Position numbers and translations under genes: made by a program. A stretch of DNA of 61,735 nt, the filler included. It is 4 parts of 4 records of this genome, joined end to end, with 100 filler letters (N's around TTAATTAATTAA, not from the genome) between each part and the next. Parts side by side here need not be neighbours in the genome. Positions count along the whole stretch, not along the records: positions 24,093 to 43,357 come from SRR22947725_1922; 3 more parts are not named here. One strand, written 5' to 3'. Shown piece by piece: positions 1-61,735 of the stretch. The notes below the pieces were generated by a model, which worked only from the letters and a program-made list of their open reading frames with translations, was not told the DNA's origin and ran no database searches. Positions within the stretch are counted from its first letter, which is position 1, and each line of letters opens with the position of its first letter.

Positions 1-471
1 ATATGCTATCTTTAAATCGTCAATATTTTTTTGCCTTGCTTCCCACACCGTAAACATGTCAGTCAATATTTGGCAAGGATGATTATAGTCTGTTAATCCA
101 TTAATGACAGGAACATTAGCGTGCTTTTCAAAATCTAGCATATCATTATGACTATACACTCTAGCCATAATTAAATCGTTATATCTACTAAATAATTGAG
201 CTAAGTCTGAAGCGCTCTCCCTTTTACCTAATCCAATATCTTGTGGAGCTAGATAGATTGCATGACCACCCATCCATGAAAATCCTGTTTCAAATGATAC
301 GCGAGTCCTAGCAGATGGTTTTGCAAAAATCATTGCCATAGAGTGATTTCTAAATGGCTTGAAATCTTCCTTTGTTCTATACTTATGTTTTAATTCAGCA
401 GTTAACTCAAATAAATCTATTAATTCATTTTGAGAAAAATCATCGACTTTGATGCAGTGTCTAGGGTTCAT
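1..471 (-). CDS. argF: ornithine carbamoyltransferase, N-terminal part (runs off window start; not in ORF track)
   Basis: Manual translation from ATG 471 (ATGA overlap with the rpoN stop): MNPRHCIKVDDFS...MIFAKPSARTRVSFETG...IMARV...PVINGLTDYNHPCQILTD. Contains the SxRT carbamoyl-phosphate motif and HPCQ. Confidence 0.85.
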   Translation of the reverse strand, partial: MNPRHCIKVDDFSQNELIDLFELTAELKHKYRTKEDFKPFRNHSMAMIFAKPSARTRVSFETGFSWMGGHAIYLAPQDIGLGKRESASDLAQLFSRYNDLIMARVYSHNDMLDFEKHANVPVINGLTDYNHPCQILTDMFTVWEARQKNIDDLKIAY

Positions 472-1760
472 TTTAATTTCCTTTTTTTAGTATTTAGTAT
501 ATTCATTGACTCTCTATATTTTGCCACAGTTCTTCTTGCAATTGAAAAGTCTTGGGTATCTAATAATTCTACAATTTCCAAGTCAGATAAAGGTTTATTT
601 TTATCTTCTGACTCAACAATATTTTTAATAGCAGTTTTTAACTCTTCGATTCCTACTACCTTACCAGACTTCTTTGTTATTTTGCTAGTAAAAAAACTTT
701 TTAAACTTAAAGTTCCTAATGGAGTATCAATATATTTATTTTTAATAGTTCTACTTATACTTGAAATATCCATATTAATTTTTTTAGCAATATCTTCTAA
801 TTTTAGAGGATTGGGATGTTGCTGTTCTTCAGATAAATAGTCATGCTGTATATCAATAATTTCACTTACAACCTTTCTTAAGGTATGCGAACGAAATAAA
901 ATTGTATCAAGTAAACTTTGTGCACTATTAACATGTTCATCAATAAATTTCTTTTCTTCTTTTGGAGTATCTTCACTCATGGCAGCATTTAAATATTCAT
1001 TAGATATTTTAAACCTACTCAGATTTCGATCATTTATTAGAATAATCCATTTATCATCTTTCATCCTTAGAATGACGTCAGGATTCACTTGATTGCTAGT
1101 TTCATAAAGATCTATTATCGGTGCAAATTTTTTTGCAGAAATAATTTTTAATGCATTATCAAAATCAGTATCTGAACAGGATAATGAAGATTTGATAACT
1201 AAAAATTCTTGATTAAGAAATTGTTCGAAATGATTTTGAATTATATCTAATGCTAAATCTTCTTTTTCTGAGAGCTGCATTATGAGATATTCTTGTAAAG
1301 TTGTACATCCTACACCTTCTGGATTAAGCTTTTTAACAAAATTTAAAGCACGCTCAACCTCTTCAATGCTAGAATTTGTACTATCTGCAATTAAGTCTAA
1401 TTCAGAATCTAAAAAACCACTATTATCTACATTTAATATAATTTCTTTAGCAATTTTTTTTGATATTGCGTCAATTTCAGATTGATCAACTTGATTGATG
1501 AGTTTATCAATAACATTTTTATCTTCAGGAAGATTTGATAAAAATAGATCATAGCTTTCTTGACGGTCAAGTCCGTATCCTTCATAATCTTTTGCTTTAG
1601 AATCCTCTATATTCTTTTCAACTAAGACAGGATTTTTTTGAATTTCATTTTCTAATTCTTTCTCGATATCATCTAAGCTGAGCTCTAAATATTTCGACTG
1701 AAGTATTTGTTTTGGTATTATAGACTGCTTTTGTCTAATCTTAGTAGAAAGCTTGCTCAT
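468..1760 (-). CDS. rpoN: RNA polymerase sigma-54 factor
   Basis: Region I (Q/L-rich, ...ENEIQKNPVL), HTH region SSISRTIKNKYIDTPLG, RpoN box ARRTVAKYRE; lies downstream of lptB. Confidence 0.95.
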   Translation of the reverse strand: MSKLSTKIRQKQSIIPKQILQSKYLELSLDDIEKELENEIQKNPVLVEKNIEDSKAKDYEGYGLDRQESYDLFLSNLPEDKNVIDKLINQVDQSEIDAISKKIAKEIILNVDNSGFLDSELDLIADSTNSSIEEVERALNFVKKLNPEGVGCTTLQEYLIMQLSEKEDLALDIIQNHFEQFLNQEFLVIKSSLSCSDTDFDNALKIISAKKFAPIIDLYETSNQVNPDVILRMKDDKWIILINDRNLSRFKISNEYLNAAMSEDTPKEEKKFIDEHVNSAQSLLDTILFRSHTLRKVVSEIIDIQHDYLSEEQQHPNPLKLEDIAKKINMDISSISRTIKNKYIDTPLGTLSLKSFFTSKITKKSGKVVGIEELKTAIKNIVESEDKNKPLSDLEIVELLDTQDFSIARRTVAKYRESMNILNTKKRKLK

Positions 1761-2488
1761 TAATCTAATCTAAACTTTTTTCCTAAGTAAATTCTTCTAA
1801 CTTCTTCATCATTTGCAAGCGTTTCTGCATTCCCAGATTTTAAAATTTCTCCACTATATAAAAGATAAGATCTATCTGTAATAGACAAAGTTTCTCTTAC
1901 ATTATGATCTGTAATTAATACTCCTATATTTTTTTTCTTCAACGACATAATCATTTGCTGGATATCTTCCACTGCAATTGGATCTACTCCTGCAAATGGC
2001 TCATCTAAGAGAACAAAATCTGGATTTAAAGCTAAAGTTCGACATATCTCAACACGCCTTCTTTCTCCACCAGACAAGCTAGATCCCAAACTATTTCTTA
2101 GGTGATGAATATTAAATTGATCTAAAAGTTCATCGATTAGATTATTTTGGTCGATGTCTTTTGGTAGCACTGTCTCCAGCACAATTTTTAAGTTGTTCTC
2201 TACGGTTAATTTTCCAAAAATGGATGGTTCTTGAGCTAAGTATCCAATTCCCATTCTTGCACGCTTATACATGGGAAGGTTTGTTATGTCAATATCGTCT
2301 AATAGTATGGTTCCAGATGAAGGTCTAATCATTCCTGTAATCATATAGAAAGTGGTAGTCTTTCCTGCGCCATTAGGCCCTAGTAATCCAACAATTTCAC
2401 CCTTCTCTAAATTAATATCAATATTGTTTACAACATTCTTCTGAGAATAATTCTTTTTTAAATTTTTTGCACTTAATGTTTTACTCAT
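1760..2488 (-). CDS. lptB: LPS export ABC transporter ATPase
   Basis: GLLGPNGAGKTTTFYM, LSGGERRRVEI, LLDEPFAGVDPIAV, LITDHNVRETL. Confidence 0.96.
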   Translation of the reverse strand: MSKTLSAKNLKKNYSQKNVVNNIDINLEKGEIVGLLGPNGAGKTTTFYMITGMIRPSSGTILLDDIDITNLPMYKRARMGIGYLAQEPSIFGKLTVENNLKIVLETVLPKDIDQNNLIDELLDQFNIHHLRNSLGSSLSGGERRRVEICRTLALNPDFVLLDEPFAGVDPIAVEDIQQMIMSLKKKNIGVLITDHNVRETLSITDRSYLLYSGEILKSGNAETLANDEEVRRIYLGKKFRLD

Positions 2489-2993
2489 CGTTAATAGAGC
2501 CTCTTGGTTTTGTAATTTTCCAATTTGTTAAATCAATATTAGACTCAAATCCAGTACCATATAATGTATCGAGATTGCCAGATATAAAGGTGAGACTAGC
2601 ATTTGTAAAAATCTTATCTGCTTTGTTATCCCAAAGCAATGAGTCTGTCCATAGTTGTTGTCCATTATCAGCTGCGACTATTACATCTCCAAATGCATTA
2701 ATTTTATTTTCTGTTTCACTTACAAACGCATAATTAGAAGTAATAAGAGATGAGTGCTGATAATTATCATCATATAAATCCACATTAACATTATCTGTTA
2801 ATTTCAATTCTAAGCTATTATCATTTCTTTCCAAAAGTTTTGATTTAATAAGTGCTTTAATATTTCCTTTTTCAGTTAAGGTAATTTCTACATCAACAGA
2901 TAGTTGATCATGTACGTCATTTAGAGTTGCTTCGGCTTCATAAGATCTAGAGCAACTAGTCAAAATAAAGAAGAGTAGTAAATAATAATTCAT
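2481..2993 (-). CDS. lptC: LPS export periplasmic protein LptC (possible lipoprotein)
   Basis: Beta-jellyroll-like sequence with C-terminal L-x-TDSLLWD...KIFT...LYGTGFES typical of FCB-group LptC; lies between kdsC and lptB; N-terminal LTSC lipobox-like motif. Confidence 0.75.
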   Translation of the reverse strand: MNYYLLLFFILTSCSRSYEAEATLNDVHDQLSVDVEITLTEKGNIKALIKSKLLERNDNSLELKLTDNVNVDLYDDNYQHSSLITSNYAFVSETENKINAFGDVIVAADNGQQLWTDSLLWDNKADKIFTNASLTFISGNLDTLYGTGFESNIDLTNWKITKPRGSINDE

Positions 2994-3520
2994 CGCAATT
3001 CAGAAAGTAGCTGATCTAGTAATTGTTTAAAATCTCCCCTTGATGCAATAATAAGATCAATCACTTCTCTCACCGCTCCTTTTCCGCCCGTATTTTTTGT
3101 TATAAAATGCGCATAGCTTGAAACATATTCAGGGGCATTAGGAACAGAAACAGCAAAACCAACTTTTTCTAAAATAGGGATATCAATAATATCATCACCC
3201 ATAAAGCAAATTTCATCATCTTGTAGATTATATTTCTTCTTTAATTCATTATAAGAATCAATCTTTCTGATTACTCCATTATATAAATCATCAATCTGTA
3301 ATTCTTCTGCTCTTGATTCTGTGGTAGCTGATTCTCTACCAGTAATCCATGCTGTTTTAATTCCTAGGTCTAAAAGTCTAAGCATTACAAATCCAACTCC
3401 ATCTAAAACATTGAAGCTTTTAGATTCTTCGCCTGCAGTATCTTTGATAAATTGTCCATCTGTTAGAATGCCGTCAACATCACAAATAAATAGTTTAATA
3501 TTTTTCAAATTTTTGTTCAT
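2990..3520 (-). CDS. kdsC: KDO 8-phosphate phosphatase (HAD family)
   Basis: DVDGILTDG, ITGRES, MGDDIIDIP, GGKGAVREVID. Confidence 0.92.
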   Translation of the reverse strand: MNKNLKNIKLFICDVDGILTDGQFIKDTAGEESKSFNVLDGVGFVMLRLLDLGIKTAWITGRESATTESRAEELQIDDLYNGVIRKIDSYNELKKKYNLQDDEICFMGDDIIDIPILEKVGFAVSVPNAPEYVSSYAHFITKNTGGKGAVREVIDLIIASRGDFKQLLDQLLSELR

Positions 3521-3521
3521 T

Positions 3522-6633
<3,112 letters not shown>

Positions 6634-6637
<4 letters not shown>

Positions 6638-6945
6638 TGACTTTCCTTTTTAAGGATTAAGGGTACTTCAATATAGTCATTTGAAGATTCTGGACTATTT
6701 TTAATGACATCATCTTTATCAAGAGATTTTTCAAATTGATCTTCTCTTAATGGACTTTTCATATCATGCACATTTACCAACTCATCTACACCTTCAGTAT
6801 CTATCTCATTTAACAGATCCATATAGTCTAATATATTGTTCATATCTTCTGTATGACTTACTAATTCTTCTTTTGAAAGTGAGAGTCGTGAAAGTGATGC
6901 TATTTTTTCAACTTCTTTTTCTGATACTTTTTGCTTTTTTGACAT
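6634..6945 (-). CDS. gatC: Asp/Glu-tRNA amidotransferase subunit C
   Basis: EVEKIASLSRL...ILDYMDLLNEIDTEGV...LRED...VP pattern; about 100 aa. Confidence 0.88.
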
Positions 6946-6962
6946 AATAAATTACTTAAAAG

Positions 6963-6991
6963 AATTTATAAGATAAGTATCATTGCATCAA
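6963..6991 (-). promoter_or_regulatory. possible sigma70-type promoter for the gatC-kds-lpt-rpoN-argF operon
   Basis: Minus strand TTGATG-N17-TAAATT in the 64-bp intergenic gap. The AT-rich background makes a chance match possible. Confidence 0.3.
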
Positions 6992-7009
6992 GAGAAAGGA
7001 AGTGGCCAA

Positions 7010-8278
7010 TTATTCGTATCGCATGGAATCAATAGGGTTCAGCTTCGATGCTTTGATTGCAGGATATAGGCCGAAAATAATTCCCATTGATGCGCAAATT
7101 TGTAGACTATAAAAAACCCAATCTAAAGGAATGGTTGGCTCTTGCTCTAAAATAATAGCTACAACATTACCAAATGAAACGCCTAAAATAATGCCAACTA
7201 TTCCACCTATAACAGATATTAAGATTGCTTCAATTAAAAATTGTAGAAAAATATCAATTCTCCTCGCACCTAATGCTTTACGAATACCAATTTCTTTAAC
7301 TCGCTCCGTAAGAGATACTAACATAATATTTGCAATACCAATTCCAGCAACTAACAGAGAAATTCCAGCAACCAGGCCAATAAAAATAGATATATATCCT
7401 GTAAATTCTCCAAAAGTATCCATTAATTGATCGCTCGTTGCTATATAAAAATTATTATCCTTTCCTGGTGGAATTTTTCTAATAGCGCGGAAGACTCCAA
7501 TCGCTTCGTCCGTGGCTGCATCTAAAGTTGCCATAGATTCAGACTCGAGAATGAGCTGCAAATCTGTTCTTCTCCAACCTTTACTTCCAAAATATTTTAG
7601 ATAGGTTGAAATTGGGATACCAATCATACTGTCTAAGCTTTGTCCTAACATTTCACCCTTAGGTTGAGTGATACCAATAACTTCAAATGGGATATTATCA
7701 ATTTTAATTTCTTTACCCAACGGATCTGAAAATGGGAAAAGTTCATCTTTTATGTCTGAACCTATGATAGCAACCCTACTTGAGTTGTTCATATCAGCTT
7801 CTAACAGATTTCTTCCTCCAAATTCTAGATCATATTTATTGAGAGAAAGCATATCTCCATCTGACCCCCAAAAACTGGTTAGCCTGTTTTTAAGTTCATT
7901 TTTTCCAACGCTAATAGTTCGATCACTAGGCTCTTCTGAAACTGCGGCTGCCATACTAGTTGTAAGCTCTAAACTGCGTTTAAGCTGTTCATATTCTGAC
8001 CATGTAATAGGAGGTTTATTTCGAGAGCGTGAACCTCCCATTCCAAAACTAATTTCTGTTGGATTATCTTTTGTGATATAAAATAGATTAGTTTTCATAT
8101 CACTAACTACTGCATTTGCACTATTCTCAAATGTTGTTAGTACCGTCATGATTGCGATAATAGATGATACTCCTACTGTAATCCCTAATAAAGTAAGGGC
8201 TGTACGAAGCTTGGTTTGCCCAAAATAAAATAAAACTCCTCCAATAGCATCGCGAAGATAATTTAAAACTCTATTCAT
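7010..8278 (-). CDS. MacB/YknZ-like ABC permease
   Basis: RTALTLLGITVGV, large periplasmic domain, GIGIANIMLVSLTERVKEIGIRKALGA, GLYPAIKASKLNPIDSMRYE. Confidence 0.92.
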   Translation of the reverse strand: MNRVLNYLRDAIGGVLFYFGQTKLRTALTLLGITVGVSSIIAIMTVLTTFENSANAVVSDMKTNLFYITKDNPTEISFGMGGSRSRNKPPITWSEYEQLKRSLELTTSMAAAVSEEPSDRTISVGKNELKNRLTSFWGSDGDMLSLNKYDLEFGGRNLLEADMNNSSRVAIIGSDIKDELFPFSDPLGKEIKIDNIPFEVIGITQPKGEMLGQSLDSMIGIPISTYLKYFGSKGWRRTDLQLILESESMATLDAATDEAIGVFRAIRKIPPGKDNNFYIATSDQLMDTFGEFTGYISIFIGLVAGISLLVAGIGIANIMLVSLTERVKEIGIRKALGARRIDIFLQFLIEAILISVIGGIVGIILGVSFGNVVAIILEQEPTIPLDWVFYSLQICASMGIIFGLYPAIKASKLNPIDSMRYE

Positions 8279-9485
8279 GTCTTAATGCATCTATTGGATT
8301 TAACTTTGCTGCAGTCCTAGCTGGAATCATACCAGCGGTTACGCCAATAAATACACAAACCATAAAAGTATAAAATATTAATACTAAATCAAACTCGACT
8401 GGTAATGTATTTGCAAGAGCAAGAGTGATAAGTTTAACTAATAAGATTCCTGTAGAACCTCCAATAATAGATATAGCTACAGCTTCACTTAAAAACTGAA
8501 CTAAAATATTATTATTTGTTGCTCCCATTGCTTTTCGTAAGCCAATTTCTTTGGTGCGTTCTCGAACTGAAACAAACATTACATTCATAATACCAATTGC
8601 CGATACTACTAAAGAAATACCTGTCACTAAAAAGCCCATACCAGCTATAATAATTTTTAAAGAATCAAATTGTTCTTGATATGCATCGGCAGAATTCACT
8701 GAAAAATTATCATCTTGACCAGGTTTTATTTTTCTAGCAACTCTCATAATCATTGCTACTTCCTCTTTTGCTTTAGCCATATCTTCCGGGTTTGTTTGTA
8801 AAACAAGTTCGTCGAAACCCCATCTAGTCAAAATTCTTTTAAAGGTAGTCGAAGGCATAATGACAAGATTATCAAGCGTTCCACCAGGAACCATTCCCAT
8901 ACCTTGTTTTTTCAATTCTCCAATTATTTCAAAGGTAACATTGTTTAATCTTATTTTTTTACCTATTGGATCTTCTCCATCAAAAAAACCATCTCTAACT
9001 GTACCCCCTACAATAATAACTCTTCGCTGCAAATCCCATTCGTTTTGTGAAAAAAATCTTCCATTTACAACCTTAGTTCCGCTCAACATGTCCTGATATT
9101 CAGGATATACTCCATTTAGCTGAAGCCAAGAAGACTTATTACCAAATGAGGCTCTAGTCCAAGTATTTTTTTTGATACTAGCAGCAGTTATATATTCACT
9201 ATATTGAGAAATAAAATCTAAAGAATTTTCTTTCACTTTAGGTCTATTACGATATTTCCACCAATCAAAGTCAAAAGACCAAGGCCATGTGCCTACATAT
9301 ACTTTATCATTGCCATAATATTCCATAGATTTATCAAATTCTCTATCGATACTAGATACTCCCGCTGTTACAATACTTACAGTAAAAATACCAATTGTTA
9401 ATCCAAGAGAGGTTAAGATTACTCTTGTAAGATTTGCGCGAATAGCAGCCATACCAATTAAAATATTTTTAAAAATATTATTCAT
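8271..9485 (-). CDS. MacB/YknZ-like ABC permease (second paralog)
   Basis: [42 protein letters not shown]. Start moved to ATG 9485, which overlaps the ATPase 3' end. Confidence 0.92.
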
Positions 9486-10167
9486 CAGATGCAATCTTAC
9501 CATCAAATATTTTTACTCTTCTTTTTGCTCTTTTAGCAACTGACTCTTCATGGGTAACAATAATCAATGTATTTCCAGCTTTATGCAGCTCATCAAAAAA
9601 CTTTAAAATTTCAGTCCCACTCTTAGAATCTAAATTTCCTGTAGGTTCGTCCGCAAGAATAATAGAAGGTTTATTTACTAGCGCTCTTGCAATTGCCACT
9701 CTTTGTCTTTGACCTCCAGAAAGCTCATTAGGCTTATGTGTCATTCTATCTGATAGACCCACTATATTTAATGCTTCTTTAGATCTTTCTAATCGTTTTG
9801 TTTTTCCAAGAGAAGAATAAATAAGTGGAACCTCCACATTTTGTAATGAAGTTAGTTTTGGCAAAAGATTGAATGTTTGGAAAACAAATCCAATCTTTTC
9901 ATTTCTGATATTAGCTAATTGACTATCATTCATTTTAGAGATGAGTTCATTATTAAATTTATAAACCCCTAAAGATGGAACATCTAAACAACCAATGATA
10001 TTCATTAAAGTTGATTTCCCAGAACCAGATGGACCTGTGATTGAAATAAAATCATTTTCATATATACTTAATGAGACATCATCTAATGCCTTTACAACTG
10101 TATCTCCTAGGTTATAAATTTTAGAAATATTTTGTATTGATATTACTTCTTTTTTTGGTTTAGCCAC
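9478..10167 (-). CDS. MacB/LolD-family ABC ATP-binding protein
   Basis: [54 protein letters not shown]. Confidence 0.95.
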
Positions 10168-11437
10168 GCTTACGGCCTGGCCTAGAATTATTATCAGATT
10201 TTTCTCTCATTTTTACAGGCGCTCCATCATATAGCTCTCTACTAATAGCTACAAATCCTCCTGTAACAATTGCTTCGCCTTCTTCAAGCCCAGATATTAC
10301 TTCATAATCTCTTTCTGCAACTATTCCAGTTTCCACTACGCGTTGCTCGGCTTTACCGTCTTTAATAACAAAAACAACAGTTTCGCTATTTTTTTCACCA
10401 CCGCTTTTTTTAGAGTAATTGCTCCAGTCGCTTGATCCGCTTGATGTAGAAACTGACATGGATGGTTTAGATTTATTTTTTGAAATATTTGGATTTTTTC
10501 TAGGTGTTGTTAGGGATTGAATTGGAATTGCAAGCACTTGACTTCTTTCTTCTGTAATAATTTCAACAGTTGAGCTCATTCCAGGTCTCATGCCATCAAC
10601 AACTTCAAGCATTTGAATTTTTACTTCAAAATTAGTGACCTGTTGAGAAGAACCTCCACTTGATGTGGTAGCAGCATATGCAACTTCTTTAACTATTCCC
10701 TTAAACTTTTTATCTTGGTAAGCATCTACTTCTACAAGCGCTGTATCATTTATAGATATATCAGCTATGTCGTTTTCATTAACATTGACATATACTTCCA
10801 TTTTTGAAAGATCTGACAGTTTAAGTAGTACGCTAGGATTAAACATTCCACCCTGAGCTAAATCGCCAACCTCACCATCTATAAAAGTAATTGTACCATC
10901 TTGTGGAGCAATTAATCTTAATTTAGAAAGAGCATCTTCGTCTTGAATATATCTTGCTTCTGCACTATTAAAAGAACTTAATGCTGATGCATACGAAGAA
11001 TTAGAATTTTCCATTTCTTGATCTGATATTAATCCCTTTCTATACAATTCTTCTTGGCGAGATTTTTTAATCTCAGCATTACTGAGATTTACTTTAGTTG
11101 CTTCAACTCCTGCTTTAGATGCTTCTGTAGCAGCTTTTTGTTGTCGATCATCTAGTGACATTAAGAAATCACCTTTTTGTACAAAATCGCCCTCTTTGAC
11201 TGCTATAGCTGTGATGTATGTTGTATTATTAGCACTTAATTTTACTTCTGTTTCTGGCTGCAGCACTCCATCAGCTACTACCTTGCTAGATAAATCTTTT
11301 CTGACAAGCTCCATAGTTGAAACCTCAATTGTTCCATCTTCTGAGCTACCAAAAAATGTGCTAGCTATTACTAAAACAATGACTCCAGCAAATGCTTTAA
11401 ATTTGTTTTTCTTTAATATTTCTAAAAAATTCTTCAC
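10160..11437 (-). CDS. MacA/YknX-like membrane fusion (periplasmic adaptor) protein
   Basis: N-terminal TM, lipoyl-like [11 protein letters not shown], coiled hairpin, [28 protein letters not shown] start with GGAG SD. Confidence 0.92.
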
Positions 11438-11446
11438 TATAACTCC

Positions 11447-12718
11447 TTATTCATATTTTTTATCTAATGTTCCAAGTAAATCATCTAGGTTTGCTACTTG
11501 GATTGCTGCATCATATTTTGTTCTCACCAAACTAGAGCTAGCTTGAATTAATGCTAACTGCGCATCTAAAAGTACTAAAATACTTGCTGAACCTAGCTCA
11601 TATCTCTGTTGTGCCAACTTCAAATCTTCTTCTGCAGAAAGTAATACTTCTTCCTGAATAGGAATAATTTCCTGATAATTATTTAATGTATTAATCAATG
11701 CATACAAACTAACTTTAGCAGAATTTTTACCTCCACTTAAACGTGTTTCTGCTTGATCTAATTGTAATTTTGATATTTGAATTGAGTTTCTATTTCTAAA
11801 CCCAGAAAAAATAGGAATACTTACTGTAATATTAGCACTCTTGATATAATTATCATCAAAATATGTTCTCGTAATCTGATCAGCTGATGATGCATTCATA
11901 CCAATACTCATGTTGATACTAGGCAGACTAGAGCTCCAAGCTTTTTTTACATTAATTTGTGCTCCTGAAATTTGATTATCTAATATGCTCAAATCAGGAC
12001 TGTTAGATAGCATTAAACTGTAAGCTTCATCAAATGTTGGTACAGACAATATAAGATCCATTTTTTGTTTAATAATAATTGGTATATCGCTATTGAGGAG
12101 CCCCATGCTGAATCTCAAAGATTTTTCTGAATTCTTTTTACTTAATTCTCTTGATAGAAAACTAGATTTTGCAGTTCCATAACGTACCGAAGCTTTTAAA
12201 AAATCTGTTTTACTAACTGCTCCTAAATTGTATTGATTTTGGACTAAATCTAGCTGTTTCTTTGATAGCTCTAAATCTTTTCCTGCAATATCAAATAATT
12301 CAGAATTCTTTAAGTATTGGTAGTAAAAAGTATGGACATCTAAAATGATACGTGCTTTTGCCTGCCTTCTTTGCTGCTTTGCAGTATTGTAGGTATTATC
12401 ACTTTGCTTAAGAGTATTAATTTTTGTACCAAAATTAAATAAACTTTGAGATAAGCTTAGTCCTCCACTATATCTTTCAGACGCTTCAGAAGAAGTATTT
12501 CCATAAGTTGTCTCACTAAAAGAGTTACTCGCATTGACAGATGGCAACATCAAAGCTCCAGTTGAAGCGCGGTTTAATCTAGCAATAGCCACATCTTGCT
12601 CTGCTCTCTTAAGCGATGGTTTGTTTTCGAGTGCAATACGCACACATTCATCTACAGTTAACGACTGTGCTATAGATGTTGAAATAAAAAATAAAATAGT
12701 TAAAATATATTTGTTCAT
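11447..12718 (-). CDS. TolC-family outer membrane channel
   Basis: Signal peptide, ALENKPSL, two repeats with Y-x-LG-x-x-S (QYNLGAVSKTDFL, RYELGSASILVLLDAQ); AGGAGA SD upstream. Confidence 0.92.
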   Translation of the reverse strand: MNKYILTILFFISTSIAQSLTVDECVRIALENKPSLKRAEQDVAIARLNRASTGALMLPSVNASNSFSETTYGNTSSEASERYSGGLSLSQSLFNFGTKINTLKQSDNTYNTAKQQRRQAKARIILDVHTFYYQYLKNSELFDIAGKDLELSKKQLDLVQNQYNLGAVSKTDFLKASVRYGTAKSSFLSRELSKKNSEKSLRFSMGLLNSDIPIIIKQKMDLILSVPTFDEAYSLMLSNSPDLSILDNQISGAQINVKKAWSSSLPSINMSIGMNASSADQITRTYFDDNYIKSANITVSIPIFSGFRNRNSIQISKLQLDQAETRLSGGKNSAKVSLYALINTLNNYQEIIPIQEEVLLSAEEDLKLAQQRYELGSASILVLLDAQLALIQASSSLVRTKYDAAIQVANLDDLLGTLDKKYE

Positions 12719-12762
12719 AATCTCCTACAATTAATTAACACCCTTGTAATCTTTACAATTAA

Positions 12763-12791
12763 TTAGACCCCAAAGTAGCTAAAAAGTTTCA
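12763..12791 (-). promoter_or_regulatory. putative ECF sigma (sigmaE/sigmaW-like) promoter of the tolC-MFP-ABC operon
   Basis: Minus strand TGAAACTT-N16-TCTAA, ending 45 bp upstream of the tolC ATG. Confidence 0.55.
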
Positions 12792-12859
12792 CAATAAAAA
12801 ATATAATATAGGTCACATATGTATGACTATAATAAAATGAAAAAGTAAAATAATAATTG

Positions 12860-14287
12860 CTAAAACTTTTTTGACTGCTTTAACTCTACAAGCATAGATA
12901 ATGCATCAGAATGAGTATTTTTAATGTCTCCATTTAATATAGCTTCCTCGACTAATTTTTTAATTTCTCCCACCTTTCTTCCTGCAGATAAATTGAACAT
13001 CTCCATGATTTCATGCCCTCTGACAGGAGATTGGAATGCTCGCAATTCATCTGTTTCAATAACATCTTGAATACGCTTATCAACACGATCAAAATTAGCT
13101 AAATACTTTTTAACATTATTTGGATTTTTAGTTGTGATATCAGCGCGACATAATAACATTAGGTCTTTTGCATCATCTGATGCATCCACAATCAATCTTC
13201 TAATAGCAGAATCAGTTACTTCTTTTTTTGCCAAACTAATAGGTCGCAAGTGTAAGGCGGTAAGTTTAACAATGTAGTCTCTAGTTTTGTTTGAAAATTT
13301 CATTCGCTCTGATACCTTTTTTAGCATACGTGCACCATAATCATCATGGCCGTAGAAAGTATATCCTTTCTTTTTATCTATTCTTCTAGTATTAGGTTTT
13401 GCAATATCATGGACTAGTGCAGCTAATCTCAAGTCTAGTTTATCAGACAGTTTTGCTGCATTATCAACCACCTCTAGGGTATGAAAAAAGATATCTTTAT
13501 GATGGTATTCACTGGTTTGATCCAAACCGTACATTACTGAAATTTCTGGAAACACATATTCGAGCAATCCAGCTTCTTGCAGCATAATAAATCCAATAGA
13601 AGGCTTATCAGTACCTAAAATCTTTAATAATTCATTCGTTATTCTTTCTTGAGAAACTATAGATATTCTTTCTGCATTATTTCTAATTGCTTCTAAGCAT
13701 TGTGCATCTATTTCCATTCCTAATTTTGCTGAGAAATAAGCTGCTCTCATCATACGTAATGGATCATCAGAAAATGTTATATCAGAATCAATCATAGGGG
13801 TACGTAATATTTTTGCACTTAAGTCTTTTAGTCCATCAAAAGGATCAATGAGCATACCCATACTATCTTGTTGTAATGAGATTGCCATAGAATTTACAGT
13901 AAAATCTCTTCGCTGTAAGTCTTCATTAATATTTGTCATGAAAATATCTTTTGGTTTGCGTGATTTAGGGTCATATGACTCTAAACGAGCAGAAGCAACT
14001 TCGATTTCACACTCTTTATATGGTATACGAGCTGTAGCAAACTTTGGGAATGGTACTACAGTAGATACTTTTAATTTTTTACCTAACTTATTGGCAAATT
14101 CAATGCCATCTCCTTCAACCATTATATCAATATCCACTGAATGTTTTTCTGGCTCTAGTAATAAATCTCTAACACAGCCACCAACTAGAAAAGCTGGTAC
14201 TTGTGTTTCTTTAGATAAATCACTAATTATCTTAGATATGCGATATAATCGCTTATTTTCCTTAAGTGTGTCTTTAATTAAAGTCAT
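12860..14287 (-). CDS. CCA tRNA nucleotidyltransferase / poly(A) polymerase family protein with HD domain
   Basis: VGGCVRDLLL..DIDI, EDLQRRDFTVN, DDPLRMMRA, SQERI, LVHDIAKP. Confidence 0.9.
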   Translation of the reverse strand: MTLIKDTLKENKRLYRISKIISDLSKETQVPAFLVGGCVRDLLLEPEKHSVDIDIMVEGDGIEFANKLGKKLKVSTVVPFPKFATARIPYKECEIEVASARLESYDPKSRKPKDIFMTNINEDLQRRDFTVNSMAISLQQDSMGMLIDPFDGLKDLSAKILRTPMIDSDITFSDDPLRMMRAAYFSAKLGMEIDAQCLEAIRNNAERISIVSQERITNELLKILGTDKPSIGFIMLQEAGLLEYVFPEISVMYGLDQTSEYHHKDIFFHTLEVVDNAAKLSDKLDLRLAALVHDIAKPNTRRIDKKKGYTFYGHDDYGARMLKKVSERMKFSNKTRDYIVKLTALHLRPISLAKKEVTDSAIRRLIVDASDDAKDLMLLCRADITTKNPNNVKKYLANFDRVDKRIQDVIETDELRAFQSPVRGHEIMEMFNLSAGRKVGEIKKLVEEAILNGDIKNTHSDALSMLVELKQSKKF

Positions 14288-14317
14288 TTTGTAAATTAAA
14301 AAATATATCTATCTATT

Positions 14318-15160
14318 ATGCTACAAAAACTAAATAAATATATTGTATTATTTTTCTTCTTTTCGCTTTTAAGCGCTCAATTCAAAGAGGCTACGGTTTC
14401 ATTTGATGATCGCCTTCTAAAAGCAGATGAAAAAGTATCTTTGTTCCAACTACAAAACAATATTAAAAAGTTCTATGAATATACTGTTTGGAATGAGGAA
14501 TACCGCGATTTAGAAATTAATATTAATGTTCAAATTTTATTTGAAGGAAATGCTAATATAGGAAGTACGCAAGCATATGGGATTCAATCTTTATTTAGTA
14601 ATAATAAAGATTTACATTTTTTTGATAAAGGTTCAAATTTTGTTTTAAATCAAAATAACTCATTATACTATGACAGTGTTTACTTCGATCCTCTTTCAAG
14701 TCTACTAGGATTTTATGGAAATATTATACTAGGAGCAGAGCTAGATACTTGGTCAAACTTAGGTGGTAATAGCCATTATGAAAAAGCACGATCTGTTGCA
14801 GTTCGTGCTAGTGCTTCTAATTTTTCAAGAGGATGGGATCAGCGAATTGTACTCATAAATCTATTGACAGAAAATGTTGGATTAAGGAAATTAAGATTCT
14901 CAACCTATCTTGCATATGAACTCTTCGAAAATGGGGAAATAGATGCATGTGGTGATGCATTAGATTCTATAGTTAATAACTTGAATGAGGTAGTAGATAA
15001 TTATAATCAAGAAATTTATACTAATACATTTTTAAAGTTTCATGGTAAAAAAATTGGTGAAATGATGCAAAAATTAGGTCAAAAAAAATTACTACAAGAA
15101 ATGATTTATTTAGATTCTCAAAGAGATGATATTTATAAAGAACTTTTATCGTCAATCTGA
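14318..15160 (+). CDS. DUF4835 (PorD-like) exported protein
   Basis: Signal peptide; LSSLLGFYGNIILGAELDTWSNLGGNSHYEKA...GW...R pattern recalled for DUF4835. Confidence 0.65.
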   Translation: MLQKLNKYIVLFFFFSLLSAQFKEATVSFDDRLLKADEKVSLFQLQNNIKKFYEYTVWNEEYRDLEININVQILFEGNANIGSTQAYGIQSLFSNNKDLHFFDKGSNFVLNQNNSLYYDSVYFDPLSSLLGFYGNIILGAELDTWSNLGGNSHYEKARSVAVRASASNFSRGWDQRIVLINLLTENVGLRKLRFSTYLAYELFENGEIDACGDALDSIVNNLNEVVDNYNQEIYTNTFLKFHGKKIGEMMQKLGQKKLLQEMIYLDSQRDDIYKELLSSI

Positions 15161-16155
15161 GAAAAATATTTTTTTCTTTTAAAAAAATAATCTATCGCAA
15201 TGCTGCCGTTATAGATATTATCTAGCTGAACAATATGATTATTTTTTCTAAGAATCATTATTTTATTTATAGAAAATAATATCCACAACTCTGCTCTCAA
15301 TATGGCAATGAACCTTCTTATATCAAGAGAAATAATTGAGTAAATCAAAGCCATCCAATCCAGTAATAATCTTTGAATGATTAAGAGCCCATAATAGAAG
15401 GTGAAAGAGTTCTTAAAAAATAAAATCCAAGAATTTCTATGATTCAAATAATGTGATTTGATAGTATTTTGCTTAATTGTTTGCTTTCCATAATGATAAA
15501 TTAAGGCATCTGGAACAGACCAGATTTTATATTGTAGAGATTGTGCTCTCCAACATAAATCTATTTCTTCCATATATGCAAAATATACTTCATCAAAACC
15601 ATTTAGTTGATTGAATATATCTCCCCTAACCATCATGGCAGCTCCAGATGACCAAAATATTTCTGAAGCTTTATCATATTGCCCGGTATCTTTTTCTAGT
15701 GTATTAAAAATTCGACCTTTTACATAAGGAAATCCGAAATGATCTAAGAATCCACCTGAACCACCAGCATAGTCAAAATACTCTCTATTTTTAATATTCA
15801 ATATTTTAGGCTGTACTGCAAAAGTATCCGGATGACTATCTAGGAAGTTTACTAATTTTTCTATCCAGCCTTTAGAATGCTCAGTATCATTATTTAAAAA
15901 TAATAAATACTTACCTTGTGCACTTTGTGCTCCGATATTACAGCCACCACTATATCCAACATTATTTTGATTACTAATAATAACTACTTCTGAGAATAGC
16001 TGCTTAATATTATGAACAGAATCATCTGTAGATCCATTATCTACTACAATGATTTCAAAATTTTTTATGTCGATATTTTGATAGATTGAATTAATGCAAT
16101 TATATAATAGTTCTTTACCATTATAATGAGGAATAATAATTGAGACTAATTTCAT
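15133..16155 (-). CDS. glycosyltransferase family 2 (WbbL/rhamnosyltransferase-like)
   Basis: VSIIIPHYNG, VVDNGSTD, NVGYSGGCN, FLNND, FDYAGGSGG, YMEEIDLCWR. Confidence 0.9.
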   Translation of the reverse strand: MKLVSIIIPHYNGKELLYNCINSIYQNIDIKNFEIIVVDNGSTDDSVHNIKQLFSEVVIISNQNNVGYSGGCNIGAQSAQGKYLLFLNNDTEHSKGWIEKLVNFLDSHPDTFAVQPKILNIKNREYFDYAGGSGGFLDHFGFPYVKGRIFNTLEKDTGQYDKASEIFWSSGAAMMVRGDIFNQLNGFDEVYFAYMEEIDLCWRAQSLQYKIWSVPDALIYHYGKQTIKQNTIKSHYLNHRNSWILFFKNSFTFYYGLLIIQRLLLDWMALIYSIISLDIRRFIAILRAELWILFSINKIMILRKNNHIVQLDNIYNGSIAIDYFFKRKKYFSQIDDKSSL

Positions 16156-19025
16156 AGCCCTTTTAATTTATCAATTTCATCTAATAGCTGGCTTGCATCT
16201 GTATCTTCAGGACTACGAACTATCCAATCCTGAATTAATTTAATTGCTTCATCATACTCTTCTAATTCTCTGTGACATAAGTAGAGAAGAAATACTAATT
16301 CAGGTAAAGTCTGCTGCCATGACTGCCATTCTTCTACTGTAATTTTTGTAGAAGTAAATCCTTGTTTTTCAATTGCTCTTTCAATAATTAGAAAGTTATC
16401 ATATATAGTTTTAAATATGATCTTTGCTTCTTCATAATCATCTAAATTTTGAATGAATGATTTACCATATAATAAATAATCTTCCATATCAATATCATCT
16501 CTTTGTGTGAGCTCTTTTAGATGATACTTTACCCTCTCCCTATTACCAACTCCATTATATATTTGTGAGATTTGATATTGAAGATCTTTTGATGGAATAC
16601 CAATTACCGCACTAGGCATTTTATCCTCCATATCTAATAACACCATTTCTGCTTTCTGAAAATTATCATCAAGATAATGTGATATAGCTAATCGAGTAAA
16701 GCCTGTTCGATAGTTCTGAACTAATCTTCCAATCTGCCTATCAATATGGACATTTTTATTGGCTAGATTTCTATAGATGTATCCAGGCTGATACTCTTTA
16801 GATATAGATAGATCTTCAATAGAATCTCTATTTGAATCATAATCTTTAAACCAAGCCTTACTACCAACAAATGGTAATAAATTATTGGACATTTTTTCTT
16901 GGTTAATTGGATACAACTTATTATTGATTAGTCGATAAGCCAAACCTTCCATTGTTAAATAATCTTCTAAATTCAACATGCTGGTTGGAGAAACTGTCAC
17001 ACCAAAATATATTGGTCTTTTCCAGTTATTGTCTTTGATAATTCTTAATACCATTAAATCTTGAATACGTAATGCTACATCAAAGTAGGTTGGTTTTAAT
17101 TCCCATTCGATAATCCCATCAGGATTTAAGTCATCAGATGGAGCATTAATAGATATAGTATTGGCTGACCATTTTTTAAAATCTAAATTTTGTATTTCAC
17201 TATCAGTCATATATATAAAAGAATCTTCTTTATCTCTAAGCTGGGTTACATACCATGGTGTATTCAATAAACTTAAATTAACTACTCTTACATCAGTTCT
17301 AATGTTTTCAACTTCCTGTAGATACCATAAAGGAAAAGTATCATTATCTCCATTAGTAAATAGAATTGCATCTGGATCACAAGTTTGTAACATATTATAT
17401 GCCATATCCCATGCAATGTAATTACCTGTTCTGTCATGTTGGTCATAATTTGCAATCAACATCCTTATTGGCATAAAAACTAAGAACATAGATATCATAA
17501 AGTAGGATGCATTCAGCTTAATAGATTTTTCTAAAAAGGTATCGCTTATATAATTAATTGTTCTAAATACTCCTATTGAGATCCATATCGAAAATGCCAT
17601 AAAACTTGCGACATACGAATAATCTCTTTCTCTTGCTTGGGGGTTATCTTGATTTAAATAGAAAATAATTGCAAGGCCTGTCATGACAAACAATACCAAC
17701 AAAGAAAATGCATCATATCTATTTTTTCTGAAATGGAAATATGCACCAAATAAACCCATAACTAATGCTAGTGGTAATCCAAATTGCCTCCAATCTACTC
17801 CATCTTGTTTAGGTGATGCTCCGAAGTCTGATACAAAAGAATCATTACTCGGTCCCTTGCCTGCAAATTGCCATAAAAAATATCTTATATACATTTTATT
17901 TATCTGATAAGTCCAAAGAAAACTTGCTTGCGATGACATATCGTGAGTTATATAGTCATAGTTTTGTTTACTAGAAAATTCAAAATCTGGATATTCTGGA
18001 CTACCTACTATAGAAATTTTTGATGGAAGATTATTAAATTTTCTTGGAAGTATGGACATAGCTCCATATTGATCGCGATTTAAATAAGAAATGGCTTCTT
18101 CTATTGTCTCAGGATTATTTTCATCAATATTTGGATTTTGTCCCGATCGAATAAAGATTGAAAAATATGTAGAATAACCAATAATAATTAGGAATAAAGA
18201 AGTATAAATAAGTGATAAAATAGTCTTTTGCTTTTTTATACTACTATAAAGTAAATAAAATAATACTCCTACAAAAAATAGCAATCCTCCAAAACCTATT
18301 TTTGATACAATGGCTGGGAAACCCTTAATAATACCATTCTGAATAATAATAAATGCCAACAATGAGAGACCTAATGTAATAAGTAGATTTTTGGTTGAAA
18401 AATTTGAAGTAGAGAAATATATAATTAGCCCTATAAAAGGTATTGTTAGCAAGTTTAGTAAATGTACTCCTGTTGCTAAACCAATAACATATACAATGCC
18501 CATCAGATACATTGCACTGTAAGGCTTATCCTTATCTCTAGACCAAATTAGAATAAGATATACTACTAAAGCTGTCATAAATCCGCTAAAAGCATATACT
18601 TCAGTCTCTACTGCATTAAACCAATGACTGTGCGTAAATGCAAACGTAAGTGATGCAACAACAGAGGACCACATTTTAAAATGCTTCGAATTATCTTTGC
18701 TATCAAGCCTATCGATAAATTGATTACAAATAAGAAAAAGCAAGCTAATAGTAGCTGCACTAATAAGCGGAGAAAATATGTTCATACGAAATGCAATATC
18801 TGAACTAATTGGAATTAGAGTAAATAACTTACCAATTAATAAGAATAATGGACTGCCTGGTGGATGAGGTATCCCCAATATATATGAAGTAGCTATAAAT
18901 TCTCCAGTATCCCAAAAAGATACTGTTGGTGCCATTGTAGAAAAATAAATACCGAATGTTATAAGAAATAAAAATCCAGCAATTATATATTCTAACTTCT
19001 TGCTATAAGATGTAAAAAAACTCAA
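16152..19025 (-). CDS. DUF2723 / TMEM260-like multi-pass membrane protein (GT-C fold candidate) with C-terminal TPR-like region
   Basis: APTVSFWDTGEFI, GIPHPPGSPLF, WFNAVETEVY, ERDYSY, FTNGDNDTFPLWYLQEVE..RTDVRVVNLSLLNTPWY. Likely TTG start at 19025, just after the DUF1844 stop. Confidence 0.85.
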   Translation of the reverse strand: MSFFTSYSKKLEYIIAGFLFLITFGIYFSTMAPTVSFWDTGEFIATSYILGIPHPPGSPLFLLIGKLFTLIPISSDIAFRMNIFSPLISAATISLLFLICNQFIDRLDSKDNSKHFKMWSSVVASLTFAFTHSHWFNAVETEVYAFSGFMTALVVYLILIWSRDKDKPYSAMYLMGIVYVIGLATGVHLLNLLTIPFIGLIIYFSTSNFSTKNLLITLGLSLLAFIIIQNGIIKGFPAIVSKIGFGGLLFFVGVLFYLLYSSIKKQKTILSLIYTSLFLIIIGYSTYFSIFIRSGQNPNIDENNPETIEEAISYLNRDQYGAMSILPRKFNNLPSKISIVGSPEYPDFEFSSKQNYDYITHDMSSQASFLWTYQINKMYIRYFLWQFAGKGPSNDSFVSDFGASPKQDGVDWRQFGLPLALVMGLFGAYFHFRKNRYDAFSLLVLFVMTGLAIIFYLNQDNPQARERDYSYVASFMAFSIWISIGVFRTINYISDTFLEKSIKLNASYFMISMFLVFMPIRMLIANYDQHDRTGNYIAWDMAYNMLQTCDPDAILFTNGDNDTFPLWYLQEVENIRTDVRVVNLSLLNTPWYVTQLRDKEDSFIYMTDSEIQNLDFKKWSANTISINAPSDDLNPDGIIEWELKPTYFDVALRIQDLMVLRIIKDNNWKRPIYFGVTVSPTSMLNLEDYLTMEGLAYRLINNKLYPINQEKMSNNLLPFVGSKAWFKDYDSNRDSIEDLSISKEYQPGYIYRNLANKNVHIDRQIGRLVQNYRTGFTRLAISHYLDDNFQKAEMVLLDMEDKMPSAVIGIPSKDLQYQISQIYNGVGNRERVKYHLKELTQRDDIDMEDYLLYGKSFIQNLDDYEEAKIIFKTIYDNFLIIERAIEKQGFTSTKITVEEWQSWQQTLPELVFLLYLCHRELEEYDEAIKLIQDWIVRSPEDTDASQLLDEIDKLKGL

Positions 19026-19026
19026 T

Positions 19027-19362
19027 TTATTTTTCAGATTCTTCTTTAGTCTCATCTTTTGAATCAAGAGAAGGTTTTTCGCTAGGCTTTGCATCTTCAG
19101 CCTTTTCGACTTCTACGTAATTCATTTTTAATTCTGATAATACTTTATCTAAATACTCTTTTTCATCATCTGTTAGACTAGCATGCATTCTATTATTAAT
19201 CATATCTAACATATCAATTTGAATAGATGCTTGTGTTAACTCTACTGACATCTCGTTAGTCATGGGATTTTGTATTTTTCCTAAAGCAATCCATACACCA
19301 TATACTGATTGAGAAATCAGTGAATCAAAAAGTTGTTTTTCTGTATAGGGTTTTGTTGTCAT
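19027..19362 (-). CDS. DUF1844 family protein
   Basis: ALGKIQNPMT...QASIQIDMLDMI...L.DDEKEYL..VLSELKMNYV pattern. Confidence 0.75.
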   Translation of the reverse strand: MTTKPYTEKQLFDSLISQSVYGVWIALGKIQNPMTNEMSVELTQASIQIDMLDMINNRMHASLTDDEKEYLDKVLSELKMNYVEVEKAEDAKPSEKPSLDSKDETKEESEK

Positions 19363-19372
19363 TTTTCTTCCT

Positions 19373-21469
19373 CTAATTAACTGTTGTTTTTAAAAATAGT
19401 TGTAAATATTCATTATCAAATCTCTCCTTAATCAAACTATTGATTGGAGCCTCTAAATTTGCATCATTATGAATAATATCAAAAGCTTTCATTCTAGCAT
19501 TTCTAATAATTGGTCCATCAGTAGTTAAATCAGCAATTCTAAATTTAATAAATCCGCTTTGTCTTTCACCGAAAAATTCTCCCGGTCCTCTTAATTTTAA
19601 ATCTTCATCAGCAATTTCGAATCCATTTCTACTTTTTGTTAATACATTTAAACGTTGTTTTGTATTAGGAGATTCACTATCACTACAAAGTATACAATAA
19701 CTTGTTAATTCTCCCCTACCTACTCTTCCTCTTAATTGGTGTAATTGACTTAGTCCAAATCGTTCACAATTATTAATTAGTATAACCGATGCATTAGGAT
19801 TATCAATCCCAACTTCTACAACTGTAGTTGATACTAAAATCTGAATTTCATGATTCATAAATTGTTCCATTACTTTATTTTTTTGGTCTGGATCTAATTT
19901 TCCATGCATCAATCCCACAGTTAAGTCTGGAAAGATATTTTGCGTCAATAAATCAAATGATTCGGATGCAGCATCAAGATCTTGTTTTTCAGTTTCTTCA
20001 ATGAGGGGGTAGACAACTATAGCTTGTCCTCCTATTGAAACCTTTTCACGAATAAAATTATATGCAGTATCTAAATTATTTTTCTCAATATGAGATGTGA
20101 ATATATCTGGTCTATTTTTTGGTAGCTCATCAATAATAGATAAGTCCATATCTCCATTATAAGTTATAGCTAGAGTTCTAGGTATGGGTGTTGCTGTCAT
20201 TGCCATTAAATTAGGAACAGCAGATTTTTTGAGTAGCATTTGTCTTTGGTTTACTCCGAATCTATGTTGTTCATCTATAATTGATAATCCTAAATTTTTG
20301 AATGCTACATCTTTTTGAAATAAAGCATGAGTACCAATAACTATCTTTGAATCTCCTGCCTTAATAGACGCAAGTACTGCTTTCTTATCTTTACTTTTAA
20401 GACTACCAACAAGCAATGAACATTCAACGCCTAATTTTTCATATTCTGCTTTGAAATTTTTATACAATTGCTTTGCTAATAGATCAGTAGGAGCCATAAT
20501 TGCAACTTGATAATTATTTTCAACAACCACGGAAGATGCTAAAATTGACACAATTGTTTTTCCACAACCAACATCTCCTTGAATCATGCGATTCATTGGA
20601 TTTTCTGATAAAAAATCATCAATTATTTCTCTAAGAACTTGTTTTTGACTACCAGTTAATTCAAAACTTAAGTTTTTCAATATCTGGTTGTAGTATTTGG
20701 TCTTAAATCCTATTGGAGTAAAACGATTTTCCTTTATTTTCTTTTTTCTTAAAGCGAGAAGAATTTGTAAGAAAAAATGTTCATCGAATTTAAGTCTATG
20801 GATTGACTCTTCTAATTTATCAATACTAGTAGTAAAGTGAATATTTCTTAGTGCAGAATCAAGAGAACAAACTTTAAAGTTTTCTTGCTGTTTTTTATCA
20901 AAATGGTCTTCAATTTTTTTCAAAGAGTCTAGTGCAAGATAGATAATCTTTCTTAAGTTTCTATTATCAAGACCTGACTTTTTTAAATCTTCTGTTAAAG
21001 GATAAACCGGAATGACAAATCCAGTACTAAGTGATATTTCGTTCGCATTCAACTTGTCATATTCAGGATGAACAATCTGGAAGTTTCCTTTATAATCAGC
21101 AACTTTACCATGAACAGCAATCAAATCTCCTGCTTTTAAAGATTGATAGATATAATCAGATCCATTAAACCACATCAATCTGACAGAGCCAGTATGGTCT
21201 GCAAGTGTTGCTGTTAAAAAACTTCCACGTTTCATTTTTCTTAGATTAACCGATTTCACTCTCCCTACAATATTGACCTCCATATCTGTTTTAATAGAGC
21301 CTATAAGGTGAATTGATGTTCTATCTAAATACTTTCTTGGAAAATAATATAAAAGATCTTTAATGGTGTAAATATTGAGGGATTCTAACACCTGAGCTCT
21401 TCTCGGACCAACGCCCTTGATGTATTGAATAGGAGTTTCTAATAAATTAGAAGGATTATTGAGTTCCAT
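19373..21469 (-). CDS. recG: ATP-dependent DNA helicase RecG
   Basis: IKGVGPRRA, wedge domain, QGDVGCGKT, IDEQHRFGV, MTATPIPRTL, QLHQLRGRVGRG, DLKLRGPGE. Confidence 0.97.
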   Translation of the reverse strand: MELNNPSNLLETPIQYIKGVGPRRAQVLESLNIYTIKDLLYYFPRKYLDRTSIHLIGSIKTDMEVNIVGRVKSVNLRKMKRGSFLTATLADHTGSVRLMWFNGSDYIYQSLKAGDLIAVHGKVADYKGNFQIVHPEYDKLNANEISLSTGFVIPVYPLTEDLKKSGLDNRNLRKIIYLALDSLKKIEDHFDKKQQENFKVCSLDSALRNIHFTTSIDKLEESIHRLKFDEHFFLQILLALRKKKIKENRFTPIGFKTKYYNQILKNLSFELTGSQKQVLREIIDDFLSENPMNRMIQGDVGCGKTIVSILASSVVVENNYQVAIMAPTDLLAKQLYKNFKAEYEKLGVECSLLVGSLKSKDKKAVLASIKAGDSKIVIGTHALFQKDVAFKNLGLSIIDEQHRFGVNQRQMLLKKSAVPNLMAMTATPIPRTLAITYNGDMDLSIIDELPKNRPDIFTSHIEKNNLDTAYNFIREKVSIGGQAIVVYPLIEETEKQDLDAASESFDLLTQNIFPDLTVGLMHGKLDPDQKNKVMEQFMNHEIQILVSTTVVEVGIDNPNASVILINNCERFGLSQLHQLRGRVGRGELTSYCILCSDSESPNTKQRLNVLTKSRNGFEIADEDLKLRGPGEFFGERQSGFIKFRIADLTTDGPIIRNARMKAFDIIHNDANLEAPINSLIKERFDNEYLQLFLKTTVN

Positions 21470-21478
21470 AAATGGACA

Positions 21479-22819
21479 TTACTTCCATTCTTTTCTGTAT
21501 GTATATGTAATTAGTTCTGAGGAATTGGGTTGGATTTCTAATGGAAAATAAATAGTAGACGCATCATCTTTGATGTACATACTTGAAGATTCTTTAATTA
21601 CCCAATCTCCAACAATCTTTTCAATAGCTTTGACTTTGATAGACGCTGAAGAAGTATTAAGTATTTGAAGTGATATTGTTGATTCTTCGCTATTATTTTG
21701 ACGATCAAAATTTAAAATTCTACGTTTACCTATAATATCCAATGCTTTTCCAGCATCTAATACAGCGCTACCACCTTTATATAATGCGCTTAAAGTATTT
21801 TTACCAATAAAAGATAATTCACCATCTATATCTTCTTCATAAAGATATATAGCTCCTGATGGAAGAGGTAGTTCTAAGTTATTATCTTTAGTATTTTCAA
21901 AAGAGATTTCAATACTAAGTGGCTCATCTTTCTGGTCACGTTCTGAATTTTCAAAAATATATTTCTTTTCAAATGTAATCTGCGTCTTAGGCATTAAAGG
22001 AAATTGAATTGTTTCAAGTGCTTTTAGATTTAGATTATTACCTAAACTAAAAATATAGAAGTCCCCAAGTTGATTAACTTTTTCAGTCATACCCATTCTA
22101 GATGCTACCATTCCCATAGTATTGGATGATTTAGCACTACTAATAGGAACGAGGCCTTCGACGACCTTTATATCAACTCCTAATAAATTCATATTAGAAC
22201 CATTTACTACTTCTGCATCTATACTGAGAACTGCATTAGTATCACTACCATTTAATAATAATTTATATACTGGCTTCCAGCTAAACCCTGAAGTTAAATA
22301 AGTCAAATCTGCGGTTACACTTTTTAACCCTTCGGAGAAAATTTCCCATGAAATTTGTGGTGTAAATTTATTTTGAATCTGATTGGTTTTTAGTGAAATA
22401 TATTCTACTCTAGATCGTTGAAAAATCATAAGTCCCTTGTTAGTACTTATAGATATAGATGAAGAATTTATATCTAATAACGCTCCTTGGACCGCTGAAT
22501 TATTTGCCGGCTTTACTTCAACCAATGAGCCTATATTTTTTTTCAAATAAGAATCAGTAGAATAAAAGTTTTTATTAAGTGTTTGAGAACCGACTTCTAC
22601 TCCGTCAATATTTAATAGAGGTGAATCAAATACAATATTTGGTGAAAGATTATTAAAAGATGTGATATTTTTTCCGTCTTTTAAATTCCATAAAATTGGC
22701 TCTTTTATGATAGCAAAGCTATCTTTATAGATAGTCAAGGTTCTATTATTTTGAACTGGTTCTAGTTCTTGGGCATTCAAGATATTTAGTACCAATAACG
22801 CTATTAATATTTTTTTCAT
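21479..22819 (-). CDS. DUF4139-like exported protein
   Basis: Signal peptide, LTIY..SFAIIKE, LTYLTSGFSWKPVY, LELPLPSGAIYLY. Confidence 0.65.
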   Translation of the reverse strand: MKKILIALLVLNILNAQELEPVQNNRTLTIYKDSFAIIKEPILWNLKDGKNITSFNNLSPNIVFDSPLLNIDGVEVGSQTLNKNFYSTDSYLKKNIGSLVEVKPANNSAVQGALLDINSSSISISTNKGLMIFQRSRVEYISLKTNQIQNKFTPQISWEIFSEGLKSVTADLTYLTSGFSWKPVYKLLLNGSDTNAVLSIDAEVVNGSNMNLLGVDIKVVEGLVPISSAKSSNTMGMVASRMGMTEKVNQLGDFYIFSLGNNLNLKALETIQFPLMPKTQITFEKKYIFENSERDQKDEPLSIEISFENTKDNNLELPLPSGAIYLYEEDIDGELSFIGKNTLSALYKGGSAVLDAGKALDIIGKRRILNFDRQNNSEESTISLQILNTSSASIKVKAIEKIVGDWVIKESSSMYIKDDASTIYFPLEIQPNSSELITYTYRKEWK

Positions 22820-23992
22820 TTTAACATCTCAATATTGGCAATTATTTTTTCTCTTTCAATGATAAAATCATCTAATTTGCTTTTTTCATGATTTACAATT
22901 TTTTTAGGCGCTTTGTCTGTAAATGCTTTATTGTTTAATTTTATTTCAATCCCGGAAATAAAACCTTCTATATCTTTTAATCTTTTATTCAATTTTAAAA
23001 TTTCTCCTTTTGAGTCAACAAGGTCTCCCAGGGGAATATATACAACACAATTCTTACAGATTCCAACTGCAGACTGTTCTGGTTTTTCAAGATTTATTTC
23101 AACTTTTAACTCCTCTAGATTAGTTAGGGCCTTAATCATACTTTCTAAGCTATGAAACAGCGATGCATCTTTAGTATTTTTAATAGCAATCGATGCGCTA
23201 ATTTTTTTAGTAGGAGCAACATTTAATTCTGATCTAATTGTACGAATAGCTACAATCACTTCTTTCAATGATACTACTTTATCTTCGTCATATTCTAGGC
23301 TGTCTGCACTAATACTCGGCCAGGATGATATGATAATATCTTTATCCGAATCATTCTTTAAATAACTCCAAATTTCTTCAGTAATGAATGGAGCAATTGG
23401 ATGTAAGATTAATAAAACCTTCTTTAGTACTTCTCTTGCAACAAGAAATGCATTATTCTTTTCTTTTTTATCTGAACTATTAAACTTGATTTTAGCAATT
23501 TCTATGTACCAGTTACAAAATTCATTCCATGTAAAATCATACATAACCTTTATCGCTTCATTGAATTGATAGTTATTATAATGAGTATCAACTTTTTTAA
23601 GAGTAGTATCTAACTGTGAAAGTATCCATCTGTCATACATATCTAATGAATCTTTATCTAAGTTGTCATTAAAGCTATCATCATGATTAATCATAATAAA
23701 GCGGCTAGCATTCCAAATTTTATTCATAAAGTTTCTGCCAATTTCTAGCCCATTTTCTGAAAAGTAGACATCAGAACCTTGTGGAGACATTAGCATAATT
23801 GAAAATCTTGTAGCGTCAGTTCCATATTTCTCAAATAATTCAATTGGGTCAGGAGAATTACCGAGAGACTTACTCAATTTTCTACCTGTGCTATCGCGTA
23901 GAATACTTGTAAAATAGACATCCTTGAATGGTATTTCATCTAAGAACTCTATGCCTGCAATAATCATTCTTGCTACCCAAAAGAAAATAATA
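22816..23992 (-). CDS. valS: valine--tRNA ligase, C-terminal part (truncated by contig end)
   Basis: Frame is open to the gap (IIFFWVARMII), KLSKSLGN (KMSKS equivalent), GRNFMNKIWNASRF, LHPIAPFITEEIW, C-terminal coiled coil. Confidence 0.96.
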
Positions 23993-24092
23993 NNNNNNNN
24001 NNNNNNNNNNNNNNNNNNNNNNNNNNNNNNNNNNNNTTAATTAATTAANNNNNNNNNNNNNNNNNNNNNNNNNNNNNNNNNNNNNNNNNNNN
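23993..24092. other. artificial contig linker N44-TTAATTAATTAA-N44
   Basis: 100-bp spacer with stops in all six frames; unrelated truncated genes on each side. Confidence 0.97.
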
Positions 24093-25173
24093 GACCTCTT
24101 ATATTTCCAGACCAATCATAGGATTTTAATAAGCTAATAGCATCTTTTGTAAATGGCTTATTAGTAATACCTTGAGATTTAGATATTTTATCAGAAAAAT
24201 AGTCAACCAATAATGGAATATCTTCAGCCCTACTATTCAAAGAAGGAACTTTAATTAAAATTACAGCTAAACGATGAAATAAATCTTCTCTAAAGTTTCC
24301 TTTTGTTATTTCATCTTTTAAATTTTTATTTGTTGCTGCAACAACTCGTACGTTAATCTTAATATCTTTTTGAGCACCTACCTTTTGAATAGAATTAGAT
24401 TCAAGCGCTCTTAAAACTTTGGCTTGAGCTGATAAACTCATATCTCCTATTTCATCTAAAAAGATTGTTCCATTATTAGCAGCTTCAAACTTTCCTGTTT
24501 TATCTTTATTTGCACCTGTAAAAGATCCCTTTTGGTGTCCAAACAACTCACTTTCTATTAATTCATTTGGAATTGCTGCACAATTAACTTCGATTAATGG
24601 AGAAGAAAATCTTTTACTTTTTTGATGAATCCAATGAGCTACTAACTCTTTTCCAGAGCCATTTGGACCTGTGATTAATACTCTGGCATCAGTTGGAGCT
24701 ACTTTATCAATAAGGTTTTTGACTTCTTTAATTCCCTCACTTTCACCAATCATCTCATACGAAGTATTGATTTGCTTTCTTAATCTTATATTCTCGATTA
24801 TTAATTTTTTATTATCAAGTGCATTTCTAACAGCAGTCAATAATCTATTTAAATCTGGTGGTTTAGAAATATAATCAAATGCCCCTAGTCTCATCGTTTC
24901 TACCGCCGTATCTAAATCTCCATGACCAGAAATCATTATAATTGGTGTTTCAGGTTTAATCCTTTTTGCATATTCTAGAACCTCTATACCATCTTTCTTA
25001 GGCATTTTGATATCACAAAGAATTAAATCAATTTCATTATTTTTAATATGATCAATCGCTTCGAGACCATCAGGGGCTTCTGAAATAATAAAGTCACTAT
25101 TTTCTTCGGTTAGAATTTTAATCAAAACTCTACGAATTGCTATTTCATCTTCAACTATTAATATTTTAGACAT
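24093..25173 (-). CDS. sigma54-dependent response regulator (NtrC/NtrX family), C-terminus truncated by the gap
   Basis: Receiver domain (ILIVEDE, DIKMP, ISGHG, KP) plus AAA+ domain (GPNGSGKE, ESELFGH, GSFTGA, FLDEIGDM, FREDLFHRL, WSGNIR). Confidence 0.93.
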
Positions 25174-25176
25174 GAA

Positions 25177-26484
25177 TTAATATTTTAACCATTTATAAAG
25201 ATCTTTATAGCTAGGCTTTTGACCATACATTAAAATTCCAACACGATATATTTTTGCTGCAAACCAAACAATAGCAAAAAATGTAGCTACTAATATAGAA
25301 AGTGAAATGAGTTGCTCATAAATTGGAACTCCGTATGGAATTCGCATCATCATGACTATTGGTGAAGTAAACGGTATGTGTGAAAAAATTGTTGGAATAG
25401 TTCCACTTGGATCTTCAGAAACAGTGAATATACCTACATAAAGTCCAATTATTAGTGGCATACTAAGTGGGAACATAAATTGATTTGCATCGGTTTCGCT
25501 ATCGACAGCGGCTCCAACAGCTGCAAATAAAGATCCATAAAGAAATAACCCCGAAATAAAGAAAAACACAAATGCAATAAAAATATTTAAAAGTGGTAGA
25601 TTAAACAAAGCAGAAAAGAAAGTTTGAATTCCAGAATTAACTTGTGCATCACTAACATCTAATGAATTAAGCTCTGAGGTGGATACCCCAAAAATAGATG
25701 AAACTAAAGTAGAAACAACTAATGTTAGAGCTGTCCAAATAAATATCTGAGTAAAAGCTACCAAAGATGTCCCAACAATTTTTCCCATCATCAGTTGTGT
25801 AGGCTTAACGGAAGAAATGATAATTTCAATAATTCTACTTGTTTTTTCTTCTAAAACACTTCGAAGGATCATACTACCATATATAAAAACGAACATGTAT
25901 AATAACATCCCTAATAAAAACCCAAAGCCCATTTTTAATATTCCATCAATTTTTGTTGATTCTTCCCCCTCAAAACTTACTTGAACAAGATTAATATAAA
26001 TTTTAGATTCTTTAATTGTCTCTAAATCTAATCCCGAGCTGGTATAATTTAAATCTGTTAAAATTTTCTCTAATTTACTTTCAATGCTACTAATCAGGGT
26101 TAGTGATGGAGAATCTTCAGAAATAAGTTTAATAGACTTGGAAAGTTCAACGTAATCAATATTTTTTATATCCATAACAGATGGAATGAATATCAATGCA
26201 TCATCGTTTTTATCTTGTGAAATCATTTTCGCTTCTTCTTCGTCTAAATTTTCAAGAAATGAAAACTTAACGGTATCGGTACTTAATAATGAGTTTTCAA
26301 AAATGCCTGAATTATCTACAACAGTTATATTTTTAATACTATCACTATTAACATTTGATAAAAATGAAATAAACAAACCTAAACCAACTATTAAAAATGG
26401 AATTGATAAGGTAATTATTATAAACTTCTTGTTTTTTACTTGAGTTAAGTATTCTCTTGCTATAATTAATCTAGTATGGTTCAT
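25177..26484 (-). CDS. ABC-2 type permease (NatB/YhaP-like)
   Basis: VLEEKTSRIIEIIISSVKP, GKIVG, IPFTSPIVMMMR, KIYRVGILMYG. Confidence 0.88.
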   Translation of the reverse strand: MNHTRLIIAREYLTQVKNKKFIIITLSIPFLIVGLGLFISFLSNVNSDSIKNITVVDNSGIFENSLLSTDTVKFSFLENLDEEEAKMISQDKNDDALIFIPSVMDIKNIDYVELSKSIKLISEDSPSLTLISSIESKLEKILTDLNYTSSGLDLETIKESKIYINLVQVSFEGEESTKIDGILKMGFGFLLGMLLYMFVFIYGSMILRSVLEEKTSRIIEIIISSVKPTQLMMGKIVGTSLVAFTQIFIWTALTLVVSTLVSSIFGVSTSELNSLDVSDAQVNSGIQTFFSALFNLPLLNIFIAFVFFFISGLFLYGSLFAAVGAAVDSETDANQFMFPLSMPLIIGLYVGIFTVSEDPSGTIPTIFSHIPFTSPIVMMMRIPYGVPIYEQLISLSILVATFFAIVWFAAKIYRVGILMYGQKPSYKDLYKWLKY

Positions 26485-27413
26485 TATTTTTGGTTATTTA
26501 TAGTTTGAATAAAAATATCATTTGCACTAGGAACAACTTCCATAAAGTGATTTACTTCAGCATTAGAACTAAGAAAGTTCAGTAATTCATTGGAAGTTTG
26601 ATTAGGTTCTAGAGTTATATTTAATTTTAATTCTTTTCCTAAAGATTTAAAACTTGCATCGACAGAGTTAAATTTAGCGTTTATTAACTGCTTTATGACT
26701 CTTTGCTCACTACAAACTAGTCCAACTTCAAATGTATTGGTTTTATATTGTCTTTTAATATCGTTAAGATTCCCATCTAGGACTTTATTGGACTTATGAA
26801 TCAAAGCTATGTGATCACAAAGTTCTTCAACAGATTCCATTCTGTGGGTAGAAAAAATAACTGTAGATCCATCATCTCTTAATTTAAGAATTTCATCTTT
26901 AATTATATTTGCATTAATAGGATCAAAACCAGAAAAAGGTTCATCAAAAATCAATAAACTTGGTTTGTGAAGTACAGTTACAATAAATTGTACTTTTTGA
27001 GCCATTCCTTTAGAAAGTTCAACAATCTTTTTGTCCCACCATTCACCAATTTGAAATTTGTCGAACCAGTATTTAAGTTGTTTTTTAGCATCTACTCTGC
27101 TCATTCCTTTTAATTGAGCTAAGTAAAGAGCCTGTTCACCTACTTTCATAGATTTATACAAACCACGTTCCTCGGGCAAATAACCAATGTTTCTTATATG
27201 TTTTTGGCTAAGATTCTCACCTTTAAAAATAACTATTCCTGTATCTGGAATAGAAATCTGGTTAATTATTCTAATAAGTGTTGTTTTTCCAGCTCCATTA
27301 GGTCCAAGTAAACCAAAAATACTTCCTTTGGGAATATCAACAGAGACATTGTTTAATGCTTTGTAATCTCCAAAATGCTTTGAGACAGAGTCTATACTTA
27401 ATAAATTATCCAT
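26484..27413 (-). CDS. ABC transporter ATP-binding protein (YhaQ-like)
   Basis: GPNGAGKTT, GYLPEERGLY, LSKGMAQK, DEPFSGFDP. Confidence 0.92.
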   Translation of the reverse strand: MDNLLSIDSVSKHFGDYKALNNVSVDIPKGSIFGLLGPNGAGKTTLIRIINQISIPDTGIVIFKGENLSQKHIRNIGYLPEERGLYKSMKVGEQALYLAQLKGMSRVDAKKQLKYWFDKFQIGEWWDKKIVELSKGMAQKVQFIVTVLHKPSLLIFDEPFSGFDPINANIIKDEILKLRDDGSTVIFSTHRMESVEELCDHIALIHKSNKVLDGNLNDIKRQYKTNTFEVGLVCSEQRVIKQLINAKFNSVDASFKSLGKELKLNITLEPNQTSNELLNFLSSNAEVNHFMEVVPSANDIFIQTINNQK

Positions 27414-27487
27414 AAAAATTTTTATAATTTAAGGATATAAATATAAGGTTCTAAAACTAACTATTCAATTCTTTTGAGATAAAAAGA

Positions 27488-28591
27488 CTAAGAAAACATG
27501 TCTTTAACAGTATCAAAAAATGATTTATCGCTTTTTTCAGGTTTTGGATTAAAATGATCATCATCCTTCATGGATTCGAAGAAATTCTTTTGATTTTTAT
27601 TTAATGTTTTTGGTGTCCATACATTAACATGTACAAGTAAATCACCAGATCCATAGCCATTTATACTAGGAATCCCTTTATTTCGCAATCTTAAAATTTT
27701 TCCAGACTGAAGACCGGGTTCAATTTTAATTCTAACCTTTCCGCCAACCGTTTGAATTTCTTTAGAACCACCCAGAACTGCATCAGGCATACTAACATAT
27801 AAATCATAATGAAGGTTATCTCCTTCTCTTTGTAATTTGTCATGTGGAAGTTCTTCAATAACAACCAATAAATCACCACAAATACCATCTCCTGGCGCAT
27901 CATTCCCTTTAGAAGAAACTTTTAATTGCATCCCATCGACTACTCCAGCTGGAATTGGAATTTTAACTGTTTCCTCATTTAAAATTAATCCTTGACTATC
28001 TGAACCCTTTGGTCTGTTAGTTAATATTTTACCAGAACCACCACATGCATTACAAGGAGCTGAAGTTTGCATTCTTCCTAAAATAGTGTTTGCAATTCTA
28101 GTTACTTGACCTGTTCCATTACAAGTAGTACATGTACTAAAAGTACTACCAGGTGCTTTAACTTTTCTTTTTAACATTATTTTTTTCTCAACTCCATTTG
28201 CAATTTCCTCTAAACTAAGACTAACTCGAACTCGTAAATTACTTCCTTTAACTACCCTTTGTCTAGAGCCTCCTCCGAAACCTCCAAAACCTCCACCAAA
28301 AATATCTCCAAATTGGCTAAATATATCATCCATGTTCATTCCACCACCACCAAAACCGGCTCCACCATTTTGAAATGCTTGATGACCAAACTGATCATAT
28401 TTAGCTTTCTTTTCAGAGTTACTTAAAACTTCATAAGCTTCGGCGGCTTTTTTAAATTTTTCTTCAGCGGCTTTGTTATCTGGGTTTTTATCAGGATGGT
28501 ATTTAATCGCCATCTTTCTGTAAGCCTTTTTTATTTCGGCGCTAGTTGCGCTTTTAGTTAAACCTAACGTTTCGTAGTAATCTTCTTTCAT
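27488..28591 (-). CDS. dnaJ: chaperone DnaJ
   Basis: J domain with HPD, G/F region, two CxxCxGxG repeats, C-terminal domains; follows grpE. Confidence 0.96.
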   Translation of the reverse strand: MKEDYYETLGLTKSATSAEIKKAYRKMAIKYHPDKNPDNKAAEEKFKKAAEAYEVLSNSEKKAKYDQFGHQAFQNGGAGFGGGGMNMDDIFSQFGDIFGGGFGGFGGGSRQRVVKGSNLRVRVSLSLEEIANGVEKKIMLKRKVKAPGSTFSTCTTCNGTGQVTRIANTILGRMQTSAPCNACGGSGKILTNRPKGSDSQGLILNEETVKIPIPAGVVDGMQLKVSSKGNDAPGDGICGDLLVVIEELPHDKLQREGDNLHYDLYVSMPDAVLGGSKEIQTVGGKVRIKIEPGLQSGKILRLRNKGIPSINGYGSGDLLVHVNVWTPKTLNKNQKNFFESMKDDDHFNPKPEKSDKSFFDTVKDMFS

Positions 28592-28592
28592 A

Positions 28593-29114
28593 TTATTTTC
28601 CTATTACGACTTTTGGGTATCTAATTACTTTATCACCCAATTTATAACCCTTTTCAATCACGTCAATAATTTTACCTTTTAAATCTTCACTTGGAGCAGG
28701 TATTTGTGTAACAGCTTCATGATCATCAGCATCAAACGAATCCCCTTTTTTTACTTCTACAATTTTCAATCCTTTTGATTTTAGAGTATCAAATAATTTA
28801 TTTTGGATTAAAGAAACACCCTTGTAGATTTCATCATCACTATTTTTAATTATTTCTTGATTAGCTCTATCAAAATCATCTAAAACAGGGAGTAATGAAG
28901 TCATCAACTCTTGACTCGCTGTTGAAAACAATTCAATTCTTTCTCTGGTGGTTCTTTTTTTATAATTTTCGAATTCAGCAAAAAGTCTTAAAAATTTCTC
29001 TTTTTCTTTCTGAACATCACCCACCTCATTTTTTACAACCTCAACATCTAAATCTTTTTCTTTAGATTTAGATTTTTTATTTTCTTTTTTGACTTTCGTA
29101 TTTTTTTTACTCAT
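28593..29114 (-). CDS. grpE: nucleotide exchange factor GrpE
   Basis: LRLFAEFENYKKR, LLPVLDDFDRA, HEAV, KGYKLGDKVIR. Confidence 0.96.
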   Translation of the reverse strand: MSKKNTKVKKENKKSKSKEKDLDVEVVKNEVGDVQKEKEKFLRLFAEFENYKKRTTRERIELFSTASQELMTSLLPVLDDFDRANQEIIKNSDDEIYKGVSLIQNKLFDTLKSKGLKIVEVKKGDSFDADDHEAVTQIPAPSEDLKGKIIDVIEKGYKLGDKVIRYPKVVIGK

Positions 29115-29145
29115 ATTAATTAATTAACATTTATTATATGATATA

Positions 29146-29185
29146 ACAAAAGTACTGCCATAAATTAAATAATGTCAAAATGTCA
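29146..29185 (-). promoter_or_regulatory. grpE-dnaJ promoter region
   Basis: Minus strand TGACA-TTT-TGACA-N12-TGGCAGTACTTTTGT. It contains both the Bacteroidetes -7 element TAnnTTTG and a sigma54-like TGGCA-N6-TTG. Confidence 0.55.
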
Positions 29186-29189
29186 CCAA

Positions 29190-30095
29190 TTATTTTAATA
29201 AATCTGCTATAGCATGATCGAAATTATCAAACTTAAAATTAAATTTAGTTTGACTTAATCTATTGCAAGTTATATTTTGACTTTCAAAAATTATTATATG
29301 CATTTCTCCTAGAATTAAACTCATCAACCATTTAGGTAGATTAGGAAATATCAATGGTCTATTTAAAAATTTAGAAAGCTTTATCGTAAACTCCTTATTA
29401 GTAATTGGATTGGGGGAAGTTCCATTAAAAATTCCGACTAAATCATTTTTTAAAATATGACAGAAAATATTAGAAATATCTTGAATATGAATCCATGACT
29501 GCCACTGCATACCACTGCCAAAAAATGAACCAACACCAAATTTAATAGGAAACAAAGATTTAGACAATATTCCACCATCCTTTGATAATACAAGTCCAAT
29601 TCTAACAATAGCTATTTCGATTTTCAAATCATTAAAAGAATTAACCGCTAACTCCCATTCACTAACAACCTTTCCTAGAAAGCTGGAACTAATTAAATTA
29701 TCGTTTTCAGTATATGCTCTATCAAATGAGCTAGGATAAATACCAATTGCACTTGCTGAAATAATTTTTTTAATATTTAAATTGTTTTTTAAAATTGAGT
29801 CTTTTAATAAATTTAAAGATTGAGTTCTACTTTTAAGAATTTGCAACTTATTTGATCTGCTCCATCGTTTGGCAATATTAGAGCCTGCTAGATTTATTAT
29901 TGTATCTACATTTTTAAAACATTCTAAATCAATAATTTCTTTTTCAGGATTCCAGTAATAACCATTAATTTTATCTAAAGATTTAATCTGTGAATTTCTA
30001 GTTGTTAAATAGTTTACAGAATATCCTTTACTTAATAAATCACTGGTTAATTTCTTTCCAATTAAACCAGTTGCTCCTGTAATTAATATTTTCAT
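29190..30095 (-). CDS. TIGR01777 family NAD-dependent epimerase-like oxidoreductase
   Basis: ITGATGLIG, IINLAG, SASAIGIY, RIGLVLS..GG, GSGMQWQSWIH. Confidence 0.9.
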   Translation of the reverse strand: MKILITGATGLIGKKLTSDLLSKGYSVNYLTTRNSQIKSLDKINGYYWNPEKEIIDLECFKNVDTIINLAGSNIAKRWSRSNKLQILKSRTQSLNLLKDSILKNNLNIKKIISASAIGIYPSSFDRAYTENDNLISSSFLGKVVSEWELAVNSFNDLKIEIAIVRIGLVLSKDGGILSKSLFPIKFGVGSFFGSGMQWQSWIHIQDISNIFCHILKNDLVGIFNGTSPNPITNKEFTIKLSKFLNRPLIFPNLPKWLMSLILGEMHIIIFESQNITCNRLSQTKFNFKFDNFDHAIADLLK

Positions 30096-30173
30096 TTAAC
30101 TATACACTTTTTAATAAGGTAAAATTAAAAATTTCAATATTATAAATGTGTTTTTTTTAATATTAATATTATG

Positions 30174-30181
30174 TAAATTTG
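30174..30181 (+). promoter_or_regulatory. Bacteroidetes -7 promoter element for ilvE
   Basis: TAAATTTG (TAnnTTTG) ending 22 bp before the ATG. Confidence 0.5.
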
Positions 30182-30202
30182 ACATCTAAATAAATTTAAA
30201 AA

Positions 30203-31264
30203 ATGAGTGATTCTATAGAAATTAATAAGATTAATAAATCTAGAATAGATGATGTCGATTTTACCACTCTGACTTTTGGCTCAGTTTTTACTGACCACAT
30301 GCTTGAGTGTGATTTTATAGATGGAAAATGGCAAAAACCTATTATCAAGCCATATGGTCCTTTAACTATAGACCCTTCAGCAAGTGTTTTTCATTACGGG
30401 CAAGCAATTTTTGAAGGAATGAAAGCTTATAAAGATTCTAATGAAAAAATTTGGTTATTTAGACCTGAAGACAATTGGGACAGATTTAATAAATCTTCTA
30501 AAAGATTAGCGATTCCAGAAATTCCAAAAGATTATTTCGTTAACGGAATAAAAGAAATATTAAAATTAGATTCGGATTGGGTTAAAAACGATGAAGGTTC
30601 TGCACTATATATACGTCCATTTGTGATTGGTAATCAGCATGCTATTCAAGCAGCACCATCAAACGCATATAAATTTATGATTATTTGCTCACCGTCTGCC
30701 CCTTACTACCCTGGTGGGGTTAAAGTCCTTGTTGCAGATAAATTTAGTAGAGCTGCAAGCGGTGGAGTTGGATATGCCAAAGCTGCAGGAAATTATGCAG
30801 GTCAATTTTACCCAACTAATTTAGCTAAAGAAAAAGGGTTTGACCAAATTATCTGGACCGATGCTAATGAGCATAAATACTTAGAAGAGGCTGGAACAAT
30901 GAACCTGTTTTTTAGAATAAATAATACACTTATAACTACCCCTACTAGTGATACTATTTTAGATGGTATTACAAGAAAAAGTATTATTCAACTATGTAAA
31001 GATTCAAATATTGATATTCGAGTTAGAAGAATTAGTATTCAAGAACTTAAAGACGCTGCTAAAAATAATTCTCTAAAAGAGATTTTTGGAACTGGTACTG
31101 CAGCAGTTATTAGCAAAGTAATTGGTTTTGAACATTTAGGTGAATATTTTAATCTGCCTGAAATTGAAAACAAATATGCAGATCAATTAAAAGAATCACT
31201 AATTTCAATTCAAACAAACAGATCTTCAGACAACCATAATTGGACTATTTGTATAGACGATTAG
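30203..31264 (+). CDS. ilvE: branched-chain amino acid aminotransferase
   Basis: FTDHM, HYGQAIFEGMKAY, LYIRPF, AKAAGNYA, EEAGTMN, ILDGITRKS, GTGTAA. Confidence 0.95.
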   Translation: MSDSIEINKINKSRIDDVDFTTLTFGSVFTDHMLECDFIDGKWQKPIIKPYGPLTIDPSASVFHYGQAIFEGMKAYKDSNEKIWLFRPEDNWDRFNKSSKRLAIPEIPKDYFVNGIKEILKLDSDWVKNDEGSALYIRPFVIGNQHAIQAAPSNAYKFMIICSPSAPYYPGGVKVLVADKFSRAASGGVGYAKAAGNYAGQFYPTNLAKEKGFDQIIWTDANEHKYLEEAGTMNLFFRINNTLITTPTSDTILDGITRKSIIQLCKDSNIDIRVRRISIQELKDAAKNNSLKEIFGTGTAAVISKVIGFEHLGEYFNLPEIENKYADQLKESLISIQTNRSSDNHNWTICIDD

Positions 31265-31647
31265 GAGTTTAATATTTTTGAAATGTTTGGTTTAAAATAA
31301 TTTGGGCCCTTTAAAACCTTTCCATCTTCTCGATAGATTGGCTGACCATTTTCACCTAGCTTACTCATATTACTTCTTTGTATTTCATTAAATACATCCT
31401 CAATTTTATCTTGTAATCCATGTTCTATTATAGTACCACATAAAATATATAACATATCTCCTAGAGCATCAGCAACTTCAACAAGATCTCCATTGTTAGC
31501 AGCTTCTAGATATTCTAAATTTTCTTCCGCCATAAGGTTGAATCTTAAGTTGTTTTTCTCTTTGCCTAAATCAGCAATATTAGTATTACTGTATCCAATT
31601 TTAAAAGATTCATGAAACTTCTTAACTGCAGAGATTTTATTTTGCAT
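31261..31647 (-). CDS. MazG-like nucleoside triphosphate pyrophosphohydrolase family protein
   Basis: EENLEYLEA, EVADALGDMLY, SNMSKL, REDGKVLKGPNYFKP. Confidence 0.85.
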   Translation of the reverse strand: MQNKISAVKKFHESFKIGYSNTNIADLGKEKNNLRFNLMAEENLEYLEAANNGDLVEVADALGDMLYILCGTIIEHGLQDKIEDVFNEIQRSNMSKLGENGQPIYREDGKVLKGPNYFKPNISKILNS

Positions 31648-31699
31648 TTTTTTTAGAATTTGTTAGTTAATTATTTTATAATTTTGTTTTTATAAATTT

Positions 31700-31891
31700 A
31701 TGAATATGTTTAGCGATGGACAAATAACTTTTGGAATCATTTTTTTTATAGTATTCTCCATACTAGTTGGTTTTGCTTATGTAAAAGATTCACAATTGCA
31801 CAATAAATATTATAAAGGAAGCTATAGGGTCTTAATTGCCTTCGTTAGCTTCATCGGAATGATTGCACTAATAAAATTTGCTTTTATGTAA
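31700..31891 (+). CDS. small two-TM hypothetical protein of flavobacterial type
   Basis: MFSDGQ..F....F...Y.KD..LH.KYYKGSY pattern; two hydrophobic stretches; fills the intergenic space. Confidence 0.7.
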   Translation: MNMFSDGQITFGIIFFIVFSILVGFAYVKDSQLHNKYYKGSYRVLIAFVSFIGMIALIKFAFM

Positions 31892-31902
31892 TTTTTTTAA
31901 TT

Positions 31903-33915
31903 CTATTTTAGAAATCCGAAATTTTCAGAATAATATAACATTTGATCTTCAAAACTAGCATGGTGTTTAATTGAAATAGAAATTATTTCTTTTTCACTAT
32001 TAAACTTTGGAACAAGAACAGGATTTACAAATCCCTGATATGGAGCACCAGTAAATTTTCTATTTCTTTTCAATACTTCTGAATGGATTTCTTGGTCTAC
32101 TTTTACTCCATAGTCTTCAACTAAAGCCTCTGCTGCTGCAAAATCTCCTTCAGATTTAATTCTTTGTGTTTCTCTTAAAAGCTCACCAAATATATCTCTC
32201 AATTTATCATAATCATTGATATTAAAATAAGTTTTCCCATCTCTATTAATTTTTTCTATGACGTTGTCCTTTAATCCTCTTTCATATGCCCATGCACTAA
32301 CCCATTGACGATTTCTCATATGAGATTCTTCAACATCATCTCCAAGATTTAATCTTATTAACTGCATCATTAGTCCATTTCTAATATATCCGTCAAAAGT
32401 AGCCATACCCATTTCTTTCCAGTCTTCTACAAGACCTAATTCTTGTAATTTTGGATTATACAAATAATATAAACCTATTAAGTCTGCTCTTCCCTCTTCC
32501 ATTGTTGAAGCATATGTCTTTAAAGTTTCTTTTGTTTCTCCAACACCAGGGTTTAATTGACCTGATGCATGCCCAATTACTTCATGTAAAGCTGTATGAA
32601 GTTTATCAGCCTGCTTACCGAGCTTAACTTCCAGTTCATATTCTAAATCGTCATTAACAAACTCTTTTAATCTATCTGAGCTACCAGAATTATTATAGGC
32701 ATTAATAATATTTCCTAAAGAAACTGATTTACTACCAACTGCAGCTCTTATCCAATTTGCATTTGGGAGGTTTACTCCAATAGGAGTGCTTGGTGAGGCA
32801 TCTCCTGCTTCACCTGCAACGTTTACAGTCTTATAAGAAACTCCAACTACATTCTTTTTTTTATGTGACTCTATTAGTGGAGAATTATCTTCAAACCATT
32901 GTGCGTTTTCTGATAATACAGCCATTTTTGCTGACATATCAAAATCTTTAATTTGAACTATGTTTTCATAAGAACCTCTATAGCCAAGGGGGTCATTATA
33001 GACTTCAATAAAGCTATTTATATAATCAATGTTACCTTCAGTAGCAGATGTCCAAGCTACATTATAATCATCCCAAGTCTGTAGGTCACCGGTTTTGTAA
33101 TATGAAATTAATAAATATAAAGCATCACCTTGAGGTTTATTTTCCGCAACTCCGTAAGCCAATTCTAACCATTTAATAATTTCATCAATTGCTTCCCCAT
33201 ATAATCCACCAGATTTATAAACCTGTTCGAGAATAACCCCATTTTCTTTTACGAGCCTGGAATTTAATCCATGAGATAGTGGCTTCAAAGGATCTGGTGA
33301 TTTTACTTTAGAATAAAAATCATATACATCCTTAGAAGTAACATTAGGACCATAAAAATTTACCGCAGATAATAGCACATTATCAATTCCTTTAGCTAAG
33401 TTTACTTTTTTAGAATCTAAATCATTAAAAATAACATTTAGAGCATCATTACTAATAGTTGTGTTTGTAGATGATAAAATTTGAGTTAAGTAATCAAGTT
33501 CAAATTCTGGTTTAATTTTATCATTTGAATAATGATGATGTATACCATTACTAAACCAAAGTCTCTTTAGGTAAATCTCAAAAGACATCCAATCTTCCGA
33601 TTTTTTATCACCTGTGTAATTAAAATATACATTTTGTAATGCCGTCCTTATTTCTAAATTGTGACGGTAATTTTGATCCCACATAATATCTCTTCCAGAC
33701 AATCCTGCTTGAGTTAAATAATAAACTAATTTTTGTTCTTTTAGTGTTAGATTATTCCACCCAGGTATATCGTATCGTAATATTTCGATATCAGAAAATT
33801 CTTCTAATGAATATTCAAAATTTTCATCAAATGTGATCAAACGATCAACATTTTCATTACAATTAAAAAGAAAAAAACATATAATAAGATTACATAAGAC
33901 TAGTTTAGTTTTCAT
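31903..33915 (-). CDS. dipeptidyl-peptidase III (peptidase M49), probable lipoprotein
   Basis: HEVIGH (HExxGH), EEGRAD (EExRAD), GVNLPN; N-terminal hydrophobic stretch followed by Cys. Confidence 0.9.
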   Translation of the reverse strand: MKTKLVLCNLIICFFLFNCNENVDRLITFDENFEYSLEEFSDIEILRYDIPGWNNLTLKEQKLVYYLTQAGLSGRDIMWDQNYRHNLEIRTALQNVYFNYTGDKKSEDWMSFEIYLKRLWFSNGIHHHYSNDKIKPEFELDYLTQILSSTNTTISNDALNVIFNDLDSKKVNLAKGIDNVLLSAVNFYGPNVTSKDVYDFYSKVKSPDPLKPLSHGLNSRLVKENGVILEQVYKSGGLYGEAIDEIIKWLELAYGVAENKPQGDALYLLISYYKTGDLQTWDDYNVAWTSATEGNIDYINSFIEVYNDPLGYRGSYENIVQIKDFDMSAKMAVLSENAQWFEDNSPLIESHKKKNVVGVSYKTVNVAGEAGDASPSTPIGVNLPNANWIRAAVGSKSVSLGNIINAYNNSGSSDRLKEFVNDDLEYELEVKLGKQADKLHTALHEVIGHASGQLNPGVGETKETLKTYASTMEEGRADLIGLYYLYNPKLQELGLVEDWKEMGMATFDGYIRNGLMMQLIRLNLGDDVEESHMRNRQWVSAWAYERGLKDNVIEKINRDGKTYFNINDYDKLRDIFGELLRETQRIKSEGDFAAAEALVEDYGVKVDQEIHSEVLKRNRKFTGAPYQGFVNPVLVPKFNSEKEIISISIKHHASFEDQMLYYSENFGFLK

Positions 33916-34004
33916 CTGTATATTTTTGAAATTGATTACTAAAATATGGTTTTTAATTAATAGTAAATAATTAAACTTAAATTAATCTAATCATACTAAA
34001 TTAA

Positions 34005-34012
34005 TATATTTG
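34005..34012 (+). promoter_or_regulatory. Bacteroidetes -7 element upstream of the 47-aa ORF
   Basis: TATATTTG (TAnnTTTG) ending 43 bp before ATG 34055. Confidence 0.45.
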
Positions 34013-34054
34013 GTATATCAATTAAATTTATTTTAACTTTTTAAAAATTAAACA

Positions 34055-34198
34055 ATGAAACAGTTTAATAAAGTTTGGTTTTTATGGTTACTACTTGTCT
34101 GTGTTTGGAATTTTGGTTGGCCTGAAGTTAAACCAATATATGACGTTCTTATAGCTGTTTTATTATCTATTTTAATTTATCAGCTTAATAAAAAATAA
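34055..34198 (+). CDS. 47-aa small membrane protein (not in ORF track)
   Basis: Manual translation MKQFNKVWFLWLLLVCVWNFGWPEVKPIYDVLIAVLLSILIYQLNKK*; A-rich context before the ATG, upstream TAnnTTTG, two hydrophobic segments. Confidence 0.7.
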   Translation: MKQFNKVWFLWLLLVCVWNFGWPEVKPIYDVLIAVLLSILIYQLNKK

Positions 34199-34203
34199 AA
34201 AAA

Positions 34204-34809
34204 TTAATTTTTATTATAATCTTTCACTCCAGCTTTAATTTCTGATGCTATGTAGTTCTCACTTGGAACAATTGGGCAAGAAAACTTATAATTATATACA
34301 CAATAGGGATTATATGCTTTGTTAAAGTCAATAGAAATTATTGAATCTTTAGTAACTTTCAGATCAATATATCGACCACCTGAATAGGTGGTAATTCCAT
34401 TAGTATTATCATAAAAAGGAAGAAAAAGTTCATCAATATTGATTTGTTCATTGGTTAATTCTTTATCCTCATAAACATTAAGTTCAAAAGATGAGTCGTT
34501 AAGATTAAATTTAATTTTACCAAATTTATTATAAGTATGCATTCTATCTGTATTCGTTTTCATATCAAATATGCTATCTATTGTATAAGGGGTTAAAACA
34601 GCATTAACAACATAACTTGAGTCAAAATCAAAAAAATCTAACGAAACAAAATCTTGTCTATCATTTTTTGAAAGAGGTGATTTAGTAACATCTTTAAATG
34701 AGGAATTTAATTCTTTTTGAAATTCAGTCAAATTAGGAATATATCTTTTTTGTTCTTTACATGAACTCAAGACAGTAATTATAATTACTAATACAACTAG
34801 ATTTTTCAT
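34204..34809 (-). CDS. DUF1684 family lipoprotein
   Basis: LSSC lipobox; LFLPFYDNTNGITTYSGGRYID, IDFNKAYNPYCVYN..FSCP. Confidence 0.88.
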   Translation of the reverse strand: MKNLVVLVIIITVLSSCKEQKRYIPNLTEFQKELNSSFKDVTKSPLSKNDRQDFVSLDFFDFDSSYVVNAVLTPYTIDSIFDMKTNTDRMHTYNKFGKIKFNLNDSSFELNVYEDKELTNEQINIDELFLPFYDNTNGITTYSGGRYIDLKVTKDSIISIDFNKAYNPYCVYNYKFSCPIVPSENYIASEIKAGVKDYNKN

Positions 34810-34861
34810 GCCAACAATTTATAAATAATTATATTTATAAACATCAATTAATAATATTTAT

Positions 34862-37384
34862 ATGAAAAACTTAAAGTTATTACTAGTCTTTATACTATTA
34901 AGCAATGTTGTAAGCAGTCAAAATTATTTCCTGGAGAATTATAAACCATATAATAATTTAATTTTATCACCAGAAGAATTTTTGGGTTACGAAATAGGAT
35001 TTCAACATACAAGACATGACCAGATTGTTAGTTACCTAACCTACTTGAGCACTGTTTCAAATAAAGCAGATTTAATTAACTATGGCAAAACGCATGAAGG
35101 AAGAAATCTTATTATTTTGACTGTCACATCTGAAAGTAATTTAAATAGATTAGATGACATCCAAAAAGAACATCTAAAAAATACAATTCCTGGAGCATCT
35201 GTTTCTTTAAATGATGATCTGCCAATTATTGTTAATCTTGGATATGGAGTACATGGAAATGAACCTTCCAGTTCAGAAGCTGCTTTACTAACCGCTTATA
35301 CACTTGTAGCGTCAAAAAATAAAAAAATTGAAAAATTTAGACAACAATCTGTTGTTTTTATTGATCCAACAATTAATCCTGATGGACGTGATAGACATAC
35401 TCAATGGGCGAATCAAAATAAATCGATTAATCTTGTAGCAGATCAATATGATTCTGAACATAATGAAGCATGGCCAAGAGGAAGAACAAATCATTATTGG
35501 TTTGATTTAAATAGAGACTGGTTATTAGCAGTTAACCCTGAAAGTCGTAATAAACTAAAATGGTTTCACACTTGGTATCCAAATGTTGTAACTGACTTTC
35601 ACGAAATGGGAACTAATAGTAATTACTTTTTTGAGCCTATGAAAACAAATGCATCAGTTAACCCATTGATTCCTGAAGAAAACTACAATGTTCTTAGTCC
35701 AAAATTTGCTGAATATTATGTTAAAGCATTGGATAGTATTGGTTCATTTTATTATACTAAAGAATCATTTGATGAAACATACCCTGGATACGGATCTTCT
35801 TATCCTGATGTTCAAGGTGGATTGGCTATATTATTTGAACAAGCTAGTTCTAGAGGGCATTTACAAGAAACAAATTATGGTACAATATCCTTTGGGTTTA
35901 CAATTAGAAATCAATATTTATCTAGCATTGCAACAGTAGAGGCTGCTGTAGATAATAAAAAAATGCTTAGAGATTATCAGAAAAGATTTTTTGATTCATC
36001 ATTAAAAGAATTTAAAGATGAAAAAATAAAAGCTTACGAATTTGGTGATTTATATGATCAAAATAGAAATAAAGCTTTTATTGATAAATTATTAGTTCAT
36101 AAAGTAAAGGTTTATAAGAATAAAGGAAAATATGTTGTTCCTGTCAATCAAACGCAATCAAGAATGGTTAAAAATTTCTTTGAAACCTATGATAAATATG
36201 TAGATAGTGTTTTTTATGATGCGTCAGCATGGAGTATGTCAAATTTCTATAATATGAAATCTAGAAAACTTAAAAACTTTACAGCTGAATCAGAGATTTT
36301 GTCAACTAATGACTTAGTGAAAAATATAAAAGTTAATAAATCTAATTACTCTTACATATTAGATTGGGACGATTATAATTCGGTAGCTGCATTAAATTAT
36401 TTACAAAAAAATAATTTAATTACATATTCTGCTTTTAAGCCATTTTCAGTAAAAGTTAATGAAACAAGTGGTATAAAAAATTTCAATTATGGATCAATTT
36501 TAATTCCCGTAAGTAAACAAAAAATATCCTCTGAAAAGTTATATGAAATAATTAAAACTGCCCAAGAAAAATTTAATGTACCAATATATAACTCTAAGTC
36601 TGGTTTTAGTATTAAAGGAATTGATTTAGGTAGTAATAATTTCAGAATCAATAAACCTGTAAAGGTTGCATTACTAATTGGAGAAGGTGTAAATTCATAC
36701 GAAGCAGGAGAAGTTTGGCATCTCATGGATACAAGAGTTGGAATGCCTATTTCAAAAATAAGGTTAAGCCAATTTAGCAGAGTTTCGTTAGATAAGTATA
36801 CTACATTAATAATGGTTTCTGGATCATACAATCAATTAGCCAAAATTGACATTGAGAAAATTAATGACTGGGTTAAAAAAGGCAATACACTTATAACGAT
36901 TGCTAAAGGATCTAGCTGGGTTATAGAAAAAGAATTAGTCAAGGAAACATTACTAGAACCAAGTAATGATTCAATTTTTTCAAGAAAAAACTATGTAAGT
37001 GCAGCAGAAAACATTGGAAGAGAAAGAATTGGTGGCGCTATTTTAAACGTTGATCTGGATTTAACCCACCCATTAGCATTTGGCTATAGAGATTCTTCAA
37101 TTCCAGTTTACAAAAACAACAATGTATTTATTAATATAACTAAGGATCATTATTCTTCAGTTGGAATTTATTCTAAAGATCCTCATATTGATGGATATAT
37201 TTCTGAAAAAAATATGAAAAATAATTTTAAAAATACTGCTTCTTTGATAGTTTCCAGATTAGGTTCTGGTAGAGTAGTAATTTTTGCTGATAATCCCAAT
37301 TTTAGAGGTTCCTGGTATGGAACTAATAAATTATTTTTGAATGCTATATTTTTTGGTGATAATATCAATGTTCCAACAAATTAA
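34862..37384 (+). CDS. zinc carboxypeptidase (M14-like) with C-terminal GATase-like domain, exported
   Basis: Signal peptide, GVHGNE, NPDGRDR, RTNHYWFDLNRDW, DFHEMG. Confidence 0.88.
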   Translation: MKNLKLLLVFILLSNVVSSQNYFLENYKPYNNLILSPEEFLGYEIGFQHTRHDQIVSYLTYLSTVSNKADLINYGKTHEGRNLIILTVTSESNLNRLDDIQKEHLKNTIPGASVSLNDDLPIIVNLGYGVHGNEPSSSEAALLTAYTLVASKNKKIEKFRQQSVVFIDPTINPDGRDRHTQWANQNKSINLVADQYDSEHNEAWPRGRTNHYWFDLNRDWLLAVNPESRNKLKWFHTWYPNVVTDFHEMGTNSNYFFEPMKTNASVNPLIPEENYNVLSPKFAEYYVKALDSIGSFYYTKESFDETYPGYGSSYPDVQGGLAILFEQASSRGHLQETNYGTISFGFTIRNQYLSSIATVEAAVDNKKMLRDYQKRFFDSSLKEFKDEKIKAYEFGDLYDQNRNKAFIDKLLVHKVKVYKNKGKYVVPVNQTQSRMVKNFFETYDKYVDSVFYDASAWSMSNFYNMKSRKLKNFTAESEILSTNDLVKNIKVNKSNYSYILDWDDYNSVAALNYLQKNNLITYSAFKPFSVKVNETSGIKNFNYGSILIPVSKQKISSEKLYEIIKTAQEKFNVPIYNSKSGFSIKGIDLGSNNFRINKPVKVALLIGEGVNSYEAGEVWHLMDTRVGMPISKIRLSQFSRVSLDKYTTLIMVSGSYNQLAKIDIEKINDWVKKGNTLITIAKGSSWVIEKELVKETLLEPSNDSIFSRKNYVSAAENIGRERIGGAILNVDLDLTHPLAFGYRDSSIPVYKNNNVFINITKDHYSSVGIYSKDPHIDGYISEKNMKNNFKNTASLIVSRLGSGRVVIFADNPNFRGSWYGTNKLFLNAIFFGDNINVPTN

Positions 37385-37394
37385 ATTTAATTAT

Positions 37395-38978
37395 ATGAAA
37401 AAATCAATATCATACATACTTGCTTTTCTATTATTCAATATTAGTTTTTCACAACTGTCTGAAATAGAAAACAAACAACATGATCAACTGATCATTAGAG
37501 GGGTAACACTCATAAATGGAGATGGATCACCACCTAGAGGACCTATTGATATAGTTGTAAGAAAAAATATTATTTCTAACATTCAAGTTGTTGGATATCC
37601 AGGAGTTGAAATTAATGAATCCAGCAGACCTAAATTAGAAAAAGGAGGTGTCGAAATTAATGCAAATGGAATGTATTTAATGCCTGGATTTATTGATATG
37701 CATGGACATATTGGTGGAGTTGCTCAAGGAGCTAGCTCTGAGTATGTATTCAAATTATGGATGGCTCATGGTGTAACCACTGTTAGGGAACCTAGCGGTA
37801 GAGGAATTGATTGGACATTGAATTTAAAGAAACTTAGTGCAGAAAATAAAATAATAGCACCAAGAATTTTTGCATATACAGGTTTTGGTCAAACTGGAAA
37901 TGATTTCAATCCATTGAACGGTGCTCCAATTAGTACTGCTGAAATGGCTAGAACTTGGGTAAGAGCTAATGCAAAAAAGGGTGCTGATGGAATTAAATTT
38001 TTTGGAGCTGAACCAGAAATTATGGCTGCAGCTTTGGACGAAAATAAAAAATTGGGGTTGGGATCTGCTTGTCATCATGCACAGTTAAGTGTTGCTAGGT
38101 GGAATGTGTTAAATTCGGCAAGAGCTGGACTAACTTCAATGGAACATTGGTATGGGTTACCTGAAGCTTTATTTACAGATAGGACTGTTCAAAATTATCC
38201 ATTAGATTATAATTATCAAAATGAGCAAGACAGATTTGAAGAAGCTGGTAAACTTTGGAAACAAGCAGCAGAACCTTATTCAAAACATTGGAATTCGGTA
38301 ATGAACGAATTAATAGAACTAGATTTCACTTTAGATCCTACATTTAATATTTATGAAGCAAGTCGAGATTTACAAAGAGCCAGAAGAGCAGAATGGCATG
38401 AAGATTATACCCTACCAACTTTATGGGAGTTTTTTGAGCCCAGTAAAATTTCACATGGGTCATATTGGCATGATTGGGGAACAGAGCAAGAAATAGAATG
38501 GAAAGAAAATTTTAGACTCTGGATGATATTTATAAATGAATATAAAAATAGAGGAGGAAGAGTAACTACAGGGTCCGACTCGGGATTTATATACCAACTA
38601 TACGGATTCGCTTACGTAAGAGAATTAGAGCTACTTAGAGAAGCTGGGTTTCATCCGCTGGAAGTTATTAGATCTGCAACTTTAAATGGAGCTGAAGCAC
38701 TAAAAATGGATGATAAAATTGGTTCTGTACAAGTTGGTAAGTATGCAGATTTAGTTATTGTTGAAGAAAACCCACTAAAGAATTTTAAAACACTTTACGG
38801 CACAGGAGCTATAAAACTTACTACTGATAACGAAGTGGTTAGAGTTGGAGGTGTTAAATATACAATTAAAGACGGGGTAGTCTATGATGCAAAGAAGTTA
38901 CTTAATGATGTAAAAAAAATGGTAGACTCTGAGAAATTAAAAACGAGTTGGAAGCTTAAACAACCTGGAGTTAATTAG
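37395..38978 (+). CDS. exported amidohydrolase family protein
   Basis: MPGFIDMHGH (HxH), GSDSG, SATLNGA, GKYADL; start placed at ATG 37395 (MKKSIS... signal peptide). Confidence 0.88.
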   Translation: MKKSISYILAFLLFNISFSQLSEIENKQHDQLIIRGVTLINGDGSPPRGPIDIVVRKNIISNIQVVGYPGVEINESSRPKLEKGGVEINANGMYLMPGFIDMHGHIGGVAQGASSEYVFKLWMAHGVTTVREPSGRGIDWTLNLKKLSAENKIIAPRIFAYTGFGQTGNDFNPLNGAPISTAEMARTWVRANAKKGADGIKFFGAEPEIMAAALDENKKLGLGSACHHAQLSVARWNVLNSARAGLTSMEHWYGLPEALFTDRTVQNYPLDYNYQNEQDRFEEAGKLWKQAAEPYSKHWNSVMNELIELDFTLDPTFNIYEASRDLQRARRAEWHEDYTLPTLWEFFEPSKISHGSYWHDWGTEQEIEWKENFRLWMIFINEYKNRGGRVTTGSDSGFIYQLYGFAYVRELELLREAGFHPLEVIRSATLNGAEALKMDDKIGSVQVGKYADLVIVEENPLKNFKTLYGTGAIKLTTDNEVVRVGGVKYTIKDGVVYDAKKLLNDVKKMVDSEKLKTSWKLKQPGVN

Positions 38979-39073
38979 CAGCAATTTTCACTGGAACAAG
39001 AAATACAGGTACAATTTTTACAATCTCCGTTTTTACATGGTTCACATGAACAAGTACAAGATAAATTTTTCAT
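38975..39073 (-). CDS. 32-aa cysteine-rich, metallothionein-like peptide (not in ORF track)
   Basis: Manual translation MKNLSCTCSCEPCKNGDCKNCTCISCSSENCC*; 10 Cys, no aromatic residue or His; fills the gap between two genes. Confidence 0.75.
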   Translation of the reverse strand: MKNLSCTCSCEPCKNGDCKNCTCISCSSENCC

Positions 39074-39106
39074 AGTAATGATTTAAATAAATTTACAAAA
39101 AATATT

Positions 39107-40030
39107 TTAAAGGGATAGCTGATCTCCAAATCTTGCAAAGTTATATCCCAACTTTGTGATACTGTCTATAGCAGAATTGTTTTCTTGTAATGAAATATTT
39201 GTGTGATTAAAATGAATGAAATATATTTTATTTTTCACTCCTTTAGATTCATTTTTAAATAAATTTAATGTTTCCTCCATAAAAGGATGAGGAATCTCAT
39301 CCATAGATCTATCCACCTCTCCATCTTTAAAAAATGTAGCGTCTAAAAAGGCATAATCTACATCTTTAACTTCATTTATTATGTCTTTATTCCATAAATT
39401 CCATTTGTTAATATCAGGTATAAATAATGCAGACTTGTTGGGTCCCATTATTTTATACCCAACTGTTTCAGAAAACTCATCCCTGTGTGGAACCGTAAAT
39501 GGAACAATTTTTAAATTATTAGAAATTGAGATTTTTTCATTATTAAATATTTCAGTTAAATGAATATTCTTGAGATCAATCAATTGATTCCATGGACTAT
39601 TTGATTCAAGAAAAATTTTCATTTTAGGCATAACGTATACTGGAACTTTGTAAGCCCCCAAAGCCTCTCTTCCAAAGTACATTAAACCAGTGTAGTGTCC
39701 AATATGTGCATGAGTAATAAAAACTCCGTCGATTATAGTAGAAGAATTATTCTTATTTTTTAAAAACTTTAATTGCATACTAATATCTGGTGTTGCCTCT
39801 AATAAATAAGATTTATTATCAACTAAATCGGTTACACCTAGACTAGTTACAAAGTTTAGAGCTTTTGAATTAAAATTTTTGTTGCAACAAAATTTTTCAC
39901 ACCCAATGTGTGGATAGCCAGCATCTTGCACATTACCTAAAACAGTAATAAACTGATTAGGTAGTTCCTGTTTTACACATGAAAAAAAAGTTAGAGATAT
40001 AAATAGAAATAAGTATATAAGTTTATTCAA
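39107..40030 (-). CDS. PqqB-like metallo-beta-lactamase fold lipoprotein
   Basis: LGNVQDAGYPHIGCEKFCC, EATPD, THAHIGHY, VPHRDEFSETVGY, FIPDI, DATF, FIHFNHTN; FFSC lipobox; TTG start. Confidence 0.82.
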   Translation of the reverse strand: MNKLIYLFLFISLTFFSCVKQELPNQFITVLGNVQDAGYPHIGCEKFCCNKNFNSKALNFVTSLGVTDLVDNKSYLLEATPDISMQLKFLKNKNNSSTIIDGVFITHAHIGHYTGLMYFGREALGAYKVPVYVMPKMKIFLESNSPWNQLIDLKNIHLTEIFNNEKISISNNLKIVPFTVPHRDEFSETVGYKIMGPNKSALFIPDINKWNLWNKDIINEVKDVDYAFLDATFFKDGEVDRSMDEIPHPFMEETLNLFKNESKGVKNKIYFIHFNHTNISLQENNSAIDSITKLGYNFARFGDQLSL

Positions 40031-40043
40031 AATAATTATTTAA

Positions 40044-40871
40044 TCAATTTATAGATGATAAAATATCTTCCATTTGGGATTGAATTTCTTGAGCATTTTT
40101 AGCAGCATATATATCAAAATTAGTGTCATTAGAAGCATAAATAATTGACCTGGACGAATTGATTAAAAGCCCAACTTCATTATTCAAACCATTATCACAA
40201 ACTTCTTTTAAATCCCCTCCTTGAGCACCAACTCCAGGAATTAACAGAAAATTATTTGGCACTATATTTCTAATTTCCTTTAAATAAGAGGCCTTTGTAG
40301 CACCTACTACATACATTAATTGATTGGAGTTTTTCCAGCTAGTACTTGTTCTTATAACCTCTTCATAAAGCTTTTTAGAATTATCTGCTATATTTTTTGT
40401 TTGAAAATCGAATGCACCAACGTTGGATGTTAACGCTAAAATAATAGTATGTTTATTTTGATATTCTAAAAATGGTTCGACAGAATCTTTTCCCATGTAA
40501 GGATTAATTGTAATACTGTCAAAATTAAGAGTTTCAAAATATGCTTTTGCATACATGGAACTTGTATTACCAATATCTCCTCTTTTAGCATCAGCAATTG
40601 TAAATATCTCTGGGTAATAGGAGTTTATGTAATTAATTGTTTTTTCAAGAGCTTTCCAGCCATTTAAACCCAAAGATTCATAAAACGCTATATTTGGTTT
40701 GTAAGCAACACAATAAGAATTGGTAGCATCAATAATTTTTTTGTTAAATTCAAAAATAGGATCATCTGTATCTAATAAAAATTTAGGTATTTTATTTATA
40801 TCAGTATCAAGACCAATACATAAAAAAGATTTTTTTCTTTTTATTTGACTTATTAAATCCTCTTTTTTCAT
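40044..40871 (-). CDS. pyrF: orotidine-5'-phosphate decarboxylase
   Basis: LCIGLD, YKPNIAFYE, DAKRGDIGNTS, VVGAT, PGVGAQGG, INSSRSIIYA. Confidence 0.96.
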   Translation of the reverse strand: MKKEDLISQIKRKKSFLCIGLDTDINKIPKFLLDTDDPIFEFNKKIIDATNSYCVAYKPNIAFYESLGLNGWKALEKTINYINSYYPEIFTIADAKRGDIGNTSSMYAKAYFETLNFDSITINPYMGKDSVEPFLEYQNKHTIILALTSNVGAFDFQTKNIADNSKKLYEEVIRTSTSWKNSNQLMYVVGATKASYLKEIRNIVPNNFLLIPGVGAQGGDLKEVCDNGLNNEVGLLINSSRSIIYASNDTNFDIYAAKNAQEIQSQMEDILSSIN

Positions 40872-41948
40872 CTAAATATTTTCATTACTAGCTTTTAATA
40901 TTTCCGTATTCTCAGCTAACATTAATTCGTCAACAATTTTTTGAATATCTCCATTAATTATGTTGGAAAGATCATATAAAGTTAAACCAATTCTGTGGTC
41001 AGTAACTCTTCCTTGCGCATAGTTGTATGTTCTAATTTTAGCACTTCTGTCCCCAGTTGAAACCATACTTTTCCGCTTTTCAGAATCTGCTGCTTGCTTT
41101 TTTGCTAATTCAATTTCATACAATCTTGATCTCAGAACCTTTAAAGCTTTTTCTAAATTCTTATGAGATGATTTTTGATCCTGACAACTTACTATCATTC
41201 CTGTAGGTTCATGGTGTAGCTTTATAGCTGAATAGGTTGTATTGACAGACTGACCTCCGGGTCCTGTTGAGGTTGTTCTTTCAATTCTAACGTCTTGCAT
41301 ATTTAATTCAACATCAAACTCTTCAGCTTCTGGTAAAACAATAACTGAAGCAGCACTTGTATGTACCCTTCCTTGAGTTTCCGTTTGAGGGACTCGTTGA
41401 ACTCTGTGAACACCAGCTTCAAACTTTAATGTTCCATAGACTTCAGCTCCTGAAACCTCAAATATAATTTCTTTGTAACCTCCAGATGTACCTTCGTTAT
41501 AATCAACTAAATTAATTGTCCAGCCCCTGCCTTCGCAATATTTCGTGTACATTCTATATAAATCTCCGGCAAAAATACTCGCTTCGTCACCTCCAGCACC
41601 AGCTCTTAATTCAACAACTACATTTTTAGCATCATCTGGGTCTTTTGGAATTAACAACACTTTGATTTCTTCTTCAATTTTAGGTATTTCTTTTTTAGCT
41701 TCATCTAATTGAAGCTTAGCCATTTCTATCATTTCTGGATCTTTTTCGTTGGATATTATTTCTTCTGCTTCTGAAATATTATCTAAAAGAGACTTATAAA
41801 CTTCTCCAATATCAACAATGGTCTTTATGTCTTTATATTCTTTAGTTAATTGAACATATTTTTTTTGATCAGAAATAATATCAGGTTGAATTATAAGGTC
41901 GTTCAACTCATCAAATCTCTGATTTACTATATTTATTTTTTGTAACAT
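40872..41948 (-). CDS. prfA: peptide chain release factor 1
   Basis: [12 protein letters not shown] (PxT), [23 protein letters not shown]. Confidence 0.96.
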
Positions 41949-42010
41949 TCTTTAATTTGAAATGTAAAAATACAACAATTAATAATTTTATTAAATGATA
42001 AAACTAGTCC

Positions 42011-43198
42011 TTATTTATATGAAAATTCTCCATACTTTGAAGTAATGGTTAATTTTTTTTCTGATGATTTTTCTACTCTACCAATTATTTTCGCTTCAAT
42101 ATTAAAGCTATTAGAAATAGCTATAATTTTATCTGCAATTGTTGGGTGAACATATAATTCCATTCTGTGACCGCAGTTAAAAACTTTATACATTTCATGC
42201 CATGAAGTATTAGATTGCTTTTGTATAAGCTCAAATAAAACTGGAATTTCAAACATATTATTTTTAATTACATGTAAGTTATCGTTTAAAAAATGAAGTA
42301 TTTTTGTTTGGGCTCCTCCACTACAATGAACCATTCCTTTAATGCTGGATTTATCAACTTTTGAAAGAATTTCTTTGATCACAGGAGCATATGTTCTTGT
42401 AGGCGATAAAACTAATTTTCCAGCATCTAAAGGAGAGCCTTCAATTTTTTGATTTAGTTTGATTTTTCCTGAATAAATTAATTCACTCGGAATAGATTGA
42501 TCAAAACTCTCTGGATATTTTTTAGCTAAATATTTATCAAATACATCATGTCTAGCTGAAGTTAATCCATTACTTCCCATTCCACCGTTGTACTCATTTT
42601 CATATGTCGATTGACCAGAAGATGAAAGACCTATTATTACATTTCCATCATCAATATTAGAATTATCAATAATATCCGATCTTTTTATTCTCGCAGTTAC
42701 AGTTGAATCAACTATTATTGTTCTGACCAAATCCCCCACATCAGCGGTTTCTCCACCAGTAGAATATATACCTATACCATATTTTTTTAAGTCTTTAATT
42801 ATTTCCTCAGTACCATTAATTATAGAAGAGATTACTTCACCAGGAATTAAATTCTTATTTCTCCCAATTGTTGAAGAAAGCATAATATTATTTGTTGCGC
42901 CAACACAAATTAAGTCATCAATATTCATAACCAATGCATCTTGAGCAATCCCTTTCCAAACTGATAAATCTCCTGTTTCCTTCCAATACATGTAAGCTAA
43001 GGAACTTTTAGTACCGGCTCCGTCAGCATGCATAACTATACAATATTCATCATCATTGGATAAATAATCTGGGACTACTTTACAAAAAGCCTTTGGAAAT
43101 AATCCTTTGTCAATATTTTTAATAGCCGCGTGTACATCTTCTTTAGAAGCAGAAACTCCTCTTAAATCATATCGATTGTTTGATTTTTTATTAATCAT
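42011..43198 (-). CDS. purM: phosphoribosylformylglycinamidine cyclo-ligase (AIR synthase, Bacteroidetes type)
   Basis: RGVSASKEDVH, HADGAGTKS, MNIDD, GGETADVGD, GSNGLTSARH, HCSGG, FNCG. Confidence 0.92.
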   Translation of the reverse strand: MINKKSNNRYDLRGVSASKEDVHAAIKNIDKGLFPKAFCKVVPDYLSNDDEYCIVMHADGAGTKSSLAYMYWKETGDLSVWKGIAQDALVMNIDDLICVGATNNIMLSSTIGRNKNLIPGEVISSIINGTEEIIKDLKKYGIGIYSTGGETADVGDLVRTIIVDSTVTARIKRSDIIDNSNIDDGNVIIGLSSSGQSTYENEYNGGMGSNGLTSARHDVFDKYLAKKYPESFDQSIPSELIYSGKIKLNQKIEGSPLDAGKLVLSPTRTYAPVIKEILSKVDKSSIKGMVHCSGGAQTKILHFLNDNLHVIKNNMFEIPVLFELIQKQSNTSWHEMYKVFNCGHRMELYVHPTIADKIIAISNSFNIEAKIIGRVEKSSEKKLTITSKYGEFSYK

Positions 43199-43357
43199 TT
43201 ATTAAAAAATATTTTTATTCAACAAAAATATTAAACTATTATAGTTTTGTAATTATAAAAAGTAAATAATGATTAATTTAAATTTTTTATTAAAAATATA
43301 AAGAGTTTATTAACAAATTCTAATAAATAGAAACAAATAAGTTAGTTTTGTTTTTTT

Positions 43358-43457
43358 NNNNNNNNNNNNNNNNNNNNNNNNNNNNNNNNNNNNNNNNNNN
43401 NTTAATTAATTAANNNNNNNNNNNNNNNNNNNNNNNNNNNNNNNNNNNNNNNNNNNN
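43358..43457. other. artificial contig linker N44-TTAATTAATTAA-N44
   Basis: Identical 100-bp spacer; base composition changes visibly across it. Confidence 0.97.
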
Positions 43458-43639
<182 letters not shown>

Positions 43640-43656
43640 CTAATTAATGCGCTGTT

Positions 43657-44133
43657 TTAGAATCTAAAATGTGAAAATGCTTTGTTGGCTTCTGCCATCT
43701 TATGCGTGTCAACACGTTTTTTAACGGCTCCACCCTCTTCTTTTTCAGCAGCTAAAATTTCAGAAGCTAACTTTAAAGCCATGGATTTTTCATTACGCTT
43801 GCGTGAGTAACTAATTAACCATTTCATAGCCATTGAAATTTTACGGTCTGGACGAATTTGCATCGGTATTTGGAAGGTAGCCCCTCCTACACGACGGCTA
43901 CGCACCTCTACGTGTGGCATAACATTAGAAAGAGCGTCTTTCCATACTTGGAGTGCATCTTTCTCATCGTCTTGTTTTTTGGCGTCAACAATATCGATGG
44001 CGTCATAAAATATTGTAAAAGCAACAGATTTTTTTCCGCTCCACATTAAGTTGTTCACAAAACGGGTAACCAGTTGGTCATTGAATCGCGGGTCGGGAAG
44101 TAAAGGGCGTTTTTTCGCCTTTCTTTTTCTCAT
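43657..44133 (-). CDS. rpsG: 30S ribosomal protein S7
   Basis: [42 protein letters not shown]. Confidence 0.98.
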
Positions 44134-44191
44134 ATTCTTGTTTTGAGTGGTTCAAGCTCGCTTGAACGTCATGTTACATTATCGCTACTTG

Positions 44192-44566
44192 CTATTTTTT
44201 TGGTCGCTTGGCGCCATACTTTGAGCGGCGTTGCAAACGGCCTTCAACACCTGCGGTGTCAAGTGCACCACGAACGATGTGGTACCGTACTCCTGGTAAA
44301 TCTTTTACACGACCACCACGTACAAGCACAATTGAGTGCTCTTGGAGGTTGTGTCCTTCACCTGGGATATAGGCATTTACCTCATTTCCATTAGTAAGAC
44401 GAACCCGAGCCACCTTCCGCATTGCGGAATTTGGTTTTTTAGGGGTCGTGGTATATACTCGTGTACATACTCCACGACGCTGTGGACATGAATCCAAAGC
44501 GGCAGATTTACTCTTTTTAACGAGGTCCTTACGGCCTTTGCGAACTAGTTGCGATATGGTTGGCAT
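44192..44566 (-). CDS. rpsL: 30S ribosomal protein S12
   Basis: [45 protein letters not shown]. Confidence 0.99.
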
Positions 44567-44603
44567 ACGTTATACTTGCTTTATTCCTTTATTTAAAGGG
44601 CTG

Positions 44604-44611
44604 CAAATGTA
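44604..44611 (-). promoter_or_regulatory. Bacteroidetes -7 element of the str operon
   Basis: Minus strand TACATTTG(C), 38 bp upstream of the rpsL ATG. Confidence 0.65.
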
Positions 44612-44742
44612 ATATAATTTTCCACTTCTTCAAACATAGACTCGTATTTTTTCTCCAAGATTTTGACAAGATAAATTATGATAGGCCACAGCGATGATCA
44701 AAATCTTGACAACAGCTGTTATGGAAATCCGTTTACACAACG

Positions 44743-44750
44743 TAATTTTG
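44743..44750 (+). promoter_or_regulatory. Bacteroidetes -7 element for menF
   Basis: TAATTTTG(C) ending 43 bp before ATG 44793. Confidence 0.55.
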
Positions 44751-44792
44751 CAGAAGTCTTACAGTACAATTTGACACTACCAATAGTGTATA

Positions 44793-45839
44793 ATGCATAA
44801 ACATAAAAAGGATTTTTTTGCGCGTTTCCGCACCCTTCAAGAGGAAGAACTTCCGTTTGTAGTGTATAGGTTGCCCCTAGGCAATGAGTTAATTGTAGCA
44901 CAGCAAAAGACAGCTGAAACAACCTATACTGATACGCTTAATGAAGAAGGTTTTGTTTTTGCACCATTTGAACACGTCAATGAACATATATATATACCCA
45001 GCACCAAAAGCGAGAGTTTCGACATACCTCCCCAAACAGTAAGGATTACGCCTGCAACGAGTGCTACTAGCGAACAGGAAAAAGCAACCTACACCAAACT
45101 TGTATCCCAAGCCAAAGAAACCATTGCGGAAACATCCCTTCAAAAAGTAGTCGTTTCCAGAAAACAGGAAGGACTATGTCAGGAAGCGATTGTGGAAAGT
45201 TTTGTTCGGCTGGTACACACCTACCCCAATGCCATGGTGTATTATTGGTCGCACCAAGAAACAGGGAATTGGATAGGGGCTACTCCCGAAACACTTTTGG
45301 ATATTCAAGAAGGTATATGCAAGACTATGGCCTTAGCTGGTACGCTTCCTTACCAGAAAAATACCTCCCCGACTTGGGGCGCCAAAGAGCGCTCAGAACA
45401 GATGCTCGTGTCTGATTTTATTCAAAATCGATTGCAAACCTTGCTACCTAAATCAGAAGTTTCTAAATCCGAGGTTCAAAATAAGCGAGCAGGGAATCTT
45501 GTACACCTGTGTACACATTTTGAGTTTCCTCTTGAGTCGCTTACCCCCTTGCAAATAACAAAACTCCTCCACCCTACACCTGCCGTTGCAGGAGTTCCCG
45601 TTGAAGACAGCATTGTCTTTATAAACGAAACCGAAACACATGAGCGAAAGTACTACACAGGATTTATGGGGCCTATTGGAAGCAATACCCTAAAGCTATT
45701 TGTCAATTTACGTTGTGCCCAAGTACAAGACAGAAATATAACGCTGTATATTGGTGGGGGGATAACAGCTGAAAGCGATGTAGAAAAGGAATGGCTTGAA
45801 AGCCAACGAAAAACCGAAACGCTCTTGAACGTTTTGTGA
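44793..45839 (+). CDS. menF: isochorismate synthase
   Basis: KVVVSR, WIGATPETL, TMALAGT, WGAKERSEQ, LHPTPAVAG, LFVNLRC, GGGIT; heads the men cluster. Confidence 0.88.
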   Translation: MHKHKKDFFARFRTLQEEELPFVVYRLPLGNELIVAQQKTAETTYTDTLNEEGFVFAPFEHVNEHIYIPSTKSESFDIPPQTVRITPATSATSEQEKATYTKLVSQAKETIAETSLQKVVVSRKQEGLCQEAIVESFVRLVHTYPNAMVYYWSHQETGNWIGATPETLLDIQEGICKTMALAGTLPYQKNTSPTWGAKERSEQMLVSDFIQNRLQTLLPKSEVSKSEVQNKRAGNLVHLCTHFEFPLESLTPLQITKLLHPTPAVAGVPVEDSIVFINETETHERKYYTGFMGPIGSNTLKLFVNLRCAQVQDRNITLYIGGGITAESDVEKEWLESQRKTETLLNVL

Positions 45840-45873
45840 ACACCCAGCACTAGTACACTCGTTTCCTCTTTTG

Positions 45874-45881
45874 TACCTTTG
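45874..45881 (+). promoter_or_regulatory. Bacteroidetes -7 element for menD
   Basis: TACCTTTG(C) between menF and menD. It argues against the ORF-track TTG start at 45871. Confidence 0.55.
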
Positions 45882-45915
45882 CGTTGCTATGAATGCCGAG
45901 GACACCTCAAAACAA

Positions 45916-47682
45916 ATGCGTCACACCAAAATTCCGCTGCCTCAAGCTGTTGTATTTTATTGTGCACAGTTTAACATTAAACATGTTGTTATTTCACCTG
46001 GTTCGAGAAATGCACCCCTAACCAATGGCTTTGTTGAAAATTCCTATTTCACAACTTATAGTATCGTTGATGAACGAGCTGCTGCCTTTTTTGCATTAGG
46101 CATTGCACAACAAGATAAACACCCTGTAGCATTGGTATGTACTTCAGGGTCAGCATTATTAAACTATTACCCTGCCGTAGCCGAGGCTTATTACAGCGAA
46201 ATCCCGCTTGTAATTTTATCAGCTGATCGTATGCCGCACCGCGTGGATATTGGTGATGGACAAACGATCCAGCAAGAAGGCGTCTTTGGACCTCACTTAA
46301 TAAGTGCTGCCGCACTAAAGCCTGATGTAGTACACGCAACCAAAAGCCTACTCGCAAGCAACAAACAAACTTATTTTGACTCAAATCCGTCCAAGGAGGA
46401 CATTCTGGTATTACAAGAAAAGCATCAAAAACATAATATTGCAGAACTTCAGCGAATCCTTTCGCTCGCTTGTACATCTAAGGGACCTGTACATTTAAAT
46501 ATTCCAATCGAGGAGCCTTTGTACGAAATGACCACGAGGCCACTTTCGTTACCCAAAGCTGCTATCATTGAAAAAGAGACGTACAACGTAGATACTGCTG
46601 CTTTACTAACTGCATGGAAACAAGCATCTCGTAAAATGATATTGATTGGTGTATCTAGTCCTGATGCTGAATTTAACAAGACCATTAACCAGCTTCTTGA
46701 AGATCCTAGTGTAGTGGTACTCACTGAAAAAACCTCCAATTTTACACATCCAAAAGCCATTGATGCCATTGATTGTTTGATGGCTCCATTAGAATTGGAG
46801 CAAAATAACAAGGAAGACGGGCTAAAACCCGAATTGCTAATTACCATTGGAGGAATGGTTGTTTCAAAAAAAATTAAATTCTATTTACGAAAACATCCCG
46901 CTGCGCAACATTTTCATGTTGATACTACAAGAGCTAACGACACCTTTTATTATCTAACACAACACATTGAAGCCCCTACAAATATTTGTCTGGAAGTTGT
47001 GATCAAGCTTCCCAAAACTGCGAGCAGCTATCAGGAAAATGTTTTAAAGCAATATCATGCCTATTTAGAAAAAGGAAAAACATACCTGAAAAATATTCCT
47101 TTTTCTGATTTGGCCGCCTTTAAACGCATCTCATCCGCACTGCCACCAAACACTCACCTTCAAGTAGCCAACAGCTCTCCTATTCGCTACGTGCAATTAT
47201 TCGATTTACCTAAGGGCACTGAAATATACAGCAACCGTGGTACAGCAGGAATAGACGGGAGTACTGCAACGGCAATGGGAGCCGCACAAATCAATCCAAA
47301 GCAACCCGTTTTGATCACGGGAGATTTGAGTTTTTTCTATGATATCAATGGACTGTGGCACAACTACATTCCCAATAATGCCCGAATTATCATAATAAAC
47401 AACCAAGGAGGGGGAATCTTTAGAATTCTGCCAGGAGAAAAAGACAGCCCCAAATACGACACCTATTTTGAAACGACTCACAATCGAAACGCCCGTGCTC
47501 TAGCAAAAAACTTTGGGCTTCAATACAAACGTGTAAAAACAGCGTGGGGACTTCAACGTGCACTAATGCCCTTTTTTAAGGCTTCAAAAACAGCAAAAAT
47601 TTTAGAAATTTGCACACCACGAAAAAGCAACGATGCCGTGCTACTTAATTATTTTAAAGCCATGGCGAACACAAAAAAATAA
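45916..47682 (+). CDS. menD: SEPHCHC synthase
   Basis: VISPGSRNAPL, VDERAAAFFALG, CTSGSA, GPVHLNIP, NRGTAGIDG, GDLSFFYD, NNQGGGIF; start at 45916 (alternative 45889). Confidence 0.95.
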   Translation: MRHTKIPLPQAVVFYCAQFNIKHVVISPGSRNAPLTNGFVENSYFTTYSIVDERAAAFFALGIAQQDKHPVALVCTSGSALLNYYPAVAEAYYSEIPLVILSADRMPHRVDIGDGQTIQQEGVFGPHLISAAALKPDVVHATKSLLASNKQTYFDSNPSKEDILVLQEKHQKHNIAELQRILSLACTSKGPVHLNIPIEEPLYEMTTRPLSLPKAAIIEKETYNVDTAALLTAWKQASRKMILIGVSSPDAEFNKTINQLLEDPSVVVLTEKTSNFTHPKAIDAIDCLMAPLELEQNNKEDGLKPELLITIGGMVVSKKIKFYLRKHPAAQHFHVDTTRANDTFYYLTQHIEAPTNICLEVVIKLPKTASSYQENVLKQYHAYLEKGKTYLKNIPFSDLAAFKRISSALPPNTHLQVANSSPIRYVQLFDLPKGTEIYSNRGTAGIDGSTATAMGAAQINPKQPVLITGDLSFFYDINGLWHNYIPNNARIIIINNQGGGIFRILPGEKDSPKYDTYFETTHNRNARALAKNFGLQYKRVKTAWGLQRALMPFFKASKTAKILEICTPRKSNDAVLLNYFKAMANTKK

Positions 47683-47688
47683 AGAACT

Positions 47689-48504
47689 ATGAGAAACTGG
47701 GAAACAATAAAAGAATACAGTGATATCCGCTTTGAGTTTTATGAAGGCATTGCCAAAATAACGATTGATCGTGAGGCGGTTTACAACGCTTTTAGACCTG
47801 AAACCAACAACCAAATGCTGGAGGCTATGGATGTTTGTCGTGAGCGTGAAGATATTGATGTCATCGTTTTTACAGGAGCTGGAGAAAAAGCTTTTTGTAG
47901 CGGTGGTGATCAGAATGTAAAAGGAGTAGGCGGTTATATTGGAGAAGATGGCGTACCACGACTCAACGTATTGGATTTGCATAAAAAAATTCGTGAGATC
48001 CCCAAGCCGGTAGTTGCTATGGTCAATGGCTATGCCATTGGGGGCGGACACGTACTTCATGTGGTGTGTGACCTAACTATCGCAAGTGAAAATGCCATTT
48101 TTGGACAAACAGGTCCCAAAGTAGGAAGCTTTGATGGCGGATTTGGATCATCGTATTTGGCGCGTCACGTGGGACAGAAAAAAGCCCGAGAAATTTGGTT
48201 TTTATGCCAACAATACTCCGCTCAAGAAGCACTAGACATGGGACTAATCAACAAAGTAGTGCCCTTAAAAAACTTGGAAGACACCGTAGTGGAATGGTGT
48301 CAGATCATGCAACAACGTAGCCCACTTGCCCTACGTATGATAAAGCGTTGTATGAATGCCGAACTAGATGGGCAGCATGGTTTAATGCAACTTGCAGGCG
48401 ATGCCACATTGATGTATTACCTTATGGATGAAGCTCAAGAAGGGAAAAATGCCTTTTTAGAAAAACGAGCGCCTAACTTTAAGCAATTCCCTAAGTTTCC
48501 ATAA
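47689..48504 (+). CDS. menB: 1,4-dihydroxy-2-naphthoyl-CoA synthase
   Basis: [48 protein letters not shown]. Confidence 0.97.
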
Positions 48505-49419
48505 GTGAACAAACCCAGCCTGTTTCGTGTTTGGATTCAAGCGGCGCGTTTGCGCACCCTTCCACTTTCTGTGGCTGGGATTCTAACAGGCAATACACTT
48601 GCGTTATACAGTGCTGGATTTTCATGGGTTGTTTTTGCTGGTACGCTACTGACGGCTGTTTGTTTTCAAATCCTTTCAAATTTCGCCAACGATTATGGCG
48701 ACGGCATTAAGGGGACTGATAATGAATCACGTATAGGGCCCAAACGTGTGTTACAACAAAACTTACTATCCCCATCGGCATTGTTTCGTGGTATCGTAGT
48801 TACAGGAATTATAGGCATGCTTTTATCTGCTGTAACGATTGGTACTGCTTTCGGAATCGATCAGTTACTCCCTAGTGCCATATTTCTATTACTTGCGCTT
48901 GCTGCCATATGGGCGGCTTATCGATACACTGCGGGTAATAGGGCCTACGGGTATCGCGCTTTGGGCGATGTGTTTGTGTTGCTATTTTTTGGGCTGTTGG
49001 CTGTTTTGGGGAGTCATTTTTTACAAACAAAAACGTTATCCCTTACAAGTCTTTGGTTTGCCCTTGCAATTGGAGGATTGAGTGTTGGTGTGCTTAACCT
49101 AAACAATATGCGAGATATGGAAAATGATACCGCAATGGGCAAAAAAACAATCGCTGCCATTCTAGGGCTAGCAAAAGCCAAACGCTACCATGCCTTTGTC
49201 CTCTTTCTAAGCATGCTTGCCTTAGCGCTCGGACTTGCAGAAACGGCAAAAAACAATGTTCAATTACTCCCCATAATAATCGTTATTCCCGTAGCGCTAC
49301 AACTGCGAAAAACCCTTAACACTACAAGTTTTGCTTTGTTTGATGCACAATTAAAACCTTTAGCGCTTGCTACTTTTTTGTTAAGTATCTTGTTGTTTAT
49401 AACTCAATTCATACAGTAA
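48505..49419 (+). CDS. menA: 1,4-dihydroxy-2-naphthoate prenyltransferase
   Basis: AARLRTLPLS, NFANDYGDGIKGTD, YGY..LGD, LNLNNMRD..ND...GKKT; GTG start. Confidence 0.95.
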   Translation: MNKPSLFRVWIQAARLRTLPLSVAGILTGNTLALYSAGFSWVVFAGTLLTAVCFQILSNFANDYGDGIKGTDNESRIGPKRVLQQNLLSPSALFRGIVVTGIIGMLLSAVTIGTAFGIDQLLPSAIFLLLALAAIWAAYRYTAGNRAYGYRALGDVFVLLFFGLLAVLGSHFLQTKTLSLTSLWFALAIGGLSVGVLNLNNMRDMENDTAMGKKTIAAILGLAKAKRYHAFVLFLSMLALALGLAETAKNNVQLLPIIIVIPVALQLRKTLNTTSFALFDAQLKPLALATFLLSILLFITQFIQ

Positions 49420-50450
49420 TGGAAGCCCGTTTTAAAAAACATGTATTGAATTTTAAACGCCCTAGTGGAACGTCACGGGGGGTGTTGCGCCAAAAAGAAA
49501 GTTATTTTATTGAATTACGAAAAGGAACACAAGTTGGTATTGGCGAATGCGGTTTACTTCGTGGGTTAAGCATTGATGATGTACCTGAGTACGAAGATCA
49601 ACTGACTACCGTTTGCGCTGCGTTAACCCAAGAAAAAGACACCACGGCGCTGTGTGAGAACTTTCCGTCCATTCAAATGGGGGTTGAAATAGCACTCAGA
49701 TCGTTGGATTCTAAAACACCATTTTCGTTATTCCCATCTAGCTTTTCAGAAGGAAAAGAACCCATTCCCATCAATGGGCTGGTATGGATGGGATCACTCG
49801 ATTTTATGCGCGAACAAGTCTTTGAAAAAATAGCTGCAGGGTTTAAGTGCATCAAGCTTAAAATTGGCGCTCTAGACTTTAGTAAGGAGTGTCAATTACT
49901 CGCTGATATCCGTGCGCGCTACTCTGCCAAGGAGTTGACAATCCGCGTAGATGCCAACGGTGCTTTTTCTCCAACCGAAGCACAATCAAAACTACAAATA
50001 TTAGCTGGATTTGACCTTCATTCAATAGAGCAGCCCATTGCCTCAGGGCAACAAAATGAACATGCAAAACTCTGTGCCAATACACCAATTCCCATTGCGC
50101 TAGACGAAGAACTTATTGGCGTAAAATCACTGAAAGCAAAGGCACAATTGCTAGATACCATAAAGCCACAGTTTATTATTTTAAAACCGAGTCTGCTCGG
50201 AGGTTTTGCTGCTTCTGAGTCTTGGATTCGTTTGGCAGAAGAACGCAACATCGGCTGGTGGGTTACCAGTGCCCTTGAAAGTAATATCGGTCTAAATGCC
50301 ATCGCACAGTGGTGCGCCACCCTAAACACCACCACTCCTCAAGGATTGGGTACGGGAAGCTTGTTCACAAACAATATCAGTAGCCCGTTAGTGGTAGAAA
50401 AAGGCGTGCTTCGTTATGACAACATTGTAACATGGGAATATCCCTTTTAG
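49419..50450 (+). CDS. menC: o-succinylbenzoate synthase
   Basis: KLKIG, RVDANG, IEQP, ALDEEL, ILKPS, SALES; enolase superfamily, in men context. Confidence 0.92.
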   Translation: MEARFKKHVLNFKRPSGTSRGVLRQKESYFIELRKGTQVGIGECGLLRGLSIDDVPEYEDQLTTVCAALTQEKDTTALCENFPSIQMGVEIALRSLDSKTPFSLFPSSFSEGKEPIPINGLVWMGSLDFMREQVFEKIAAGFKCIKLKIGALDFSKECQLLADIRARYSAKELTIRVDANGAFSPTEAQSKLQILAGFDLHSIEQPIASGQQNEHAKLCANTPIPIALDEELIGVKSLKAKAQLLDTIKPQFIILKPSLLGGFAASESWIRLAEERNIGWWVTSALESNIGLNAIAQWCATLNTTTPQGLGTGSLFTNNISSPLVVEKGVLRYDNIVTWEYPF

Positions 50451-50452
50451 CC

Positions 50453-51520
50453 ATGCAGCGCCTTCATCCACAATTTTGTCTCAATGGAGCATCCCATGAC
50501 ACCAAAACTCTTGGCGCAGCAGCGCAAGTTTGGATAAATGATGTCGATGCGGAAACACATGCATTAGGCACATTTATTCTTGAATGGTTGTCAGATGACA
50601 GCACGGTATCGCTCCAAACCTCGGGTTCTACAGGAATTCCAAAACAATTGGAGGTTACAAAAACTTCTATGCGTGAATCGGCACAGCGAACAGCTGCTTT
50701 TTTTGCGCTCAAGCCAGGTGACACTGCCCTACTGTGTTTACCAGTACGCTATATTGCTGGTAAAATGATGCTCGTTCGGGCTATGACTCTTGGACTATCT
50801 TTAGACGTGCTAGCCCCTAAAACCATGCTTGAGTTAAACGGAAAATCATATGATTTCGCTGCACTGATTCCGCTACAAGCACAACAAAATTCAGCGCAAT
50901 TAAAACGCTTTAAAACAATCCTTATTGGAGGGGCACCTATAAACACCAAACTCAGGAAAGTACTTGCTGCCATTGATGCAAATTGTATTGAAACCTATGG
51001 GATGACTGAAACCCTAACCCATGTGGCAACACGTCCTATTACCTACCCTCCTGCTGCCTTTCGGGCAATGCCAGGAATTGGAATAGCAATAGACTCCAAT
51101 AACTGCTTGGTATTGAACGTACCATACGCATCCCCATCTCCTATAATAACACAGGATGTGGTTAAGCTGGTAGCCAAAGATTCGTTTGAGTTATTGGGAC
51201 GCAAGGATTGGGTTATTAATTCGGGCGGTAAGAAAATAATTCCTGAGCAGCTTGAAGAAGCTTTAGGCACTGAACTCTCAATCCCCTTCTTTTTTACAAG
51301 TTTCCCAGATAAAAATCTTGGGGAGCAATTGGTATTGGTAGCCGAAGCGCCCACAACTCAAACTGATGCATTGCTGACGATGACACAATCGGTATTGGGA
51401 GCAGATAAGTACCATATTCCCAAACGTGTGATTTGCTTGGATATATTTGTATATACTGATACAGGAAAACTAGACCGGAAGGCGACAAAAAAAAAGGCAT
51501 TCGCCATTTGCGACGTATAA
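50453..51520 (+). CDS. menE: o-succinylbenzoate--CoA ligase (short Bacteroidetes type)
   Basis: QTSGSTGIPK, YIAGKMMLVRA, LIGG, ETYGMTET, LGRKDWVINSGG, TGKLDR; start at ATG 50453. Confidence 0.88.
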   Translation: MQRLHPQFCLNGASHDTKTLGAAAQVWINDVDAETHALGTFILEWLSDDSTVSLQTSGSTGIPKQLEVTKTSMRESAQRTAAFFALKPGDTALLCLPVRYIAGKMMLVRAMTLGLSLDVLAPKTMLELNGKSYDFAALIPLQAQQNSAQLKRFKTILIGGAPINTKLRKVLAAIDANCIETYGMTETLTHVATRPITYPPAAFRAMPGIGIAIDSNNCLVLNVPYASPSPIITQDVVKLVAKDSFELLGRKDWVINSGGKKIIPEQLEEALGTELSIPFFFTSFPDKNLGEQLVLVAEAPTTQTDALLTMTQSVLGADKYHIPKRVICLDIFVYTDTGKLDRKATKKKAFAICDV

Positions 51521-51533
51521 ATACTCCAATTTC

Positions 51534-51550
51534 TTAACAGTTCATTAACA
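51534..51550 (+). promoter_or_regulatory. TTAACA-N5-TTAACA direct repeat upstream of the SusC-N chimera gene
   Basis: TTAACAgttcaTTAACA, 11-bp period; the same motif occurs at 55018-55034. Confidence 0.45.
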
Positions 51551-51705
51551 AAAAAAAGGGTTTATAATTTTAGTGAATAAAATTTTTACATAATTCACAA
51601 ATAATGCCTGTTTTTTTACGAAAACCCTACGAATACACTCCTTTTGGCTTTGTGATTTAAAAATGGCTTAGCACCTTGTCTAGCATAAACCAAAATCATA
51701 ATCAT

Positions 51706-52785
51706 ATGAACTATATACGACATATAGGTGTGCTTCTTCTAGCACTCATGAGTACAACGGCATGGTCACAATCCATATCGGGTACCGTAACCGACGAAAA
51801 CAACCAACCACTGCCTGGAGCTACTGTACTTGTACAGGGTACCACTCGCGGTGTCTCATCAGACTTTGATGGGAGGTATCTAATTAATGCAAGCCAAGGG
51901 GAAACACTAGAGTTTAGCTTTATTGGCTATGCCACGCAAAGTGTTGTAGTAAGTGCAGCCACGCATGATGTCCAATTGAATCTGGATAATGAATTGGAAG
52001 AAGGAATAGTTCCGAACATGACAAAAGATGCCTCAACCGATGCGTTTTTGGATTTGTTAAAAATTACTGATGGTGATGATATTAGTATTTCTTTTAATGC
52101 TTCGGTTGCACAAGGAGTTCCTAAATCAACTGACATTGTAGGGGTATACAGAACAATAACGGGCAACGTTTATAATGCAACACTGTTTAGTAATGCTACA
52201 TTACCTGAAACTTTCACAATATCTGTTTCTGACATTGTAGCAGCTTTTGCAGAAATAAATACAGCTAGTGATATCTTGTTGGGAGATGTTTTATCAATTA
52301 CAACTTCTTTTACTAGATCAGACGGAGCAATTTTAAATATTATCAATATAGATGGGACTAAAAACTATAGCGATAATATTAAAAATTCAGGAATTGTCAC
52401 TGTAGTGGTAGACTATCCTGTTTCGTGTCCATCAGATATCGGCGGTACTTATTTAGTGTCTAGCACAGGAACTGGGTGCTGCGGTGTTCCGCCAATAACG
52501 AATCATATGTACACGGTTACTGTAACCGATAATGGAGGAGGTTCTTATTCTTTATCCGATTATTCGGGTGGTGTATATGATGGTCTGTTCTGTGGTCCGT
52601 TTGGTATTTGTGCTGATGCTTCGACTGGAGACATAACAGACGTTTGTGGAACTTTAAGTGGAAAAAATGCAGATTGTTGTGGCGATGAAATTGAATTTTC
52701 AGGAACAGTAAACGTAGATGGTACTTGGTCGGTAGAAATTGCAAGTGGTTTTGCAGATGCCACTTCTACTTGGACTAAACAATAA
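51706..52785 (+). CDS. exported protein: SusC-type N-terminal extension (CarboxypepD_reg-like) fused to an unrelated Cys-containing beta-rich region
   Basis: Signal peptide, then ISGTVTDENNQPLPGATVLVQGT..GVSSDFDGRY...FSFIGY. No plug or barrel follows. Start at ATG 51706. Confidence 0.75.
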   Translation: MNYIRHIGVLLLALMSTTAWSQSISGTVTDENNQPLPGATVLVQGTTRGVSSDFDGRYLINASQGETLEFSFIGYATQSVVVSAATHDVQLNLDNELEEGIVPNMTKDASTDAFLDLLKITDGDDISISFNASVAQGVPKSTDIVGVYRTITGNVYNATLFSNATLPETFTISVSDIVAAFAEINTASDILLGDVLSITTSFTRSDGAILNIINIDGTKNYSDNIKNSGIVTVVVDYPVSCPSDIGGTYLVSSTGTGCCGVPPITNHMYTVTVTDNGGGSYSLSDYSGGVYDGLFCGPFGICADASTGDITDVCGTLSGKNADCCGDEIEFSGTVNVDGTWSVEIASGFADATSTWTKQ

Positions 52786-52813
52786 CCAATAAGGTTGTTT
52801 TATTACAAATTAT

Positions 52814-52839
52814 AAACCCCGCACTTAGCGGGGTTTTTT
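52814..52839 (+). terminator. intrinsic terminator
   Basis: AAACCCCGC-ACTTA-GCGGGGTTT followed by a T run. Confidence 0.85.
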
Positions 52840-52852
52840 ATACCTTACACAG

Positions 52853-54841
52853 ATGAAAATCTCAAAAACACTTTTCCTACTACTGCTGTTGCTTGGTTGT
52901 AGTACTTCAAACAAACCTGCGTCAACTGCCGTAGATTCGAAACAGCACAGTGTAGCAGAGAAAAAAGTTGCCTTGCATGAAAACATTAACAACTTTAAAA
53001 AGCGTAATAATCGAATCATTGATAGCCTTATTGGTATTAATGACCCACGTCTAAAACGCAATAAATCAGGGGAAATCATTCGTCCTAATGGGGTGTCTGC
53101 TAGTGGCAAACCATTGTACTATTCCACCAATCACGGGGTAGATGTGTATAGCCCTATGAAAGGAAATGAATTGAAAACTGCTGGTTCGCTTGGTCTTCAG
53201 TTGTATGGTGAAGGAGTTACCATTGGAGTTTGGGATGGTGGTGCTATTTTACAAGATCACGAAGAGTTTGGTGCCATTGGTTCTGAGGGAAATAAAATCG
53301 AAGTTTTAGAAACCGAAAGCCAAGTAGTAGATGGTTCTCACCCAACAGCGGTAACGTCAACTATTATTGCAAGTGGGCTCTTCCACGCTACAAATTATAA
53401 TGTTACAGGGATTGCACCACAAATAGACAAACTCCTTTACAGGAATTGGGATGATGCAGAAACTGAAGTGACAGATGCATTGAGTACAAATGATGACTTT
53501 ATTCTTTCAAACCATTCTTACGGATTTCCCATTTTCATTGAAGGAGAAAACGGAGAAGAAGGCGAATACCAAATTACGGTTGATGAAATTGGGGTATATT
53601 ATGAGTTGGATAAAATCTTAGATAATATCGCCAATGTACATCCCTACTATTTAAGGGTAGTAGCGGCGGGCAATGAAGGTGGCCTCGCCTATCCCGATCA
53701 AGAATATGAAGGGTATTATTATTTAACCGATGGATCTTTAGCGAAAAACATATTGACAATTGGATCTGTATCAAGATTATATTCTTCTCCTTTTCAACCA
53801 ATCCCCTCAGGGTTTAGCTCTGCTGGACCTACAAGTGATGGTCGGATAAAGCCAGAACTGGTAGCGGTTGGCGAAGGCATGCCCGCGGCATCATGGGTTA
53901 GTGACGAACCTGATAATAAAGATAACTATTCAACGGCTAACGGAACCTCATTTGCAGCACCTGCAACGACTGGAGGTTTGGCCCTTTTACAAGAATTATA
54001 TAAATCATATCACAACAACTTTATGCTAGCTTCTACGCTCAAAGGTTTGGCTTGCCACACAGCAGACGACATTCTCTTTTGGGAATCTGCTGACGATATT
54101 ATTGGCCCTGATGCAAAAACAGGATTCGGTATGCTGAATCTTGAGAAAGCTGCTGTATTAATCATGGATGATGCCACCTCAAATACAGCTATCTATGAAC
54201 AACAACTCGAAAATCTTGGCTCTAAAGAAATATATCTTTCGTTAGACGAATCCGTTGAAAACTTAACCGTTACATTGAGTTGGAACGACCCTCAACTAAT
54301 CGATTTGACAAGTGAAATTACTTTAATGCATGATTTAGATGTACGTGTAACACAAGGAGAAACAGTACATTATCCTTGGAAATTGGATGCTGCTAAATTG
54401 AATCTTTCGGCGACAAAAGGTGACAACATCGTAGATAATATTGAAAAAATTGAAGTAGACAATCCAAGCGCAGGTCCGTATACGATTACCATAAATCATA
54501 AAGGAACATTAGCTGAAAACCAGTCTTACTCACTACTAGTGTCGGTAGATGGTGAAGCACCAACATTAAGCACTAATGCTTCTTTAGCATTAACAAAACA
54601 ACAGCTTCTGCTACGTCACGATTCTGCAGAGAAGCTATTAACCATAACGCATAGCGACCCTTCCGTAGCACTCAATAGATTTGAAATTTATGAATTATCA
54701 GGGCGTTTGATTGCGAGTAAAACACTTGAACAAGCGACACAAAGCTTCACCCATAGCACCAAAAATTTATCCCATGGTGTCTATATTATTAAAGCCCATG
54801 AAAAAGGGATTGCGATATATGGAAAAATTGCGCTTAATTAA
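52853..54841 (+). CDS. S8 (subtilisin-like) serine peptidase with T9SS type A C-terminal sorting domain
   Basis: GVWDGG (Asp), SHPTAV (His), AAGN (oxyanion hole), GTSFAAP (Ser), DGRIKPEL, DNIEKI; C-terminus IYELSGRLI...LSHGVYIIK...K. Confidence 0.9.
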   Translation: MKISKTLFLLLLLLGCSTSNKPASTAVDSKQHSVAEKKVALHENINNFKKRNNRIIDSLIGINDPRLKRNKSGEIIRPNGVSASGKPLYYSTNHGVDVYSPMKGNELKTAGSLGLQLYGEGVTIGVWDGGAILQDHEEFGAIGSEGNKIEVLETESQVVDGSHPTAVTSTIIASGLFHATNYNVTGIAPQIDKLLYRNWDDAETEVTDALSTNDDFILSNHSYGFPIFIEGENGEEGEYQITVDEIGVYYELDKILDNIANVHPYYLRVVAAGNEGGLAYPDQEYEGYYYLTDGSLAKNILTIGSVSRLYSSPFQPIPSGFSSAGPTSDGRIKPELVAVGEGMPAASWVSDEPDNKDNYSTANGTSFAAPATTGGLALLQELYKSYHNNFMLASTLKGLACHTADDILFWESADDIIGPDAKTGFGMLNLEKAAVLIMDDATSNTAIYEQQLENLGSKEIYLSLDESVENLTVTLSWNDPQLIDLTSEITLMHDLDVRVTQGETVHYPWKLDAAKLNLSATKGDNIVDNIEKIEVDNPSAGPYTITINHKGTLAENQSYSLLVSVDGEAPTLSTNASLALTKQQLLLRHDSAEKLLTITHSDPSVALNRFEIYELSGRLIASKTLEQATQSFTHSTKNLSHGVYIIKAHEKGIAIYGKIALN

Positions 54842-55017
54842 TGTAGATAACATATTTTTAAGACGTTTTATTTCTATTTTTTAGTTATTCAGTTTTGCTT
54901 AATTACATCAAAATAGACGGTTTAAATAACTTTGACAGGCCTTAAAACATAGTATTTAAGCCTGTTAGACTCTTTATTTGAGAAAATATTTTTTATGTAA
55001 AAAAAATTCTTTCAGAA

Positions 55018-55034
55018 TTAACATTTTTTTAACA
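55018..55034 (+). promoter_or_regulatory. TTAACA-N5-TTAACA direct repeat upstream of susC
   Basis: TTAACAtttttTTAACA ending 30 bp before the ATG. Confidence 0.45.
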
Positions 55035-55063
55035 TCTTTGTTTTTGCTAACAATCAAACAATT

Positions 55064-55983
55064 ATGAAAACTAAATTTATTCAAATTTTAACACTGTGTC
55101 TTATTTCAGTGTTTCAGGTTGCCATAGCTCAACAGACAGTTACAGGATCTGTAACGGATCAGGATGGATTACCAATCCCTGGTGCCACTGTTGTTCTTAA
55201 AGGAACCGCCACTGCCACAAGTACTGACTTTGATGGTAACTTCGCAATTCTCGCTGACAATGGAACTACTTTAGTAGCTAGTTATGTGGGGTATACTGCT
55301 GTTGAGGTTTCTGTTAACGCTACCGTAATAAACATAGCGCTTGAAAGCTCTACGGTTCTTGACGAAGTATTTGTTACTGGATATGGAACACAACGCAAAT
55401 TAGAACTAACCGGTTCTGTTGGGAAAATTGATGCTGAAGTACTTGACAAGGCAAGAAATCCAAACGTATTACAATCTGCTGTTGGAAAAGTTGCTGGTGT
55501 ACAAGTATTTAGTAATAGTGGTCAACCAGGATCAGGTCCAACCGTAAGAATTCGGGGGATTGGCTCACTATACGCATCTAGTTCTCCGCTATACGTTGTA
55601 GATGGCGTGCCTTTTAATGGGGCAATTAACTCTATCAATCCGCAAGATATTGGCTCTATCACTTTCCTTAAAGATGCATCAGCTGTATCCATATATGGTA
55701 GTAGAGGATCTAACGGAGTTGTTATCATTACAACAAAATCTAGTAAAGAAGGTGGTATCAAGGCTACGCTCGATTATAGTGCATCAGTTTCAACGCGTGC
55801 AACTAAAGATTACGATCGTATCATGAATCCGGGAAGATACTATGAAGGCTTTTTCATGGTTTCTAGAAACACCCTTATGCATGATTTTGGATACAGCGAT
55901 GCTAATGCAAGACTTGCAGCTGCTCAAAACCTAATTATTGATACGGATGGACTTGGATATTCTTTAGGGTACAATGCATATGG
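55064..55983 (+). CDS. SusC/RagA family TonB-dependent receptor, N-terminal part (truncated by the gap)
   Basis: N-terminal extension, LDEVFVTGYG, plug motifs GQPGSG..VRIRG, PLYVVDGVP, INPQDI..LKDASAVSIYGSRGSNGVVIITTK. Confidence 0.95.
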
Positions 55984-56083
55984 NNNNNNNNNNNNNNNNN
56001 NNNNNNNNNNNNNNNNNNNNNNNNNNNTTAATTAATTAANNNNNNNNNNNNNNNNNNNNNNNNNNNNNNNNNNNNNNNNNNNN
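55984..56083. other. artificial contig linker N44-TTAATTAATTAA-N44
   Basis: Identical 100-bp spacer. Confidence 0.97.
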
Positions 56084-56753
56084 GCAAGAAGAATATTCAT
56101 CTGATTTAAATTTAGAAGATATTTATAAAATTTTAGGAGTATCCATTTCAAAAGATCAATATGAAAATAATGAGGTTGCAGGTGTAGTAACTGGTTTGGC
56201 ATGGACTCAATTTGGTGGTGATATTTTATTTATTGAATCGGCACTTTCCAAAGGAAAAGGTAATTTGTCCATTACAGGTAATTTGGGTAAAGTTATGAAA
56301 GAATCTGCCACAATAGCATTGGAATACATTAAGTCCAACGCTGACGATTTACTAATAAAACTAGAAACACTAACTAAGCATAATATACATATTCATGTCC
56401 CAGAGGGGGCAACTCCAAAAGATGGACCTAGCGCTGGTATTACAATGTTAACTTCATTAGTTTCATTATTAACACAAAAAAGAGTAAAATCCAAACTTGC
56501 CATGACCGGAGAAATTACTCTCAGAGGAAAGGTCTTGCCTGTTGGGGGAATTAAAGAAAAAATATTAGCTGCAAAGAGAGCAAAAATTAAAGAAATTATT
56601 TTGTGCAAGGATAATAAGAAAAATATTGATGAAATCGATTCTAGTTATTTAAAAGGATTAACTTTTCATTATGTTTCAAGTATGAAACAAGTTTTAGATA
56701 TTGCAATTACAAATCAAAATGTTAAGAACCATAAGAATTTAGATGTCAAGTAA
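56084..56753 (+). CDS. lon: Lon protease, C-terminal protease domain (5' truncated)
   Basis: Frame is open from the gap ([15 protein letters not shown]), [38 protein letters not shown]. Confidence 0.97.
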
Positions 56754-57441
56754 AATTATAATAGCAATCGATGGTACTTCATCTACTGGAAAAAGTACTT
56801 TAGCCAAGAGGATATCTAAAAAATTAAATTATAAATATATTGACTCAGGTGCAATGTATAGAGCATTAACTTATTATTCTATTCAACAAAAATATATATC
56901 TAAAAATCATTTTGATAAAATAAAATTAATAAATGATATACCAAATATTTATATTGATTTTAGGAAGAGCTCAATTAATAACAAATTCGAGGTTCATTTG
57001 AACGGAATCCCTTATGAAAATAAAATTAGATCATTAACGGTTTCTAATTTAGTTAGTGAAATCGCAACAGTAGACGAGTTAAGACAGCAAATGGTTCGCG
57101 TTCAACACTCACTTGGTTTTAATAAGGGGGTAATTATGGATGGTCGTGATATTGGCACAGTTGTTTTTCCAGATGCTGAAATTAAATTTTACCTCGAAGC
57201 TACAATGGAATTAAGAGCCAAACGAAGATTCGATGAACTATTTTTAATTGACAAAAATATTACATACAAAGAGGTTTTAGAAAATATAAAACTTAGAGAC
57301 AATCAAGATACTAATAGAAAACATTCTCCATTGAAAAAAGCTAAAGATGCTATACTTATCAATACTGATAATCTCACTTTAGATGAACTTGAATCAAAGT
57401 TGTTTACCTACATAAACCCATTAATTACAAAAAATTTATAG
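56743..57441 (+). CDS. cmk: cytidylate kinase
   Basis: [42 protein letters not shown]. Confidence 0.96.
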
Positions 57442-57584
57442 ATAATTTGTTTTATCTATAAATAGAGTCTATTTTCGCAATCCTTTTAATAGGTTTATAT
57501 AGATAACTAAAAGGTTTTATAAATATTAATTCTTCTAATTTATTCCCTCATTCTATAGATAAATTAGAATACAAATTTTACGGT
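57435..57584 (+). promoter_or_regulatory. rpsA promoter and structured 5' leader
   Basis: Hairpin at 57435-57462, TATTTTCG (-7 variant) at 57470-57477, and hairpins at 57482-57514 and 57533-57569. Confidence 0.5.
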
Positions 57585-59519
57585 ATGCCAGAAGAAAAAA
57601 AAGACAGCAAACCAAAAAAAGCTGTTAAAAAAACTGCTAAAGCTGAGAAAGTTAAATCTCCAGCAAAATCCACAAAAAAAGCCAAAATTAAAAAAGAAGT
57701 TGTTGAAACTTTAGCTAATGAGGTTATCGATAATCAAATTGAAGAAAGCCCGGTTAATGAGCCAACTGCTGAAGAATTCTTAAAAGATTTTGATTGGAAT
57801 TTATTTGAAGAAGGAATTGAAACAATTAAAGATGATAAACTTTCTGAATTCGAAAAATTAGTTGAAGAGAATTTTGTTGATACATATAATGAAAGTGTTA
57901 TTGAAGGTACTATAATTAGCTTGACGGAAAGAGAAGCTATAATTGATATTAATGCAAAATCTGAAGGTGTTATTTCATTAAATGAATTTAGATACAATCC
58001 TGACTTGAAAGTTGGTGATAAAGTTGAAGTTTTAGTTGATATCCAAGAAGATAAAACAGGTCAATTAGTTCTTTCGCATAGAAAAGCAAGAACTATAAAA
58101 GCTTGGGATAGAGTAAACGATGCTCACCATCAATCTACTGTAGTTACTGGTTTTGTTAAATGTAGAACTAAAGGGGGTATGATTGTAGATGTTTTTGGTT
58201 TGGAAGCTTTTTTACCTGGATCACAGATTGATGTTAAACCCATTAGAGATTATGATCAATATGTAAATAAGAACATGGAATTCAAAGTTGTCAAAATTAA
58301 TCATGAATTTAAAAATGTTGTTGTATCTCATAAAGCACTAATTGAAGCGGATATAGAGCTTCAAAAGAAAGAAATTATTGGTCAATTAGAAAAAGGTCAA
58401 GTTCTTGAAGGTACAGTTAAAAATATAACTACATATGGTGTATTCATTGATTTAGGTGGAGTAGATGGTTTAATTCACATTACAGATTTATCATGGAATA
58501 GAATCAATCACCCTAGTGAAATATTAGAATTAGATCAAAAATTAAATGTCGTAATATTAGATTTTGATGATGATAAGTCAAGAATTCAATTAGGTGTTAA
58601 ACAGTTAAGTGCTCATCCTTGGGAATCTCTCGATGCTGAACTAAAAGAAGGCGATAAAGTTAAAGGTAAAGTATCGGTTCTTGCTGATTACGGAGCTTTT
58701 GTTGAAGTTGTTGATGGAGTAGAGGGGTTAGTTCATGTCTCAGAAATGTCTTGGTCAACTCATTTACGTTCAGCACAGGATTTTGTAAAAGTTGGTGACC
58801 AAGTTGAGGCAATTGTTTTAACATTGGATAGAGAAGAAAGAAAAATGTCTCTAGGTATTAAACAATTAAGTTCAGATCCTTGGACAGATATTACCAAAAA
58901 ATACCCTGTAGGTTCTAAGCATTCAGGAATAGTTAGAAATTTCACAAATTTTGGAATTTTTGTAGAGCTAGAAGAAGGAATAGATGGATTAGTATATATT
59001 TCAGATTTATCTTGGACAGTAAAAGTTAAACATCCATCTGAATTATTTGCAGCTGGTGATAAAATTGATGTTTTAGTTTTAGAGCTAGATTCTGAAGCAA
59101 GAAAATTAAGTTTAGGTCATAAACAAACTATGGATAACCCATGGGATGTATATGATAAAACTTTTGCTGAAGGGACTTCACACAATGCAACAATTTCAGA
59201 TTCAAATGATAAAGGTGCTACAATTATTTTTAATGATGATATCACAGCTTTTGTCCCTAACAGACACCTAGTTAAAGAAGATGGAAATAAGTTAAAGAAG
59301 GGTGATACATCAGATTTTAAAGTAATTGAATATAATAAAGACTTTAAAAGAGTTGTAATGTCACATACTGTTTTATTTAATGATCAAGAAAAGAAAAATG
59401 TAAAAGAGTCATTAAAGAAAGTTAATGTTAACGATTCAGATAAATCAACTCTTGGTGATTTAGATGTTTTAGCTGACTTGAAAAAGAAAATGGTTGACGA
59501 TGAAAAAAAGAAAAAATAA
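57585..59519 (+). CDS. rpsA: 30S ribosomal protein S1 with Lys/Ala-rich N-terminal extension
   Basis: Repeated S1 domains (AFLPGSQID, YGVFIDLGGVDGLIHITDLSW, YGAFVE..DGVEGLVHVSEMSW, FGIFVELEEGIDGL); follows cmk. Confidence 0.97.
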   Translation: MPEEKKDSKPKKAVKKTAKAEKVKSPAKSTKKAKIKKEVVETLANEVIDNQIEESPVNEPTAEEFLKDFDWNLFEEGIETIKDDKLSEFEKLVEENFVDTYNESVIEGTIISLTEREAIIDINAKSEGVISLNEFRYNPDLKVGDKVEVLVDIQEDKTGQLVLSHRKARTIKAWDRVNDAHHQSTVVTGFVKCRTKGGMIVDVFGLEAFLPGSQIDVKPIRDYDQYVNKNMEFKVVKINHEFKNVVVSHKALIEADIELQKKEIIGQLEKGQVLEGTVKNITTYGVFIDLGGVDGLIHITDLSWNRINHPSEILELDQKLNVVILDFDDDKSRIQLGVKQLSAHPWESLDAELKEGDKVKGKVSVLADYGAFVEVVDGVEGLVHVSEMSWSTHLRSAQDFVKVGDQVEAIVLTLDREERKMSLGIKQLSSDPWTDITKKYPVGSKHSGIVRNFTNFGIFVELEEGIDGLVYISDLSWTVKVKHPSELFAAGDKIDVLVLELDSEARKLSLGHKQTMDNPWDVYDKTFAEGTSHNATISDSNDKGATIIFNDDITAFVPNRHLVKEDGNKLKKGDTSDFKVIEYNKDFKRVVMSHTVLFNDQEKKNVKESLKKVNVNDSDKSTLGDLDVLADLKKKMVDDEKKKK

Positions 59520-59540
59520 TATTTCTTTTAATTATATATT

Positions 59541-59573
59541 AAAAAAAAGCATCTTATTAAGATGCTTTTTTTT
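59541..59573. terminator. bidirectional intrinsic terminator between convergent rpsA and leuB
   Basis: AAAAAAAAGCATCTTA-T-TAAGATGCTTTTTTTT perfect inverted repeat with A and T tails. Confidence 0.85.
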
Positions 59574-60633
59574 ATAGAATTTCTTTAACTAACCAATCTC
59601 CTATTTCACTTGTTTTATAAGATTTGTTACCGTTTGCTAAATCTTCGGAAATAATTGATTGTTTAAGTGATGAGTTTACTACGTTTCTAATTAAATCAGC
59701 TTCCTTTTTAAGATTAAAAGTATCTTCAAACATCATTGCAGCCGATAAAATTGTAGCTAAAGGATTAGCTATGTTTTTTCCGGCTGCTTGAGGATAAGAT
59801 CCGTGAATTGGTTCGTAAAGCGATGTTTTAAGGCCAACAGATGCTGAAGGCATTAAACCCATAGATCCAGAAATTACAGATGCTTCATCAGTTAATATAT
59901 CTCCGAATAAATTTTCAGTAATTAATACGTCATATGAATTAGGCCATTGAACAAGTCTCATAGCTACTGCGTCTACAAATTCATAACTTACCTCAACCGA
60001 GGGATAATCTTTTTCTAAAGATTGAACAGTTTCTCTCCAAAGTCTAGATGATTCAAGTACATTAGCCTTATCCACACAACATAATCTATTCGATCTCTTC
60101 ATTGCTAGTTCAAATCCTTTTACAGCTAATCTTTTTATTTCTTCTCTAGTATAGGTACAAGTATCAAATGCTGTATTCCCATTATCAAGTCTCCCTCTTT
60201 TTCCAAAGTAAATACCGCCTGTTAATTCTCTTAAAAAAACTAAATTTGTTCCCTCAATTCGCTCTTTTTTTAATGGTGATTTATCAATTAAAGATGGAAA
60301 TGTAAATGTTGGTCTAACATTAGCAAATAATCCTAAATCTTTTCTCATTTTTAAAAGCCCTTGCTCAGGTCTTACTTTAGCACTAGGGTCGTTGTCGAAT
60401 CTAGGATGACCAATTGCTCCAAATAATATAGCATCTGCTTTTAAACAAATTTCATGTGTCTCTTTTGGATAAGGTTCACCAACAGCATCTATAGCTGCCG
60501 CTCCTGTAAGTGCGTGCATCCAATTAATGGTGTGATTAAATTTTTTTGCAATTGCATCTGAAACTTTAACTGCTTGTTCTATAACTTCAGGTCCTATGCC
60601 ATCACCAGGTAATAGAGCTATATTTAATTTCAT
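59572..60633 (-). CDS. leuB: 3-isopropylmalate dehydrogenase
   Basis: LPGDGIGPEV, RPEQGLL, RELTGGIYFG, VDKANVL, NLFGDILTDEAS, EPIHGSYP. Confidence 0.97.
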   Translation of the reverse strand: MKLNIALLPGDGIGPEVIEQAVKVSDAIAKKFNHTINWMHALTGAAAIDAVGEPYPKETHEICLKADAILFGAIGHPRFDNDPSAKVRPEQGLLKMRKDLGLFANVRPTFTFPSLIDKSPLKKERIEGTNLVFLRELTGGIYFGKRGRLDNGNTAFDTCTYTREEIKRLAVKGFELAMKRSNRLCCVDKANVLESSRLWRETVQSLEKDYPSVEVSYEFVDAVAMRLVQWPNSYDVLITENLFGDILTDEASVISGSMGLMPSASVGLKTSLYEPIHGSYPQAAGKNIANPLATILSAAMMFEDTFNLKKEADLIRNVVNSSLKQSIISEDLANGNKSYKTSEIGDWLVKEIL

Positions 60634-60639
60634 AATTTA

Positions 60640-61735
60640 CTAATTTGATATAATATTTAACATTTTTTCTGTTGATTTGATAGCTGAAACAGTTTGATCT
60701 GAATCTAAACCTCTAGTAACAAATTCTTTATCATTATTTTTCCATGTAATAATTGTTTCACATAAAGCATCAGAATTACTTCCAGGCGGAATTGTTACTG
60801 AATAATCTATAAGTTCAGGAAGTATAAATTTATTATGAGAATATATTTTTTTTATAGCATTTATAAATGCATCAAATTGTCCATCACCTGATCCTTTTTC
60901 GAAAAACTTCTTACCATTAATTTTTAATTCAATTTCTGCGGAAGGTTTATGCCCTTTTTTATGATTTAATAAGTAAGATTCGATAATTACCTTATTTTTA
61001 AAATTTTCACTATTTATCACATCTGAAATTATATAAGGTAAATCTTCTGCGGTTACCTTTTCTTTTTTATCACCAAGTTCAATTATTCTATTGGTTACTT
61101 TTTTTATATTTTCATCATTTAATGTAAGCCCTAGTTCTTGTAAGTTTTTTTTAATATTAGCCTTTCCTGAAGTTTTTCCTAATGCATATTTCCTTTTTCT
61201 ACCAAATCTTTCAGGAAGCAAATCATTGAAATACAGGTTTTTTTTACTGTCACCGTCGGCATGAATTCCAGCTGTTTGAGTAAATACATTATCTCCTACT
61301 ATCGGTTTGTTTGCTGGTATTCTAAATCCGGTAAATGCTGACACTAATCGGCTAACTTTGAATAAAGACTTTTCTTTTAAATTAATTTTGATATCGGGTA
61401 AAAAATCTCTTATTACTGCAGCTACACTTGCCATTGGTGCGTTACCAGCTCTTTCTCCCATTCCATTCACAGTCAAATGTAGACCTTGGCATCCAGCTTT
61501 CAAACCCTCGAGTACATTAGAAACACTCAAATCATAGTCGTTATGAGCATGAAAATCAAAATGCATTTCAGGGTATCTTTTTACAATTATTGAAATATAT
61601 TCAAAAGTCTCATCTGGGCTAAGTATCCCTAGAGTATCAGGAAGCAAAACTCTTTTGACAGTTAACTTATTGATAATATCTAAATACTCAAAAACAAAAT
61701 CTTTGGAGTTTCTCATTCCATTACTCCAATCTTCT
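60640..61735 (-). CDS. cimA: citramalate synthase / 2-isopropylmalate synthase family protein (5' end outside window)
   Basis: Frame continues to the window end (EDWSNGMRNS), LPDTLG, FHAHNDY, NGMGERAGNA, QTAGIHADGD, C-terminal regulatory domain; lies upstream of leuB. cimA rather than leuA is an inference from recalled Bacteroidetes homologs. Confidence 0.75.
   Translation of the reverse strand, partial: EDWSNGMRNSKDFVFEYLDIINKLTVKRVLLPDTLGILSPDETFEYISIIVKRYPEMHFDFHAHNDYDLSVSNVLEGLKAGCQGLHLTVNGMGERAGNAPMASVAAVIRDFLPDIKINLKEKSLFKVSRLVSAFTGFRIPANKPIVGDNVFTQTAGIHADGDSKKNLYFNDLLPERFGRKRKYALGKTSGKANIKKNLQELGLTLNDENIKKVTNRIIELGDKKEKVTAEDLPYIISDVINSENFKNKVIIESYLLNHKKGHKPSAEIELKINGKKFFEKGSGDGQFDAFINAIKKIYSHNKFILPELIDYSVTIPPGSNSDALCETIITWKNNDKEFVTRGLDSDQTVSAIKSTEKMLNIISN

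Follow-up and report, generated by a model that had tools for sequence, protein, structure and literature searches.

The window analyzed here, a stretch of 61,735 nucleotides of DNA including filler, holds a small gene whose product is, with a probability of roughly 70% by our estimate, a His-free single-domain metallothionein. Judged from its sequence, the peptide would bind three to four divalent ions or several Cu(I) ions. In the usual arrangement, a metal-sensing sigma factor would drive its production and be damped by it in turn, whereas expression in the lineage of the window is probably constitutive. A cytoplasmic location belongs to this best explanation.

Comparison with relatives shows that the ORF is a protein-coding gene with purifying selection on its cysteines. 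Gene order in relatives further shows a predicted two-gene unit as the ancestral arrangement, in which the peptide gene comes first and the gene of a SigZ/ECF238-type sigma factor follows. An initial annotation had proposed a metallothionein-like, metal-buffering peptide within a meaningful neighborhood of metallohydrolases. The peptide part of this proposal is supported by the conservation of the gene, by the make-up of the peptide and by its pairing, in relatives, with a sigma factor that has a Cys-rich tail; the meaning given to the hydrolase context is not. The features of the locus are collected in Table 1.

Table 1. Features around the peptide gene, in positions of the window.
Feature	Position	Strand	Remarks
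Metallothionein-like peptide of 32 aa with 10 Cys (type I family)	38975..39073	minus	ORF; 11 Cys in sigma-linked relatives
Putative Bacteroidota housekeeping -7 box TAAATTTA	39088..39095	minus	in the 33-nt gap; presumed promoter activity
PqqB-like metallo-beta-lactamase-fold hydrolase	39107..40030	minus	Lactamase_B_2; TIGR02108 at 76 bits, below the cut-off of 245; upstream neighbor of the peptide gene
Amidohydrolase	37341..38978	plus	convergent with the peptide gene
Peptidase M14 protein	34862..37384	plus	syntenic marker of the ancestral locus
pyrF (OMP decarboxylase) and release-factor gene	40044..41948	minus	upstream syntenic markers; release-factor gene presumably prfA-like

The Peptide Gene and Its Coding Status

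Translation of 38975-39073 on the minus strand yields MKNLSCTCSCEPCKNGDCKNCTCISCSSENCC*, in which the cysteines occupy residues 6, 8, 10, 13, 18, 21, 23, 26, 31, and 32 (31% Cys) and neither His nor an aromatic residue occurs. This agrees with the initial annotation in length, Cys number, Cys spacing and the lack of His and aromatic residues. The coordinates likewise bear out the direction shared with the PqqB-like metallo-beta-lactamase (MBL) gene, 33 nt past whose stop the ORF starts. At the other end, the stops of the ORF and of the convergent amidohydrolase gene share 4 nt. The four predicted metal-dependent hydrolases that were said to lie nearby are indeed there, namely an M49 and an M14 peptidase, the amidohydrolase and the MBL protein.

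A composition of this kind is not readily produced by chance. Among 100 Markov simulations based on the low-GC portion of the window (43 kb), none gave 10 Cys in a stop-free stretch of 32 aa; the maximum was 8, which was reached once. Congeners were compared within a reference set made up of the closest genome (G001) and its genus. When 41 relatives were searched at the DNA level, eight of the nine congeneric genomes proved to contain the entire region, each with an intact peptide ORF at the same site. Within these eight loci no frame disruption was seen, eight cysteines are invariant and differences in length amount to 3 or 6 nt and thus to whole codons.

Over a core of 21 codons, pS exceeds pN in 27 of the 28 congener pairs (mean 0.35 vs. 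0.10), and the same holds for 983 of the 990 pairs among 45 copies of the family (0.71 vs. 0.26), where neither the pairs nor the kin genomes are independent of one another. The synonymous bias and Cys conservation that the initial annotation had named as checks are therefore present. Variable columns, counted by codon position, number 3/6/11 in the congeners and 13/13/21 in the family copies, and both TGT and TGC are used in all eight core Cys columns of the 45 copies. Non-coding conservation was rejected as an explanation, since variation at the third position dominates.

Nine runs on record as RNA contain the stretch, all of them as assembled contigs, which are unable to show transcription. 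Two of these runs (X1 and X2) have a flat depth and span all 2.1 kb without a break, as DNA would, and may be the source of the stretch. In two others (X7 and X12), coverage includes the ORF and breaks off at 39128 and 39121, respectively, which is a weak hint at best.

Range and Sequence of the Type I Family

At E<=0.1, the single peptide as query matched 43 of the 301 genomes sampled from the family. With the 31-row profile A1, homologous ORFs with conserved Cys spacing, for which the initial annotation had proposed to look, were found in 46 of the 301 Flavobacteriaceae genomes (~15%) at E<=0.001; one match without the Cys pattern (G304, E 6e-4) was left out of the 46, leaving 45 copies. Among 401 genomes of the phylum, profile A1 matched five, all of them Flavobacteriaceae. 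Named members among the matches listed are Gelidibacter salicanalis, Polaribacter marinus and Leptobacterium flavescens, besides MAGs of Flavobacteriaceae and Flavobacteriales, one of which (L092) encodes an identical peptide. When GTDB and viral contigs were searched with an 8-Cys codon pattern, at least 10 real type I genes were present among the 309 in-frame matches listed, all from Flavobacteriaceae or Flavobacteriales where named; most of the matches listed were simple repeats.

The consensus of the family reads CxCxCxxC-x2-G-x-CxxCxCxxCxCxxCxC, with ~33 aa and 11 Cys. Its members range from 30 to 36 aa and from 10 to 11 Cys with only four aromatic residues in 1481, and the Cys spacing is fixed across the 45 copies. 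Those linked to a sigma gene carry exactly 11 Cys in 31 of 31 cases, and their 1031 residues include four His and three aromatic ones. Lys outnumbers Arg in the type I peptides by 76 to 6. Relative to the consensus, the peptide of the window lacks C28 and two tail residues. The 10-Cys pattern ending in x4-CC, by which the initial annotation had characterized the peptide, is thus present in the window but represents a derived loss.

With the window peptide, neither Pfam nor NCBIfam returned a family at E<=10, and the PDB sequences gave no match to profiles A1 and A2. Pfam PF02067 (metallothionein family 5) has no HMM match; the Atlas offered a weak lead to a cluster of this family, but the score of 0.79-0.80 lies inside the range of shuffled proteins. 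A phmmer search with the single peptide against 1.84 billion 50% representatives found nothing at E<=0.001, a search that is insensitive for 32 aa. In an exact look-up in a collection of 15 billion proteins, 0 of 10 members (six of type I, four of the type II described below) were present, for which the probable reason is that ORFs of this kind are passed over in gene calling. The AlphaFold2 model of the peptide without metal is poor (pLDDT 68, pTM 0.34), and Foldseek found no match with this poor model. The open-access literature contained neither a description of the type I family, of which a member may be among the >500 metallothioneins mined in PMC11705764, nor a metallothionein under an ECF238 sigma factor. 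Within the open-access literature and the comparison with Pfam, NCBIfam and PDB, these results support an undescribed family, as the initial annotation had considered possible.

The Partner Sigma Factor

Of the 46 profile matches, 31 lie 40-270 nt upstream of a SigZ-like match on the same strand. SigZ-like matches number 82 in 72 of the 301 family genomes, and 80 of them were recovered (those of G155 and G241 are missing). Here, 31 of the 80 recovered sigmas carry a type I peptide and 16 a second kind, type II, with 37-41 aa and 14-15 Cys, located beside a sigma of a sister clade. The profiles of both types have a likeness probability of 84%. In a quick maximum-likelihood tree (80 sigmas, of which three were added from beyond the sample; the truncated rows L401, L361, and L370 left out), all 33 rows whose sigma is paired with a type I peptide fall into a single clade (SH-aLRT 97). 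Its sister clade (support 88 for the sister relation, 99 for the clade itself) has 16 members, of which 15 carry a type II peptide.

SigZ models were the top matches of all four sigmas tested, with 155-178 bits against a cut-off of 168.65, and one of the four passed the TIGR02959 cut-off. In the type I sigmas, H91, C96, C154, C155, C175, and C178 are invariant (18/18), which makes five Cys, and the CC and CxxC of the Cys tail are kept in all 18. A CxC motif in the sigma2-sigma4 linker, as it is found in the CorE-like (former ECF44) sigmas (PMC8999054), is absent; the linker has the invariant H91 and C96 only.

The reclassification of ECF sigma factors places SigZ and CorE2 in ECF238, where the Cys-rich tail is thought to mediate activation by metal (bioRxiv 2019.12.11.873521; PMC8999054). 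For this group, the available part of the supplement of PMC7826278 gives no anti-sigma factor, no autoregulation, no conserved promoter, and no conserved gene context outside subgroup s2. The statement on autoregulation would be contradicted by the promoter of the peptide-sigma unit as it is read below. Furthermore, an unannotated ORF of 33 codons would have been invisible to the context analysis of ECF238.

The strict pairing could also mean that the peptide is a small Zn- or redox-sensing anti-sigma factor or a co-regulator binding the adjacent sigma. Anti-sigma genes usually adjoin their ECF gene, and the co-divergence of two sister sigma clades with two peptide types would fit as well. However, the peptide is kept under purifying selection without the sigma. 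Among the 45 type I copies this concerns 14, and another family adds four of its seven type II loci; within the genus of the window, 8 of 9 genomes have the peptide and 0 of 9 the cognate sigma. The HxxxCxxC motif, which is the signature of zinc-binding anti-sigma factors (ZAS), is absent, and hydrophobic residues are almost lacking. Being independent of the cognate sigma and devoid of this motif, the peptide was not assigned to the zinc-binding anti-sigma factors. Together with the description of ECF238 as a group without anti-sigma factors in the part of the supplement cited above, this makes an anti-sigma function quite unlikely.

Promoter, Hairpin, and Regulon

In 30 of the 31 linked copies, a TGCRTC element followed after 17-19 nt by GTCT is present within 100 nt of the start, and none of the 14 orphan copies has it. 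We infer that this conserved promoter is read by the adjacent sigma. The promoter of the type II units reads TGTATC...GTCT. A strong hairpin lies 3' of the peptide stop and before the sigma gene; among the 31 linked copies, its z score falls below -2 in 26, and the median is -4.3.

Of 20 type I genomes scanned, 18 have the ECF-like site ahead of the peptide, and in all five type II genomes scanned the peptide site is the sole one, so that the regulon appears to be minimal. The 20 type I genomes contain 10 other sites, and of the three inspected one lies before a CDF gene and two apparently lie in coding sequence. Two of the other promoter sites belong to a second SigZ/arsM locus. The inspected site before the CDF gene belongs to genome G204; it shares the 17-nt spacing and immediately precedes the gene of a ZitB-like CDF transporter, which an RND adaptor gene adjoins. 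In genome G208, a CDF gene is located in the same operon-like run as the peptide. The CDF link thus comes from two genomes, G204 with a promoter site among the 20 scanned and G208 with gene adjacency.

In other SigZ-like clades, a near-identical promoter precedes the genes of ArsM (309 bits) and ArsI/CadI (117.8 bits), both over the cut-off. On these grounds the peptide may be regarded as an arsenite/antimonite or mercury sponge of a SigZ-controlled arsenic response, which would be a variant of the metallothionein reading and does not exclude it; the CC motif common to the sigma tails agrees with this. Nevertheless, no arsenic gene was found beside type I or type II units in the 3-16 kb loci read, the sole extra site of the same spacing that was inspected precedes a CDF gene, and the peptide-linked sigmas have an extra CxxC which is absent from most arsenic-linked ones. 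An arsenic or mercury sponge is therefore considered unlikely.

The Window as a Collapsed, Sigma-Less Locus

In a sigma-linked relative (G286), the gene order is prfA, pyrF, pqqB-like, mutase, peptide, sigZ, orf131, lrp, amidohydrolase, M14, and a second one (G128) is alike. The order in the window is prfA, pyrF, pqqB-like, peptide, amidohydrolase, M14. Genome G208, another small genome, has the order of the window and in addition the CDF gene. In sigma-linked relatives, the distance between the PqqB-like gene and the peptide is 4.5-7 kb, and in G286 and G128 the amidohydrolase orthologue lies ~1.6 kb past the peptide, after sigZ-orf131-lrp. The comparison shows deletions on both sides, which removed the mutase, the sigma, the 131-aa ORF and lrp and spared the 99-base peptide gene. 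The two gene orders thus mark the hydrolases as leftover chromosomal neighbors and not as a functional cluster. The functional meaning that the initial annotation had seen in this neighborhood is accordingly withdrawn: these are ordinary neighbors of the ancestral locus, which deletions brought together. Other stand-alone copies of the peptide gene sit among unrelated genes.

Within the genus, the cognate sigma was found in 0 of 9 genomes, which are 58-85% complete; the best matches are generic ECFs of 55-60 bits that end before the Cys tail. Loss of the sigma in place with the peptide kept is seen in three further genomes (G308, G102, and G104).

The promoters of the orphans differ from those of the linked copies. 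At -40 to -8, 10 of the 14 orphans have TAnnTTTR, compared to 0 of the 31 linked copies and 15% in shuffles; the other four orphans are without it in the interval searched. A similar -7 box, TAnnTTTG, is described for Flavobacterium and Bacteroides (PMC7641319). In the window, the orphan element takes the form TAnnTTTA, and GTAnnTTT is kept in 8 of 8 congener loci. The comparison of linked and orphan copies shows a switch from an ECF-like to a putative housekeeping-type promoter upon loss of the sigma.

Function of the Peptide

A metallothionein is recognized operationally by a low mass, a very high Cys content in CxC and CxxC motifs and few aromatic residues, all of which the peptide displays. 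A possible link to metal-responsive regulation comes from the sequence context, where 31 of the 46 matches are paired with a SigZ/ECF238 sigma that has a Cys tail. Mechanistically, a soft metal would bind to the Cys tail of the sigma, in analogy to CorE and CorE2, and the sigma activated in this way would transcribe the peptide-sigma unit. The hairpin between both genes may keep the mRNA of the peptide in excess. The peptide would then wrap the metal in a thiolate cluster, by which the sigma is switched off again. In the lineage of the window, it would serve as a constitutive metal buffer or store.

For the alpha-domain of mammalian metallothionein, a stoichiometry of Zn4Cys11 is given (PMC10243857). 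The 11 Cys of the family equal the ligand count of such a Zn4/Cd4-Cys11 domain, and the 10-Cys form of the window fits three to four divalent ions. Zn or Cd is the metal that we favor, at just short of an even chance, with Cu(I) as a clearly less probable choice; As(III), Hg or other soft ions are doubtful, and any other metal is improbable.

Ten or eleven free thiols within 33 residues would also suit a thiol redox buffer or a store of Fe-S or sulfur, and the retention of the peptide in small marine genomes, where a toxic excess of metal may be rare, could be explained in this way. On the contrary, the fixed Cys spacing across 45 copies suggests a defined cluster, and the group of the partner sigma is metal-responsive, which renders a redox or sulfur function very unlikely.

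The initial annotation had named a RiPP-like substrate as alternative, for which the short Cys-rich ORF speaks. Here, a precursor of a ranthipeptide- or sactipeptide-like product would be meant, and one orphan copy (L038) has a radical-SAM gene (CxxxCxxC), which we take to be HemW-like, 34 nt downstream. However, this is the only radical-SAM neighbor among the 45 copies, beside which no conserved maturase, protease or exporter was found, and a leader is missing since the first Cys is located at residue 3-7. A RiPP precursor is for these reasons hardly credible.

The metallothionein reading can be carried further, albeit tentatively and with the odds leaning somewhat against it. The peptides would then form an undescribed bacterial class, in which an all-Cys, single-domain M4Cys11 peptide of ~33 residues with eukaryote-like chemistry forms an autoregulated sensor-sink loop of two genes with its sigma, and from which streamlined marine flavobacteria would repeatedly have dropped the sensor, placing the peptide under a housekeeping promoter as a constitutive store of trace metal in seawater. 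That the peptide outlasted the deletions to either side of it, in incompletely assembled genomes of 1.1-1.7 Mb, suggests a role of metal buffering that is important to marine flavobacteria, which are abundant. A putative metal binder of 33 residues with all-Cys ligands would also lend itself as a small model system to studies of biosorption and of cluster chemistry.

Comparison With Known Systems

The characterized bacterial metallothioneins are few and largely stem from cyanobacteria, pseudomonads or mycobacteria (PMC13578184). Like the type I peptides, SmtA/BmtA and PflQ2MT from Pseudomonas are small and Cys-rich with CxC and CxxC motifs, prefer Lys over Arg and are encoded beside a metal-sensing regulator. 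In contrast, they comprise ~60 aa with ~16% Cys compared to 30-36 aa with 31-33% for type I (PMC13578184, Table 1), and the regulator of SmtA/BmtA is ArsR/SmtB or Zur instead of an activating ECF sigma. His and aromatic residues are common in bacterial metallothioneins, whereas type I peptides have essentially none (PMC10612145 for the former). Membership in BmtA/SmtA was rejected, as the window peptide has no profile match, 32 aa, 31% Cys, and no His.

MymT of Mycobacterium tuberculosis, which is controlled by RicR (PMC10141476), is likewise a small Cys-rich metal sponge under a metal sensor, as type I would be in the relatives. Type I differs from it in Cys spacing and regulator. The peptide was not placed with MymT (PMC11672702), since it matches no model of Pfam or NCBIfam and the regulator in relatives is a sigma factor.

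The alpha-domain of mammalian metallothionein and the short all-Cys metallothioneins of animals and fungi share with type I the all-Cys ligands, the 11 Cys and the ~30 residues. There is no sequence match between them, and type I has CC pairs at the tail only. The likeness is one of composition and could be due to convergence. According to DeepMetagenome, bacterial and environmental metallothioneins favor His and the Cys-dominated ones are eukaryotic (PMC11705764).

The type II module resembles type I in its architecture, its sister sigma clade, its related promoter and its orphaning in some genomes; it differs in the spacing and number of Cys and in the -35 element, which is TGTATC in place of TGCRTC.

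The partner sigma resembles CorE/CorE2 from Myxococcus xanthus and SigZ from Bacillus subtilis in its short Cys-rich tail and the absence of an anti-sigma factor. It has H-x4-C where CorE/CorE2 have the CxC of the linker, which places it on the former ECF24/SigZ side. A presumed metallothionein as target and a presumably autoregulated promoter further set it apart, as neither was found for CorE, CorE2 or SigZ in the portions of the sources available; a term search of the CorE2 paper (PMC4937300) returned no mention of metallothionein. The activation of the SigZ-type members of ECF238 has been called a long-standing enigma (supplement of PMC7826278). It can now be tested, with a promoter, a target and a natural sigma-less control lineage in hand. 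If the peptide is indeed the sink of a sensor-sink loop, the SigZ side of ECF238 would gain a target gene, a promoter and a likely signal.

SigZ-like genes and the type I promoter

The TGCRTC...GTC promoter is also found downstream of SigZ-like genes (SigZ/ECF238-type sigma factors) that have no accompanying peptide, where it lies ahead of ArsM, ArsI/CadI and other genes. Since arsenic genes near SigZ-like genes are thus preceded by this promoter, an arsenic-responsive SigZ regulon is suggested for the Flavobacteriaceae. Furthermore, a perfect type I promoter site (TGCRTC-17 nt-GTCT, as upstream of the type I metallothionein-like peptide) is present upstream of a gene for a ZitB-like CDF transporter in genome G204, and among the sites inspected this is the only extra one with type I spacing. 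Two more Cys-rich small ORFs, unrelated, adjoin other SigZ-like genes; here, the ORF of 45 aa at L060 has a promoter copy of its own.

Features outside the type I peptide loci
Feature	Position or loci	Remark
Peptide-less SigZ-like genes	L063, L064, L065, L073, L084, L371, L376, L384, L388	downstream TGCRTC...GTC promoter
CDF transporter, ZitB-like, His-rich	L347:591-1484 (-)	genome G204
Cys-rich 45-aa ORF	L060	downstream of sigma
Cys-rich 59-aa ORF, CC-rich	L385	upstream of sigma
Type II peptide, 14-15 Cys	L353, L355-L369 (16 loci)	upstream of sister-clade SigZ
Type II peptide, second family of the phylum	L432-L438	
Phage prohead protease genes	L277:868-1683 (+); L299:214-660 (-)	viral contigs
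Block of raised GC, window	43458-55983	bounded by N-runs 43358-43457 and 55984-56083

The type II peptide, in the second family of the phylum, lacks the sigma gene at four of the seven loci. The sigma at L354 (G159) is the sole one of the type II clade without a peptide. Immediately upstream of it lies a putative tRNA gene, as judged by reading the sequence.

Base composition of the window

The GC content of the window rises from about 0.30 to 0.37-0.43 in one block and falls back after it. This block may be a contig from another organism, which was joined into the assembly.

Phage proteases

The phage prohead proteases carry a C-terminal tail in which the cysteines are spaced as in the type I peptide, exactly or very nearly, and the profile of this peptide (A1) scores 27.5 and 17.1 bits for the Clp-type and S78-type enzymes, respectively. 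These are capsid-maturation proteases with a fused metallothionein-like module.
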